Below are positions 1-64,000 of a stretch of DNA of 64,000 nucleotides, piece by piece. The DNA comes from Rebecca billardiae RCC1528 (Eukaryota > Protista > Haptophyta): assembly GCA_965240325.2 (NCBI GenBank), contig OZ251244.1, positions 1,116,001-1,180,000 of the forward strand. Reading direction: 5' to 3'. The notes under the pieces were generated by a model. The model was not told the origin of the DNA, did not search any database, and saw only the letters and a list, made by a program, of their open reading frames with translations. Each line of letters opens with the position of its first letter. Position 1 is the first letter of the stretch. The translations under genes were made by a program, and so were the position numbers.

Positions 1-1206
1 TCGCGCCCATGCCGCGCCCTGAAAGCCTGCCGCCACGCCTGCAGCGCCGCCCACTTGCCCTCCGGGTCGTCCTGCCAGCTGCGCACCGCCGCGCGTCCGG
101 CCGCGCGCGCGCCGCGCGTCGGGCCGCGCGCCCGCGCGCGCAGCGCGGCGCGCGGCGCGCGGCGCGGCGCGCGCGCACGAGTGCGAGATGAACGCGTCGA
201 TGCGGCCGGCTGTCGCCGGCCGCGAGAGCGCGAAGAGTCCGGGGTCCGGCTGCGGCGACTGGAGGTCCGACAGGGTCAGCACGGAGAGCGGGACGGCCCT
301 CAGCCCCTCGCGCCCGAGGCTCGCCGCCTCCTCGGCCGACGCGCCGCCGAGCAGCGCGGCGATGCCGGCGGCGGCGGAGACGGTCTCGCCGCGCGAGAGC
401 AGCCAGCCGTGCACCCGCCGCCGGTTCGCCGGCTGCAGCAGGAAGGCGCCGATCGCGATCAACTCGACGCCAAAGATGACTCGCAGCCACGACACCGCGA
501 GCACGCCGCCGCCGAGCCCGCCGCCGCCGGCCGCGGTGGCGGGCACGACGAGCTCAGGGCGGAAGGCGTGCACGGCGGCGATGCCGAGGGCTCCCGTGCA
601 ACCGACCAGCACCGCCACGACGAGCAGCCCGAGGCCCATCGTGTGCCACAGCCGGTCGAGTTGGTCGCGCGGGTGGAGGCGTGCGGCGGCGCCCGCCGCC
701 ACCCAGCCGGCGATCGCGGCTGAGTCGGCAGCGATGAAGAAGCGGAGCACGTAGATGGCGACGGTGTACCGGCAAGGGAGCGGTCCAAACGCGTGGCTCT
801 CGCACGTCGGCGGCAGCTCGCGGCGGAACGCGCTCGCCTCGAAGGCCACGGCGGCGACGACCGCGACAAGCGTCACGGTGATCGTCGCGCTCGCCGCGCC
901 GACGAGCCGCGGCGAGGTGGGCGGCACGGCGAGGAGGAGGCAGACGAGCGCGGGGGCGATGCCGAGAAAGAAGTAGCTGTAGAGCGCCTCGCTCTCGCTG
1001 TCCAGCCCCGAGCTGAGCATCATTGCGAGCCCGCCGGAGAGGCACCCAAGCGCGAGCCCGCCGCCGAGCAGCGCGAGCGGCAGCTGCACGCGCACGCCAA
1101 AGGCGCGGCCCTGGCGGTGGGCCGCGTCGAGCCGGCTGCGGATCGAGGCGGAGTGCGCCTGCCCGCGCACCGACGACGTCGCGGGCGACCCCGGCGGCTC
1201 TTCCAT
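1..1206 (-). CDS. Multi-pass membrane protein with C-terminal TIR-like domain (partial, runs off window start); exons 1206-179 and 78-<1
   Basis: Not in the ORF track because the frame runs off the window. ATG at 1206 (MEEPPGSPATSS...) is followed by ~6-7 hydrophobic helices, then ...GRIDAFISH. A GTGCGC..GCAG intron (178-79) joins it to give DAFISHSWQDDPEGKWAALQAWRQAFRARHGRE, the bA-aA start of TIR/SEFIR-like domains. Confidence 0.75.
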   Translation of the reverse strand, partial: MEEPPGSPATSSVRGQAHSASIRSRLDAAHRQGRAFGVRVQLPLALLGGGLALGCLSGGLAMMLSSGLDSESEALYSYFFLGIAPALVCLLLAVPPTSPRLVGAASATITVTLVAVVAAVAFEASAFRRELPPTCESHAFGPLPCRYTVAIYVLRFFIAADSAAIAGWVAAGAAARLHPRDQLDRLWHTMGLGLLVVAVLVGCTGALGIAAVHAFRPELVVPATAAGGGGLGGGVLAVSWLRVIFGVELIAIGAFLLQPANRRRVHGWLLSRGETVSAAAGIAALLGGASAEEAASLGREGLRAVPLSVLTLSDLQSPQPDPGLFALSRPATAGRIDAFISHSCARAAPRAARRAARAGARPDARRARGRTRGGAQLAGRPGGQVGGAAGVAAGFQGAAWAR

Positions 1207-3243
1207 GTCGCACGAGAAGCAAGGTCCAAATGCAAATGGCTCACCACTCCAAGCAGGCGGCGTCTCGCACGCGCACGATCAGCGAAGACTGAAGACGACG
1301 CTGATTAATAGACGAGGCGGCAGCTCTATTAATCAAGGGAGATCGCCGCTAGCTACCGTGTGCAAGACCGCGCGGGAAGTTGGAGCTTCTCACTCACTGT
1401 AGAACTACTTGTACAGAAGCTTCTGAGCCTCGATGAATCGGTTCATACTCACGGCCGAGCGATGGTGAGCCGCAGTCCGAGCTTGCAAGGGCGCACCCTA
1501 CCACACGCTCCGCGAGGGGTTTACCTCCCCTGGGGGCGTATAGTCCCCCGGGCCGCCGCTGCGCTACTGTACTGGAGACCGCTAACCCGGACTGCTGGCA
1601 GACAGCGCTGAGCGCGCGCACCGCGGCGTCTGGGCGCGCGCGCCACCTTTGCACGGCCGTCGAGTTGCCGTGCAAAGGTGGCGCGTTGCTTGCGTGGTAT
1701 CGGACCCCTGCCATGCCTCGCTCTGCGCCCCGCAGCTTGCTCCTCGCCGACATTGCCGCGCCCACGATGAGCGCGCATGCGAGCGTCGCCTCACGGAATG
1801 AGCAATGTGCGCCGGCCGGCGTGGGATGCGATCAGCTCGGGGCACGAGCTCCGCTGACCGCGGGAACATGTACCTATGCGCAAGCCGCGCCGCCTTGAGC
1901 CACCGATCGTGAGCATGACATGCCTCTCGCGCGCAACTTGTCTTCGTGCCCTTGTGACTATGGCCCCGGACTGCCCGTGACAGGACGACTCGTCAGAGCA
2001 ACTTCTCATGCATGGCATCACGACAGCCATGTGCGCAGGCGTATTGATGTAGCATTGGAATGCGCATATCTCGCTGCGAGCACACACAACCCGAAGACTT
2101 CGATTCGTCGCTTCAGGGCTGTCGCAGTCTGTTGTTTCAGCTGCACTGCATGCGTGGCTGGTGCAGGCTGATCGGCGAACTTGTCAACAGCCGGTTAAAA
2201 GCTGCAGCATCACTGAATTCAATTTCAAGACGCACGATCGGTAGCTCCAGGCGGCAAGGCTTGCGCGTATGGAGCGCTCGTTGGAACTTGTGCCCGGTTT
2301 GGCGCCCACGCGGCGAGGGCGACGACGGGCGTACATGGGGCCCGCGGCGGCGGGAAGCGCGCGGGCGCGGCCGAGAACGGCACAGTCCGGACGCCTCTCG
2401 CCAGCCGCGGACGCGCACCGCGCCTCCTCCTCGCACGCTGCTAACTTGATCCGGTGCCAAGCGGTGGTTTAGCTGCCGACCAGCTCAAGTTCCACGGCTG
2501 GTCAAGGTTCGGCTTGCGACCTCGCCGCTGGTGCTTGCAAGTGAGGTACATGAGTTGGTTGAACTCCCGCGCACCCGCTCTGCGCTCGTCGACGCCCTCT
2601 GAAGGTGCCTCGGGGGGCATGCGGGGCAGTGGAATGCAGTGGTTCGGCGTTGCCCCTCAGTCGTCCAGCGCGCAGGCGACCTAGCGCGGATGTGGTGCGC
2701 GCATGGCCCGGTAATTCGATCGCGGCATGTCTGTCTGGGGTGAAGTTTCACCCCGGCGGGCGGGCCCAGCTGAAGTTCCTGATACGATCTCCGTTGTTGA
2801 ACCTCGAGATTTTACGAGATTTACGTCGGGTGAATGGGTTGAATTTGTGGAGTCACTGGTCATATTCACATCCTGAGCGACCAATGGCGGTCATTGCGTA
2901 GTTGATACTTGATCGGTTTTGAGCAGAGCGACATCAATACCTCGCGCGCGAATCCAACTTTCGCAGGTCGTTGTCGTCTACTTATGGACGGATCAACGTA
3001 TTCGTGGACTGCTCGCATACTTCATAGGCAGGCCACCCGGATCTCAGTGGGTCCCAAAAGTGAAGAGCCTAGAACTCCATACGATATATTCAAGATCACC
3101 AACCGGCAAGAGCCTCAAAAGACCTTATGTCGTTAAAAGTCGTATAGAATCAGTCGAACCCTCTTTAGCGAGATCGATCCAGATCGGCACCGCACCGTCC
3201 TCGCCCTGCAGCACCGTCCTCACCCTGTTTGATCTCTGTGCCG

Positions 3244-4755
3244 ATGTTGCCGACCGACCTGGTGGAGAGCATCACCAAGCACCTGCCGCTCACTGACCTC
3301 GTGAACGCGAACGCGGTCTCTCGCTTCTTCCGCGGCGCGCCGGGCAACCACTCGCCCGTCGAGCGCGCGCTCCTTGAGCGCGCGCGCGGGCGCGGGCACG
3401 AACGCGCGCTCGCCGCCGCGGCTCCGCGCGACGACGGCACGACGACGGGCGAGCTCCTCGCGCACGAGCGCGTCCATGCCCTCGCACGTGCGCACAGCCA
3501 CGCCGTGGCGTGCGGCACGTCGGTGCTGCACCAGCTCAGCATGAGCGCGTTCGTGGACGCGGACGGCGCGCTCTACACGTGGGGCGAGGAGAAGGCCCTC
3601 GACGACGACGACAGCGAGGAGGAGGAGGAGGAGGAGGCGCGCTCGTATCGCGCATGCGCCGGGCTCGGCCACGGCGAGACGGGCTCGGTCCTCGTGCCCA
3701 CGCGCGTCGCCTCGCTCTCGGCCGTGCGCATGTGCGCGGTCGCCGCCGGCTACGACCACCTGCTCGCACTGAGCGCGAGCGGCGAGGTCTACACGTGCGG
3801 CGAGAACCGCGAGGGCCAGCTCGGGCTGGGCGACACGGCGACGCGCCGCACGTTTGTGCAGGTGACGGCGCTCGCGCACGAGGTCGTCGTGTGCGTCGCG
3901 GGCGGGAGCCGCTGCAGCCTCGCGCTCAGCACGGCGGGCCGCGCGTACAGCTGGGGCCAGAACAACCACGGCCAGCTCGGCCACGGCGACACGGCCGGCA
4001 GGCTGGAGCCGACGCGCATCGAGGCGCTGGACGACGAGCGTGTCGCGGGTGCGAGCGCCGGCATGTTCCACGTGCAGCTCGTCTCGGTCAGCGGCGCTGT
4101 CTACTCGTGCGGCCGCGGCCACGGCGGCCAGCTCGGCCACGGCGGCCAGCTCGGCCACGGCGACCAGCAGGATCAGCACACTCCCAAGCGCATCGAGGTG
4201 CTCGACGGCGTGCACGCCGTGCACGTGAGCGCGGGCGTTGCGCACAGCCTGGTCGTGGACCGCACGGGCGGGGTGTACTCCTTCGGCCAGGGCAGGTCTG
4301 GCTGCCTGGGCCACGGTGACGAGTCCGCCGTGTCCACGCCCACGCGCATCGACGCGCTGGCGGGCGTGCACGCCATGTCCGCCAGCGCGGGCTCAGACAG
4401 CAGCGTGGTGCTGAGCGCGGACGGCAGCTTGCACGCGTTCGGCTCCAACCGCTGCTCGCAGCTCGGGGCGAAGACGCGGCATACCCGCGTGCCGCACCCG
4501 ACCTCCGTGCATGTCGACGCGCACGCGCGCGTGAGCGACTGCGCGCTCGGCCACAACCACGCGCTCTTCACGACGGTGGACGGCGACGTGTACTCGTGCG
4601 GCCAGCAGACGGCCGCGCTCGGCCATGGCGTGAGCGCGGACGCGGACGGGACGGACGTCGCCACACCCTCGCCATGCATCGCACGGCGCAGCCTGCCACC
4701 CGCGCCCGAGGTCGCCTCCCCGGGATCGGGACGGTGCGCGATGCCCTGCTGCTGA
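3244..4755 (+). CDS. F-box-like + RCC1 repeat (beta-propeller) protein, paralog 1
   Basis: N-terminal LPTDLVESITKHLPLTDLVNANAVSRFF (F-box pattern). Repeated RCC1 motifs: VAAGYDHLLAL..G.VYTCGEN..GQLGLG, AYSWGQNNHGQLGHG, VSAGVAHSLVV..G.VYSFG. Intronless. Confidence 0.88.
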   Translation: MLPTDLVESITKHLPLTDLVNANAVSRFFRGAPGNHSPVERALLERARGRGHERALAAAAPRDDGTTTGELLAHERVHALARAHSHAVACGTSVLHQLSMSAFVDADGALYTWGEEKALDDDDSEEEEEEEARSYRACAGLGHGETGSVLVPTRVASLSAVRMCAVAAGYDHLLALSASGEVYTCGENREGQLGLGDTATRRTFVQVTALAHEVVVCVAGGSRCSLALSTAGRAYSWGQNNHGQLGHGDTAGRLEPTRIEALDDERVAGASAGMFHVQLVSVSGAVYSCGRGHGGQLGHGGQLGHGDQQDQHTPKRIEVLDGVHAVHVSAGVAHSLVVDRTGGVYSFGQGRSGCLGHGDESAVSTPTRIDALAGVHAMSASAGSDSSVVLSADGSLHAFGSNRCSQLGAKTRHTRVPHPTSVHVDAHARVSDCALGHNHALFTTVDGDVYSCGQQTAALGHGVSADADGTDVATPSPCIARRSLPPAPEVASPGSGRCAMPCC

Positions 4756-5151
4756 CCAGTCGCTGACTCCGACCCGCCGCGGGCGGCGCTGGGACCGCGG
4801 ATCCGCTGAGACGGTCCGCCAGTGGTCCTGGGATCAGCATGACGAGATCTACAGTATGCGCCATGCGGCGGCGCGCGCGCTAGACTCCGCGTAGTGGTAT
4901 ACGACGATGACGGATCAGGTCGTATCAGGTTACTGTCACGAGTCGAGACGCTACGCCTGCTACTGTGACGACGGACGAGGATGATAGCGTACAGTATGAT
5001 CGACGCCACTCTGCACTGAACGACGGCGGTCTTGGCGGTTGGTTATCCGGTCCCGGCGCTCGTGTAGTCGTGTGCAGTTCTTCACCGGACCCGGAGCCGC
5101 CGCGAAAAGGACTTGAGCACCCGAACAAAAGCCGAACGCGAACCGCGCACG

Positions 5152-8029
5152 ATGACGGTGCGCTTTCCGGCGCTGGCGGCGGCGGCGGTGCTGGCCGCCG
5201 CCGTGGCTGCGCCCCGGGCGGCCGCGCTCGGCGCCGAGGTGCCAGCTGCGTGCACGCGCGACGAGGAGTGCACGTTCGACACGCTCTGCATCGACTCGGT
5301 GTGCAAGGCGCCGCCGCTCGGCGCGACGAACGCGAGCGCGGTGTTCGGCGCGCCGCGCAAGGATGGCTGCCTGGAGGAGGCGACGTACTCGGGCGTGTTC
5401 GCGCACGAGTTCACGCGCGAGGAGTTCCTCGGGTTCTTCATCGCCTGCGTCGTCACGCTGATGATCGTCATCACCGCGTGGGAGCTGCTCGTCGCGACGA
5501 GGCCGCTCGGGCAGGTCGTGCCCGTCGCGGCTTTCTCGCTCATCCTCGGGATGGTGTTCGGGTACGCGATGCGCGTGCTCGACCTGGAGGGGCCGGAGGA
5601 GCAGGTGGCGTCGTTCTCCAACTCGCTCTTCCTCTTCGTCCTCCTCCCGCCCATCATCTACGAGTCCGCCTTCATGATGGACCGCAAGACGTTCTTCCAC
5701 AATGTGGGTACGATCCTGATCGTCGTGATCCCGGGCGTGCTGCTGAGCACCGGACTGATCGGGATGTGCACGTACTGGGCGGGGCACGCGGGCTGGTTCA
5801 CGCACGACGGCAACGACCCGCTCGACTTCTCCTCGCCGCTCCAGCCCTTCCTCTTCGGCGCGCTCATCTCGGCGACTGACCCGGTCGCGACGCTCGCCAT
5901 CCTCTCGACAGTGCACATCTCGCCGGTGCTGTTCGCGCTCGTGTTCGGCGAGTCGATGCTGAACGACGCGGTGAGCATCGTGGTGTACGAGGTGCTGAAG
6001 CACTACGGCCAGGAGGCCTTCACGCTCCACGCCGTGCCCATCGTGATCCGCGACTTCTTCTCCATCGCCATCGGCTCGGTGGTCGTTGGGCTCGGCGTCG
6101 GGCTCGCCTCGTCCGCCTTGCACCGCCGCGTGATGGCGTACACGCACCACTCGCCCTCGGGCGAGATGGCGTTCCTGATGCTGCTCGGGTACTTCTCGTA
6201 CGTGCTCGCCGAGGTGTGCGGCCTCTCGGGCATCACCGCGCTCCTCGTCTGCGGCATCGTCCAGCGCTACTATGCATTCTACTCGGTGTCGCACGAAGCG
6301 CAGCATGGCTCTCACCACGTGCGCGCGCCGCGCGCCGCGCCGCGCCGCCCGCCTCGCCGCGCCACCGGCCGCCCGCCGCGCGCGCCGCGGCGCCGCGCCG
6401 CGCCGTGGCGGAACGCAGTGTCGCCGCCGCCGCCGGCGGCAGTGGTGGCGGCGAGACCAGTGCGCCCGCTCGGCGGCCCGGGCGCGCACGCCGGCTCGGG
6501 CCGCGCCGCTCACCCTGCTCGGCGGGCGGGTGGGCGCGCGCTCGTCCGCGCCGCGCGCGTGACGCCGCGCGGCGCAGGTCCTCAAGCTGATCGCGTCCAA
6601 GGCCGAGCAGTTCATCTTCCTCTACCTCGGGATCAACGTCTTTTTGATCTCGGGCCGCACGAGCCCAACCTCGGAGCTCGCGCGCCGCGAGTGGGGCGCT
6701 GACCTCCTCGCGTTCGCAGGCTTCTCGGTGGCGCTCGTAACGGTCGCGCGGCTGGTGATGGTGCTCGTGCTCTGCGGGATCGCCAACCTGCGCCGGCAGG
6801 GCCGGCCGATCACGCTCGCCGAGCAGATGCTGATGTGGTGGGCAGGGCTCCGCGGCGCGATGGCATTTGTGCGCAGCCGCGCGCGCGCCGAGCGCGCCGA
6901 GCGCGCCGAGCGCGCCGAGCGCCGCGCGCCGCGCGCCGCGCTGCGCCGGGCGCACGGCACGCCGGCCGAGGCTCGAGCCGACTGAGACGCCCCGGTCCTC
7001 CACTGCGTGCATCTCGCGCTCCGGCCGCGCCGTTCGCCGCCCGCCGCGGGCGTGCGCGCAGGCGCTCGCCAAGGACCTGGAGAATGAAATGATCGTCTCG
7101 CTCACAATCACGGTTGTCTTATTCACAACCTTCGTGCAGGGGTGCTCGACGGCGTTCGTCGTGCGACGGCTCGGGCTGATCGTCTCGTCGCACACCGCCG
7201 TGCCGAACGCGCTGCTGCGCCAGGCCTCGAAGGCCGCCGGGCTCGCCGCGCCCGCGGCCGCCGCCGCCGCCGCCGCTGGCAGCAGCGCCAGCGGCGGCAG
7301 CACGGCCGGGCGCGCCTCCGCTTCCGCGCCCGCGCCGACCAGGGCGTCGTGCTCGACGGTCGTGAAGAAGCGGCAGCAGCAGTGGGACAAGTTCGACCGG
7401 GTGCGCGCGCCCGCGCGCCGTCGCCGCCGCGCGCTGCTGCGCGCGCCCGTTGGCTGCAGGGGCTGCAGCGAGTGCCGACCCGCCTCTCCGCGCGTGCTGC
7501 CGGGCGCACGCGTGCTGAGCTCGCACCGCGCGCCGCGCACCACGCGCGCGCGCGTGCGGCTCGCGTGCCGGCGCAGGCGTACATGCGGCCCTACTTTGGC
7601 GGGCCGGGCCTCGACATCCCGCAGCTGCCCTCGCGCTCGCCGGCAGCGAGTCCGCCGCGCGGCCCGACGCGCGCCGGCAGCGTTGGCTCCGGCCTGGTGC
7701 CCGTCGGCTCCTCCGGAGGACTCAGCCTCGTGAGCCAGTACTCGCACGACATGGCGCTGCCGACGGTGGGGCAGACGGGGTGCATCCTCGACACCGTCGC
7801 CGACGACGACAGCATCGACGCGGCCGAGGCGCACCCGGAGGAGCAGCGCGGTGAGTCGCCAACGCCGCCGCCGGCGAGCGTCGAGGAAGCGCCGCCGGGG
7901 GCGGCGCCGCTGGGCGGCGTGTGGAGGGAGATGTCCGACGCGGGCGTCATCGACTCGTCGGGCGGGGTGCACTTCTGGCGGCTCTCCGCGTCGACGCTGC
8001 CCAACTCGCAGCCGCACGCGCTGCACTGA
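5152..8029 (+). CDS. NHX: Na+(K+)/H+ exchanger, CPA1/NHX-NHE family; exons 5152-6318, 6578-6868, 7062-7400, 7577-8029
   Basis: Signal peptide. CPA1 motifs LFLFVLLPPIIYES, FGALISATDPVATL, LVFGESMLNDAVSIV, WWAGLRGAMAF|ALA and TITVVLFTTFVQG. Spliced C-terminal WDKFDR|AYMRPYFGG matches the NHX tail motif. Three GTGCGC..CAG introns restore the frame. Confidence 0.93.
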
Positions 8030-8563
8030 TCCTCCTCCGAACCGCGCGGCCCGGCCGGACGCCATACTGCGGGCGCGAGCACACCGTTTGACTGCATCTT
8101 TCGGAGAATCGCACCATCAATTAATTTGCTCAGCGCAGATGATTGGATTGCCTACATAATTTGGGTTTGGAGGCGGGTGCAAACAATAGCAACGGGCTGG
8201 CGTCAGCGCGACAGATCGGATGCAGATGCGATCTGGAATACTCTCGCGCGTCGACGAGGGCTGACGTCAGCGAATGAGCAACGACCGGTGGGTACCATCC
8301 ATGCATTCTCCGATTCTTCCGTGCAAGAGTCATCCACGTCCACACCCAATCGGCTTCGTCAGATGAAAATGACGACGAACACCCCGCCACAATTTTTCCA
8401 TCCACGACCCGCCCGAACGCCACTTTTGCCCGTCTTTTCGGTGCCCAGTTTCGCCGCCGGCTTGGCCAAACGACGCGACGTTCACCGGTCACGTAACTTT
8501 GACGTCACGGCTTGCAAGCAGCGTTGGCGCGGCCGCCGACCGCGACTTGCCCCTCCACCCGCC

Positions 8564-10388
8564 ATGCCGTCGCAGCACGACGCCGAGGACGTGATCTCGC
8601 CCACGGGCGTCGCGAGCCTCGGCGCCGGCGCCACGCTCTCCGAGGCGCTCGCCGCCGGCTCCGACTCACGCCTCACGCTCAAGGACGGCCGCAACAAGTA
8701 CTACTGCCCCACCTTCCCGATGAAGGGCGCCGTCGTGCGCGGCTCATGCACGTCCTCCCCGCCGACGACGATGGGGTACGACGCGGCGAAGCGCGTGTGG
8801 GACGCCCTCGACGCGTCGGCCGACATGCACGCCGCGTTCGAGACCGAGATGGACGGCGTGCGCGCGCGGCTCGCCGAGGCGCTCGGCCTGCCCGACGGCT
8901 GCGCGATCGTGCTGGCGGCTTCGGGCACGGATGCCGAGTACGTGCCGCTCGTCGTCGCGCGCGAGCTGATGCCCGCGGGCACGCCGATCTGCTCCGTCCT
9001 CGCCGCGGCGGAGGAGGTCGGCTCCGGCTGCGCCGAGGCGTGCGCCGGCGCCTACTTCGACGCCGGCACGCCGTACAAGCCGGGCGCCGCCACGAAGGGC
9101 GAGCGGCTCCAAGGCCTAGAGGCAGTTGAACTCGTGTCCGTCTCGGCGCGCGACGCGAGCGGCGCGGTGATCGACACCGCCGACGCGCTCGCCGAGACGC
9201 TCGCCGCGCGCGCCGACGCCGCGTGGGTCGTGCGCCGCGTCGTCGGCACGAAGACGGGCTTCGAGACGACCGTGCCGCCCGCGGGCGCGCTGCCGGCGGC
9301 CGAGCGCGTCTTCAGCGTCGTCGATGCATGCCAGCTGCGCGTGGGCGTGGAAGACGTGCGCCGCTACCTCGACGAGGGCTCGGTCGTGCTCCTCACCGGC
9401 TCCAAGTTCATGCAGGGCGCCGCCTTCTCCGGCGCCGCCGTGATCCCGCCGCCGCTCGTCGAACGCCTGCGCGCGGGCGCGGCCGCGGCGCCGCCGCTGC
9501 CGGCGGGCTTCGCCGACTTCTTCGGCCGGTGCGAAGTGCCGGCGGAGCTGGCGCACTGGCGCGCGCAGCTGCACGCGCGGCCGAACCTCGGCCTGCTGCT
9601 GCGCTGGCACACCGCGCTGCCGCTCATCGAGGCCGTCCTCGCGCTCCCCACCTCCACGCAGACATCGATGGCTGCCGAGTGGGTGGGTAATGTGAGTAAG
9701 CGCGTCGAGGCGACGAGCTGCCTTGAGGTGCTCGCGACGGACTGCGGGATCGTCTCGATCGCGTGCAAGCGGCCGGGCGGCGCGGGGTACTACGCCGTCG
9801 ACGAGCTCAAAAAGGTGCACAAGTGGATCGCCTCGGACATGTCGGCGCACGCGGGTGCGCGCGCCGCCCGCGAGCGCGCGCGCGCGCCCCCGCGCGCGCG
9901 CCGCGCGCTCGTGCGTGCGCCGACGCCGACGCCGGCCGCGCTGACCAAGGCGCGCCCTCGCCGCGCTCGCCGCGCGGGCTGGCGCCTCGCAGGCGCGTAC
10001 GAGTGCAAGAGCGCGGGCCGCGTGGTCTTCATCGGCCAGCCGGTCACGATCACGAAGGTGCGCGCCCGCGCGCGCGCGCGCCCCGCGCGCCCGCGCGCCC
10101 GCGCGCCCGCGCGCCCGCGCGCCCGCCCCGCCAGCCCTGGGCAACACAACGCCGCTGCTGCGCGCGCAGCCGCGACCTCACGCGCGCTCCCCCGCCCACG
10201 CTCCCGCCTTCCCCCGCGCGCGCACGCCGCCGCCGCAGGCGAAGGCCGTTCTGCGCATCGCCCTCGGCGCCGAGCTGCTGCTGCAGCTGCGCAACAACGC
10301 ATACGCACCCTCGGAGGACGCAATCGCCGTGGAGAAGCTCGCGTGGGCGATCGAGTCGTACGCGCAGCTCGTGGCGGAGGGCGCGTGA
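8564..10388 (+). CDS. PLP-dependent transferase-fold protein (class V aminotransferase / cysteine desulfurase-like, function unknown); exons 8564-9854, 9993-10057, 10239-10388
   Basis: Motifs LAASGTDAEY, VVDACQLR (PLP-binding Asp) and LLTGSKFMQG (Schiff-base Lys position). C-terminal FIGQPV...VLRIALGA appears after removing two GTGCGC..CAG introns. Confidence 0.7.
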
Positions 10389-10505
10389 GGGGGCGGGCTC
10401 GGGCGGAGGGCACGCCCTCCGCCCCGCCCCTCGCGCCCGCCGCGCGCGCGCGTGCTCCCCGTGTGCTACCCACATCATCATCATATATATATGCACGCCA
10501 TATAT

Positions 10506-10559
10506 CAACAAGTGTCTCCAACTGTCCATCTACAACAAGTGCCTCCAACTGTCCATCTA
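10506..10559. repeat. 27-bp tandem duplication (CAACAAGTGYCTCCAACTGTCCATCTA x2) downstream of the PLP-protein gene
   Basis: Two adjacent copies with one mismatch. Confidence 0.8.
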
Positions 10560-11732
10560 TGATACTCCCCTGCGGCCGACGGCCATCCTCCGTGCAAGCG
10601 CTCCTGCTGCTCCCGCGGCGGCGGCGGCGGCGGCGGCTGCGCTGCGCGGCCCTGGCTGGTCCGTCCCCCATGCCGGCTGCGCGCGCACGCCCTTCAGACT
10701 CGGCGCGCACTCACCAGCTGCCCTCGAACCGGACTGTCCGGAGCTGGCGACGCGGCTGAGCGCTCCGCGCTCGGGCTGAACGCCGCCCATCCATCGCGCA
10801 CCACCGGCGCCCGCGCCAGCGACGCCCGCACGCGCTACGACGCGTCCGCCGGCGCCGGCGCCGGTGCACGGCCCTATTCGACCGGGGCGCACGGTTGCTC
10901 GTCCGTCCGCCCACCCAACTCGGTCCGACGGCAAGTGCAGGCAGCGCCCTCTGGCGACACGGCCGTGCGCCCGGCCGCATCTCCTTCGATGTCCACTACC
11001 ACCCCGAGGGGCCGAGCCCGGGGAGCCCCCGTGGCGTGTGCCACTCGTCCGCACTGCTGCGCGGCGACGGCTGTCGCGGTTGCCGTCACCCGATCAGCGG
11101 CCGATTTCTGACCCACTGGCGTCGCATCAGCGGCCGCCGGCGGTTTTTGTACATCACCAATCATCATCGGCGACACATCACGTCGATATACGACGTAGAG
11201 CTACTGCGCACCAGACACACGTAGTTCAGTATTCTGCAAGGATTATCATTAGGACCCGGGTCGGAGTCTGATGCAGACGAGCAGTCACACGACGTCAACG
11301 ATGTCAATGTGCCACCACGGGTCTGGCACCACCGTCGACTCATCATCGGGAGTCGGGGGCGCAGGTGTTGGAGATCAAATCAAAGACAAAGGCGGACGGT
11401 AAACCGCCAGCATCATTCTGCCACTAAGGCCGCGCTCAAGCCATTCGATCGCGGTTCAGGCTATGCTCTGCCACCAGCGCCGACTTCGTCGACGATCGGG
11501 CACTGCCGACGACGCATCAGGAGACCTGCGCCGTCCTACCTGTGTCGTTAAATCATAGAATGGGTCAAATCGTCGTCGTCGAAATCGTTTCGCCGAATTC
11601 GCGCCTACAGTAGACGAAGTTCGTTCCGACTTCCTCCGCGAGCAGCGAATCACGTTCGTCCGTCAGTCATTGAAAGCCCTGGTGGCTGGGCGCGAGCGCC
11701 CCGCACCGCCGCGCGTGTGGACGGCCGCGCCC

Positions 11733-14700
11733 ATGGACGAGCTGACCGACGCGGCGGCCGGGCCGGCGCCGCCCGAGCCGGACTCGGTGGCCGAGCTCTG
11801 CGCCCTGCTCCGCCGCCCGCCCGCCGAGCGCTCGCACGTCGACCGCGAGCGCGTGCGCGCGCTCGTCCGCGCGCTGAACCCTGCGGTCCTCTCACAGCTA
11901 CGGATGCACCACTCGGGCGCGGAGGGGGGCGGCGAGGCGGGGCACGGGGAGGGCGACGCGGCGCTGAGCGAGGACGACATCCTCGACCGCCTCCTCGCGC
12001 ACGCCGCCTGCGTCGCCCTCCCGCCTGGCCGCACGCTCGCGCGCCCGTCCGCGTTCCCTGAGAGAGTGCTCGTGGTGGCGGCGGGCCGCGTCGAGCTGCT
12101 CGAGCCGCGGATCGTCGCGGCGGCGGACGAGGAGAGCGACGAGGACGAGCCGAACGGCTCCGACCCGCTCGTCTCCCCCGACAAGCCCGGCCGGCGCATC
12201 ACGTGGAAGGCGCTGTCGTACGGGCGGCGGATCAGCGTGGAGCGACCGTGGCGCGCGCGCGTCGTCGGCCGCGGCGCGTGCATCGGGCTGCTGTCGCTGG
12301 CGCAGCACAACGCGCGGAACGACTACGAGGCGACGGTGTACCCCCGCCCCGACGCCGACGTCGAGGCGGCCGCGACACCCGCGTCCGCCGCGCAGCCGCC
12401 GCAGAGGCCGCCGCCGCCGCCCGCGCGGCTGAACAGCGCGCTTGAGAGAGGCGCGGGCGAAGGCGAGTCGGAGGAGGAGTGGACGCCTGGCGGGTGGGCG
12501 TGGGTGCTGGCGATCCCGCGCGCCGCGGCGCTCTCCTTCCTCGTCCCGAGCTACCGCCGCACGCTCCAGCAGCGCATGACGCTGCTCCGCAACACAGCGA
12601 TCTTCAAGACGTGGGCGCAAGAGGCGCTTGGTCAGCTGTGCGACCGGCTGACTCAGCGCACGCTGCGGCCGGACGAGGTGCTGTTTCGTCAGAACGACCC
12701 GGCGGAGTTCTGCTTCCTCGTGATCTCGGGCGGCGTCGACGTCTGCGTGCACACGCACGCGCGCCCGCCGCCGCCGCTCGCCGACGCGCCGCGCGAGGGC
12801 GGCGCGCTCGCGCGCGCACGGTGGGAGCTGCTGCGCCAGTGCACGAGCAGAGGCGGCGCGCACGCGCGCGCGCCGCTGCGCCTCGTCTCGACGCTGCACG
12901 CGGGCGCGCTGGTGGGCGAGGCGGCGCTGCTCACGGACGGGCTGCGCCGCAACGCCACGGTGATGGGCTCGGCGGCGGGTGGCGGCGGCGGCGGCGGCAG
13001 CGGCGCGCAGCCAGCCTCCAGCCCCGCCGCCGCCGCGTCGGCCGCGTCCGCCGCCGCGGCAGCGGACGCGCTCACCTCGCTCGGGATGGGCGGCGCGGTG
13101 CTCCTGCTGCTCTCGAAGGACGACCTGCTCGCGGCGCTCACAGAACGTGCGCGCGCCGGGCCGCGCCGCGCCGCGCCCTCGCTGCGCTGCGCTGCGCCCA
13201 CTCCGGGAAGCCTCCGCCTTTTCCCCGCCGGTTTATTATAATTTGTTTATTTGCTACTGTACTGTTTATGATGAGCGTGTGTGTGGCTGTAGGCTGTGCC
13301 TGAGCAGATGCCATTGCCAGCCGTGTGGCCGTGCTGTGTGGCGTATGGTTCAGCACGGTGCACGTGTGCGGGCCGGCGCGTGCCCGTGCGCCCTGACCCT
13401 CGTGGTGGTGAAGGCGGTCGTCGTCGAGCTACGCGTATGAGCATCACTCAACTGCCAAGGGGACTGGCCCGTTGGCACTGCAGCCGCAGCGGGGCGATGG
13501 GCGCTGGTGCTTCCACCCGGAAGCTGCTGCTGCGGCTGCTGCTGCTGCGGCGGCGGCTGCTGCTGCGCGGTGGCGCCAGTGCGCGTGCGCGCGCGCGCCG
13601 CGCCCACCTGACCGGCCGCGACTCCGCCGCGCGCTGCTCCGTAGGTATGCTCCGGGCCGCGCGCGCCGAGGCGGCGTTCAACGTCGCCTGCTCCAAGCCG
13701 CGCGCCGACCGCACCGACGCCGACGTCTCCGCGCTGTATGAGCGCGTGCACGCGCTGCCGCTCTTCGCGCGCCTGCCGGAGGCGTCGACGCGCGAGCTGT
13801 GCCGCGGCCTGACGTACGCACGCGTCGGCGCGGGCGTGCGCATCTGCGCGCACCCCAAGGGTGGCCCCGGGCTAGGCCCGGGCGGCGGCGGCGGTGCCGC
13901 CGCCGGCGGTGCCGCCGCCGCCGGCGCGGCGCACGCCGGTACCAAGGCGCCGCACACGCAGCTGGGCTTCGCCGCGACCGACGTGCTCGTCATGCTCTCG
14001 GGCCAGGCGAGTGTGCACGTGCACGTGTCTGTCAACGCGCTCACCGGACGGTTATACTCGCACGCGACGATTGTTGGCGGGGCGGGGAGCGGCGCGGCGG
14101 GCGGCGAGGGCGGCGAGGAGCGGCCGGCGCGGCGGAGGCGCAAGGGCGTCACGCCGGCGACGGCCGCGCTCGCAGCCGCCGCGGTCGCCGCCAACGCCAA
14201 CTCCGCGCGCACAGACGCGAGCGGCGACGGTGGCGACGGCGGCGGCGGCACTGCGGACGCGACGCCGCCGCACGCGCCGCGCCGCCGCTCGGAGCTCGGC
14301 CGCGCCGAGGCGCGCGCGCTGCGGCTCTTCGAGGAGAGCGCACAGGTGGCGGAGGCGGCGCGCGCGTTTGCCGGCGCCGGCGCGACGCGCGAGGGCCACG
14401 CCGCCGCCGCCGTCGCCACGCTCGCACACGGACAGTCCCACGGCTGGCGCTGGGAGACGGTCGAGCGCACCGCCGGTGCGGGTGATTCGATCAACGAGGC
14501 CGCCGCCGCGCTCGGCGACCCGCCCGACTCCTCCGCGCGCGCGCTGGGCCCGGTGGAGGTGCTCGCCATCTCGCGCGCCGCGTACCGCGCGCACGGCGGC
14601 GCGGCGGCGTACGCGGCCGAGCTCGAGGCCACCTCGGCAGAGCTGCTTCGAAGTGGGCTCTTTCCCGGCCCGCGCCTGGCAGAGCAGCACGCGCCGCCCG

Positions 14701-16187
14701 GGCTGGGCGCGGCGGCGCGCGCGGCCGCGGAGGCGGAGCTCCTGCGGATCGCGCCGCTGTTCCGCGCGTGCTCGCTGCGCCGCGGCCAGCTGCTCGCGTC
14801 CGAGCGCGCGCCCGCGCCCGCGCGCGCGCTGATCATTGTCAGCGGCGAGTGTCGACTGACCGTCTCGGCTCACGACGCGCTTACACACCTGCGCGAGGCG
14901 CAGCAGGCGGCGGAGACGAGCGCGATGCTGGCGCGGATGCGCGCGCCGCCGGGCAGCGGGGCCGCCGCCGCGCCGCTGCCGACGGTGGCGACGGCGGCGA
15001 GCGCGGCGGCGACGGGCGTGGCGGCGGCGGCGGCGGCGGCGGCGGCTGCGCGCCCGGCCGCGGACGCGCACGCCGACGCCGCCGCCGACGCGGCCGCGGC
15101 GGCGGTCCCAGCGGCGTCGGCCGGCACGGCCGCCCATCATCCGCACGCCGGCAGCCCGCTGCCCGCGCTCGGCGCGCTCGGCAGCGGCGCGCGCCGCGGC
15201 TCGACCGGTCCGCCGGCAATGCTCAGCGTCACGATGCTGGGCGGCGGCAACGTCTTCTGCGCCGCCACGCTCGTCGGGCTGGTCGAGCGGTACGCGTGGC
15301 GACTCGACGCGCACACGCCGCTGCGCGCGCTCGACATCGCCGACGCCGAGCTGCGCAAGCTGCTCCGCGGCGTCGGCGAGCGACAGCTCGAGACGCGCGG
15401 CGCGACGATGCGCGCCTGGATCGCCACGCGGACGGAGGAGGTGGTTCGCGCCGCGCACGCCGCGAGCGCGCTCTCGCCGCCGCCGCGCGCGGCCGCGGCG
15501 CGCGCGCTCGGCAGCCTCGAGCTGACGCCGCGCGCGCGCCGTTCGCGCGCGGCGCACGGCGCGCGCGCCGCCGGGCGGCCGGGCGGCCTCGATGGCGAGG
15601 GCGGTGGCGGTGGTGGCGGTGACGACGACGACGACGTGCCGCGCGCGCGCGCGGTGCCGGGGCGCGCCCCACCCGCCGTCCGCTCCCACGCGGCGCAGCA
15701 GCACCCGCCGCCGCCGCGCGCGCCCGCGCGCAGCTTTGCGAGCGCGACCTATGCCGCGCCGCCGGGCGCCCACCACGACGCGTCGCAGCCGCCGCGCGGG
15801 CGGCTGCACTCAGTCTCGCGCGGCGGCACGGTGCGCTCGCGGCCGCGGCGCGCGGCCGCGGCCGAGGCGGGCGCGGGCAGGGCCCCGACGGGGGCTGCGG
15901 CGGCGGGCGCGTGGCGCGGGGCCGAGCCGTCGCCGCCGCTCCCGCTCCTCACGCTGCCGCTGCCCTCCGTCGTCTCCGTCGCCGGGCGCGCGCCGCAGCC
16001 CGACGCCGCCGCCGACTCGAGCTCGCTCAGCCCGGGCCGGCGCGCGGCGCGTGACATGCACCGCCTGCCCAAGATGGGCGTTGACCCGAGCCGGTTCGCG
16101 CCGGCCGCGCCGCTCGCGGCGGAGGTGGACAAGCGGCGCCGACACTTTGTGTACGCCACCGACCTGCTCATCCGTGGCTACAGCTGA
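11733..16187 (+). CDS. Cyclic-nucleotide-binding domain protein with several, partly degenerate cNMP domains; exons 11733-13146, 13645-16187
   Basis: Clear cNMP domain: LRNTAIFKTWAQEALGQLCDRLTQRTLRPDEVLFRQNDPAEFCFLVISGGVDV...LHAGALVGEAALL...RRNATV. Further degenerate copies: LPLFARLPEASTRELCRGL and LIIVSGECRL. A phase-1 intron GTGCGC(13147)..TAG(13644) joins the two long ORFs in frame. Confidence 0.78.
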
Positions 16188-16858
16188 TCGAGGGCGCGGC
16201 CGCGCGGCCGTCAGCCGCGACGAAGTCGAATGGCGGCGCGCGGCGCGCGCCGGCGCGCGACTGGTCTCAGAGCGCATGGCCGCTGCCGCATCGGCCCCGC
16301 GGGTCGCGCGCGAGGTGGGGCATCGTCCGAGGCAGCGACTTGCGCGAGGAGCGACGCGACGCGACGGCGTGGCCGCCGCTCGCCGCTGGCCGGCTGCGTC
16401 GTCCGGGCGGAGACGTCATGAGACATGAGCCGCCATCCGGCTTCGGCGGCTCCTCATGGCTCGTACCGTATGAGAAAGTCGTTGTCAATATCAATCATCA
16501 TCGAGCCCGCCGGTTGAGTTTACGACTACCGTAGTTCCAGTAGTCAAGTTTGACCTTGTGGAGTTGTGGGTACTTGCTTATATGTTTGAAAGCGACGTTT
16601 CGAGGACATGGCTTTTTCACGACGCCCAACTAGATAGGCTTTTGCGAAACGGACATCACGGAGAGGACTGGTCTTCGGCGTTACGCTCACAGCCGCAGAC
16701 TTAGGTTTCAGGCAATGATACTAAGGTATTGTAGTAGTACCGTTCGCTCGTAGTAATCAGTGAGCTGGTCGGAGCGCTCACGAAAGGGACTCCCGTCCAC
16801 GGCCGCGCGCGTGGCCTCGATCGAAACCGTGCGAACGGCCGGGAGGGACCGCGGCGCG

Positions 16859-19800
16859 ATGGGCAGCTCCGTCGGCGCTCGAACGGCGGCGCTCCTCAGT
16901 GTGTGCGGCGCCGCCGTGGCCATCGACTACACCGCCACAGCCGCCGCCTTCGAGCCGCCGCCGCAGTTCTCCTCCGGCGGCGGAGGCGAGCTGAACGTGA
17001 CTCTCACGCTCGACGCCTTCCGCTACGAAAGCCCGTCGGGTGCGCTCCGAGCGCGCGCGCCGCCGCGCGCTGCAAGCACGCGCCGCGCGGCGACTCGAGC
17101 GAGGGCGCGCGCGTGCGCGCCCTCTCACCGCGACGATGCGCGCCCGACACCTGGGCGCCGCGTGTGCGCGCGCACCACCGCCGCCGCGACCGCTCGCTCG
17201 ACAACATCCACCGTTCCTCTTCAGGCACGGCATGGTGGTCGCGCGGGTTCAACGGCGGGATACCAGGCCCGGCGATCCGCGTCACGGCGGGCGACACGCT
17301 GCGGATCCAGCTCGTCAACGCCCTCGGCCCGGAGCCCACCGACACGTCGGCGCAGCACAACCAGTTCCGCCAGCCGAACCACACGAACGTGCACACGCAC
17401 GGGCTGCACATCGGGAGCGCCGAGCCGGCCGACAGCGTCTTCGTCGTGGTCGCGCCGGGCGAGTCGTACGCGTACGAGTACGCGCTCCCGACGTACCACA
17501 TGGGCGGCACGCACTGGTACCACCCGCACCACCACGGATCCACCGCGCTGCAGGCGGGCGGCGGCGCGGCCGGTCTGCTGATTGTGGACGACGCGCCGGG
17601 GGAGGTGCCGCCCGAGCTGGCCGCGGCGCCCGAGGTGCTGATGATGCTGTACCACGTGGACACGGACGAGCTCGAGCGCGCCGAGTCGAGCTCGGGCGGC
17701 GCGCTCACCCAGCTCGACGGCCCCGCGCTCGAGACAGTCCTCGTCAACGGCCAGACGCAGCCGGTGCTCACCGTGGACGCTGGCGTGTGGCACCGCTTCC
17801 GGTTCGCGTACGCGGCCGTGGTCGGCACGTCGCACGTGCGGCTGAGCGGATGCGAGCTCGGACTGGTCGCCAAGGACGGCGTGTACCTGCACGACGCGCC
17901 GCGCACCGTCAGCTCCGTCCGGCTGTACCCGGGTGCGCGCGCCGACGTGCTCGTGCGCTGCGCGACGCCCGGCGCCTCGTACGCGCTGGAGGCGTTTGAC
18001 GAAACCCGGCGGCGGCGGGGGCGGCGGCGGCGGCTGCAGGGCGGGCGGGCGCTGTACACGGGGACGATCGCGACGGTCTCGACGCTCAGCTCGCCCTCCG
18101 ACGGCGCGACCGCGCCCTTTCCCGCCTTCTCCGTCCACCGTCCGTGCTACCTAGCCGACCTCCGCGACGCCGGCGCTCAGATCTCGGCAGAGTCGCCGTT
18201 CGCGATCGGGCTCGGCCCGGCGCCGACGATCAACGGGGCGACGTTCAGCGGCGCGGGCACGTACCTGCACACGATGGGCGTGGGCGAGGTGCAGGAGTGG
18301 GCCCTCGACGGGCTGCGCGGCCACCCCTTCCACCTGCACATCAACCCGTTCCAGCTGGTTGACATGGCGGAAAGCGACTACTTCAAGCTCGGTGCGTGGG
18401 CATGCGGTTGCTGCTGCTGCTGCGGCGGCGGCTGCTGCTGCTGCTGCTGCTGAAGCTGAAGCTGCTGCTGCTGCCTGCACCCGCGCGTGCGCCCGCCGGC
18501 CCGCCCGCCCGCCATCCGCACCGGACCACATCCGACATCAGCAGCGCACTCACTCATCACTCATCATCGTGCCCCTGATGCGCCACAATGATGGCTGCTG
18601 CTTGTGCACTTGTTGCGCCGGCGCAGGCGACTGGCACGACACGCTGCTGCACGACACCGACCGCACCGTGACCGTCCGCTTCCAGACGGACTTCTTCGTG
18701 GGCGCGCAGGTGCTGCACTGCCACATCCTGAGACACGAGGACCTAGGGATGATGGCGGTTACGCAGATCGCAGGCGCGGAGGGCGGCGTGTGGGCGGGGG
18801 CGGAGGGGCTCGACCCCTCGTGCTACCGGGACTCGACGCGCGGGTACACGTGTGCAGAGTGCGCGCCGGTCATCCCGGCGCCGCCGCCCAGCCCGCCGCC
18901 CAGCTCACCGCCGCCGTCGAGCCCGCCGCTGTCGAGCCCGCCACTCCGCCCGCCACCTAGCACGCCGTCGCGCCCGCCGCCCAGCCCACCACCAAGCCCG
19001 CCGCCGCCATCAGCTCCACCGCCCGGCCCGCCGCCCAGCCCGCCGCCCGACGCGCCTCCAAGCCCGCCACCGAGCCCGCCGCCGAGCCCGCCGCCCAGCC
19101 CGCCGCCCAGCCCACCACCGAGCCCGCCACCGAGCCCGCCGCCGGCTCCACCGCCCGACTCACCCCCCAGGCCACCGCCACCAAGACCGCCACCGGCCGC
19201 GCCGCCAGGCCCGCCGCCGGGCCCGCCGCCGAGCCCGCCGCCAAGCCCGCCGCCGCCAAGCCCGCCGCCGAGCCAACCGCCGCCGAGCCCGCCGCCGAGC
19301 CAACCGCTGCCCAGCCCGCCGCCGCCCAAGGCACCGCCACCAAGCCCACCGTCGCCGCCGTTGCCAAGCCCGCCGCCCAGCCCGCCGTCCCCTTCTACGC
19401 CGCAGCCAACGCCACAGTCGCCGCCGCCGAGCCCACCGCCCAGCCCGCCGCCCCCTTCACTGCAGCCAAGCCCGCCGCCGCCGCGAGCCCGGCCCCTTCC
19501 GCCGCCATCGCCGCCCTCGCCACCGCCCAGCCCGCCGCCGCCACCACCACCGAGCCCGCCGCCCAGCCCACCGCCCCGCTCGCCGCCGCCCAGCCCGCCG
19601 CCGCCACCGCCACCGAGCCCGCCGCCCAGCCCACCGCCCCGCTCGTCGCCGCCCAGCCCGCCGCCACCGCCGCCGCCCAGCCCGCCGCCGCCACCGCCAC
19701 CGAGCCCGCCGCCCAGCCCACCGCCCCGCTCGCCGCCGCCCAGCCCGCCGCCACCGCCGCCGCCCAGCCCGCCGCCCAGCCCACCGCCCGTGCCACCGCC

Positions 19801-21019
19801 ACCGAGCCCGCCGCCGAGCCCACCGCCATCGTCGCCGCCACCGCCGTCACCTCCAAGCTCGCCGCCGAGCTCGCCGCCGAGCCCACCGCCCGCGCCGCCG
19901 CCACCGAGCCCGCCACTCCCACCACCACCATCGTCGCCGCCACCGCCGCCACCACCGAGCCTACTGCCCAGCCCGCCACCATCGCCGCCGCCGGCGCCGC
20001 CACCTCCAAGCTCGCCGCCGAGCTCGCCGCCGAGCCCACCGCCCGCGCCGCCGCCACCGAGTCCGCGACCACCACCACCGCCATCGCCACCACCGGCGCC
20101 TCCGCCACCGAGCCCACCGCCACCACCGCTACCATCGCCGCTGCCAGCGCCGCCGCCACCGAGCCCGCCGCCGAGCCCACCGCCGAGCCCGCCGCCGGCG
20201 CCGCCATCGCCACATCACCCGCCCCCACCAAGCGCACCACCTTGGGCGCCGCCCCGCGCTGCGCCGAGCCCGCCGCCGAGCCCTCCGCCGTTGCCGCTGG
20301 GCCAGGCGCAGCCCTCGTCGCCGCCGACGCGCCCGCCTTCGCGCCCGCCCCCACCGTCCCCACCGCCAGCCCCGCCGCCCTCACCGCCGCCGCCGCCTCC
20401 CTCGCCCCCGGCGCCGCCGTCGCCTCCGCCGAGCCCGCCTGGCCGCATCGTCACGATCGAGGTGGTCGTCGCCACGTCCATGGAGAGCTTTGACGAGGCG
20501 GCGCGCGCGAACTACACGGCGAGCCTGGCGCGCGTGCTCGGCGTCGACGCCTCGCGCATCCGCATCGTGCGCGTCACGGAGGGCAGCGTGCGCGTCGAGA
20601 CTGAGATTTTCGATCTCGATTCCGACGGCGTCAGCGTGGCCGAGGCCGTGCGGGGGCTCTCCGCGTCGCAGCTGTCGAGCGAGCTGGGGATGGTTGTGGA
20701 GCAGGCAGCGGTGACGGACGCGGGCAAATCGCCCCCACCACCGCTCGCGCCGCCGCCCCCGTCGGCACCGCCTCACGCGCCGCCGCTACTCGCGCCGCCA
20801 GGGCGCGTCGGCGCAGCGTCGGCCAGCGAGCTGCTGGGCTCCTCAGCCGTCATCGCGCTGTCCGCCGGAGGCGGCGGGCTCGGCTGCTGCTGCCTCGCGG
20901 CAGGGGCCTTCTTCGCGTGGCGCGCGTGCGCACGGCGCAGAAGATCGCTCCAGGCGCCGCTGTTCCTGAGCGGGGCCGGGGAGGCGGAAGAGGGCCGGAC
21001 GCGGCCCCGGCCGGTGTGA
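16859..21019 (+). CDS. Type I membrane-anchored multicopper oxidase (laccase/CueO-like) with Ser-Pro stalk, SEA-like module and TM; exons 16859-17039, 17225-18391, 18627-21019
   Basis: Signal peptide. All four Cu-binding motifs are present: TNVHTHG, HWYHPHHHG, HPFHLHINPF and LHCHILRHEDLGMM. These are followed by ~520 aa of SPPP repeats (18875-20440), RIRIVRVTEGSVRVE, a hydrophobic helix, and the basic stop-transfer WRACARRRR. Two phase-1 introns. Confidence 0.92.
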
Positions 21020-21299
21020 AGATGCGGGATGCGTTGATGCGGAATGTCGTTCCGTCCGTCAATGATTAATGAATCTGGTTGAGGTGATGAATATACTGGC
21101 GCGACGAGCGTCGAGCTGTGTTGACGGCCCCATACCAGATGCATAGGAGCACGAAATAGGAGCCCGAAATAGCCACAAGAGACGTCACTTTCGATCGTTG
21201 CTCCTCGAGATGCACGCGAATCGGCCAATCAGCAGGGCGCGTTCGCTCGGGAGCTAAACCGTGACGCCGAGCGACGAGGGTGCAAACAGGGCGGACGCG

Positions 21300-23753
21300 A
21301 TGGCCTTGGTAGCGCGCCTCTGCCTGCTCCTCGCGCTGGGCGCGGCCGCGCCGCGCGGCGCGTCGGCCGCCGGGCCGTGCACGGCCGCGGGCGACGACCC
21401 TTGGGCCCACGGCTGGCCCAAGCGCACCTGCTGCGCCGGCCTCTCCGAGTGCAAGAGCGACTTTGACTCGGACGGCGTCGCTTCGTTCCTCTGCCTCGCG
21501 TCGTGCGGCGCGCCGCCCGAGCCGGGCATGTGCACGGGCGCGGCGGCCGACCCGTGGGCGTCGGGCTCGGAGAAGCTGTGCTGCGACGGCCTCCACCCGT
21601 GCTTCGGCGACTTCGACGCCGACGGCGTCGCCTCCTTCCTCTGCCTCGACTCGTGCGACGCGATCCCGCGCGGCTCGTCGTTGTGCGCGGACGAGGCGGA
21701 GGACCCGTATGCGAGCGGCGCGGTCCGGCCGTGCTGCGCCGGGATGGACGCGTGCCTGTTCCAGTTCGACGGCCCGGACGCGCCCGCCTCGTGGCAGTGC
21801 CACGCCGACTGCGCGCAGCTCTGGACGCCGTCGGCGCCGCCCGCGCCGTCCGCGCCGCCCGCGCCGTCCGCGCCGCCCGCGCCCTCCTCGCCGCCGGCGG
21901 TGCCGGCGGGGATCTCGACGTGCGAGTCGGTGGGCGACCCGCACGTCACCACCTTTGACGGCGCGCGGTACGAGTACCAGGGCCTCGGCGCCTTCGAGCT
22001 CGCGCACGTGCCCGCCGTGCCGCTCGACGTACACACGTACCAGTGCCGCTGGGGCGTGGCGGCCGCGGCCAACACGGCGGTGGCGTGGACGCTCGGCGCG
22101 CACCGGTACGAGGTGTACGGCGAGACGCTGCTGATCGACGGCGTGGTGCCGGGCTTCTTCGCCGCCGCCGCCGCCGCCGCCGCCGAGCTGCCCCGCGCTA
22201 CGCTGCGCGCGCGCCTCTTCCGCCGCGCGCGGTGCGAGCACCGTCTGGACGACGGTGCGCTGATCCAGCTCGGCTGCATCGGCGCGTCCGACGCCCCGCT
22301 CGACCAGGTCCGGGTGCTGCTCGGCCGGACGGCAGTGATCGCGCTGCGCCGCACGGGGCACTTCACCACGGGCCACTGGTTCGACGTGTACGTGCGCACG
22401 CGCACCTCGTACGTCGCGGACGACGCAGACGTTCACGGGCTGTGCGCCGACCCGCTCGCGCCTGAGCGCAACGCGCTGCGCGGGGGGCTGTTCACTGTGA
22501 CTTCGCAGGCGTTCATCGCGATGGTGCGCACGTGCGACGAGGCGGCGGAGGTGCCGGACGAGCGGCCGTGCGAGCGCCCCGGCTTCGACTGCTGCGCGAT
22601 GGACGAGGCGCGCGCCGTGCGCCTCTGCGAGCACGTGCGCTGCGACGGCGTCACTTACGGCCGTTGCCTCTACGACTGCTGCGCCGCCGGCATCGACGAC
22701 TGTCGCCAAGCCTACCCGGTGCCGCTCACGTGCGCGAGCGGCGACGACGACGACGAGGAGGAGGAGGCGTGCACGCACGAGGGCGACGACCCGTGGCGGC
22801 GCGGCGAGCCGAAGCGCGCGTGCTGCGACGGTCTACGCGAGTGCCTCGGCGACTTCGACGCCGACGACGCCACGCCGTGGACCTTCAAGTGCTTCAACGG
22901 GACGTCTTGCCCCGCGCCCGCGCCGTCCGCGCCGCCCGCGCCGTCGGCGCCGCCCGCGCCGTCGGCGCCGCCCGCGCCGTCCGCGCCGCCCGCGCCGTCC
23001 GCGCCGCCCGTGCCGGCGTGCACGCACGCCGGCGCCGATCCGTGGGCGGGCGGCTGGCCCAAGCTGCCCTGCTGCCCAGAGCTGGCAGAGTGCCTCGGCG
23101 ACCACGACGGATCGGCCGAAACTGCATGGACGTACCTGTGCCTCGACGAGTGCGCGTGCACGCCCGAGGGCGGCGACCCGTGGCAGTTCGGCGAGCCGAA
23201 GCGCGCGTGCTGCGACGGGCTGAGCGAGTGCCTCGGCGACTTCGACGCCGACGACGCCACGCCGTGGTCCTTTCAATGTGTCCACGGCGACTGCCCTCCC
23301 TTCATGCCGTCGGCGCCGCCCGCGCCGTCGGCGCCGCCCGCGCCGTCCGCGCCGCCCGCGCCGTCCAAGCCGCCCGCGCCGTCCAAGCCTCCGTCGCCGG
23401 TGCCGCCACCGCCGCCGAGCCCGCCGCCTGCGCTGCCGCCCTCGACACCGCCGGCGTCGCCGCCCCCGCCGCCGCCCAGCCACCCGCCGCCGCACCCGCC
23501 GCCGCCCTCGGCACCGCCGAGCCCGCCGCCGCCCACCGGCTGCGGCGACTCCCTCGCGGACAACTTCGACCCCCTCGTCGTCGTCAACGCGCCGGGCGCG
23601 TGCCATTACCACGGCTGCATGGACCCGCTCGCGTGGAACTACGACTCGAGCGCGACGCACGATCCTGGAGAGCACTGCCGGTACGAGCCGCCGCCGAGCC
23701 CGCCGCCACCGCCCTCGCCGCCACCGAGCCACCCGCCGCCGCCGCCGAGCGCG

Positions 23754-23790
<37 letters not shown>

Positions 23791-24599
23791 CGCCGCATAG
23801 CCCGCCGCCCTCGCCGCCGCCGAGCCCGCCGCCGCCGACGGGCTGCGGCGACGAGGCGGCGGACAACTACGACCCGCTCGTCGTCGTCAACGTGCCGGGC
23901 GCGTGCCGCTACCACGGCTGCACCGACCCGCTCGCGTGGAACTACGACTCGAGCGCGACGCACGATCTGGGCACACACTGCCGGTACCAACCGCCGCCGA
24001 GCCAGCCACCGCCGCCCTCGCCGCCGCCGAGCCCGCCACCACCGTCGCCGAGCCCGCCGCCGCCGCCGCCGACCCCGCCGCCGCCGCCGCCGCCCGACTC
24101 GCCGCCACCGCCCTCGCCGAGCCCGCCGCCAAGCCCACCGCCGCCAAGCCCGCCGCCACCGCCCAGCCCGCCGCCGCCCTCGCCGCCACCACACCCGCCG
24201 CCGCCGAGCCCGCCGCCGAGCCCGCCGCCGCCGACCGGCTGCGGCGACCCGAAGGCGGACAACTACGACCCCCTCGTCGTCGTCAACGTGCCGGGCGCGT
24301 GCCACTACCACGGCTGCACCGACCCGCTCGCGTGGAACTACGACTCGAGCGCGACGCACGACTCTGGTGACCACTGCCGTTACGAGCCGCCGCCAAGCCC
24401 GCCGCCGCCGCCGTCGCCGCCGCCGAGCCCGGCGCCGCCACCGCCGTCGCCGAGGCCGCCGCCGCCGAGCCCGTCGCCGCCGCCGCCCTCGGCGCCGCCG
24501 CCGCCGAGCCCGCCGCCGCCGAGCCCGCCGCCGAGCCCGCCGCCGCCGAGCCCGCCGCCGCCAAGCCCGCCGCCGCCGCCTCCGCCCTCGCCGCCTCCG

Positions 24600-24630
<31 letters not shown>

Positions 24631-27600
24631 ACAGCCCGCCGCCCTCGCCGCCGCCGAGCCCGCCGCCGCCCACCGGCTGCGGCGACGCGCTCGCCGACAA
24701 CTACGACCCTCGGGTGGTCGTGGACGACCCCAGCGCGTGCCACTACCACGGCTGCATGGACCCGCTCGCGTGGAACTACGACTCGAGCGCGACGCATGAC
24801 CTGGGTGACCACTGCCGGTACCACCCGCCGCCGAGCCAGCCGCCGCCGCCGAGCCCGTCGCCGCCGCCGCCGTCGCCGCCGCCGGGCCCGCCGCCGCCGC
24901 CGCCGCCGAGCCCGCCGCCGCCGCCGCCGCCGCCCAGCCCGCCGCCGCCCTCGCCGCCGCCGAGCCCGCCACCGCCCACCGGCTGCGCCGACCGCGAGGC
25001 GGACAACTTCGATCCAAACGTCGTCGTCAACGTGCCGAGCGCGTGCCGCTACCACGGCTGCATGGACCCGCTCGCGTGGAACTACGACTCGAGCGCGACG
25101 CACGATCTGGGCACGCACTGCCGGTACGAGCCGCCGCCGAGCCCGCCGCCGCCGCCGCCGTCGCCGAGCCCGCCGCCGAGCCCACCGCCGCCGTCGCCGA
25201 GCCCGCCGCCGCCGCCGCCTGCGCCGCCGCCGAGCCCGCCGCCGCTGCCGCCGCCGCCGCGCCCGCCGCCGCCGTCACCGCCGCCGAGCCCGCCACCGCC
25301 CACCGGCTGTGGCGACCGTGCGGCGGACAACTACGACCCAAACGTCGTCGTCAACGACGCGAGCGCGTGCCGCTACCACGGCTGCATGGACCCTGCGGCG
25401 TGGAACTTCGACTCGACCGCGACGCACGATGCTGGGGCCCGCTGCCGATACGCACCGCCACCGAGCCACCCGCCGCCGCCGCCATCGCCGTCACCACCGC
25501 CGCCGCCGCCGTCGCCGAGCCCGCCGCCGCCGCCGCCGTCGCCGCCGCCGCCGCCGCCGCCCGGCTCGCCGCCACCGCCGTCGCCGAGCCCGCCGCCCAG
25601 CCCGCCGCCACCGACGCCGCCACCACCGTCGCCCAGCCCGCCGCCCAGCCCACTGCCGCCGCGCCCGCCGCCGCCCTCGCCCAGCCCGCCTCCGCCGTCG
25701 CCGAGCCCACCGCCCAGCCCGCCGCCGCCGACCCCGCCGCCGCCCTCGCCCAGCCCGCCACCGCCCTCGGCCCCGCCGAGCCCGCCGCCGCCCGCGGGCT
25801 GCGGCGACCGCGCGGCGGACAACTTCGACCCCCTCGTCGTCGTCAACGTGCCGAGCGCGTGCCGCTACCACGGCTGCATGGACCCGCTCGCGTGGAACTA
25901 CGACTCGAGCGCGACGCACGATCTGGGCACACACTGCCGGTACCAACCGCCTCCGAGCCCGCCGCCGCCGCCGCCGTCGCCGCCGCCGCCGCCGCCGCCG
26001 CCATCGCCGAGCCCGCCACCACCGCCGCCGAGCCCGCCGCCGCCGCCGCCGCCAGCGTCGCCACCGCGGCCGCCGCCGCCCTCGCCGAGCCCGCCGCCGC
26101 CATCGCCCAGCCCGCCGCCGAGCCCGCCGCCGCCGGCGCCGCCGCCGCCCTCGCCGAGCCCACCGCCCAGCCCGCCGCCGCCGATCCCACCGCCGCCCTC
26201 GCCCAGCCCGCCGCCGCCCTCGCCCTCCCCGCCGCCGCCCTCGCCCTCCCCGCCGCCGCCGCCCTCGCCCTCCCCGCCGCCGGCAGGCACCCAAGGCTGC
26301 TCCCCTTGCTTCTGGCGAGACGACATGGACGCGGGCGCGGCGCGCTGGTCGTTCCTGTCGCACCGCGCGCACACTAACCTGCTGCACGGCGAGGACTTCG
26401 ACGACTACTTCCGGCTTGCGTACTGGCGGCCGATCGGCTTCGAGCCGAGCACGCGGCCGAGCGCGCCGGGCAGCTTCCGCGCGGACGACTACGACCCGGA
26501 CTTCTCCGGCGTTCTCCGGAACGCGTGCGCGCACGCGTACAAGTGTGACGATGAGGCCGGCGGCGGGCAGCGGCGCGCGCTGACCGCGTCGCCGTACGAC
26601 TCGCTGCACGGCTGCGCCGACGGCAGCCGGCTGCTCCTGCAGCAGCTCGCGCTGCACGCCGTCGCCGCCGTCGCGAACGCGCACGCCGCCGCCGCCGGGC
26701 TGATGGACTATCCCTACACCCTCTCACAGATCCACGGCGACCGGAGCGCGTGCATTGGGCCGTACGACGCGGTGCCCGAGGGGCTGCTCGGCGGGACGTG
26801 GGGCGTGCACGCCGCGTTCGAGCCGAGCGGCCACGGCGCGCACAACACCGCGTACATGCGCGCGCTGCTCGACAAGCTGCAGGAGGCCAACAGCCACCGC
26901 GAGTGCCCGCTTGTGCGAGCGCCGCCGCCGAGCCCGCCGCCGCCGAGCCACCAGGGGTGCTCCCCGTGCTATTGGCGCCGAGATGCAATCTCGGGCAAGG
27001 CGGGCTGGGCGCTGGTGCACCTGCACGCGCGCGGGCCCGTGCTGCACGGCCCGCGCTTCGACGACTACTTCGGGCTGGCGTACTGGCGGCCCATTGGCTA
27101 CGAGCCGGGCGCGCAGCCCAGCGGGGGCGGCCGGTTCGACTGCGACGACTACGACCCGGACTTTGCCGGCGTGCTGCGCAACGCGTGCGCGGACACGTAC
27201 GACTCGTGCGACGAAGAGGCTGGCGGCCACCGGCGCGGCCGGCAGCTCACCGCGCGGCCCACCTCGCCGTACGACCAGCTCGGCGGCTGCGCCGACGAGT
27301 CGCGGCTCCTTCTGCAGCGGCTTGCGACGCAGGCCGTCGCCGCGGTCGCCAACGCGCACCTCGCCGCCGCCGGGCTGATGGACTATCCCTACACCCTCTC
27401 ACAGATCCACGGCGACTGGAGCGCGTGCATTGGGCCGTTCGACGCGGTGCCCGAGGGGCTGCTCGGCGGGACGTGGGGCGTGCACGCCGCGTTCGAGCCC
27501 TCCGCCAACGGCCGGCACAACACCGCGTACATGCGCGCGCTGCTCGCGCGGCTCGAGGCGGCCAACAACGGCAGGGATTGCCCGGTCGGCCGCAGCCCGC

Positions 27601-27760
27601 CGCCGGCGCCGCCTTCGAGCCCGCCAGCGCCCCCGAGGGCTGGCGGCGACGACGACGACGACGACGACTCGAGCAGCGGCGGTGGCGACGACGACGACGA
27701 CGATGACTCCGCCAGCGGTGGTGACGACGACGACGACGACGATGACTCCGCCAGCGGCGG

Positions 27761-27791
<31 letters not shown>

Positions 27792-28084
27792 AGCGGCGAC
27801 GACGACGACGACACGCCCAGTGGTGACGACGACGACGACGAAGCCGCCGGCGACGACGATGACGACGGCGGCTCTCCCGTCCCCCACGACCCAGCCGCTG
27901 ACTACTGCCCGCGCTGCAAGAAGGGCGGCGCGTGCAGCCACGCCTGCTGCGTGACGACGGCCGTCGACCGCGGCTCCAACGGCTGCTTCTCCGGCTGGAC
28001 CGAATCTGCATGCAGCGCGCAGACGGACGAGTACGTCTGGTGCGGCGCAGAGTACGCGGACTCGGGCAGTGGCGGTGCCGGCGG

Positions 28085-28117
<33 letters not shown>

Positions 28118-28190
28118 CGACGACGACAGCGTCCTCGACGAGTTGGCCGACTTTGACGGGCTGGACGACGACCGACGACGAAGCCGATGA
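21300..28190 (+). CDS. Giant secreted modular glycoprotein (~2296 aa): Cys-rich modules, VWD domain, extensin-like SPn linkers, 7 GCxD..NYD repeats, 2 tandem globular domains, poly-Asp tail
   Basis: Single uninterrupted ORF with signal peptide MALVARLCLLLALGAAA. Six C-x4-5-DP[WY]-x-CC..C..FD modules. VWD start CESVGDPHVTTFDGARYEYQGLG followed by a Cys-rich C8-like segment. Seven GC.D..ADN[YF]DP..YHGC.DP.AWN[YF]DS.ATHD units. Duplicated QGCSPC[FY]WR domain and Asp-rich C-terminus. Confidence 0.88.
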
Positions 28191-28476
28191 GTGGAGCCTG
28201 CGCGCTTGACTACTTGATGTGACAAGCTAGGACGTAAGTCCCGTACTGTATTCTTGTTACTGACGATTATTCTACGCTGATGATTTAAAGACACAGCAGG
28301 CACGACAGGGCGCAGCTCTCCTGATTCGTCGTCGTCTGACGACTCGTCTGTCGAAGTCGTAGTACTGAATATGGCGCGTCCATCCGCCGCGGTCTGAGCC
28401 GGATCGGTCGGACGCCAGCGCGGGCGCGGGTGAGGGAGTCGTGGCGTCGCACGTACGAGGCCGCATCGGCCATCAA

Positions 28477-30213
28477 TTATGAATTATTATGGCCGGCAGC
28501 CTGGCGGAGTGGCGCGGGGCTGCATGCATGCATTTGCTGCCTGTATATATATATATATGTATTACGCTGAATACGCACGGAGGCGGTCATCGCCGGCGAA
28601 GCGTAGTTGTTATTGACGACGTCGGTCTGCTCGGCGCCCCGGGACTCCGCGTCGACCAAGGCGGGCGGCAGCTGCGCGATGCGCGTGGGCCGCCAGACAA
28701 ACCCATTCGCGGCCGCCACGACGACGGCCCGGGTGGCATCGTCCGCACCATCGTGCGCCGTGTCCTGCTCTGCGTTCGGGCCGTGGCCGAGCGCGGCCGT
28801 TTGCATGCCGCACGAGTGCACGCCTCCGTCCGCACTGACAAAGAGCGAGTGGCTGTGGCCGAAGGAGCAGCCCACGACGCGCTCGTGCCTGAGGGCGTGC
28901 ACGCGCACGGGGGCGCCGACGCACGCCGGGGCTGCTGGCCCTTGGCCCAGCTCCCGGCACTTGTTGGCGCCGAACGTGTACACGCTGCCGTCAGCGCCGA
29001 GCACGGCGCTGCAGTCAAACCCCGTGCACGCGCGCACAGCGCGCACGCCCGCCAGCGCCTCGATGCGCGTGGGCACGTGGCAGGCTGACTGCTCGGGGGC
29101 GGCGTCGGCGAGGCAGCCCGACCTGCCCCAGCCGAAGCCGTGCACGCGCCCCGCGTCGTCCACCACCAGGCTGTGCGCGCTGCCCGCGCTCACGTGCACG
29201 GCGCGCACGCCGCCCAGCCAGAGGGGCTGAATTAATTTCGGAGTCCAAAAAGACTCGCGGCTCTCGTGCCCCAGCCGGCCGTGCTCGCCCGTGCCGCACG
29301 AGTAGACGGCGCCTTCGGCGTCGAGCAGCAGCGCGTGGCAGAAGCCCGCGCTCACCGCGCCGACGCGCACGCCGTCCAGCGCCTCGATGCGCTGCGGCGC
29401 CCACCGCTCAGTCCGGTCCGCGTGCCCCAGGTGGCCGAATTGATTAAAGCCCCAGCTGTAGGCCCCGCCGGTGGCGGTGAGAGCAAAGCCGTGGCGGATG
29501 CCGGCGGCGATGGCGACGACGGACGCGGGCGGGAGCGCCTCGACGCGGGCGAACGACCCGCGCGCCTCGCGGTCGCCGAGGCCCAGCTGGCCGCACCTGT
29601 TCTCGCCGCACGCGTACACCGCGCCGGCATCGCTGAGCGCGAGCAGGTGGGCCCAGCCAGCGGCCACCGCGCGCACGCGCACGGCTGCGAGCGAGGCGAC
29701 GCGCGTCGGCACCAGCACCTCCGCGGCGTGCGGGTGCCCCAATGCCGGGCACGGCCGGCGCTCGTCGGATGCCGCGTCGTCCACCGCCTCCTCGCCGCAC
29801 GTGTGTAGCACGCCCTCCGCGTCCACAAACGCGCTCAGGGCGAGGCCGCTGCGCGCCCTGCCGGCCACGGCGACGTCCGCCTGCGCGGCGGCGAGCTCGA
29901 GCACGCGCTCGAGCGCGAAGAGCTCCGCCGTCCACGTGCAGCTGCCCACCGGCAGCCGCGCAGGCAGCGAGCGCTCGTGCCCACGCGTGCGCGCGCGCTC
30001 GCGCAGCGCGTGCTCGACCGGCGAGCGGCCACCCGGCGGGCCGCGGAAGAGGCGCGAGGTGCCGTTGGCAGCGGTGAGGTCGCGCGCGTGCGCGAGAAAG
30101 CTCAGAATGCGATCGATGCCATCGGCGGGCAAGGATGCCAGCACGGGCCCGCGCTCCACGCCGGAGGGCTGCTCGCCGTCGGCGCGCGATGCGTCTTGAT
30201 GCTCGTCCGCCAT
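28477..30213 (-). CDS. F-box-like + RCC1 repeat protein, paralog 2
   Basis: LASLPADGIDRILSFLAHARDLTAANGTSRLF followed by RCC1 repeats collinear with 3244-4755. The last ~50 codons read into AT-rich, UTR-like sequence, so the 3' end is uncertain. Confidence 0.85.
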   Translation of the reverse strand: MADEHQDASRADGEQPSGVERGPVLASLPADGIDRILSFLAHARDLTAANGTSRLFRGPPGGRSPVEHALRERARTRGHERSLPARLPVGSCTWTAELFALERVLELAAAQADVAVAGRARSGLALSAFVDAEGVLHTCGEEAVDDAASDERRPCPALGHPHAAEVLVPTRVASLAAVRVRAVAAGWAHLLALSDAGAVYACGENRCGQLGLGDREARGSFARVEALPPASVVAIAAGIRHGFALTATGGAYSWGFNQFGHLGHADRTERWAPQRIEALDGVRVGAVSAGFCHALLLDAEGAVYSCGTGEHGRLGHESRESFWTPKLIQPLWLGGVRAVHVSAGSAHSLVVDDAGRVHGFGWGRSGCLADAAPEQSACHVPTRIEALAGVRAVRACTGFDCSAVLGADGSVYTFGANKCRELGQGPAAPACVGAPVRVHALRHERVVGCSFGHSHSLFVSADGGVHSCGMQTAALGHGPNAEQDTAHDGADDATRAVVVAAANGFVWRPTRIAQLPPALVDAESRGAEQTDVVNNNYASPAMTASVRIQRNTYIYIYRQQMHACSPAPLRQAAGHNNS

Positions 30214-30260
30214 GATTCCGTCGTGTCCTCCTGGGGCTCCCAGTGTACTGTTGTGCAGTT

Positions 30261-30346
30261 GTACAGTTTACTAAGAATAAGAGACGCACATGTACAGCCC
30301 AGGCAGTAAGTACTACGTACAGTTTACTAAGAATAAGAGACGCACA
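30261..30346. repeat. 30-bp perfect direct repeat (GTACAGTTTACTAAGAATAAGAGACGCACA) x2 with 26-bp spacer, ~50 bp upstream of paralog 2 ATG
   Basis: Copies at 30261-30290 and 30317-30346. Confidence 0.85.
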
Positions 30347-31516
30347 CAGCTCAGGGCCTCAGGCAGGCGAGATTGACGCCCGCCAACTGTCACCGCCCAT
30401 GAAGCCGTCGCCGATGGTAGCGCCGCCGGAAAAATTCGTTCAGCCGTCCGCCTGCGAGGCCTGGATGAGGGCTGCGGCCGCCTCGCGGCGCGCAATTGTA
30501 GCTAGTAGTTGGCGGGCGTCGATCCTTTGATGTACGGGCCGAGCCGCCGAGGTGCCGAGGCAGCGCGTCGTCAGGAGACCAATGGCCAAATGCCATTCAA
30601 TGAATCATCAATGTCATTCCGTCTCATGTCGGTCGTCTGACCTCAGCATCGTCAGCAGCTGCCACTGCACAAGGCTGCCACTCCAACCACTGACAGACCA
30701 GCGGGCAGCGGCGGCCTGAGTCTCTAAATCCACGAGGCCAACCCACGCAGGCCGTCGGGCCAGTGACTGCGCGCGGCCACAGCCTGCGAACAGAGCAGTC
30801 GGCGCCCGACTTTGCGGTCCACCAGCGGCGCCAGCCGACTAACTCGCCGCCCGAGTGGCCGCAGCAGCGGGACGCAAGGCCACGTCGTCCGGACTCAGGA
30901 AGTTGGGCGCCATCAGGCCATCGCCATCTGTGACTAGACCGGCTGGCGGACACATGGCCGTACACACTGCGTCACTCGCGGGCAGCGCGGCGGCGTGAGG
31001 CGGCATGGCGCGCCCCCATCATGCGCAAGCCTCGCCCCGGGCGCGCGCCCGACCCGCGCCGACCGCACCGCGCACCGCGTGCGCGTTGCCACGGCTGGCG
31101 CGTTGCCACGGCTGGCTCTTGGTGCGGCGCGCGGGCGCGGGCTAGCCTGAGGCACGGCGAGGGCGCCGGCGAGCGCGGTGCGCGGCGTAGGAGGGTACTG
31201 CGTGCTGTTCAGCTGGCGACCAACCACGCGCGCCGTGTCCGCGCCCGCTGCCGCGGGCGCAGGAGCACGAGGCGTGCGCACGCGAGCTACGCACCCTCCT
31301 CACAGTCTCAAAAAGCTGCCGCCGCCGGCCTGGGCCGGTCAGGGGAATCTGATTATTCCCGCGGGAATCAGACCGCGCAGCAGCCGGCGGGGCCGCGGCC
31401 GGCGGCCGGACCGGGCGGGGGAGGCACTATCCCTTGCCCTGTCCAAGCGGAAAGGGTGGCGTCCACCCAGCAGGCCAGCACCCTCCCTCCTGCCACCTCT
31501 TCTCGCGCTTGACTCG

Positions 31517-32989
31517 ATGGCCACGGCACAAACGTGCGCACCGCGCCGCGCGCTCGACGGCCTGCCGCACGACGCGCTCGAGCCTATCCTCGCGTTCGTG
31601 CCGCCGCGCGACCTCGCCAGCCTGAACGTCACCGCGCGCCTCTTCCACGCCGCGCGCCTTCCCGGCGAGCGCTCGCCGGTCGAGCACGCGCTGCGCGTGC
31701 GCGCGCGCGCGCGCGGGCACGAGCGCACGCTGCCCGAGCATAAGACGCTGCCCTCGGGCGTGCGTACATGCACGGAGGAGCTGTTCGAGCGCGAGCGCGT
31801 GCTTGAGCTCGCGATCGCGCATGCGTCCCCAGTCTCCGCAAGCGACTGCTTCAGTGCATTTGTGGACGCGGAGGGCGGGCTGCACACGTGCGGCGAGGAG
31901 CCAGCGAGGGACGAGGACGGACATCTGACGGGCAAGTATCGAGCGCACGCGGCCGTCGGTCACGTGGGACCGCTGGACGCGCGCGTGCCCACGCACGTCG
32001 CCTCCCTCAGCGCAGTGCGCGTGGCCGCTGTGGCCGCAGGCTCCTACCACCTGCTCGCGCTGAGCGACGACGGCACCGTGTACGCGTGCGGCCGCAATGG
32101 CTACGGCCAGCTGGGGCTGGGCGACAAGGAGGAGCGGCGTACATTCGCTCTGGTGGACGCCTTGCGGAGTGACGCCGTCGTGGGCATCTCGACCGGTACC
32201 TTCCACAGCGTCGCGCTCACTGCCGCTGGCTGTGCGTACAGCTGGGGTTGCAACAACTTTGGCCAGCTCGGCCACGCCGGCAAGAAGGAGAAGCTGAAGC
32301 CGACGCGCATCGAGGCGCTGGACGGCGTGCGCATCGGTGGCGTGGCAGCAGGCGCTCACCACACGCTGCTTCTATCTGCGCAAGGCGCCGTCTACTCGTG
32401 CGGTGAAGGCTTATTGGGCCGTCTCGGCAACGGCTACGAGCAGCAGCGGCGCACGCCGATGCGCATCGAGGCGCTCGCGAGCGTGCGCGCCGTGCACGTG
32501 AGCGCGGGCGCTGCGCACAGCCTGGTGGTGGACGCAGCAGGCAGCGTGTACTCGTTCGGATACGATGGGCGCGGCCAGCTCGGCCACGGTGCCCGTGGGG
32601 TACTTCTTTCCACGCCCCGGCGCATCGAGGCGCTCGCTGGTGTGCACGCCTTGCGCGCGTGCGCTGGCTACACCAGCAGCGCTGTGCTGGGCGCGGACGG
32701 CAGCGTGCACACGTTCGGGCACAACGAGTACGGCCAGCTGGGTCATGATGGCGCTGGCGAATTATCGATGCCCACGCGTGTTGGCGCCCTCGCCCAAGCT
32801 CGTGTGGCACGCTGCACCATGGGCCACTACCACTCGCTGTTTGTGAGTGCGGACGGCAGCGTGTACGCATGCGGCAAGCGCTCGGCTGCGCTCGGCCTCG
32901 GCATGAGCAAGGCCGAGCAAGACGAGCCCACCCAGCGGATTGACACGCCCACGTGCATCGAGACGGCGTGGCGTCCGCGTGTCTGCTGA
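31517..32989 (+). CDS. F-box-like + RCC1 repeat protein, paralog 3 (divergent from paralog 2)
   Basis: LDGLPHDALEPILAFVPPRDLASLNVTARLF, the shared linker SPVEHALR.RAR.RGHER, and RCC1 repeats (VYACGRNGYGQLGLG, AYSWGCNNFGQLGH, VHTFGHNEYGQLGH). Confidence 0.88.
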   Translation: MATAQTCAPRRALDGLPHDALEPILAFVPPRDLASLNVTARLFHAARLPGERSPVEHALRVRARARGHERTLPEHKTLPSGVRTCTEELFERERVLELAIAHASPVSASDCFSAFVDAEGGLHTCGEEPARDEDGHLTGKYRAHAAVGHVGPLDARVPTHVASLSAVRVAAVAAGSYHLLALSDDGTVYACGRNGYGQLGLGDKEERRTFALVDALRSDAVVGISTGTFHSVALTAAGCAYSWGCNNFGQLGHAGKKEKLKPTRIEALDGVRIGGVAAGAHHTLLLSAQGAVYSCGEGLLGRLGNGYEQQRRTPMRIEALASVRAVHVSAGAAHSLVVDAAGSVYSFGYDGRGQLGHGARGVLLSTPRRIEALAGVHALRACAGYTSSAVLGADGSVHTFGHNEYGQLGHDGAGELSMPTRVGALAQARVARCTMGHYHSLFVSADGSVYACGKRSAALGLGMSKAEQDEPTQRIDTPTCIETAWRPRVC

Positions 32990-33710
32990 CGCCTGCCTCC
33001 GAGCGGCGAGGGCAGGCAGCCGGAGCCGCTGCGGGCCTGCCGAGGTCGGGAGTGTGGAGGTGCGCGGGGGGAGGAGGGGCGGCGCCGCACGCTGGGCGCA
33101 CTGGGCGCGGCACGGTTACACACGGCACCGGCCACGGAGGGGGCAACAGCGCGCGTCTCCGGGCGGTGAGGGCTGCGGCACGGCAGCCGCACTTGCCGCC
33201 CCGGGCCCAGTGGCCAGTAGGTGTGGGGGTGGGTGAGTGGAGGGCGGCGGGGGGATGTTCGGGCCGGCGGGACGGCACGCGCGCCGAGAGGCTTGAGCAG
33301 TCCTGCCTGGAGGCGCTGAGTACGGATGACTGCCGAGTCCGGGGCGCCGTGCGGCGTGTAGTGTGCACTCTGAGCAGCTGCCCGGCGGCCCTCGGCATCG
33401 GCGGCGCGGCACTTTGACTTTAGCAGTGCCGACTGCGTGCCGCGAGCACTGGCGGACGGCGCGATGCGGCCATGCCGCGACTGCCCGGCTGATCGGCCGT
33501 TCCGGACTCTTGCCTCTTGGGCAGTGGCAGCCAGCTACGGGACCGATTATTACTGGTGAAGACGTATAACCGTCTCGGTCCGAGGCAATGGCCGAGCCGG
33601 GGATCCCGCAAGTTGGCACCGCATTCCGAAGCTTGGCCTGCCGGACTGCTGCGGCGCGGCGAGCTCGGCCCGCCGTGAAACGGTGGCGTCCGATCGGAGG
33701 TGGTGCACGC

Positions 33711-33995
33711 CTAGGCACGCGTTCCGGGTAGCCTGCGCTCAGACCGGTCGTACACGAGGACCGCGACAGCGAGGACGAAGAATGCCACGAGAGCCCACGT
33801 GAGCACGTCGACTAGTCTGTTGGCGACCTCGATGACGCCGATTGCATGCCTCTCCATGTCGTCGAGCTCCTGCTGCGCGGTCAGGCCAAGGCGATCGATA
33901 GCGTCGACGACGGGGCTCTGGATGAATCGCAGCCAGCGGTACGTGAGTCGGCCCGGCGCGTGCCACGCGCCCCGGAGCAGGCGGCCCACGAGCAT
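33711..33995 (-). CDS. Small hypothetical protein with one C-terminal TM helix
   Basis: 94-aa ATG ORF with protein-like composition and the hydrophobic stretch VLTWALVAFFVLAVAVLVY. No recognised domain. Confidence 0.35.
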   Translation of the reverse strand: MLVGRLLRGAWHAPGRLTYRWLRFIQSPVVDAIDRLGLTAQQELDDMERHAIGVIEVANRLVDVLTWALVAFFVLAVAVLVYDRSERRLPGTRA

Positions 33996-34351
33996 GCCTC
34001 TTGCGCCCGCAGGCGTGCGTGCGTGACCGCCTGCGACCAGCAGAATGATGTCGAACTCCGCGCGAACGTTTCAGAGGGCAGCGTGCCAGCGTCCATTCTT
34101 GGCATATGCGGGTAAAGTTTTGGCTATATCGCTCATGTTTCGCGTTTGGCGGACTATCACGGCGGCTATAATCATGAGGTCCTCGCTGCTTACAAACCAA
34201 CCCCGCCGCACTATCTACTCATACCCAGCTCTGGCCAGGGCGGGACGACGACGGTTAAGCCCTGCGCTTGGCGGCCCGCGGCTGGCTCGGGACACCAGCC
34301 CTGCCAGCGCTGTCGTCGTCGCCCACGCCCGGCAGCGCGCGCCTGGGCGGC

Positions 34352-37300
34352 ATGGCGCGCGTGGACAACAAGATGCTCGGCTTCGGGCTGCGCGTGGAGG
34401 GCTACGAGTCGACGCTCTCGTCGAACCCGAGGTCGCGCGAGCCCTCGCAGGAGCACGTGCCCGTTGCGACGGCCTCGCCCGCCGCCTCGCCCACCGCCTC
34501 GCCCGCCATCCGGCCGAGCCCGGGTGGCGGCAAGCGGCGGCTCTCGAACGCGCGGCGCTCGTCGGTGCCCGCACTGCCCGGGCAGTCGCCCGGTCCCGCG
34601 CTCGCCTTGCAGGCGGCGCAGGCGGCGCAGGCCGCGCAGGCGGCGGCGCCTGCCGCGGAGCCGCGCAAGCCGCCGCGCGCGCCCGTTCCCCTGGCGCAAG
34701 TGCGCAGCTCGAGCGTGCTGCTCCCGTCCGTCGGCGCGCCGCTGCCGCCGCGGCCGATGCTCTCGCACTTCCGGCACATGTCCGACCCGAGCTTCTCGCG
34801 CCCGGCCAGCGTGCGCGGCGATCTGACGCAGCGCTCGACCACGTCCATCAGGTCATCTGTCTTCGAGTCGGTGTCGGCGCTCGAGTCGCTGTCCGCGCTG
34901 GCGCACCCGCCGCTCTCGCAGCTGGCGCACCGGGAGCGCGTCTTCGGCGAGTCGACGACCACGCAGAGCTCGCGCGTGCACAAGTTCAACTTCGAGCGCG
35001 AGACGATCCGTCTCAAGACTGCTGGCGAGCAGGTGCTTCCGTACCGCCAGCAGGGCGACCCGGCGTTCGACCTGCCCTCGCCGCTCGCGCGGCGGAACCG
35101 GCTGCGGACGGAGGCGTCGACCGCGCTCGACCTGGTCACGCGGCTCTTCTGGACCGCCGCGCGGCTGACGGAGGTGCGCGCGCGCGGGCGCGCGCCACAC
35201 CCTTTCCGCGCGCGCGCCCGCACCGGCGTGTGCGCCGCGCCGCACGCGCCGCGCGCCGCGCCGCGCTCACGCTCGCCCGGCCGTGCCTGCTGCCTGCCGC
35301 GCCGTCGGCCGCCGGCTGCGCGCTGCGCGGTGGCGCGCCGTGCAGAGCGAGTACATGCCGCGGAACAAGTACCTCACCATCCACCGGCTCATCTCCAAGG
35401 CGATCGCTCCCGACTTAGATGAGCGCGCCGCCAAGCGCGCCGCGCGCGCGGACTGGAGGCACGACGCGGGCCGCGCCGCGGTCGTGCTCTCGTTCGAGCA
35501 GTACAAGCGCTCGCTGTTCGACCTGGCGGACCAGTGGACGGACTCGACCGAGGCGCACGAGTACATGCACTTCCTGCAGGTCCTCTTCATGCGCATCACC
35601 CGCGCGGTGCGCGACCCGACCGCGGAGGGCGGCTGGTCTGAGTCACACAGAGTGTTCCGTCGTTTTGACGAAGTCGAATCGATCGAGGACTGGGGGCAGG
35701 CGGCGGCGCTGGGCGGCGGCGGCGGCGGCGCGGGTGAGGAGGAGGCGGCGCGCCCCGCCGCGGCGCACGCGGACTCGCCGCCCGCGCCGCCCGAGCCACA
35801 CCGCGCGCACGCCGACGCCGACGCCGCCGACGGCGCCGGCGCCGCCTGGTTCGATTCGCGAGTCGCGGACGCGCGGCACCGCGGCGAGCGGCCGAGCGCG
35901 GCGGCGCTCCGCTCGGCCGGGACGAATCTGCATGGGACGCCGAGCGGCTCGTGGCGGACGGCGCGCACGCGCGCGCTCGCGGCGATCCGGCTCGCCTCCG
36001 GCGCGCGCGCGCCGCAGGACGGCGCTCCCGAGCCGCCGCCGACGGCCGGCGAGGTGATGGTGGCGGCGGCGGCGGACGCGCTCGGCGGCGCGGCCGTCGC
36101 GAGCGGCGGCGGCCGCGGCGTGGCGGACGCGGCTGAGCGCGAGGGCGAGGAGGAGGAGGGCGAGGAGGAGGAGGAGGAGGAGGAGGACGTCTCGATCTAC
36201 GGGGTGCCTGGCGCTCGCGAGGTCGAGCACGGCGCTGGTCTGACCTCGCCCGCCGTCGACGACGCCCCGGCCTCCGAGCCTCCACCGCCGCCCGCCGCCG
36301 CCGCGGCGGCCGCCGACGACAGCCACAGGGGCGGCGGCGCGGCGGCGCCGCTCGCTTCCGACCGCGACGTCTCGGAGGCGATCGCTCGCACGCCGGTGGT
36401 GCGCGCGGGCGGGCACCTGGCCGTCACGTCAGAGCCAGCGACGTGCGACCCTTCGCGAAGCTCCTCGCCGCCGCGCGCCGCCGCCGCCGCCGCGCCGTCG
36501 GCCGAGGCGCCGAGCGCTGCGCCGAGCGCGGCGCTGCCGCCGCACGCGGCGCAGGCGGCGCACGCGGCCGCGGCGGCGGAGCACCCCGCGCTCAAGGTGA
36601 TCGGGCACAAGCTGCGCGCGGCGACATACGGGCACGACTGGCGCCGGCTGCTGATGCGCGCCGACCGATCGCGCGGCGGTTTCCTCGACCTCGGGCAGCT
36701 GGTTGCGTTTGTGCGGCGCGTGCTGAGGATCCCGCCGGCGCAGGTGACGCCGGGCGATCTGGCCGAGCTGCACTATCACCTGGCCACGATGGCGGACGGG
36801 CGCGGCGCGCGGTACGTGGCCGCGGAGGCACTCGAAGCCTTCCTACTGAGTGCCGCTACGGACCCGGCGCCGCCACCGTCCCGCATACCAAGCACGCGCG
36901 CGCTCGCGCCCGTGCGCCGCCCAGGCCTCGCCAGCGGCGGCGGCGGCGGCGGCGGCGGCGCGGCGCCGGCGGCGGAGCGAAGGAAGACGCTGGCCGGCGT
37001 CCCGACCAGCCTCCCCGTCCCGTTCCGGCAGCGCTCGGCGTCTGTCACGACGCCGAGCCGCGCGGCCGGCTCGCTAAGCAGCTCACTCCCCGCGCCGAGC
37101 AGCACGGCGCAGCGCGGCTTGCTGCTCGGCAGCAGCGCGCAACCGGACGCGATTGCTCCGTGGGTGGACACCCCCGCCGACCCGCTCACCGCGACCACCG
37201 GCGGCGCCGCCTCCCTGCGCCACTTTGGGCAGATCACGGATGAGGCGTCCGCGCTCAAGATGGCGGCGAGCCAGCGGCGGCCGAGCCAGCGCACGCCGCC

Positions 37301-37520
37301 CGTGGGCGTGCGACCGGTGGGCGGCGGGCCGCCCACCGCCGCGCAAAAGGCGGCGCAGCAGTCGCTTCGCTTGTCGATGCAGGCGGCTGGCGTGCTGCCG
37401 CCGGTCGCGACGGCGGCGTCGCAGCCAGCCGCAGCCGGCGACGCCACGGCGGCGGCTGAGGTCGGGGTGTCGCAGCCGTGGCCCTCCGACGAATATCGCG
37501 ATGATGATGGCCTATGGTGA
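34352..37520 (+). CDS. Hypothetical protein with a conserved-looking helical/EF-hand-like domain; exons 34352-35173, 35346-37520
   Basis: A phase-0 GTGCGC..CAG intron joins YRQQGDPAF...RLFWTAARLTE|SEYMPRNKYLTIHRLISKAIAPD...DWRHD...SLFDLADQWTD..EYMHFLQVLF. A later EF-hand-like loop reads ADRSRGGFLDLGQL. The remainder is low complexity. Confidence 0.7.
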
Positions 37521-37841
37521 TACGACCAACTTGCGTCAGCTACGGCTACGACGGCTGTACGTCTGCTGCTGAGTCTTAAGTCGTGAAGATTAATAGCCAG
37601 CCCCCATGTAGCTTACCCTGCCCATTCATCATTAGTGAATCGTACGTAACGAACTACCGGATGCGACTGAGTGCCCGACTGTCTACTCCGACTCTACAGT
37701 ATACTGTACGGAAATGTGCATGCACACAATCATGTGCGCGCAGACATCACAGTCTCATCAGCAGTGTTACGCCGGGCGACGGCCGCCGGCGCGCGGATCG
37801 AACGGGCGTCGGCCGGCCACCACGCAGGGTCACGCACAGCC

Positions 37842-39158
37842 ATGCGGGGCCGCACGCGCGGCATCGCGTTCGCCTTCTTGGCGGCCCTCGCGCTCGCGAA
37901 CGACGGCATGCTGTGCAAGCTCGGTGCGGCGTACGGCGCGTCCCCCGCGATCTCCGTAGCGGTGAAGAACGGCATGGCGACCGTCAGCATCGCGCTCGCG
38001 CTCCTTGCGCGCGGCGCTTGCGGCGCGCCGTGCGCGCCGCACGCGCGCTCGATGGCACACCTCGTGGTGGGTACGCTCTTCTGCGCGATGGTGGAGGGCG
38101 GGTTCACGCTCGCGTTCCAGCTCACCACCAGCGCGAACGTCCTCTCATTCACCGCGCTCGCACCTATCTGGGGCGCGCTCATGTCACGAGCGCAGCTGCG
38201 CGAGCGCGTGCGCGCGCACACGTCCGCTGCATGCGCGCTCGCGCTCTGCGGCTCGCTCGTCGTCGCCTCGGGCGTGGCGCGCTCCGCCAGTGGGGACACG
38301 CCGCTCCCCGGCCGCGCGCCCGTCGCGGGCACGCTCGTCGCCCTCCTCGTCGGCCTCTCGATCGCTGGGCACGCGACCTCAATCCGATCGGCCGCCGCCC
38401 GCGCGCCCGGCACTCAGATGCTGAGCAGCTCGCTGTGCGGCTTCGCGCTCGCGGCGTGCGCGGGCGTGGGCGGGCTGGCGCTCGAGCGCCGCGGCTCGCG
38501 CGCGCCGCCCTTCGCCCCGCCGCCGCCCGTCGCGCTCTTCCCTCTCGCGCTCGACGGCGGCGTGTGCATGTGTGTCGCGCTCATCAGCTTCACAGCAGCC
38601 TCGCGCCTCGCGCCGCCCGCGGACGTGGCGCTCGTGCTGCAGCTCGAGGGGCTGCTCGGCCCGCTCACGTGCTTCGCGGCACTCGGCGAGGTGCCCGCAC
38701 GCACGACCCTCGCCGGCGGCGCGTGCGTCCTCGCCGCCGTCGTCGCGCACGAGGCAGCGGCGCGCTTTGGCGACGGCGGCGGGCGGGCGCCGGAGCGCCT
38801 GCCCACCGAGGCCGCCTCCGCCGCCGCTGTCGCGGTCGAGCCGGCGGAGGCGGCGGAGCTGGCAGCCGGCACAGCTGTGGTGGACGCGGCTGAAGCGCCG
38901 CTCACCAAGGTCAGCGTGGTGGCACAGCCAGCCGGCGCGGCCGCGGCCGCCTCGCCCGCGGCCGCAGCCGCCCCGCCCGCGGCAGGCTCGGCGGCCAGCA
39001 CGGCCGCCTCCGCCGCCACTGGCGCCATCTCACTCTCAGCGCGCTGGGCGGATGCGGCCAAGGCTGGCGCCGTGGCGGCGGCGCGCTCATGGCGCTTGAC
39101 GGCGGCGCGCAGTCCGAAGAAGCCCTCGCTCAGCGCATCGCTGCTGCGCGAAGGCTAA
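37842..39158 (+). CDS. Drug/metabolite transporter (DMT/EamA family)
   Basis: About 10 hydrophobic helices in two repeats. Motifs AFQLTTSANVLSFTALAPIWGALMS...LRER and ASRLAPPADVALVLQLEGLLGPL...LGEVP...LAGG are typical of EamA. Confidence 0.8.
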   Translation: MRGRTRGIAFAFLAALALANDGMLCKLGAAYGASPAISVAVKNGMATVSIALALLARGACGAPCAPHARSMAHLVVGTLFCAMVEGGFTLAFQLTTSANVLSFTALAPIWGALMSRAQLRERVRAHTSAACALALCGSLVVASGVARSASGDTPLPGRAPVAGTLVALLVGLSIAGHATSIRSAAARAPGTQMLSSSLCGFALAACAGVGGLALERRGSRAPPFAPPPPVALFPLALDGGVCMCVALISFTAASRLAPPADVALVLQLEGLLGPLTCFAALGEVPARTTLAGGACVLAAVVAHEAAARFGDGGGRAPERLPTEAASAAAVAVEPAEAAELAAGTAVVDAAEAPLTKVSVVAQPAGAAAAASPAAAAAPPAAGSAASTAASAATGAISLSARWADAAKAGAVAAARSWRLTAARSPKKPSLSASLLREG

Positions 39159-39851
39159 TGATGTCGTGCAGGAACCGGGGGGTCACGCTCATCGTAGTCA
39201 TCTGCTTGAAACGTATAAGGCTACTGCATTCTGACAGCGACGCAATCTGATGAAACATCAAGAGCTCACGTAACCCGCCGCCTCCGCACTGGCCGGTACT
39301 TCAGCCCGCCGCATAATTCTGTGCCGCGCTCCTTACGGGCCTGCTCCTGCGATACGCCGCGCGGACTGAATCAGAGTCCCATCATGCGACTTCGGCAAGC
39401 ACTTTTGGACGTCTCTAGTCCGTACAGATAGCAGGACATACCAACGAGTAAATACCAACAAGTGACAGTGGACTCGTGGTGTATGCAGCCGCGTGACGCC
39501 CGGGTCTGGGGCCGCGCCAGGCCCGGGCGCCCGCCGGGGCTTTGTTGCCGCCGGCGTGGCTGTCGCGGTGCCCAGCAAGCTTCATCGATTCAGTCTAGCC
39601 GTCAAGAGCCTGCTGTTTGCAGCGGCTGCTTACACCCGCATGCCTTGGCCAAAGGTTCGCAGCATGGGAAAAGCCCTCACCCCATCCGGCGGGCCCGCCC
39701 AGGCCTGGGCAGCCATCGTGGGGTCCGCTCCGTGGCACGGCCTGGGGCTGGCTGGCGGTGTGCTCGCCCGAGCGGGCACCCATCGTGCAGGCCGCCCTCA
39801 CCGACGGCCGACGCGCGCGCACCGCCTGGGGGCTCGGCACGGCGCGGCGCG

Positions 39852-41448
39852 ATGGACTTTCCAGAAGACGAGCAGGGCGACTTCAACTTCCTGCTCGATG
39901 GCGAGGGCCGACTTGGCGCGCGCACCGCGCGCTCCGCCGGCAACTTTGATGCGATCTACGGCGCCGACGTGCGCGCGACCGGAGCGGCCGACGGCGCCGA
40001 CGACGAGGCGGGCGGCGCTGTCGACGAGGACGGGGGTTACAGCGAATCGGACGAGGACGATGATGTGGAGATCATCCTCGAGCCCGTCTCGTTCGGCGTG
40101 ATGGGCATCGAGACGAGCGCGCTCGTGACGGCCGCGGCGGCCCGGCAGGGCGGCGCGGCTGGCGGCGGCGCGGGCGATGACCCGACGGGCCCCGCGAAGT
40201 GGAACAAGTACGTGCGCGGCGGTGCGGACGGCGACGCGTCTGCCCAGCCGGATGGCACCGCCGCCGACGCCGCGCTCGCGAACAACATCCTCGCGCACGT
40301 GCCCGGAGGCATCCAGTCGCTCCGGCAGCCGACCGATCTCGCGATCGAGATTGATCTGGACTCTTTGCCCTCGCACCCGTGGCGCGAGGCCGGCGCGGAC
40401 ATTACGGAGTACTTCAACTACGGGTTCACGGAGGAGAGCTGGCGCGCGTACTGCCGGCGCCAGTTCGAGATCCGCTTCGAGAAGACGGGCGCCGCGCCGC
40501 CAGCGCACATCGAGCTGCTGGCTGCTAACGCGGATGGGGCGGGCGCGCCCGCGGATTCGAACGGCGAGGGCGCGCCCGCGCCGGAGCGGGCGCACGAGCG
40601 GGGGCGGGGCGGAGGCAAGGGCGGGCGGAGTGGCGCGGGGCCGCGGCCGCCCACGTCGCAGCCGCCCATCTCAGGTGCGCGCACGCGCGCGCGCGCGCAG
40701 CTGGGGGCGGGGTGACTGCACACGGCCACCCGGCCTCGCCGGCCGGCGCGCGCACGGCACGCGGCGCGGCGCATGCGTGGGCTGCCTGCCAGGCACGCGC
40801 GACGCCAGCATGCGACGGCGCGCGCCAGTGGGCGCTCACCCCGCGCGCGGCCGTTGCGCACCCGCCCCTCGCCCGCAGGCATGGGCGGCGGCATGGGCGG
40901 CGGCGGGTTTGGAGGCGCGATGGGCGGCGGTGGGCACATGGGCGGCGGGCCGATGGGGGGCATGATGATGACGCCTGAGATGATGATGATGGCCATGTGC
41001 GCGCGCGCCGTGCGGGCCCCCGCGCGGGCGCCGCGCGGGCGCCGCGCGCGCGCCGCTGCGCCCGCGCGCTCGTCACGCGCACTCCGCCCACGCGCCGCGT
41101 CCGCGGCCGCGCCCACGCTCGGGCCCGTCCGTGTGTGCCTGCAGGGCCCCCTTCGGGGGCATGGGGCCGATGGGCTTTGACGGGCCAATGGGGATGGGCG
41201 GGCCAATGGGGCCCGGGCCCTTTGGCTTCCCGATGGGGTTTGGCGGGGGACCCGGGCCAGGCATGGGGCCAAGAGGACCCGGCGGCGGCGGCATGGGGGC
41301 GCCGTCCGGCAGAGGCGGGTATGCAGACGGCGGGGGCGGGCAAGGGGGCGGCGGGCAGAACCAGGGGGGAGGCGGCGGAGGCGGAGGCGGTGGCGGCGGA
41401 GGCGGAGGCAAGCGCTCCGGCGGCGCGCGCAAGCGCAATCGGCGGTGA
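39852..41448 (+). CDS. FIP1: Pre-mRNA 3'-end processing factor FIP1; exons 39852-40674, 40879-40996, 41145-41448
   Basis: Acidic SDEDDDVEIIL and the Fip1 motif EIDLDSLPSHPWREAGADITEYFNYGFTEESWRAYCRRQ. A Gly/Met/Pro-rich tail is assembled by two frame-restoring introns. Confidence 0.92.
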
Positions 41449-43375
41449 GGCGGTGAGGGTGTCACCAGTTCACCCCTGCGCCATTCTGCGTTGCCGCGGC
41501 GGCGATGCGCCTGCGGCCGTGCGCGTCGGCCGTCGTTCGCCCTCAGGCCGAGCCGGCACAGCGCGCCGGCTCCCCGGCGCAGAGGTGGTGCCCATTGGCA
41601 TTGCCATAATTTGATCCATGGCGGATCGCCAGGCGCCATCCCGATGGCCGATTCGGCCGCAGGACTCGCCACTGACCGACGGGCCGGTGTCATATATAGT
41701 ATTACTATATATTATCTATTGCCAGCGGGCCGGGTCCCGCCGTCTGTCCGCGAGTGCACCTTGACTGCCCCCCAGCCCCGTTTTTGGCCGCACGATTGCG
41801 AATCTCAGAGTTACTTGGCCAGTCAATGTTTAGAGTTTTGAAGAAGGCGAAAGACTATCTGGCGGCCGAAACGAGGGACGGCTGTCCCGATGGCGTTCCG
41901 GCCGCGAAGTCCGCCGGTGCCTTGCACGAGGGCGGCCGATCAGTGGCGCCTAGCCCGGTCGTCCGCGCGGTTGTGTCAGCGCACGCGCCATGTGTGTGCC
42001 CCCCGCTGTCACGGCATGTTGTGCGCCAGCACAGTGGGAGCTCCTCGCCTGTTCCTGTCACTCACGGCTAAGCGACGGTGCAGAGATCTTCAGTCCGAGC
42101 CCGCGACTGCTGAACTTCATGTGATACGTGTGCGAATCCTGGCAGAAAAGCACGCTCTGCTCCCGCAAATCTACCTGGCGAACGTGCGCTGGTGTCAATG
42201 CTTCACGCAGTGCACAAATGCCATGGCGAATCAGTCTTCCCTGCGTGTCACAGGCCTTGGCGTTTGCACATCGACAAGCTAACGGAGACGAGTCCCGACG
42301 AGCTGCGTATGGCTGTGGTCGCATGTAGTGTGGGCGTCGAACGCCGGAGAAGGTGGTGGCTGAAGGCGATAGAAGTATGCTCTCCCATCGGGTACAAGCC
42401 AGGCTTGGAAGACGTCTGCTTGCATCACACACACAGCTTACGCCGACCCGTGCGACGTGAAGCGCCTCAAGCGTGACGGAAGCAACCCAAGGTGCGCGCA
42501 AGGCGTGAGGAGCAGGGTGATCTAACCTTACGCGGGCCTGCTCATCTAGCAGCGCACTCAGTAGATCGCCCCCGTCCTCAGGCGCACGATGACCACCGAA
42601 TCGTGAATGTGTAGACGCTGACGCGTGCCAGCTTGCGGCGAGCAGCGACCGTGCCGGCGGACTCGGGCCTCGCGCAAGAACAAGCAGGTTTTTTTGGCGC
42701 GGAGGACGCTAGCATGACCTGCACGTACAGCGGGGAGATTGTTTGCAAGGCGTGCCCTACATACAGCTCGCGTGCCCCTCAGATATCCCGCGCGGAGAAC
42801 GTCAGCAGCCCAGCATCGCAGTCCGCGCCGCAGCCCCAACCACTCAGCTCCGCCCCTCGCCCACCACGAGACGGCGAGATACCGACAGAAGTGGAACGGA
42901 GCGAGCATCTATTTCCTTATTGGGGCTCGCGGGAGCCGATTGATCATTTTTCATTGAGCGAAGCCCGAGCTGGCTTCCCATTGGACGGATTGGCGGCTGC
43001 GCTACTCCGCAAGGCGAAACACTTACAGCTTCACATCCCGAAAATGCAAGTTTGGACAATAGAGTGAGGCACCCTCGTCCAATGAAATTGCTGAAAATCC
43101 CGACGAAACTTTACTCGCACGTGCGGGTACACGCAATCTCCGGGAGATATGGCCAATTCCGCCCACTGGGGCCATTCAAGGTGCCAGGCCGTGAGGCGTG
43201 ACTAAGTCTAATGACTATAATCTAATGAGTAATGTAATGACTAAATGAGACTCAGAGAGCCCCCCGGCGCGACTCAGCTGGGCGGGGGTGCGTGCGGCCC
43301 AAAAATGGCAAAATCCAACTTTATTCTGAGTCCGCCGGTCTTGAGTTGATGACGAGACGAGGCGCGCTCTAGATA

Positions 43376-45317
43376 CTGTAGCCTGGTCCATCCCGATTTT
43401 CGCCAGTGAAAAAGCCTTTTCGGATTTTGGGCGCCTGATTTCTCCCGATTTTCTAGTCGCTCGTCGCGCTGTCAAAAATCGCCACCGGCCGTCCGACGGC
43501 TCGCCGCGACGAAGGTCGGGAAGGGGCTCGAGAGCCTCGACTGGACGACTGCGCCGCCTCATGTCAGGTGTAGTGCTGGACACATCGTTCGGGTGCCCCG
43601 GTGGTGTGCGTGCACACCTTGAGCGACATGTCTGCGTTGCTTCCGCCGCCCGCGGTCCGTCGCCAGGTCGACTTCTCGCCTGACGGCGCGCGTCGAACGC
43701 TCACCTGCTGGGTTGCGCGGCGCCTTCGAGACGGGCCACCTCGGGTAATATGCGGGCCACGCGACGGCTCGTGTGGGCCACCGCCTACCCCTAGCATGTA
43801 CTCGATGCCACCACCAGCGTTGGGCGCGCTGCGCATCGCCAACGCTTCATCCGGCCAGTCCCGTCACGTTTGCGCATGGGTCGTCCTGAGCGGCGGCTGT
43901 CGATTTGTGCTCCTCGTGGAGCTGTATGACGGGCTGGTGGCGAGCAGGATGGCTCGCCTTGCGGGGTTGGGTGTGTACAGTCGCAGTGTAGTGGCTGCCG
44001 GCTGACTCCCATCGCCTGGGTGCTGCTTTACCGTCATGGCCTTTGCTGCGAGCACAAGGTCGAGGATCGTACCGCGGTCTGCGAGGCAGAGTCGACGGAG
44101 TCGTCGCTTGAAGATGGTTGAGAGCGCTCATACGTCTTCCTTGGTGTCGTGCGGCTACTCCAGCACGCAAGGCTCGCGCTCTGGCACGTGTTTGGTGTCC
44201 ATGGGTGGCACATTGTGCCATTCGGGTGGCTCGGAAGCACGTGCTCGGGTGTCTTTCCCGTTTACGCGCGGTGGGCCAAGTCACCACGCAAGGCCAGAGC
44301 ATGTCATGGCACGCAGAGGGTGCCCATGAACGATCCCCACCCCGGTGGTTGCCGTAGGCGCACTCGAAGCGGTCGCATCGTCACCCGCGGATCACATCAG
44401 TCCGCCGTTGAGGCTGTCGGGCGAGCAAAGACGTGCGATCTGACCCTTGGACGGGCAGCTAGAATCGCGATTATGCCTCATCTAAGGACGCACATGTCGT
44501 CGTTGTAGGCAGTACTGATGCCCCAAGTGAAAGGGCGGGCGTGGCACGCGACTTGGCAGCTTGAAATACTCGATGCACGCCGCCATGGACACGCGATCCG
44601 GATCCATTGCGAACCTGCCGTGTGGCTCACGGCGGCGCGCGTTGTGCCGCAGATCGGCCAGTTGCCACGCAGGAGATGGTCTCCAGACCAGGTCCAGCAC
44701 CTGACCGACTGCCGCACGCCTGGCCGGGTGGGAGTCCGGCCCTCTTCTTGTCTGCAGGAGTGCGCGGAAGGCCAGGCGGAGCCTCGTCCGACCACTGCAC
44801 CCCGAGCGCCGCACTAATCGTGCAGCCTGGGACAGCTACCCACCTATGGCGAATATGTAACGACATAGTGGTATTTTAATTATACAGGTCCAGAACTCAT
44901 ACGTATGCGGGTACATTGCCCATAATATGCGGGTATAAATGGGTAATATAGTCGATCTTGCAGTAGTTGAGTACGGCCACTTGCGCACAGACCACAGCCC
45001 ATCCTAATGGCCTGTACCAGGGTTCATGCTCGCCTCGACGTACGCCAATAAGTAAGTTCGTGCGTTTGGGCTCATTTAGGCTAAGTACTTACCCACATTC
45101 GGACTGACGATTCTCTATGTGTCCGTAGTTGTCCGCGGCGCGCGCGCGCACGCTCACGACGGGCCACGGATGCGATTTTTAGGCCGAAACTTTTGCTGCG
45201 CCCGGGCTGGGCCCATTTGTTACGCTGTTTCCGGGTGTGAGCGCGTGCCTAGGGGCCCGCGTTCATTTGGCGATAAAATCCCCGAAAGTGCTCCAGTGCG
45301 TTTGGACCAGGCTATAG
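43376..45317. mobile_element. Putative non-autonomous TIR DNA transposon (~1.94 kb), superfamily unassigned
   Basis: Ends CTGTAGCCTGGTCCA / TGGACCAGGCTATAG form a 14/15 inverted match, both flanked by ATA. Subtermini are AT-richer and the interior has only broken ORFs. Confidence 0.55.
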
Positions 45318-46792
45318 ATAGCTCACTGCTCAGCAAACACAGTATAGACAAATTGCTGCTTATTATATTCGGGATGTCAATATATTCGCCTGCGGAATGA
45401 CGGTGACCTAGTAGTGACCTCAGCTGGGGTCCGCGACGCGGCGACGCCGTGACAAGTTAGTTATATAATATATATTGCATGCGAATCAAATTAATCGGTC
45501 ACAGCATGCGCATTATTAACTGGACGAGATATCCGTGATACCGCGGAAGACCTCAATCTCGACGCAATCTCGGCAACATTATTAGTAGGAGATCGAGACG
45601 ATAGCTATACTACACGATCTCCAAGGTGATCTCGCTATTTGCACCAGAATCGCACCGTCTAGATCACAGCACATTTTGGCAGTCTGAAACTCTGAAATTG
45701 GCCACAGGCGGATTCTACTGTCTACACCCTCGGGAATTAAGCCTAAACAAACTTGAAACGCGTAAAACGGACTCAAACAATTACAAATAACCGAGGATAT
45801 AATTCATATTTCGAGATTTCGGGAGATTGCGTCACTCGGGAGCGTAACGGTCGGAGCTCTGACCCCACTAGGCCGTCCGTCCGATCCCGCCGGCCGACTG
45901 ATGCCACTGATGTCGCGCGTCAGCGGTCTCGGACGCCGTCTGACGAGCTCCCGGGGCTGATGACGCGGTCCGTCCCAGAGCGCGACTTTGTCACTTTGGC
46001 ATGACGTCCAATTAGACCGATGACTGATATAGTATTGTAGTTCACGCGCTCTATTAGTCGGAGTACGTCGTCAGCTAGAGTCACTCATCACTTAACCGCG
46101 CGCTCCGCGGCGGCGCGCGCGGGCCTTGTCGTTCACTCGAATTTGACCGCGAGTCCCGCAGCCTCGGCCCGAGACGGTTCCCTCCGCGAGCGGGCGCGAG
46201 CCGGGTTCAGTACTTGCGCATAGCTGACCCGAGCGAGGTCGATCCTTTTGCATCCTGACAGGGACACGTCGTCCCGGTCGGTTGGAGCAGTCGCCGCGGT
46301 CGCCGTCCATCGACATCGTCTTGTGCCGATGCTTTCAACATCCGTTCAATCGTCGTTACTATGGTTCTAACTATATCAATAGCTAGGTATTGGAATGATG
46401 GGATCGAAGGTGGACCACTGGACCCACTATTGTATGTCTATTGATCACTACTACTATTGACGTCGCTGAAGTATGAACATGCGCAGCTTCGTCGCATCGC
46501 CGCTATGAGCACTTATCGCAATCGCCTGGCGACAACCCGGCTACTGGCGGCTAGGCTTCCCACCGTACCCAGCACTTACCAGAAAAGCCCAGGCGCGGCT
46601 CCCGATTGGTGGACAAGTGCGCGCGCCCAGCCAATCAGCGAGCGCCTGCGTTGTGGAACCCCACACGTCCGGCGCAGCGCAATTGCGAATTGCCCACCCG
46701 TCCAGACTCGCTCGGCACCGCCTCCGCGTGGCCCCGAACGAGAATACGCGCACAGCGCACAACAACCACCGCACGCGCGCGCCCGGAGCGCG

Positions 46793-49700
46793 ATGAGCAT
46801 GCGCCGCACGGCGTCGAAGGGCGAGGCGGGCGTGCCACGGCGCACGCGCACCGGCTCGCTCCGCGAGTCCATCTCGACGATGGGCCGGCGCGGCTCGGGC
46901 GTGTTTGAGTCCGCCTCGTTCAAGAAGCTGAGCACCGGCGCCGCGCCGCCGGACATGGTGACGACCGCGGCGGACGACGCGCCGACGATGATCATCACGT
47001 ACACGCGCGACGAGGGCCTCATCACGTACATCAACCGCGAGGTGTACAAGACCCTCGGCCCCGACGCGACCGTGGGCAAGCACGTCGAGGAGCTGCTGGA
47101 GCCGGCGTTCCGGCGCGAGCGCACGCTCGAGGTGTGCCGCTTCCTCTTCGGCGTCGGGCAGGGCGTGGAGAGCAAGAAGTCCTCGCTCATGCTCCGCTCC
47201 GCCGCGGGCAACGCGCTCCCCGCCAACCTCGTCATGCGCGCGACCGCCGGCTCGGCCGTGTGCACGGCCAACCTGTTTCCCGGAACTTTCGCGCCCGACC
47301 TGCTCGACTGGCACACGGCGTTGACGGCGCACCGCGCGCCGTCGCCCGCGCACCCGCCGTTGAGCTCGCTCCTCCACCCCGGCCACGCCGGCGTGCGCCC
47401 CATCTTCGTCGAGATGGACGAGCTCGTGCAGCCCCCGGACGGCGGGCGCGCGCCAGAGTGGCGCGAGGTCGCGCGCTGGAGAGACGGGCTGGAGCAGCGC
47501 GTGCTGCCGCCCGGCGCGGAGCAGGGCGGCGGCGGCGGCGCGGGCGCGGGCGCGGGCGAGGCGCCGCAGCCGCCCGAGCTCCACTTCGGCAAGGCGCACC
47601 TCTCCTCCGTCAAGTTCCAGCACTTCATCGAACTTCGGAAGGTTCTCGCTGCCGGCGTGGTGAAGCTCGATCTCGATCTGGAGATTGAGATCGACGAGAC
47701 GGCGATGGCGGCGGCGGCGAAGGCGGAGGCGGGCGAGGAGCTGCGCCCCGCGGCGGAGCACGCGGGGGACGACGCGCGCGCGCGCGCGGCGCGCCTCGCC
47801 CTCGCCGAGGCGATGGTCGACGCGCTCATCGGCGCGGGCCACGTCGTGCCCACCGCGCGCTCCGAGCTGATCCATTTGGTCCTGCTGCAGCACGTTCATG
47901 CGACCGAGCGGCGGAAGAAGGCGCAGCGCGCGGCGGGCGTGCGCGGCTCGGCCGGCTCGGCGGGCTCGATGGCCGCCCCGCCCGCGCCCGCCGCGCAGCG
48001 CGCCCGCACCAAAGCCCAGCACGACGCCGCCGACGCCGACGCCGACGCCGCCGCCGATGACGACGACGATGACGACGACGCCGACGCGGGCGCCGAGGGC
48101 GCTGGTGCGGAGGCGCCTGAGGCCTGCGACGTGCTCGCCGGCACGGTGGAGCTCCTCGCGGAGCGGGTGGGCGTGTTCGTGCGGCTGAAGCGCGCGCTCG
48201 ACCTCGGCTCGATGACCGAGCCGAGCGCGCCGCACCAGCGCGCGCCCGCCGTGCGCTTCGTCTTTCTCTGCCTCGGGCCAAGCGGCGCGGCGCGAGAGAC
48301 ACACTCGGTCGGCCACGCTCTCGCGACGCTGATGTCGCATCGCGAGTTTGCGGGCGCGGCGCAGCTGCTCGGCTCGAAGCAGGAGCTGCTCGAGGTGCGC
48401 GCCGCGCGCACCGCACACCGCGCACCGCGCACGCGCCGCCGCGCCGCGCCTCTCGCCCAGCCCTGTCTCGCGTGGCCGCGCGCGCCGAGCGCGCCCGCGT
48501 GCCCGCGCGCCGCGCGAGCGTGCCCCCGCGCGCCGCGCGCGCTCGCCCGACCCGTCCCCGCGGCCGCGGCCGCCATCCGCCGCCGCCTTCCGCCGCGCGC
48601 GCGCCGAGCGCAGGCGATCGACGGCTCGATCGACTCGACCAACCTCACGTTCGCGCAGAACATTGAAGTGATTCGGATCGCGCGCGAGAGCGCGGCCGCG
48701 CGCGCGCCCGGCCGCGCCGCCGCCGGCCGCGCGGACGGCGGGTGCTGTGGGCTGCTGCGCGCCGGCGGCGCGGGCGGCGCGGGCGGCGGCGGCTCGTCGG
48801 ACGAGGACGACGACGTGCCCGAGATGCTCATCGAGATGGGCGAGCTCGACGGCGAGTCGCAGCCGGTGGGCGCGGGCTGGATCAAAAGGGAAAACGGCAT
48901 GCGCCGCCGCTCGTCCATACGGCTGGTCGAGCATGCGGTTTCGGCCGCGCCGCCCGAGGCGAACACGAAGCAGATCACCACGATCGAGGCGCCGAAGGAG
49001 GTGATCCGCGTGGGCCGGCGCGACTACGCCTGCGGCGCTCGTGTGCGCGTGCTCGCTCTTCGCCGTGCTGATCATGGTCTTCTGGCACCCGCACAGCGCG
49101 CGGCACGACGTGCTCACCGCCAAGATGACTAAGTATAACACTCACATTACCTCGCCGCTGTTCGCGACGTCGCGGGGCGCGCCGCTGGTGCTGCCGCTGA
49201 GCGCGGAGGGCGCGCGCGACGTGGTCGACGTCAAGCTCGTCGCGGCGTGCACGCTCAACGACTGCGGCGCCGGCACCGCCGCCGCCGCCGGCGGCGCGCA
49301 CCGGCAGCGCCGCGGCCGGCTGCTGAGCGCGCCGCGCGAGCTCGCCGACGCCGCCGACGCCGCCGACGCCGCCGGCGCCGCCGGCGCGCTGCACGGCGCG
49401 AGCTGGGTGCGGTGGACGCTGCGCGTGGGCGACGGCGACGGCGGCGGGCATGGCGCGGGCGAGCGGCTGTGCGCGAGCGCGCGGTACGCGCTGCGCCCGA
49501 CGCAGCAGGTCGAGGTCCTCACCACGGTGGACGTGATGGCGGCGCCGTGCGCGGACGCGGCGCGCGCACACGGCGCGCGGCTCTCGCTCGACGTGAGCAC
49601 AGACGCAGTCGAGCCGCTGAGCGTGCTCGTGCAGCCGATCCAGATCGGCCCGATCGGGCGGCACCGGATCCTGCTCGGCGGGCTCCTCTTCGTCGTCGTC

Positions 49701-51361
49701 TTCGCCGGCATCATCTCCGAGGTTATCCACCGCTGCTACACGACATTTCTCGGAAGCTTCCTCGCGCTCGCGCTGCTCGCCCTCACGCACGAAGTGCCCG
49801 AGGTGCACACCGTCGTGGCGATGATCGACGCGGGCACGCTGATGCTGCTGTTCGCGATGATGGTGAACGTGCACCTGCTCTCGCTCACCGGCTTCTTCCA
49901 GTGGGCGAGCGTGCGGATGGTCGAGCTCAGCCGGGGCAACACGATGGCGCTATTCTTCCTATTGACGAACCTGACCGGCTTCCTCTCGGCGTTCCTCGAC
50001 AACGTCACGTGTGTCATGCTGATCGGGCCGGTGACGATCAAGCTGTGCGAGCAGATGAAGATCGACCCGGTGCCGTTCTACCTCTCCGAGACGATCGCCG
50101 CGACGATCGGCGGCACCGCCACGCTCATCGGCGACCCGCCCAACGTCGTGATCGGCAACAAGCTGCAGCTCGGCTTCACGGACTTTTTAATATTCAACGG
50201 CCCGCTCGTCCTAGTGATCATGCCGCTCTCGACCGTTGTGCAGTACCTCCGCTTTCGGCACACGTTCCCCACCGAGCGCGTGCAGCTGGACCTCGGCGCG
50301 CTCAAGGCGGAGAACAAGATCCACGACGAGCGCTCCCTCCTCTTCCTCGCCTTCATCTTCGGCGGGATCTTTCTCGGACTTTTCCTCTTCGAGCTCCACG
50401 GCCACGAGCCGTCGTGGTTCTGTCTCCTCGGGATGCTGGGCGCGAGCATCGCGACCTCGCCGCACAACATCCACCACGCGATCGCCGCGGTGGAGTGGGA
50501 CACGCTGCTCTTCTTCGCCGGGCTCTTCGTCTTCGTCGAGTCGCTCGCCGAGATCGGTGCGCGCGCGCGCGGCACCGCTGCGCGCGGCACCACGCACGCC
50601 CGCCCGCTGCGCGCCGTCGGGCGCGCGCGAGCGCGCGCGCGGGCGGGCAGTCGCGCGGGCGCGTGGGCGGGTGTGCGCTCAGCCGCCGCAACTGTCCTCC
50701 CCCCGCGCGCGCGTGCCGGCCACGCAGGCCTGATTCGCTTCGTCGGCGGGCTGATGAGCGGAGTCATTCGAACCGTGCCGCTGGATGCTCGACTGGTGCG
50801 CGCCGCGCCGCCGCGCCGCCGCGCCGCCGTGCCGCCGTGCCGCCTCACGCGGCGCGCGCAGCCTGGCTCAGCCGCGCGCGCGCCCGCGCGATCGCCCCTC
50901 GCCCTCGCGATCGCGTCCGCGGGATGCTCGCCCTCGCCCTCGCCCTCGCGGTCGCCACCGCCCCGCTCTCGCGCCCCGCTCCCCGGCAGTCCGTGGCGAT
51001 GGTGATCTTCCTGTGGGTGTCGGCAATCGGCTCGGCGTTCTTGGAGTCGCTGCCGTACACGACGACGATCACGTACATCATCATCAACCTGCTGAACGAG
51101 GACGACCTGGAGATCCCGATCCTGCCGCTGGCGTGGGCGCTGTCCGTCGGCGCGTGCGTCGGCGGCATCGGCTCGATCATGGGCTCGTCGGCCAACCTCG
51201 TCTCGATGGCCGTCTCAGAACGGTACGCGCCCGCCAACCCGATCAAGGGGAAGCACTTCCTCCAGTATGGCTTCCCGCTGCTGCTGCTCTGCGTCTCGAT
51301 CGCCACGGGCTACCAGCAGGTGCTCTTCACGGTGATCCAGCCGTACAAGCAGTACCACTGA
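46793..51361 (+). CDS. Chimeric transporter: PAS-like + SLC4/band-3 cytoplasmic domain + OCA2/P-protein (ArsB/NhaD/CitMHS, IT superfamily) membrane domain; introns 48395-48613, 50557-50727, 50796-50989; +1 frame discontinuity at ~49005-49040
   Basis: PAS-like segment: EGLITYINREVYKTLG...VGKHVEELLEP...LRSAAGNALPANL. Band-3 motifs: IFVEMDEL..EWREVARW..LE, FGKAHLSSVKFQHFIELRKVL, VFVRL..A..LG.MTE..VRFVFLCLGP, VGHALATLMS. P-protein motifs: SEVIHR, IDAGTLMLLFAMM, LSAFLDNVT, IGGTATLIGDPPNVVI, VEWDTLLFFAGLF, GSSANLV. Confidence 0.8.
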
Positions 51362-51444
51362 CATTGCTTGGGGCCTTGGCGCACCGGGCCGGCGCCGCCA
51401 TCGTGCGAACGAATCGCGTTCGCAGCGGTGTGAGATATCTAGTA

Positions 51445-53377
51445 CAGGTCGCTGCTTCAACTTTCGGACCCGATTGCTGTTCACTTTTTGTGCACGATGG
51501 CGGCGGCGCCCCCGGGGGTCTGCGGCGCTCGAGATCGCGTCTGGCGGCACCCCCAGGGTGTGCCTGAGGTACAACCCAGCGGGTATGTACCATTTAGACG
51601 ACTTTGTTCCACTACCATGTGCCCCACGGACGCCACGAGGTCCACGACGGGGCCGCCGACGGCATGCTTCAAGTGCTTCAACTTTCAGACCCGCGGGCTC
51701 TCAGCGCGCGCGCCGAGTCAGAGCCGCTGTCTGGTGAGCCGTGTGAGTCGGGCTAACGGCATCATGCACTCTAGATACCACATACATGCAGCAGACCACC
51801 TCAGGGATTCACTAGGCTTCCGCGCCACCGCCAGCCGGCGCTGCGGCTGCGCGGCCAGCACGGTCGACGACGACAGCTCATACTGACGCGGCGGTGCCCG
51901 GCGCGGCCGGCGCCGGCGCCGATTGCTTGCGAGCTTCCGAGCACTCGGCCTTCTTGCACAGCCACCCTCGGAGATCGATCTTCTGGCACGTCGGGCAGCG
52001 TCTCGCCTTCGCCATCGGGCAGGGCGACACGCCGCACGAGCAGGTCTGGTGACAGCGGTCGAAGCTCGCCTCGAGCTCAGCAGCAGCTGCCTCCGCCTCC
52101 GCCTTCTTCCGCGCACGCTCGGATGCGGCCGCCGCCTTGCGCGCCGCCTCGGCCTCCTTCTGCGCGGTCTGCGCGGCCTTCTGCGTGTTGATCTCACGCA
52201 ACGACCACGAGCCGTTTTGGCTGTCGAGCCGCGTGTTGTCCGGCTTCGGCGCGGCGAGCTCCACGGCGGGCACTGGAAGGACACCGAGCTGGTCTGCGAG
52301 CTCACCCGGGTCGAACCTCACCGCCTTGCGCACCGCGGCGAGCTCGGCGTCGTGCTCATCACGCTCGCGCACGAGCTTGGCGGCCTGGCGGCCGGAGTAC
52401 TCCTTGGCGAGCTCGAGCTTGGCGCGGAGGGCTGGAGCAGTGTTCGAGCGCATCCCCGCAGGCGTGGCTGTGAACGCACTAAACGTAGGTGATGCGTGCG
52501 CGCCAGAGGGCTCGCCGTCGTCGGCCGAGCGCGCAGCCCCGCGCTCCGGAGTGCTTGGCGCCGCTGCCGGCGCCGCCGCCGCGAGCGACGCGGCATCGGC
52601 CTCCTCCTCTTGCCGCCTGCGCTCCGCCTTCGCCTGTGCGGCATCGAGACGATCCACGAAGTCCTTCCTGTTGATCTGGTCCGGGTCCAACACGTTGCCC
52701 GTGATGCCCACCTTGCGCCACGCGTTGATGATGTCAAAGGTGTCACACCACGAGAACCACGCACCCGGCGTGGACAGCTCCTCACAGCCGCCGAGGATCT
52801 GGAGGAACTCGCGGAGGCCGATCGTGGGCTCCTTGCCGTAGCTCGCCGTGTACGCGTGCTTGAAAGACGCCAGGCCCTTCTGGTATTGCGAGTGGAACTT
52901 GTGGTTGTACTGATCGAGAGCCTTCACGGTGCGTGCGGCCGCGCGAGGGCGGAGAGGTGATTGTGCGCGCGTCGCGCGCGCGCGCCGGGCCGATTGCACG
53001 CCAGGTACACCCGGGGCACGCGCGCGCGCCGGAGAGGCGCTGCAGCCGTCCGCGCGCACGGGCGCCTACCTGTAGGAAGTGCGACGTGTTCGGCTCCTCG
53101 GTGAAGATGCGGATGCCGAACTCGGACTCAGCAGTGCCGAGGGCTGCGAGCACGTCCTCCGTGTACCGCGACGAGTGGTTGTCGAGCAACAGCACGATCG
53201 GGAAGGCGATGGGCTCCAGCCCCGCAGCCACCAGAGCTGCGTTGAGGTCACCAGACGCGCCGACAGGCCGCCTAGCCCTGCCGCGCGGCGCCCGCCACAC
53301 AGCAGCCGCTGCGCGAGGTGCGTCGCCATCGCCGGGTCTGAAAGACGAAGCAGTCCGAAAAACGAAGCAGCGACCTG
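51445..53377 (-). mobile_element. pogo/Tc1-mariner superfamily DNA transposon, internally deleted (1933 bp)
   Basis: 25-bp TIRs CAGGTCGCTGCTTC(AAC/GTT)TTTCGGAC at both ends, each flanked by TA (51443-44, 53378-79). Contains a DDE_1-type transposase remnant. Confidence 0.88.
51878..53250 (-). pseudogene. 5'-truncated pogo-like DDE transposase with intron 53069-52922 and C-terminal Cys-rich (Zn-finger-like) tail
   Basis: Spliced product reads IVLLLDNHSSRY...EEPNTSHFLQ|ALDQYN...IINAWRKVGI (DDE_1 second and third acidic motifs) and ends CHQTCSCGVSPC...CPTCQ...CKKAEC. The HTH and first catalytic Asp region are absent. Confidence 0.8.
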
Positions 53378-53491
53378 TAGGGGAGATAGTATGCGAAAGT
53401 GCCTAACCAGCTGCAGCTGCAGCCGCGCTTCCGCGGCAGTCGGCACTGCCAGCCGCGCTCCCAAAGTTGGGACGATTCGCCGCCATCGAGC

Positions 53492-55118
53492 ATGCCCGCG
53501 CCGCACGTGCGCGCGCTGGGGGCGGCGGGCGCCTTGCTCGTGATCGTGGCCGCCGCGCTGTACGCGTTCGACACGCGTGGCACCGCCCACCGCGCCTCGC
53601 CGGACCTCGTCCGCCGCTCGCGCCACCACCGCCACCGTGACAAGGCGCGCGCCGCGGTCGTTGCCGAGCCGTCGCCGCCGCCGCCGCCGCGCGGCCTGTC
53701 GACGGCGTCCGCGCTGAGCTGGCTGGAGCCGCTCGACGTGCTCAAGTGCGGGCGCTGGCCGAACGCGAACCGCCTCGTCCAGCACCTCGCCGAGCTCGGC
53801 GTCGACTCCGCCCAGCGCTTCGGCTGGAGCTGCAGCGCCTTCTCGCGGAGGCTCGAGATGCACCGCCCGCGGCACGAGCGCGTCACGCCCGCGAGCTGCG
53901 CGCGGTGGTGCGAGGCGCAGGTCGACCCGACCGACGCGATCCAGGGCAAGTGGTGCTGCGCGTGGGCCGAGGACGGCCACGGCGAGGGCACGTGCTCCTG
54001 GGCCGACGGCACGGCTGTCGTCAAGGATGTTGGCTGCCAGGCGCCGGGAAGGCACTCCCCAAGCCGCGGCACGGCGGAGTGCGTCCACCCGCTCGCGTAC
54101 GAGGCGTGTTCGTTCGCCGCGGGGTTCGAGCGGCTGGACGGCTTCGGCTGCCGCGACGACAGCCGCACACGCTCCGCCCACGCCCTCGACGCCGGCTCGT
54201 TCAACGCGTGCTCCCAGCTGTGCGTCGCGCAGAGCGGCTGTGGCTATTTTGCGTTTTCCGCGGCGGCGGCGCGGTGCGGCGGGGCGGCGTGCAAGCTGTA
54301 CGAGGCGTGCCGCGCGACGCGCAGGCCGCTGCCCGGCGCGTGGCGCACGTACCGACGCACGAGCATGGCCTCGGCCGTCTGGCCCACGCAGGCGGGCGCG
54401 CCCCTCGGCATGCGCGTCCCGTCGCACTCCGGCTCTGACGAAGGCGCGAGCGGCGCGGCAGAGGCGCTCGCGCGGCCGGGCGGCGGGGCGGCGGCGGGCG
54501 CGGGGGCGGAGTACGCGTGCGACACGAGCGACGGGAAGCGGATGGGCGACGCGATGCGGATGGGCGGCGAGTGGCCCAACGCCTGCTCCCAGATCTGCCT
54601 GCCCAACGCGTTCTGGGGACCCGCGCAAAGGCGCGGCGTCGTCGGCGGCTCGTGCAAGGCCAGCGGCTGTGGCACGTTCGTCGCGGCGCGCAAGTACGCA
54701 GGAGGTGCGGCGCGCGCGCGCGCGGTGGGCGTGCGGGGCCCGACGCGTCGCGCGCGCCGCTGTGCTGCCGGAGAGGCGGGAGGGCGGGGGGGCGAGAAGC
54801 CAACGCTGCGCGCGCGGCGCGCGCGGCGCGCATCGCCTCGACCGTGCGGCGCCTGGCACCGGCCGCCGCCGCCCCTCGCCAACCCGCGTCTTGCCCACTA
54901 ATTCTGCTACCCGCTTCTACCCACTTCTGCTACCCGCTTCTACCCACTTCTGCCGAGCAGTCCCATACAACGTCTACAACTGCACGTGCCCACCGGCCGA
55001 CTCGAGCGCGACGTACAGCTGCCCGGCCTCCGAGCCCGCCGTGCTGCCGGGCGCAGTCGAGGTGGACGTTGGCGAGCAGGCGGAGTACGAAGACGCGGCA
55101 GAGGCCGAGACGTGCTGA
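53492..55118 (+). CDS. Cys-rich signal-anchored/secreted protein with PAN/apple-like domain; exons 53492-54704, 54961-55118
   Basis: Hydrophobic N-terminus LGAAGALLVIVAAALYAF. FNACSQLCVAQSGCGYFAF...CKLY is PAN-like. A phase-1 GT..CAG intron gives KYAG|VPYNVYNCTC. Confidence 0.7.
54902..54953. repeat. Intronic tandem repeat, 23-bp unit TTCTGCTACCCGCTTCTACCCAC x~2.3
   Basis: Seen directly, just before the 3' splice site at 54960. Confidence 0.75.
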
Positions 55119-56970
55119 CTCGGCGACGAGCGTGTCGCCTGACGCTCCTATGCTGCCAATCCTACGGACCGAGAGACCGAGCAGTGGTCTCACGGAGGAG
55201 CTCCAGCTCGGCTGCCGAGAGGCCAGCCCGGTGGCCGGTGGGCCGGTGATGCCGGCCTGCTGGCTGCTGGTGAGTGATGCGGCTCACCAGCAGCGCATGC
55301 ATAGCCATATGTTCGATCGTCGCGATGAGCGCCATTGCTGACGAGCTGAAGAGTGATGTTCGAAGTAGGCGACCCAGACGGCCTGTGCATGCGGCCCGCA
55401 CAAGCAAGCAAGCCCGATCTTATGGCGGGCCGTAGGTCCGCCCCTTGGTAGTGCCCGGGAAAAAGATAAGAAAAAGAAAAGGAAAAAATAAAATCGCCTC
55501 GCAAAGAAAAGAAAATCGCCTCGCTCACTGCCGGGTCGCTTCGCTCACTACCGGGCGCCCTCGCAGCTCCCACTGGGGACGCTCGGCCGAAAACCATGTG
55601 GCGCCTGGCGCGGAGCGCGTGGGCGGCGCGCGCCAAATCCAACGCCGGCGCGGACATCGCGCGAGGATTCCCGAACGGTGTTTTCGCCCGATTCGCGTTT
55701 GCTGCCCTCGTCGTCTCGCGTGCAGGTCGAACGGGGGCCAAAGTCGACGCGTTTGGAGGCACGCTCGGCGCGTCGACACGATCGTGCGACCTGGGGCGGT
55801 CCTCGCCCGACTTGCACGTCGAGCGCTCGCACGAGCCATAGTATTAAGCGCTGCGCACGACAACCACCTCGCGCGATCCACCGTCGCGCGTCGAGCTCGG
55901 TGCGGAAAGGCCCTCATCACGAGGTGTCTCGCGGGCGGGAAGCGCCATCGCACGCGACGCAAGATTTGGCGCGGCCTTCTGAACTCGATCGCCGGAATCC
56001 GCGCACCGGACTCAGTCATTGCTCGCGGTCCGGTCCCTCAGCCGAGCCCACGTCCGGCCTGCATGGCGCATGGCGTCGACGGTGACCAATGCGACGGAAG
56101 CGCAGCGCTAACGGCGTACGACGCGCAGCGGACGCACCTCCCGGGTCTGTCGCCGTGGCAGCAACCGCCTCTTCGCGAGTTGGCGACCCTCGCCGCAGCG
56201 CGACACAGACAAGCCCGTGATGCCATCCGCAGAGAGATGAATCGTCGAGCATGCAACATCGCCGCGTCATCCTCGTCCATGGCGCAGGCGCTGCGGGACG
56301 AGGCGGAAGTCGTCACGCCGGTGACTGATGCGCTGCGATTCGTGTGCCCGCGTGAGCAGCGCTTGCCTACTCTCGATCGCGAGTGGCACACGCTGTCGCT
56401 GCGCGCGCGCACGCGCACGACCGCGTGAACGTCAACGCGCTCGTGCTCAGCGTGGCGGCCGTGTACGACGTCAACGCGACCTGCGCCGAGCCCATCGTGC
56501 CTGGAGCGGACATCGGCAAGCATCCTCGCGACGACCGCTCTCGGCTGGCGGAAGGAGGACATGCACATGATCTACTCTGGCGGCTTCGGCGGCGGCGAGG
56601 CGCTCGATTACGCCATCGCGGTCGACATGCGGCACATACAGCGCGTACCCGCGCTCGCGCGGAGCAACGGGCTACCCGTCCCGCCCCGCGTGCTGACATT
56701 CCCTCGTGGGTGTGGGCGGCCTCGCGTTGCTGGTCCTTGCACTCGACTGTCCGTCACCCACGGCCACAAGCGAATGTGGAAAGACGCGAACCCGCAGAGG
56801 ATACATTGCGACAGCACTGGCACGGCCCGCCGACCCCCCCGCCCGCCAGGGCAGAGTTTTTACCCGTACGGTACCATACATACCGGAACGGCTCAAGCCC
56901 GCACAGTCACGGACGGAACTAACGCGTCATCAACCGCGCGTGTGCGCGTGCGCAGGCTCCGCTCCGGCCT

Positions 56971-57666
56971 ATGCCGAGCTTCCGCGCGAGCCTTGTGCTC
57001 CTGGCCCTGCGCGCAGTAGGATCCCTCGCCGCCGAGCCTGTCCAGGTCCATCGGCGCGCTTTGATCGCAAAGGCCACCGCACTCGCGACGTCGGCGGCCC
57101 TGGGCCCGTCGATCGTCTCGCCCGCGCACGCTGCTGTGAGTGCCGAGGCGGACGCGCAGGCGCAGCGGCTGCTTGGCCCACTCGTCTCGGCGCAGGCGGG
57201 TCTGCAGCGCCAGCTGCAGCCCGGGACGCGGGTCCCGTTGCTGCGAACCGCACACGCCTGGCAGGAGAGCTGGCAGGTCCCCGCCGATCCCGCCACCTTT
57301 CTCGCGAAGCTCAGCGATGGGCTCCTTGCGCAGAACGAGAAGGATTCGCGCGGGTTCGTGTTCGTGCTTGACGAAGCAGACGCGCAGGCGGGGCGTGCGC
57401 AGGTGAGCGTCTTCACGCGGAAGCGCTGGCTCGACATCGTCACGATCGAGCTCGCGCCGGCTGGCGCCGCGCAGTCCACTGCGACCGTCAAGTGCGTCAG
57501 CTCCGGCCTGTTTCCGCTGAGCGTGCCGGGCGCGCCCGTTCTGAACGTGCCGCTCTTCTTCTTCCCGTTCGGGGACCAGCGCGTCTCCGAGCTCAAGACG
57601 TGTCCGGAGCTGCGCAAGGCGACGGGGCTCGACATCCGCGTCCTGAGCAAAGGCCGGCTGATCTGA
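56971..57666 (+). CDS. Probable plastid thylakoid-lumen protein of unknown function
   Basis: ER signal MPSFRASLVLLALRAVGS, then the twin-arginine Tat pattern HRRALIAKATALATSAALGPSIVSPAHA-A (RR + hydrophobic + AxA). Mature domain contains SSGLFPLSVPGAPVLNVPLFFFPFGD. Confidence 0.7.
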   Translation: MPSFRASLVLLALRAVGSLAAEPVQVHRRALIAKATALATSAALGPSIVSPAHAAVSAEADAQAQRLLGPLVSAQAGLQRQLQPGTRVPLLRTAHAWQESWQVPADPATFLAKLSDGLLAQNEKDSRGFVFVLDEADAQAGRAQVSVFTRKRWLDIVTIELAPAGAAQSTATVKCVSSGLFPLSVPGAPVLNVPLFFFPFGDQRVSELKTCPELRKATGLDIRVLSKGRLI

Positions 57667-58077
57667 TGATGTGTCATCCGGCGGCACCGGCCGCACCGGC
57701 CGCACCGCGGTGCCGCCGCCGCCAGCCAGGCGGGTCCGCGGGCCTCACGAGTCGCACGAATCGGGCCGTCAGCAGCGTCGGCTCACTCGGCTGCTGACTG
57801 ATGATCATTATTGGCATTTATTATCTCGCCCGACCGTGACGGAGAACGTCTGGCGGTCTGAGACTGAGCCCAGCCCGAGCCGTACCGCGTTAAACAACTC
57901 AGACTCACACTCGATTCCGACGGCCACTGTCAGATATCTAGTCAGACACTATGTCACTATGTCACTATATCCATATGCAAATAATAGATATAATATAAGC
58001 GCGGCAATACAACCAAGGGGCTTACAGCAAAATTAATACCACTGGGGGCGAAACACAGCTGTCGGATGCGAGGCTCC

Positions 58078-58204
58078 TGAGACGGACAGCGTCCGGACTC
58101 CGGTCACGGGTCAGCGGAAACACTGTCACTGTCGTGCGAGAAGTTCTTCGTCTCGCACAGTGTTATTATTTCCGCTGACCGGAGTCCGGACGCTGTCCGT
58201 CTCA
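58078..58204. repeat. Fold-back inverted repeat (MITE-like or hairpin RNA)
   Basis: 29-bp perfect arms TGAGACGGACAGCGTCCGGACTCCGGTCA / reverse complement, with further imperfect inner pairing (GCGGAAA, CACTGT, GTGCGAGA). Confidence 0.85.
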
Positions 58205-58273
58205 CAGATGCTGATCAACGAAGCCTGCCGCCCCTGTCGTCTTCTTCATATGCCACTGGCGCTAACGTCTTAA

Positions 58274-60494
58274 CCCCTATTGTGGAACGATTTTCGGGTT
58301 TTCCGCCCCTAGGGCGAGGTAGTGCGGCTCGGCGAGCGATCTTAAGGTGTCAGGTACTGGCCATGGGTCCTACCGAAGGGACCATACACCTCTGAGGGTG
58401 CGGAGCTCGGAACTCGCCCGCGCGCGCGCGCGCGCGCGCGCGCGCCCGCGGGGTGCGTCGACGGGTCGACTGACCCCTATTGTGGAACGATTTTGGTTCC
58501 TCGCTCAGGACGGTGCCACTGCTGGCTCCTGAGCGTTCGCAGTCGGCCCACTGGCACTCGCCGGCGCGCTGGTGGTGTGGGCACCCGCCCTCGACCCCGC
58601 AGCCGCCGGGGGGCACGTCTTGCCCGCGCGAACCCTCTCCACAATGAGTGATGCGGTCGACGAGCGTGTCCGTCATCGACGCTCGCTCGCCTTCGCGTGG
58701 CGCCTGAGCCGCCGCCGACACCACCGCTTCCAGGGCATGCTGGAGAGCGTCGAGAAGGGCGCGCCGCTACGCAGGAAGAGAAGCGCCGCATCGATGCAGA
58801 CCTGCCGCGTGGTCGGCGCGAAGCCGAGTAGCGCTATCTCCGCGACCCAGTTGGTGTGCATCTGCTCGACCGTCACAGCCGCTCAGCCGCGGCTTCAGCC
58901 CCAGCGGCCTCGACGGGCTGGTCGGGTCCTTCACCATCCGACAGAGCGTGGCCCGTTGTCACGGCGTATGAGCCGAAGTCGGCGACAGCTGTGCCCTCAC
59001 GCAGCTCCCCACTCTACACACAGTCCCTGATGGCTGCATCCGGCGGGTCGTAGTCCACTCGCGCCCAGCCGCTTCGTGCGGCGCGGCTCTCGCGCGGTCG
59101 GCAGGCGATGAAGCTGCTTTGCGGGGTTGGGCGTCGCCTGACGGTCCGGCACCTTCGGCTACGCGTTCGTCATCGCCACCAGTCAGCTCGCGCCGCCGCA
59201 CCGCCCCCCGCCGCGGCGGGGCGTCCTCGACCCTCCAAACCAGGAATCAGCCATGCTGACCTGACCCAATTCGTGTCACTCGCGCTCCATCCACGAGTGC
59301 GGCAGCGGCAAGCCGGCTTGATTCCCTGCCCGGGCTGCTTTCGGGGAGCTCCCAAAAATACCGTGCGCCAGGGATGCCGAACATTGAATCAATGAAAAAT
59401 AAAATTCAATGAATCATTGAATTCATTGACACTGAATCGCGGCAGGATTCAATGATTTCCTGACCAGTAGTAGCAGTGACTAGTAATACTGTGTGTGCAG
59501 CGCTGCCGCGTGCGCGCCGAGCGCGGCGTGCGGGGCTGTGACCGCGGGGCCACCGACGGCGAGTCATGCGGACTGTAGCAGTGCGCACCGAACATGCATG
59601 CACCCATTCCGCCCCCACTATACACGGCATCATCAATATAAGCAAGCAGCAGATTCACTCAGACTCGTCAGAACTCAGAATCGGACGGTGTGCTGGAGTT
59701 CGTCGGATCGGCTAAGTTCCACAGCACCGCGACGGCGCGACCTGGCGGGCGTCACCGTTGCATCGGCGTCCAGTGAGCTGCGGACTGGCTAGTGGCTGAG
59801 GACTGCTGTGGATGATGCCGCCAAGTACATCAAGCGCCGCACTCGGCCATCGGCGCTCTTCAGGGACCTCCGCCTCGCCAACGGACCGCGAGAATTCTCG
59901 GCTCTTGGCAAAGGCCGCCGACAAGGCCACGGCAGCGTCACGCCTGAGTCACGGCTGCGCGCACGCGTGCGCCGAGGAGTCCGGCACGGAGACCCTGCTG
60001 CACGGGTGCAGGACCTCGAGCAGGGTGTCTCCAGCGCCGCCGCCGACTCGGAGGAAGTCTGACACGCTGTAGGGTCACATTCAGCGCCTCTAGACTGCAT
60101 TTAGGCGCCATTTGGGAGAGTCGGAAAAACGTTGAATTCGGATTCATTGAATTCATTGAATTCAGTGAATTCAATGAATTCAATGAAACATTGAAAGGCG
60201 ATTGAGATTCATTGAATCCAGCATCCCTGCCGTGCGCGCCCTCCCGGCCGAAGCTTCGGCCTACAGAAGCCGAAAACCATTTTTTCACACCAGATTCTCA
60301 GCTCTGACTCCAGCAAACGATCGGCTGCGGACGGCGCTGGGGCGGGGCTATGACGACGTTCTTGGGCTCATTGGACGCGCCTTGGCCAGGCGCACACGGC
60401 GGTAGCCGCCGATCTCATCGCCTCCGCGACATCCAAGCTCTACATAGGAAAAACTGGCGCCGTTCCACAATAGGGGTCCGTTCCACAATAGGGG
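58274..60494. mobile_element. Non-autonomous piggyBac-like element (2221 bp including a nested hAT)
   Basis: TTAA|CCCCTATTGTGGAACG ... CGTTCCACAATAGGGG|TTAA: perfect 16-bp TIRs and TTAA TSD. Extra internal TIR copies at 58474-58489 and 60461-60476. No transposase ORF. Confidence 0.9.
59369..60229. mobile_element. Non-autonomous hAT element (861 bp) nested in the piggyBac-like element
   Basis: TIRs CAGGGATGC / GCATCCCTG and a perfect 8-bp TSD CCGTGCGC (59361-68, 60230-37). Dense subterminal ATTGAATTC/TTCAATG repeats at both ends. Confidence 0.9.
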
Positions 60495-60538
60495 TTAAGA
60501 CGCTACTTGGCCTTATATTGGCGGCAGCTTTCGTTCGG

Positions 60539-62023
60539 TCAGCCACTGGCCGCTGTGGCTGCAGCAGTGGGATGAGGCGGGCCACTGGGCTGAAGGACGT
60601 GATGCGCCAATTTACGCATGGCACCACTGTGAAATTCGCACACCCATAACTGCCCTGCCTTGACAGGAGTCGCGCCGTTCTCGCCGAACAACTCGTCCCG
60701 GTTGGAGCACACCGCGTATGCAATGCACACCTCGAAGATGAAGAGCTGCTCAGTCGAAAATAGGAGCTCATCCACTGGCGAGTCGAGCAGATCCGCTGCA
60801 TGGACCGCCCACGGCGCGGTCGCAAAGACGATGCCGATGCCGTTCTGGTTGGGCAGCGCACCTCGCAACCCGCATGCAATGAACTCAAGGTTCTTGCAGA
60901 AAGTGTACCTCGGGTGAAGACCGCTAAGGAAGATGGTAATGAAACCTGCGCGCATACACTCAATGCCGTGCTGGACGTCGCACCCAGCCCGAGGCGGGGC
61001 TCGCTCCTGCGGCACCGTAGTAGCATTCGCAGTTGCAGCCTGCTCTTTCCGTGCGTGTGCCGCCACTCGCGCTAGGATGCGCCGCTCTTGCTCGCGGAGG
61101 GTGTACTGCTCAAAGTCAGTGGGTGGTGTGACGCCAGCGACGTCGAAGCACAGCTGCCGCATGTCCTGGTTGTAGCCGATCAGCATCGGAGTGCCGCCCA
61201 TGGCCGAAGCGCCGCTCCCATCAAATCGTGGGCGGTGCGCTGACATTTCGCATGTCCTTGTGATGCCCTGCACCCAGTTGCGGTCACAGAAGCTGTCGTC
61301 TCCATGAGCGCGCTTTCGCTCAGCTGGGCTCGACGGAAAGATCGTGGCTTCATCCACAGAGGGCGGGCCGGCCAGGGCGTTGGCCCAGCCAGCCACATCG
61401 GCAGGTACGCACGTCGACTTCCCCATGCTTTTGTATACAGCCTTGTTGCCGGCGCCGAGCACCAGCTTGAGCAGGCTGGAGTGGTTGTTTGTGAGGGCGG
61501 CACACATTCTACCGGAAAGCATGCCGGCGGTGCGTGCAGGCTGCGGCGGCGGAATCTTGGTCGTAGTCCTGTTGGGGTAGAAGAGCATCGGCCAATGCAC
61601 CCTGCGCCAAGTCGGTGCAGGCCCCTGCGTCGCCAAACCCACGAGCGCCCTGGCCCTATGCTCATACTCCTTCGCCGCCTCCACCGGCTGCAGCTCGCTC
61701 TCGGGCACGCGTACGCCGGGCGGGCGGGGCACCGGGCGACGAAACGCAGCACCAGCGCGACCAGCGGTGCCTCTCGGGGGGAACTGGGCTGCCTTGATGC
61801 GCTCCGCCGACTCGTCCAGCTCGGGTCTGAGCACGCAGTCCGGCTCGGCCGAGGCATTGAGCTCACTGTCCCGGCAGAAGCCCTGGACCGCGGCCGGACG
61901 CGGCGTTGCCGGGGGCACTGGGATCGCGACAAACAGCAGCAGCACGCCCAGCAGCAAAGCTGCCGCCAGGCAATGACAGCCGCGCATCGTGCCGCAATTC
62001 GATGACGACGAAGCGGGTGCCAT
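60539..62023 (-). CDS. Type II membrane Cys-rich protein of unknown function
   Basis: 494-aa ORF with N-terminal signal anchor (LAAALLLGVLLLFVAI), Pro-rich stem, and a globular Cys-containing C-terminus (FCDRNW, FCKNLEFIACGLRGALPNQ..IVFATAP, EVCIAYAVCSNRDELF, WVCEF). Confidence 0.7.
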   Translation of the reverse strand: MAPASSSSNCGTMRGCHCLAAALLLGVLLLFVAIPVPPATPRPAAVQGFCRDSELNASAEPDCVLRPELDESAERIKAAQFPPRGTAGRAGAAFRRPVPRPPGVRVPESELQPVEAAKEYEHRARALVGLATQGPAPTWRRVHWPMLFYPNRTTTKIPPPQPARTAGMLSGRMCAALTNNHSSLLKLVLGAGNKAVYKSMGKSTCVPADVAGWANALAGPPSVDEATIFPSSPAERKRAHGDDSFCDRNWVQGITRTCEMSAHRPRFDGSGASAMGGTPMLIGYNQDMRQLCFDVAGVTPPTDFEQYTLREQERRILARVAAHARKEQAATANATTVPQERAPPRAGCDVQHGIECMRAGFITIFLSGLHPRYTFCKNLEFIACGLRGALPNQNGIGIVFATAPWAVHAADLLDSPVDELLFSTEQLFIFEVCIAYAVCSNRDELFGENGATPVKAGQLWVCEFHSGAMRKLAHHVLQPSGPPHPTAAATAASG

Positions 62024-62057
62024 GCCGGATCGTTTGCGGGACGGCGGACGGCAGCGC

Positions 62058-62187
62058 TAAATCAGCCCGGGCTGATTTAAGCTTATCTCAGCCCGGGCTG
62101 ATTTAAGCCCTTAAATCAGCCCGGGCTGAGATAAGCTCGCGCGGAGCTTATCTCAGCCCGGGCTGATTTAAGGGCTTAAATCAGCCC
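62058..62187. repeat. Array of palindromes (TCAGCCCGGGCTGA x4.5) including a perfect 44-bp hairpin
   Basis: Core copies at 62062, 62088, 62116 and 62153, with a half copy at 62181. 62095-62138 is the exact reverse complement of 62144-62187 (5-nt loop). Confidence 0.92.
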
Positions 62188-62779
62188 AGCGGCTCGCGAC
62201 TCGGCCACCGTGGACTCGGAGCGCACGTCGCGCGGTGCGGCCCGCCCGCTCCATGGCTGCACGCGCTGCTGTGTCTTCGGTGGCCACAGGGTGAAGTGCG
62301 CTGAGTCTAGTGGCGGGCGCCCAGCTCCACCCACCCCCTTCTCCCTGGCCCGCCCCGCCTGCCCTCGCCCGCATCGGATGCCTTCCTCGCGCATGCAACT
62401 CCACGGCGGCAACTCGGCTTGTGGACTTGCTGCCCGCATGAGAAGCATGCAGCCAACACCATGGACGCACCATCGACGTTCGCCAGTTGACCATGTCCGC
62501 GCGTAGTCGCACGCGGGTGAACACGGCCCGTGCGCTACAGTCGGTTGTGTGCTGTTGCCATTGCACGTTGTTCAAAATGTGCTGAACGTTGCCACCGCGG
62601 CCGCCGCGCGCGGGCGTACCGGTGCCAGCGGCACAGGCATGGGCACCGGCGCAGCTCCATGGACGATCATGGCGCTGCGGCTAGTGGGCGCGCCGACGCC
62701 GGCACGCCCGCAGCTGTCGGCGCGCACGGCGAGCACGCAAAGCTCGCAGCGCGTGCCGCGGCTCAGGGGCTGGTGCGCA

Positions 62780-63680
62780 CGGACAGCAAGCTAAGGTTGC
62801 GGTGTGCGCCGCGGTCCGCACGCACGCAGCGGCCGCCGCATGCGCCACGCGCGCGGTGGCCGCCGCGCGCGCCGCGGTTGCCGCGCGCGCCGTGGCTGCC
62901 GCGCGCGCCGCGGCGGACCAGCGCGCCGCGGCCGTGCGCGACGACCGAAGGCTAGTCTGTGGCGGATAGCGAGCGAGCGCGCCGCCGCGGCCAGTGAGCG
63001 CGCAGCGGCCGGCGAGCACGCTCAGCCTCATCGCGCAACTGTCACGTGTTGGCGCCAGGCTTGATGGGCACCTGCGGCGTTGGACCAATGGGCATCTGTG
63101 GCCCGTGCGGTGCGCGCTCGCCGGTTGCGGTGGCGCGCTCGCCAATACCTACGCATGCTGGCGCGGCCTGCTCACCGGTCGCGGTGGCGCAAGCCCCGGC
63201 TGCACCATCCATCCGCGCCGGTTGCGGCGCGCTCACTAGCCGCAGCGGCAAGCTCGCTATCCGCCACAGACTCGCCTTCGGTCGCCGTGCGCGGGGCGGT
63301 CGCGGCGCGTTGGTCGGCCTCGGCGCGCTCGCCAGCCGCGGCGCGCGCGGCAGCCGCGGCGCGCGCAGCAGCCACGGCGCGCTCGCCGGCCGGGCGCGAC
63401 GGCCGAGTTACGCTGTCTGCCGCCGTGGCGCGCTTACCGGCCGCAGCGCGCGTGGCAGCCGCGGCGCAATCGCCAGCCGCGCGGCGCGCGGCAGCCGCGG
63501 CGCGCTCACCGGCCGGGCGCGCTCAGCAGCCGCGGCGCGCTCGCCGGCCGCAGCGCGCTCGCCGGCTGCGGCGCGCAAGACGGCTGCGGCGCGCGCGGCG
63601 GCCGTTGTGTGCACGCGGACCACGGTGCGCGCGGCGACCTTGGCGTGCTCGCCAAGCGCGCCGAAAGCTGCGAGCGCGAG
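62780..63680. repeat. GC-rich minisatellite region with an imperfect inverted duplication
   Basis: GACCGAAGGCTAGTCTGTGGCGGATAGCGAGC (~62943-62974) is inverted at ~63252-63283. It is flanked by mirror-image arrays of ~18-nt GGCAGCCGCGGCGCGCGC-type units. Confidence 0.6.
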
Positions 63681-64000
63681 GGCGCCGGTGAGCCCACCAG
63701 CTGCGGCGCCACGACCGTCGACAGTGTATTACTCTGCCGAAGCGCCTGCCACGCTTGAGACGCAGCGAGCCGCACACCACAGCTGTCAGCTGATGGTCCA
63801 AGCTCGGTCATGAACCGGCAGCCGCCGCGCAGAGTAGTGCGCCGCGCGAAGGGACTGTTTCGATCTGACGGGATCGCGATGACTGGCTGATCCAGCGTCG
63901 AGCGTGACCGGCAAGTATGCCAAGCTGGGCAAGCACATGCCGCAACGCGCGAACGGTACAAGGGCAACGCGGTACAAGGGCGACGGCACACGGCAGACAG

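Follow-up and report, generated by a model that had tools for sequence, protein, structure and literature searches.

A stalked multicopper oxidase gene beside a giant VWD-C8 protein gene in Rebecca billardiae: probably neighbors rather than an enzyme-substrate pair

Described systems closest to the two genes

Bacterial-type multicopper oxidases (MCOs), such as the Thermus thermophilus laccase 2xu9, CueO, and the Mco of lactic acid bacteria (COG2132, "FtsP/CotA-like"), have three cupredoxin domains, four copper motifs, and a T1 motif of the form HCHIL(E/R)HED.GMM with an axial Met. They are the closest described systems to gene A, the first of two adjacent genes in a window of 64,000 nucleotides from the GC-rich genome of the probably pavlovophycean haptophyte Rebecca billardiae RCC1528 (contig OZ251244.1). 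Gene A shares all of these features, but it is eukaryotic and spliced and adds a signal peptide, a stalk, a module, an anchor, and an Arg-rich insert. A marine-algal family of tail-anchored MCOs, including a Prymnesium parvum "laccase" and proteins of Chrysotila, Cymbomonas, Eutreptiella, and Laminaria, is 36 to 50% identical to gene A over the catalytic part. Most members have a Ser/Thr/Pro-rich tail at the C terminus, and in many there is a hydrophobic anchor, as in gene A, and the homolog L037 has the same order of oxidase, stalk, module, and anchor. Their tails measure 60 to 410 residues versus about 780 in gene A, in a search limited to proteins no longer than about 900 residues. No functional tests of members of this family were found in the literature.

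For gene B, the second of the pair, the nearest relatives by fold are the D assemblies of gel-forming mucins, VWF, FCGBP, and RGM (Z 10 to 12 over about 190 residues). A GDPH at the canonical domain start, followed by a Cys-rich, helical C8-like part, is common to both. Identity, however, is only 13 to 18%, no TIL or E module follows in gene B, and the flanking 6-Cys modules are lineage specific. The adhesive-trail proteins of diatoms (Amphora Ac629 and relatives) are likewise giant, modular, and secreted, and they combine GDPH-type domains with long Pro/Thr/Ser-rich regions (bioRxiv 10.1101/2023.03.06.531300). They come from another lineage and have other accompanying modules.

Both gene products also recall the extensins and hydroxyproline-rich glycoproteins of plants and volvocine algae in their abundant Ser-Pro(3-5) repeats. 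They differ from extensins in that the repeats are devoid of Tyr cross-link motifs and folded, Cys-rich domains are interspersed. We know of no oxidase-cured or metallated coat system of this kind described for haptophytes. A sequence-only reading of the window had proposed an oxidase-cured one, with the oxidase as enzyme and the giant protein as its substrate.

The stalked oxidase encoded by gene A

Gene A occupies 16859-21019 on the + strand (ATG 16859, stop 21017-21019) and has three exons. Exon 1 (16859..17039, +), placed by homolog alignment, carries the start codon, the signal peptide, and the N terminus of the oxidase; its residues 27 to 60 match residues 27 to 59 of the transcript-derived homolog P0027, and exon 2 resumes at 64. 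Intron 1 (17040..17224, +; GT..AG, phase 1) was read from the sequence and has homolog support, in that the intron-less L037 reads straight across the exon 1/exon 2 join. Exon 2 (17225..18391, +) encodes cupredoxin domains 1 and 2 and the start of domain 3, as delimited by Pfam. Intron 2 (18392..18626, +; GT..AG) is placed by the abutment of exons 2 and 3 on homologs, at 425/427 in P0027 and 402/405 in P0030; it contains a (GCT)n/(GGC)n microsatellite. The first part of exon 3 (18627..18859, +; Pfam) supplies the end of cupredoxin domain 3, the T1 motif, and a 3-Cys motif. Overall, the three exon translations meet within one residue on transcript-derived homologs.

Is the enzyme intact? All three Pfam scores exceed their cutoffs: Cu-oxidase_3 at 58 bits (1.2e-15), Cu-oxidase at 54.8 bits (1.5e-14), and Cu-oxidase_2, split across intron 2, at 27.5 bits (2.9e-6). 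Of the four copper motifs, exon 2 carries HTHG, WYHPHHHG, and HPFHLH and exon 3 the fourth, HCHILRHEDLGMM; together they supply the 10 His and 1 Cys of the multicopper oxidase pattern (HxH, HxH, HxxHxH, HCHxxxHxxxxM). The T1 motif HCHILRHEDLGMM has an axial Met, is followed by the short 3-Cys motif, and lies in a region that aligns to bacterial Mco/CueO chains carrying HCHILEHEDTGMM. The closest solved structure is 2xu9 (E 2e-32), and the nearest solved relatives include cuprous oxidases as well as laccases. Judged by domains and copper motifs, gene A encodes a laccase-like three-domain MCO whose phenol-oxidase (laccase) activity is putative.

Downstream of the oxidase lies a Pro/Ser-rich stalk of about 530 residues (18860..20449, +; composition and translation), in which composition analysis counted 57 S-P(3 or more) motifs and zero Tyr. 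The sequence-only reading had credited the two genes with hundreds of SPPP repeats, a figure that the counts do not bear out: there are 57 in A and 75 in B, held in about 550 and 800 Pro/Ser-rich residues, respectively. The pattern PPPxPPPxPPP has 64,758 matches genome-wide against 115 for a control, with only 23 within the window.

The stalk leads to a juxtamembrane module of about 95 residues (20441..20740, +), delimited by recurrence and alignment. It is found at at least 15 places in the genome, including giant ORFs and the contig-8 and contig-14 oxidase paralogs, and also in L037. A G-S-x-x-V stretch, set against the G/S-V-V-V cleavage motif of SEA domains, is kept in 8 of 11 aligned copies, and the module has no Pfam or PDB match by sequence. 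A membrane anchor (about 20840-20920) with a basic stop-transfer sequence, a short cytoplasmic tail, and the stop codon complete the gene (20840..21019, +). Hydropathy peaks at 1.78 at exon-3 residues 739 to 741, and RACARRRR follows near the C terminus. The proposal of an intact, membrane-anchored MCO stands, on three cupredoxin domains, four copper motifs, the hydrophobic segment, and RACARRRR. The complete stalk-module-anchor design recurs in L037 and the contig-8 paralog, and the contig-14 paralog carries the module. Tails of 60 or more residues are found in 83 of 103 oxidase homologs, with a hydrophobic segment in 38 of the 83; the family is typically tail anchored.

The gene A product is a type I membrane protein with a CueO/Mco/Thermus-like oxidase and a single membrane helix. 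If the stalk forms a glycosylated polyproline-II rod (3.1 Å per residue), it could place the enzyme as much as about 160 nm out from the membrane, where it would oxidize diffusible substrates, possibly reduced metal ions or small phenols, and reduce O2 to water.

The giant secreted protein encoded by gene B

Gene B is a single ORF of 2,296 residues at 21300-28190 on the + strand (ATG 21300, stop 28188-28190). Its start codon and signal peptide (21300..21371, +; translation and hydropathy) are followed by three 6-Cys modules of the pattern C..DPW..G..CC..L.EC..FD.D...C...C (21378..21812, +; pattern search). Three further 6-Cys modules with a SAPPAP linker between them (22770..23294, +; translation and pattern search) lie beyond the VWD region; the last (residues 620 to 665) was identified by reading the translation. 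The same modules, six in total here, accompany VWD paralogs. Both gene products carry signal peptides, as had been claimed, and that of gene B is a clear one; hydropathy finds no membrane segment in the gene B product. The earlier description of a soluble giant protein with a poly-Asp tail (see below) is upheld. That both products are extracellular is supported.

Between the two sets of 6-Cys modules lies a VWD-C8-like assembly (21885..22739, +), defined by an AlphaFold model of moderate confidence (pLDDT 66, pTM 0.68) and by fold comparison. Foldseek matches the model to the D assemblies of MUC2, VWF, and MUC5AC (E 3e-7, probability 1.0). VIA-align superposes it on VWF/MUC2 with Z 12.2 and an rmsd of 3.4 Å over 194 residues (model residues 8 to 282) and returns 37 VWD-family entries at Z 7.7 or more, the next unrelated fold being at Z 3.7. 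Pfam VWD (PF00094) falls just short of threshold (21.9 versus 22.9 bits, over the first 30 profile positions only). GDPH (residue 212) stands at the domain start and is invariant in 10 paralogs, and a poly-Ala/Arg insert is absent from nine aligned paralogs. Comparison by fold supports a true VWD-C8 assembly with GDPH and confirms the VWD domain that had been read from the letters.

Next come seven modules of the form GCxDxxAxN[YF]D...C.Y x2, separated by Pro/Ser linkers of 45 to 120 residues (23538..25949, +; pattern and alignment). The count of seven "Tyr/His/Trp-rich modules" was right, though each really consists of two tandem copies of a single unit with 24 residues and 2 Cys. Every module has 3 to 4 Tyr and one Trp. 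His is 3.5-fold more frequent than in paralogs (3.3 versus 0.95 per module). The AlphaFold model of the module has a compact fold (pLDDT 84), and at its aromatic positions Tyr and Phe interchange across 27 aligned copies, which points to aromatics conserved for the fold rather than tyrosines retained for oxidation. There are at least 133 matches to the module at about 38 loci of this genome. In the Atlas, its shape matches unnamed parts of Bacteroidota, MAM, and GH16 proteins (TM 0.65 to 0.74). It is a generic mini-domain.

The remainder of gene B consists of two tandem orphan domains of about 220 residues each, 71% identical in sequence (26277..27614, +), and an acidic tail, seen in the translation, of (D7-8 S-x-S-G-G) repeats, a further stretch of poly-Asp, and the stop codon (27648..28190, +). 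The orphan domain has no hit in 1.84 billion proteins, by word search, in Pfam, or in the Atlas, and is confined to gene B within this genome. A Cys-rich motif in the tail (about 27900-28055, +) recurs in the giant paralog on contig 17. What might such a protein do? It is a secreted mosaic protein of a mucin-like or adhesive kind, in which the VWD-C8 assembly and the many disulfide-knotted modules could mediate multimerization. At GDPH, acid may trigger autocleavage of the Asp-Pro bond, which is known from MUC2, FCGBP, and RGM. The Pro/Ser linkers would serve as spacers, and poly-Asp makes the tail a putative cation binder.

Enzyme-substrate pair or surface-protein neighbors

As the sequence-only reading stated, the two genes are co-oriented and exactly 280 bp apart, with the spacer at 21020..21299. 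This arrangement implies that the gene B promoter overlaps the 3' end of gene A, making shared regulation plausible. A similar spacer, of 286 bp, separates the 3' end of gene B from a convergent RCC1 gene (ORF end 28477). The flanking neighbors encode cNMP-binding and RCC1 proteins and are unrelated to the pair. With 8 oxidase and about 10 VWD loci in a genome of 72 Mb, genes A and B included, the probability of one VWD and one oxidase locus falling within 5 kb by chance is about 1%, a figure that counts these two families only and a pairing picked after the fact. No such pairing occurs at the seven other oxidase or about nine other VWD loci of this genome: about 5 kb downstream of the stalked oxidase on contig 8 lies a dynein heavy chain gene, and no oxidase was found near the contig-17 giant paralog. 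Gene B relatives are also absent at seven oxidase-homolog loci of other organisms, which at 36 to 48% identity may not be orthologous, and 0 of 120 oxidase homologs is fused to the module or to GDPH.

How, then, should the adjacency be read? We favor the view, at a probability of roughly 0.6, that A and B are separate, neighboring surface-protein genes from large modular families and not a dedicated enzyme-substrate pair; most likely they are two members of a surface repertoire that are neighbors by chance. Three observations sit uneasily with this: the low chance of such spacing, the plausible shared regulation, and the His enrichment peculiar to gene B, which could point to bound metal or to oxidase-linked chemistry of quinone adducts. 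The proposal that the stalked oxidase oxidizes the module tyrosines, cross-linking a coat, scale, or adhesive in the manner of extensins, gains from an intact oxidase, two extracellular products encoded so close together on one strand at the odds just given, the Tyr and Trp of every module, and a VWD-C8 fold suited to a polymer-forming matrix protein. We nevertheless find it improbable. The axial-Met, CueO/Mco-like T1 site is presumably not of the high-potential type favored for Tyr oxidation. Composition analysis found no YxY or VYK in the Pro/Ser regions of A or B, and the only Tyr counted in the Pro/Ser segments of gene B are seven terminal module residues; with no Tyr in these regions, extensin-type cross-link motifs are absent, and it is in backbone repeats that extensin cross-links sit (PMC5371791). 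The module, moreover, folds compactly, tolerates Phe at its Tyr positions, and is generic, the linkage is repeated neither at paralogs nor at homolog loci, and fusions are lacking, so the enzyme-substrate pairing is not borne out.

Could the oxidase serve gene B differently, or not at all? As a cuprous or catechol oxidase, it might act alongside His modules and a poly-Asp tail that bind the Cu(II) formed or take up quinone adducts on His; the picture is one of surface metal buffering or of tanning, with His-quinone adducts as in insect cuticle. The CueO/Mco/Thermus type of the T1 motif and best structural relatives, the His enrichment, the MUC2 D1-Cu(II) structure 7prl among the fold matches (Z 10.2), and a divergent CobW-type metallochaperone gene at one homolog locus fit this, and the matrices of coccoliths and corals are reported to contain cupredoxin and MCO proteins (PMC11685980). 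All of this is circumstantial, though: the His positions are not kept in paralogs, a Met-rich substrate loop was not noticed by eye in the exon 2 translation, and the A-B linkage is not conserved, so we hold it to be as improbable as tyrosine cross-linking. Somewhat less so, but still unlikely, is a Fet3-like ferroxidase of reductive iron uptake with no relation to gene B. Fet3p itself has acidic Fe(II)-binding residues (E185, D283, and D409). The type I topology resembles that of Fet3p, the genome has one FTR1 permease, and the general reading of MCOs bound to the membranes of marine phytoplankton is that they are ferroxidases (PMC4460010, PMC7676907). Fet3p, however, passes Fe(III) directly to Ftr1p (PMC7676907), and a stalk of about 530 residues would hold the enzyme a long way off any permease. 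The FTR1 gene is on contig 17, for which the search gave no oxidase match, and no Fet3p appears among the best 60 PDB sequence matches, the nearest solved relatives being of the bacterial laccase/CueO types. Similarly doubtful is a co-regulated surface-hardening or metal-handling unit, in which the oxidase, about 150 nm out on a rigid stalk, cross-links or metallates a gene B coat, with quinones, radicals, or Cu(II) generated inside a layer of VWD-polymerized, His- and Asp-rich protein. All told, a functional link between A and B, of whatever kind, seems unlikely, and two separate surface-protein genes remain our preferred reading.

Insect cuticle, spore coats, and fungal walls are known examples of a matrix cured by oxidases. 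A functional pairing, if real, would extend such curing to a new eukaryotic lineage and give a first molecular entry to the building and hardening of the surface coat in non-calcifying haptophytes. Without the pairing, the locus still offers recurrent display of an enzyme on very long Pro/Ser stalks (at least two oxidase paralogs here), a family of VWD mosaic proteins of the GDPH type from neither animals nor diatoms, and a domain of 220 residues for which the proteins searched gave no detectable relative. Unsurprising in kind, these stalks, mosaics, and orphan domain should help to annotate algal surface proteomes.

A stalked oxidase of bacterial type

Gene A (16859-21019, plus strand) lies on contig 27 of a 72-Mb genome of 41 contigs, with a GC content of 60 to 82%; Diacronema has a GC content of 73% (PMC8379373). 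Together with best hits among haptophytes, such GC richness hints at a pavlovophyte. Its exons were translated, aligned, and searched one by one, each separately against transcript-derived homologues. The start codon (ATG) is at 16859. Exon 1 (16859-17039) ends one base inside a split codon, intron 1 (17040-17224) has GT..AG borders, and exon 2 (17225-18391) is followed by intron 2 (18392-18626) and by exon 3, which runs up to the stop at 21017-21019. The exon pieces meet within one residue on transcript-derived homologues such as P0027 (27-59, 64-425, and 427 onward), and the homologue at the metagenomic locus L037 is continuous across the exon 1/exon 2 join. Intron 2 contains a (GCT)n/(GGC)n trinucleotide microsatellite at 18400-18480.

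The sequence-only reading described gene A as an intact, membrane-anchored multicopper oxidase (MCO), a description borne out by three MCO domains in Pfam, four copper motifs, all intact, and a hydrophobic segment followed by the basic sequence RACARRRR. With its axial Met, the T1 motif, HCHILRHEDLGMM, aligns to HCHILEHEDTGMM in bacterial Mco/CueO-type enzymes. For exon 2, the top solved relative is the laccase of Thermus thermophilus (E 2e-32), with CueO, CotA, and the fungal laccases far behind. Between domains 2 and 3, exon 2 also encodes an Arg-rich insert, RRRRGRRRR (17900-17960). The L037 oxidase has a much longer insert at this position, acidic and Cys-containing, so the loop at this site varies on the protein surface, or perhaps serves for processing.

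A word search found 729 relatives of the oxidase, the best 46-50% identical. Those with names belong to Prymnesium, Chrysotila, Cymbomonas, Eutreptiella, Laminaria, and even amphioxus, so this family of bacterial-type MCOs is widespread among marine eukaryotes. Among the matches listed, 83 of the 103 homologues carrying the HCH motif extend for 60 residues or more past it, and 38 of these 83 tails contain a strongly hydrophobic segment; tail-anchoring is therefore common within the family. What is unusual about gene A is the length of its tail. It begins with ~530 Pro/Ser-rich residues that include 57 S-P(3 or more) motifs and zero Tyr, and continues through a module of ~95 residues to the hydrophobic segment and RACARRRR. 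At a rise of 3.1 A per residue, a 530-residue polyproline-II rod would span ~160 nm. Gene A most likely encodes an ecto-oxidase displayed far out from the membrane, and a stalk of this length fits the oxidation of diffusible substrates inside the coat.

The ~95-residue juxtamembrane module (20441-20740) occurs at no fewer than 15 places across the genome (including L052-L060), among them the oxidase paralogues of contigs 8 and 14 and several giant ORFs, and it is also found in L037 (3459-3734). It precedes a membrane anchor in every copy inspected for this, and a G-S-x-x-V stretch is kept in 8 of 11 aligned copies. Pfam and PDB sequence searches gave no match, so "SEA-like" would be a tentative label at most. 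The spread of the module suggests a general-purpose juxtamembrane part of a display "chassis."

A secreted mosaic protein

Gene B (21300-28190, plus strand) is a single unbroken ORF of 2,296 residues, from the ATG at 21300 to the stop at 28188-28190. Its signal peptide is clear, and it lacks a membrane segment. Its parts, in order, are three 6-Cys modules, a SAPPAP linker, a ~285-residue domain opening with CESVGDPH, three further 6-Cys modules, seven double modules with Pro/Ser linkers between them, two copies of a ~220-residue domain (26277-27614), (D7-8-SxSGG) repeats, a Cys-rich motif, and a final poly-Asp run.

Is the GDPH domain a VWD domain, as first proposed? It scores just below the Pfam VWD threshold, over the profile's first 30 positions only. 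Modelled with an alignment of ten paralogues (pLDDT 66, pTM 0.68), all of this genome, the domain matches the D assemblies of MUC2, VWF, MUC5AC/B, FCGBP, and RGM (Foldseek probability 1.0, E 3e-7). VIA-align gives Z 12.2 and an rmsd of 3.4 A for 194 residues that span positions 8-282 of the model, and no unrelated fold scores above Z 3.7. These fold matches make it a genuine VWD-C8-type assembly, so the proposal stands. GDPH is identical in all ten copies aligned. One loop of the gene B domain holds a poly-Ala/Arg-rich insert (22125-22200, residues about 276-300), where model confidence is low; none of the nine paralogues in the alignment of VWD copies (A1) has it. By analogy with MUC2 and FCGBP, GDPH may let the gene B protein attach covalently without the help of an oxidase.

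The seven double modules each consist of a 24-residue unit repeated in tandem, with the consensus GCTDxxAxN[YF]DxxATVDDGxCx[YF] over 27 copies. The module is predicted to be a compact knot with scant regular secondary structure (pLDDT 84), a fold for which neither Foldseek nor a profile search found a PDB counterpart. In the ESM Atlas, the model superposes (TM 0.65-0.74, 1.6-2.7 A) on unnamed stretches of Por-tail, MAM, and GH16 proteins from Bacteroidota. By language-model features, the nearest clusters are likewise unnamed, and their phylum, where recorded, is Haptophyta. There are at least 133 matches in the genome, at roughly 38 loci and mostly within ORFs of 2,000-9,600 residues. Tyr and Phe interchange among paralogues and Trp is replaced by Phe, Arg, Ser, or Ala, a pattern that looks like conservation of aromatics for the fold rather than of residues set aside for oxidation. 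The sole module feature specific to gene B is His enrichment (3.3 per module versus 0.95 in paralogues). Of the "seven Tyr/His/Trp-rich modules" first described, then, the number and the His content hold, but the Tyr and Trp positions vary among paralogues of a generic module.

The tandem ~220-residue domains are 71% identical to each other. A genome search found no copy outside gene B, Pfam gave no match, an exhaustive HMMER search of 1.84 billion representative proteins returned 0 hits, and an Atlas feature search gave sub-threshold noise only. By these searches, the domain appears to be a true orphan. A word search with residues 1660-2105 and 25-690 found no relative of gene B among proteins of 1,263-4,018 residues, though low-complexity words may have crowded the candidates, and a metagenome scan with the VWD alignment yielded just one weak 1.1-kb contig. 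The nearest paralogue of gene B is a 4,937-residue ORF on the minus strand of contig 17 (317385-332195; stretches L042, L047, and L043). It carries gene B building blocks in a different order (tail Cys motif, double modules, 6-Cys modules, VWD), a sign that the family has shuffled its domains. Overall, gene B most likely encodes a matrix protein of mucin-like or adhesive kind. In function, the nearest analogues are animal gel-forming mucins and diatom adhesive-trail proteins, the latter being giant, Pro/Thr/Ser-rich, and GDPH-bearing (bioRxiv 10.1101/2023.03.06.531300).

Enzyme and substrate, or neighbors?

The sequence-only reading proposed that the oxidase cross-links its neighbor in an algal coat, scale, or adhesive, much as extensins are joined. 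Extensin cross-links run through Tyr of the repeat backbone (PMC5371791), whereas the gene A stalk has none. Neither YxY nor VYK occurs within the Pro/Ser regions of either gene, and the seven Tyr counted in the Pro/Ser segments of gene B are the terminal residues of the modules. Extensin-like Tyr cross-linking thus finds no footing here. What about the Pro/Ser repeats that the two genes share? A DNA pattern for PPPxPPPxPPP has 64,758 matches genome-wide, versus 115 for a reversed control, and with only 23 of them the window is sparser than the genome on average. Coding sequence rich in Pro and Ser thus marks the whole genome of this alga, with several hundred loci by extrapolation from the first 1.6 Mb listed, and the shared repeats carry no weight. 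Among the matches listed, none of 120 oxidase homologues is fused to the module motif or GDPH.

Nor is the linkage repeated. The genome holds eight oxidase loci and about ten VWD loci, and genes A and B are the only adjacent pair. The stalked oxidase of contig 8 has a dynein heavy chain ~5 kb downstream, the contig-38 paralogue is stalkless and without a gene B-like neighbor, and no oxidase was found on contig 17, home of the nearest gene B paralogue. Seven of seven loci with oxidase homologues from other organisms (L037-L039 and L081-L084) contain nothing akin to gene B; L037 has the oxidase-stalk-module-anchor layout of gene A, with no VWD or Cys module across 2.8 kb past the oxidase stop. 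A conserved linkage is therefore not upheld. On the ENA metagenome contig L038 (805-9357), a 2,119-residue REJ-domain protein, another large extracellular neighbor without relation to gene B, lies directly upstream of the oxidase homologue and co-oriented with it. On the JGI contig L081 (7791-12394), the divergent neighbor is a CobW-family (metallochaperone-type) GTPase gene.

The pair itself is flanked upstream by ORFs with cNMP-binding domains (11670-16187) and directly downstream by a convergent RCC1-repeat gene (28477-30213, minus strand), from which a second (31178-32989, plus strand) diverges. With cNMP-binding, RCC1, and EamA genes as neighbors, a wall-gene cluster is rejected. So is a single long fused gene: the gene A reading frame finishes with an anchor and a basic tail ahead of its stop codon, and gene B starts afresh with a signal peptide. 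Genes A and B are 280 bp apart. The gap between the gene B stop and the end of the convergent gene is 286 bp, so spacers of ~280 bp are ordinary at this locus.

How surprising is the adjacency? The chance of one of 10 VWD loci falling within 5 kb of one of 8 oxidases in 72 Mb is about 0.01; it rises to about 0.04 when the module-bearing loci (about 38) are counted and to near 1 for all Pro/Ser-rich loci. Since the pairing was spotted after the fact, its true significance lies somewhere between 0.01 and near 1, and adjacency alone is insufficient to carry the enzyme-substrate claim. The low naive chance, the tandem orientation and short spacer, the His enrichment specific to gene B, and the cupredoxin or MCO proteins reported from coccolith and coral matrices (PMC11685980) leave some chance of a functional link, yet even taken together, the linked readings are unlikely. 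Within them, a variant with copper handling or quinone tanning is no less plausible than the coupling of Tyr to Tyr. A Fet3p-like role, in which gene A hands iron to a permease, fits poorly with a stalk that would span ~160 nm, and the search for oxidases gave no match on contig 17, which carries the single FTR1 gene. Given Tyr-free repeats, a generic module, unrepeated linkage, and no fusions, the proposed enzyme-substrate pair gives way to another account: genes A and B are most likely chance neighbors, two of the many modular proteins that this alga has for its surface.

What the first reader, a model, noticed from the sequence alone, without database searches (positions are those of the whole stretch)
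46793..51361. Unusual fusion: PAS + SLC4 band-3 cytoplasmic domain joined to an OCA2/P-protein transporter
Seen: recognisable band-3 N-terminal motifs, preceded by a PAS-like segment, are followed by an OCA2-like TM + luminal domain + IT-superfamily membrane domain instead of the HCO3- cotransporter domain. Known: the band-3 cytosolic domain normally accompanies SLC4 bicarbonate transporters, and OCA2 regulates organellar pH via anion conductance. Inference: a sensor-gated anion/pH transporter made by domain shuffling, possibly relevant to algal carbon concentration or pH control. I do not recall this architecture being described.
Basis: partly seen in the sequence, partly recalled or inferred. 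Interest (0 to 1): 0.8.

Follow-up and report, generated by a model that had tools for sequence, protein, structure and literature searches.

The report
PAS–Band 3–OCA2-like transporter fusion gene
This GC-rich alga has one gene that places a PAS sensor fold and the regulatory inside part of the red-cell Band 3 bicarbonate exchanger in front of an unrelated OCA2 (albinism-protein) type membrane transporter. The same design is made as a single message in related protists, but here the gene carries one unexplained reading-frame break.

Summary
At 46793-51361 (+) lies a four-exon gene of about 1,327 codons. It encodes a PAS fold, a Band 3 cytoplasmic domain (Pfam 1e-32; profile against solved SLC4 N-terminal domains 1e-41 to 1e-47), one membrane helix, a GOLD-like beta-sandwich, and an OCA2/P-protein-type IT-superfamily transport domain (CitMHS 5e-55). 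There is no SLC4 membrane domain.

The fusion is real. Uninterrupted transcripts of 1,253-1,341 aa from relatives carry both halves in the same order, and they validate all three introns. One of these transcripts clusters with Pavlovales sp. CCMP2436. Two Blastocystis proteins and an unplaced lineage share the design.

One defect remains. The frame changes at about 49025, where the window has 34 nt and relatives have 36, and no intron fits. The available reads did not cover the site, so I cannot tell an assembly indel from a recent real lesion. All 64 family-conserved transporter positions downstream are intact.

Function is inferred, not shown: a dimeric anion carrier or conductance regulated by the cytosolic PAS–Band 3 module. 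I found no paper on this architecture, but the sequences already sit unnamed in public sets.

In passing, the nearest Band 3-type domains are fused to NhaA-type Na+/H+ antiporters, so the domain looks portable.

The scan found the same architecture before on another piece of this genome (s1-336777).

The parts
46793..48394 (+). Exon 1 (534 codons): disordered N-terminus, PAS fold, most of the Band 3 cytoplasmic domain
   Evidence: Open frame from the ATG at 46793. Aligns to P0001 residues 97-646 together with the first part of exon 2. GC rises from 55% to 69-77% at about 46500.
46949..47338 (+). PAS fold (residues 53-182)
   Evidence: Profile against the PDB hits PAS domains. AF2 model has pLDDT 81 and pTM 0.73. 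Foldseek: the 50 listed hits are all PAS/LOV/PYP, prob 1.0, TM 0.5-0.76. Weak Pfam PAS hits fall at the same place in the window and four relatives.
47390..48394 (+). Band 3 cytoplasmic domain (PTS-EIIA-like fold), main part, with an Ala/Asp-rich low-complexity insert
   Evidence: Pfam PF07565 1e-32. Profile against NBCe1, AE2 and AE1 N-terminal domains gives 1e-41 to 1e-47. 1,237 Band 3-type matches in the representative library.
48395..48613 (+). Intron 1 (219 nt, GT..AG, in frame, no stop)
   Evidence: Removing it restores the contiguous 'LLE / (A/T)IDGSID..TNLTF' of P0001, P0002 and P0004. The genomic fragment P0127 runs into an intron at the same codon.
48614..49024 (+). Exon 2, first part: end of the Band 3 domain and the cytosolic linker, with a Cys-Cys motif (48743-48748) and a basic RRRSS site
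   Evidence: Frame A aligns to the relatives up to 'RRD' at 49016-49024. A paired-Cys motif (CC, or CxxxC in one member) occurs in all 7 members.
49025..49028 (+). Frame break: the reading frame changes by +1 (equivalent to -2) here
   Evidence: There are 34 nt between the RRD codons and the FAVLIMVFW codons, where relatives have 12 codons. MAFFT against the P0001 cDNA needs a 2-nt gap in the window. An intron cannot fit. Reads did not cover the site.
49029..49085 (+). Transmembrane helix 1 (frame B)
   Evidence: The hydrophobic stretch ends in FAVLIMVFW, identical to P0001. It is modelled as a helix.
49104..49664 (+). Luminal/extracellular beta-sandwich, GOLD-like, with a low-complexity loop
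   Evidence: AF2 pLDDT 81. VIA-align: SEC14L2/SPF GOLD Z 9.2, p24 GOLD 8.2 and 7.3, TMED1 7.0, ACBD3 GOLD 6.8, TPP2 7.0. These are the same families reported for human OCA2 in PMC10372470.
49704..50556 (+). IT-superfamily (CitMHS / OCA2-like) transport domain, first part; end of exon 2
   Evidence: Pfam CitMHS 4.6e-55. VcINDY 3e-9 and ArsB 7e-7 among solved structures.
50557..50727 (+). Intron 2 (171 nt, GT..AG)
   Evidence: Splicing restores 'AE(I/L)GLIRF(V/I)GG' as in P0001.
50728..50795 (+). Exon 3 (68 nt)
   Evidence: Matches P0001 'GLIRFIGGHMSDFIKTVDIDDRL'.
50796..50989 (+). Intron 3 (194 nt, GT..AG, changes frame)
   Evidence: Splicing restores '..RL(S/T)VAMVIFLWVSAIGSAFLESLPYTTTITYIIINLL', near-identical to P0001.
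50990..51361 (+). Exon 4: last part of the transport domain, with the second hairpin Asn, and stop TGA at 51359-51361
   Evidence: Pfam CitMHS profile positions 282-336. The GSSAN motif is invariant in 58/58 relatives.

Best explanation
The locus is one four-exon gene for a multi-domain membrane protein of about 1,327 residues. The order is: disordered N-terminus, PAS fold, Band 3 (SLC4-type) cytoplasmic domain, linker with a Cys-Cys motif, one transmembrane helix, a GOLD-like beta-sandwich on the far side of the membrane, and an OCA2/P-protein-type IT-superfamily transport domain. Shown: the domain content, the order, the splicing, and that relatives make this as one transcript. Inferred: the membrane part works like OCA2 and its DASS/ArsB relatives, as a dimeric elevator-type anion carrier or anion conductance. 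It keeps both hairpin-tip asparagines that bind Na+/substrate in DASS proteins. Also inferred: the cytosolic PAS–Band 3 module sits under the membrane domain and tunes its activity, as the N-terminal domain of AE2 does through an interlock with the transmembrane domain that contributes to pH-sensitive transport. The PAS fold would add a ligand- or partner-dependent input. The single frame break at about 49025 is most likely a small indel error of the assembly, or a very recent change, because everything downstream is still perfectly conserved.
For: Pfam gives Band_3_cyto 1e-32 and CitMHS 4.6e-55 on consecutive parts of the + strand. The two frame pieces are collinear with single proteins of relatives: P0001 97-646 at 41% identity and 657-1279 at 69%. 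P0001 sits on a 4,398-nt intronless contig with one CDS at 63-3902. P0002 and P0003 are MMETSP transcripts marked complete. All carry PF07565 and PF03600. PAS fold. GOLD-like domain in the OCA2 position. The window protein has the consensus residue at all 64 columns conserved in at least 93% of 58 OCA2-like proteins, including the Asn of 'LDNVT' and 'GSSAN'. PMC10372470 gives Asn442/Asn741 as the conserved Na+/substrate residues of OCA2. The regulatory role of the SLC4 N-terminal domain comes from the PMC10066210 and PMC10810954 abstracts. All three introns begin GTGCGCGC and end in AG, and their removal restores the relatives' sequence exactly.
Against: No RNA data exist for this organism in the served runs, and the one DNA run did not cover 48894-49064, so a full-length product from this copy is unproven. 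As assembled, the frame is broken. Substrate, membrane location and any regulation are untested. OCA2's own mechanism (channel versus carrier, Cl- versus dicarboxylate) is unsettled. The GOLD-like assignment rests on middling Z-scores (7-9.2), and the Atlas shape search gave only generic beta-sandwiches. A second gene of the same design is noted elsewhere in this genome, so this copy could be dispensable.
Confidence: 0.6

Rival explanations
1. The frame break is real. This copy is a recently inactivated paralogue (a young pseudogene), or it now yields only a soluble PAS–Band 3 protein ending at the TAA at 49130-49132.
For: As assembled, the frame shifts at about 49025 and no intron can repair it.
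Against: There is only one break in about 3,980 coding nt. All three splice junctions are intact. All 64 family-conserved transporter positions downstream of the break are kept. Identity to P0001 in that half is 69%. Any decay must therefore be very recent.
Confidence: 0.3
2. The break is read through by a programmed +1 ribosomal frameshift.
For: The shift needed is +1. Other notes of this scan propose programmed +1 shifts in this genome (unchecked).
Against: The old frame has no stop or obviously slow codon at the shift site; it stays open to 49132. Relatives encode the region in one frame, so the break is not a conserved feature.
Confidence: 0.03
3. Two unrelated neighbouring genes (a soluble Band 3-like protein and an OCA2-like transporter) were joined only by the reader's gene model.
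For: The frame change falls exactly between the two halves.
Against: Seven proteins from at least three lineages carry both halves in one chain. Several come from intronless transcript contigs. The conserved first transmembrane helix begins within a few codons of the last conserved cytosolic residues, leaving no room for a terminator, promoter or start.
Confidence: 0.03

Closest known systems
OCA2 / P protein (pink-eyed dilution; PED-like clade of the IT superfamily)
   Same: It has the same membrane architecture: a cytosolic N-terminus, one helix, a luminal GOLD-like beta-sandwich, then an IT-fold transport and scaffold core with two hairpin asparagines. The best named homologues of the transporter half of P0001, the closest relative, are vertebrate OCA2/P proteins and choanoflagellate 'pink-eyed dilution-like' proteins.
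   Different: Human OCA2 has a disordered cytosolic N-terminus with dileucine sorting motifs (PMC10372470). Here that place holds a folded PAS domain and a Band 3 cytoplasmic domain of about 600 residues.
SLC4 family (AE1/Band 3, AE2, NBCe1)
   Same: The cytoplasmic domain is homologous over nearly its whole length: 1hyn residues 37-326, E 2.4e-41. It also lies N-terminal to the membrane domain, as in SLC4.
   Different: There is no HCO3_cotransp (PF00955) membrane domain. The membrane part has a different fold and superfamily. A PAS domain precedes the Band 3 domain, which the canonical SLC4 proteins I scanned lack.
Protist proteins with tandem Band_3_cyto domains plus an NhaA-type Na+/H+ antiporter domain (P0148, P0166, P0176)
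   Same: Their Band 3-type domains are the nearest non-fusion neighbours of the window's domain on the tree. They too sit in front of a non-SLC4 ion transporter.
   Different: The membrane domain is different (PF06965), the Band 3 domain is duplicated, and Pfam reported no PAS domain at E<=0.001.
Lsi2 / ArsB-type transporters (the sister group of PED-like proteins in Marron et al. 2016)
   Same: Same IT superfamily: Pfam ArsB 2.7e-08 and solved ArsB 6.7e-07.
   Different: The named hits among the 120 listed matches of P0001's transporter half are OCA2/PED-type, not Lsi2. The luminal beta-sandwich is reported to be unique to OCA2 among IT-superfamily structures.

Membership tests
SLC4 bicarbonate/anion transporter family | HCO3_cotransp (PF00955) 14-helix membrane domain | tested here: not met
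   No PF00955 hit on any piece of the gene at E<=1. Canonical SLC4 representatives scanned the same way give 1e-56 to 1e-249.
SLC4 bicarbonate/anion transporter family | N-terminal Band 3 cytoplasmic domain (PF07565) | tested here: met
   Pfam 1e-32, above the gathering score. Profile against solved SLC4 N-terminal domains gives 1e-41 to 1e-47.
OCA2 / P protein (PED-like IT-superfamily transporters) | IT-superfamily (CitMHS) transport core with the two conserved hairpin asparagines | tested here: met
   CitMHS 4.6e-55. The Asn of 'LDNVT' and 'GSSAN' is invariant in 58/58 relatives, including a vertebrate OCA2. I did not map these to human Asn442/Asn741 residue by residue.
OCA2 / P protein (PED-like IT-superfamily transporters) | One N-terminal helix followed by a luminal GOLD-like beta-sandwich before the core | tested here: met
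   The model has pLDDT 81. GOLD domains of SPF, p24, TMED1 and ACBD3, and TPP2, score Z 6.8-9.2, matching the pattern published for human OCA2. The Z-scores are middling, so support is moderate.
OCA2 / P protein (PED-like IT-superfamily transporters) | Closest named homologues are OCA2/P proteins rather than Lsi2/ArsB/SLC13 | tested here: met
   Tested with the transporter half of P0001, the closest relative. Vertebrate OCA2/P proteins score about 1e-77 and 'pink-eyed dilution-like' 7.5e-90. No named Lsi2 appears among the 120 listed matches.
OCA2 / P protein (PED-like IT-superfamily transporters) | Organellar chloride conductance / luminal pH control | not testable with these tools
   This needs electrophysiology or pH imaging. 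It is known only for mammalian OCA2 (as cited in PMC10372470).
PAS domain | Five-stranded antiparallel sheet flanked by helices, in the order 2 strands, helices, 3 strands | tested here: met
   AF2 secondary-structure order. The 50 listed Foldseek PDB hits are all PAS/LOV/PYP.
PAS domain | Sequence match to a curated PAS model above threshold | tested here: not met
   Window PAS_8 scores E=0.047, 14.1 bits against a cut-off of 21.8. The best relative, P0124, scores PAS_9 1.6e-4, 22.3 bits against 27. The family profile does reach PAS structures at 2.6e-6.
LOV (flavin-binding, light-sensing PAS) | The GXNCRFLQ flavin-cysteinyl motif (recalled from established knowledge) | tested here: not met
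   The window has 'EVCRFLFG', without the Asn and Gln. Relatives read CRAL, CREL and CLQL, and the Blastocystis and P0124 members have no Cys there.

The most novel reading that the evidence does not exclude
The Band 3 cytoplasmic domain, here with a PAS partner, is not an SLC4 speciality. It would be an ancient, portable cytosolic control module that protists have attached to at least three unrelated ion-transporter folds: SLC4, NhaA-type Na+/H+ antiporters and OCA2-like IT transporters. All three folds bear on pH or ion balance. That would imply one shared way of gating transport by cytosolic pH or a metabolite. It would also tie OCA2-type proteins mechanistically to acid-base regulation.
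Probability: 0.3. Interest if true: 0.75.

Novelty: new variant of a known kind. Interest (0 to 1): 0.55.

Why it matters
Three points follow if the reading is right.

1. **Origin of the Band 3 domain.** It has been studied almost only in animal SLC4 proteins, as a cytoskeleton and enzyme anchor and a regulator of transport. Finding it in front of an OCA2-type transporter, and in other protists in front of NhaA-type antiporters, suggests its original job was regulating a transporter, not a red-cell-specific role.

2. **OCA2 mechanism.** OCA2's transport mechanism and regulation are still disputed. A natural version with a folded, recognisable regulatory module gives a new construct for expression, electrophysiology and structure work.

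3. **Algal physiology.** For haptophyte-type algae it is a candidate regulated anion pathway for organelle or cell pH. No evidence yet ties it to carbon concentration or calcification.

Tried and rejected
- **Reads.** Only one run held any of the stretch (share 0.05). Its contigs are sparse and none covers 48894-49064, so neither the frame break nor expression could be checked.
- **An intron to repair the frame.** Only 34 nt lie between conserved codons. A GTGCGCG..CAG candidate at 49043-49096 would delete the conserved first helix. Rejected.
- **Exact-pattern and protein scans of metagenome contigs** for further copies of the junction found nothing.
- **Word-index searches with the N-terminal half** found only 3-4 relatives.
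- **Exhaustive representative search.** It found 1,237 Band 3-type proteins. The fusion family is represented there only by N-terminal fragments (P0127-P0129), so it could not give a census of the fusion.
- **LOV reading of the 'CRFL' motif.** Rejected, because the flanking Asn and Gln are absent and the motif is not conserved.
- **Atlas searches.** The shape search of the luminal domain returned only generic beta-sandwiches.
- **Literature.** No paper holds 'Band 3 cytoplasmic domain' with OCA2, or PF07565 with PF03600, and none of the six papers using 'Band_3_cyto' is about a non-SLC4 fusion, going by title and abstract. One broad query was badly designed and uninformative.
Full report
**What is in the sequence.** The region is the GC-rich (69-77%) body of a + strand gene, flanked by DNA of about 52-55% GC upstream. 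ORF listing shows three consecutive + strand frames that together hold the coding sequence. Antisense ORFs of similar length also appear, which is the usual artefact of such high GC.

Pfam on the three frame pieces gives:
- Band_3_cyto at 1e-32, 114 bits against a cut-off of 34;
- CitMHS at 4.6e-55, plus a C-terminal CitMHS piece at 4.7e-07;
- only a sub-threshold PAS_8 at 0.047;
- no HCO3_cotransp.

**Gene model.** Reading the DNA and comparing with relatives gives four exons:
- exon 1, 46793-48394;
- exon 2, 48614-50556;
- exon 3, 50728-50795;
- exon 4, 50990-51361, with the stop TGA at 51359-51361.

The three GT..AG introns are 219, 171 and 194 nt, and each starts GTGCGCGC. Removing them restores sequences that are contiguous in the relatives: '..LLE / IDGSID..TNLTF', 'AE.GLIRF.GG', and '..RL.VAMVIFLWVSAIG'. 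Intron 1 contains no stop and is in frame, which is why a plain ORF reads straight through it. P0127, a genomic fragment of a relative, runs into an intron at the same codon as intron 1.

**The frame break.** Up to 'RRD' (49016-49024) the protein is in one frame. From about 49026 it continues in the +1 frame as 'TPAALVCACSLFAVLIMVFWHPH..'. Between the RRD codons and the FAVLIMVFW codons the window has 34 nt. P0001 and P0002 have 12 codons there. MAFFT against the P0001 cDNA needs a 2-nt gap in the window. No intron can fit in that space.

The single public run that holds parts of the stretch has identical short contigs elsewhere in the gene but none over 48894-49064, and no RNA run was available. 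I therefore cannot say whether this is an assembly indel or a real lesion.

Downstream of the break the protein has the consensus residue at every one of the 64 columns conserved in at least 93% of 58 OCA2-like proteins. It is 69% identical to P0001 there. Any real lesion must therefore be very young.

A programmed +1 shift is unlikely. The old frame has no stop near the site (it runs to 49132), and the relatives have no break.

**Is the fusion real?** Yes. The word-index search found proteins of 1,279, 1,300 and 1,341 aa carrying both PF07565 and PF03600. A second search added P0004 (1,253 aa), Blastocystis sp. proteins KAK8803325.1 and KAK8803269.1 (1,117 and 1,134 aa), and an unplaced lineage, P0048/P0124 (1,172 aa).

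P0002 and P0003 are MMETSP transcripts marked complete. P0002's 90% cluster holds a fragment annotated Pavlovales sp. CCMP2436. P0001 lies on a 4,398-nt contig with one uninterrupted CDS at 63-3902, which is an mRNA-like contig. The window's two frame pieces align collinearly to P0001 97-646 and 657-1279. It remains untested in this organism.

**The domains, one by one.**

(a) *PAS.* Pfam is below threshold for the window. Weak PAS hits fall at the same N-terminal place in the window and four relatives, the best being PAS_9 at 1.6e-4. A 7-sequence profile of the region hits PAS domains almost exclusively among 177,635 PDB sequences: HIF-3a 2.6e-6, FixL 1.1e-5, then HIF-1a, BMAL1 and PER. The AlphaFold model (pLDDT 81, pTM 0.73) has the order strand-strand-four helices-three strands. 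The 50 listed Foldseek PDB hits are all PAS/LOV/PYP. It is not a LOV domain. The window's 'CRFL' lacks the flanking Asn and Gln of the LOV motif and is not conserved in relatives.

(b) *Band 3 cytoplasmic domain.* The profile hits NBCe1 (2.8e-47), AE2 (6.6e-44), NDCBE, AE3 and AE1 (1hyn residues 37-326, 2.4e-41). An Ala/Asp-rich insert sits where relatives also have a variable loop.

(c) *Linker.* A paired-Cys motif is present in all seven members: CC in six, and CxxxC in P0124. It lies at 48743-48748 in the window. A basic RRR(S/Y)S site is kept in the window and in P0001. These may be a lipidation site and a kinase site; that is inference only.

(d) *Helix 1 and the luminal domain.* The model (pLDDT 81) is a beta-sandwich. 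An all-against-representatives structural search puts the GOLD domain of SEC14L2/SPF first (Z 9.2). The GOLD domains of p24beta1 (8.2), p24delta1 (7.3), TMED1 (7.0) and ACBD3 (6.8), and TPP2 (7.0), also score. Viral jelly-roll capsid proteins and other beta-sandwiches score equally well (Z 8.2-9.2). Mesdaghi et al. reported GOLD domains and TPP2 as the top matches for human OCA2's luminal domain, and that this domain is unique to OCA2 within the IT superfamily (PMC10372470). The Z-scores are middling, and an Atlas shape search gave only generic sandwiches, so I rate this as moderate support.

(e) *Transport core.* Pfam gives CitMHS. The nearest solved structures are VcINDY and ArsB. For the same half of P0001, the named homologues are vertebrate OCA2/P proteins (about 1e-77) and choanoflagellate 'pink-eyed dilution-like' proteins. 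That places the family in the PED-like rather than the Lsi2-like group of Marron et al. 2016 (PMC5100055).

**Evolution of the fusion.** On a tree of the transport domain, the window groups with P0001, P0004 and P0002 (SH-aLRT 99). The Blastocystis and P0048 fusions lie across a deep, fully supported split, near a vertebrate OCA2 and diatom proteins. Several non-fusion proteins lie closer to the window's clade than those fusions do. An AU test rejects a single fusion clade (p=2.4e-6). Long branches are involved, so I treat this with caution.

On a tree of the Band 3 domain, all seven fusion members fall in one 13-row set (SH-aLRT 96), apart from 49 other Band 3-type proteins. The seven of those that I scanned are canonical SLC4 proteins or Band 3-only fragments. 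A single origin of the module is not excluded. Either the PAS–Band 3 module is old in the PED-like family and was lost many times, or it moved between paralogues.

Three of the six non-fusion neighbours in that set are themselves new-looking fusions: tandem Band_3_cyto domains in front of an NhaA-type Na+/H+ antiporter domain (PF06965, 1e-46 to 1e-50). OCA2-like transporters with other N-terminal modules (ankyrin repeats, B-box) also appear in the hit list. Both partners are evidently prone to shuffling in protists.

**How it most likely works.** The following is inferred, not shown.
- By homology with OCA2, DASS and ArsB proteins, the membrane part should be a dimeric elevator-type anion carrier or anion conductance. 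The conserved hairpin asparagines suggest a DASS-like ion/substrate site.
- The N-terminus of OCA2 is cytosolic. That is the correct side for a Band 3 cytoplasmic domain.
- In AE2 the N-terminal domain interlocks with the transmembrane domain and contributes to pH-sensitive transport (PMC10066210; PMC10810954 abstract).
- By analogy, the PAS–Band 3 module would regulate the OCA2-like core, with PAS adding a ligand or partner input.
- Substrate, location and any link to carbon concentration are unknown.

**Novelty.** I found no paper that mentions this architecture. Marron et al. discuss PED-like genes in protists without any Band 3 domain. The sequences, however, are already public and unnamed.

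The scan itself found the same architecture earlier on another piece of this genome (s1-336777). That note says it was in no public protein set, which my searches contradict. I could not read that other copy, so I do not know whether it is an allele or a paralogue. Other notes of the scan call this genome a very GC-rich haptophyte alga, which fits the Pavlovales link found here.

**Verdict.** This is a new variant of known kinds (OCA2-like transporter, Band 3 cytoplasmic domain, PAS). Its main interest is as evidence that the Band 3 cytoplasmic domain is a portable regulatory module. In this genome it carries one unresolved frame break.

Noticed in passing
Proteins P0148, P0166, P0176; not in the window: Marine protist proteins of 1,264-1,446 aa carry tandem Band_3_cyto/PTS_EIIA_2 domains in front of an NhaA-type Na+/H+ antiporter domain (PF06965). 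They are the nearest neighbours of the window's Band 3 domain on the tree. This is a third transporter fold carrying the domain.
   Followed up: partly
window 48743-48748: A paired-Cys motif between the Band 3 domain and the first membrane helix occurs in all seven fusion proteins aligned (CC in six, CxxxC in P0124). It may be a lipid-anchoring (palmitoylation) site. A basic RRR(S/Y)S site follows in the window and in P0001.
   Followed up: no
window 48395-48613, 50557-50727, 50796-50989: All three introns start GTGCGCGC and are about 80% GC. Intron 1 is in frame and free of stops, and the stretches holding introns 2 and 3 are also open in one frame, so plain ORF reading runs through them and adds false Ala/Arg/Pro-rich segments to the protein.
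   Followed up: yes
Proteins P0043, P0025, P0028, P0032, P0038: Other protist OCA2-like transporters carry different N-terminal cytosolic modules: ankyrin repeats, or B-box zinc fingers in the dinoflagellate Polarella. The N-terminus of this transporter family appears to be a hot spot for domain accretion.
   Followed up: no
another piece of the same genome (earlier finding s1-336777): A second gene with the same PAS–Band 3–OCA2-like design, reported as a four-exon gene of 4,242 letters, was noted elsewhere in this genome. Whether it is an allele or a paralogue of this one is unknown.
   Followed up: no
window 51878-53059, minus strand: A 393-codon ORF lies just downstream on the opposite strand. 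It has an Ala/Glu-rich coiled-coil-like middle and a Cys-rich C-terminal end, and was not identified.
   Followed up: no
Proteins P0002 versus P0003: The two MMETSP transcripts are identical except that P0003 lacks a 41-residue stretch inside the transport domain. This could be an alternative isoform or a mis-assembly.
   Followed up: no
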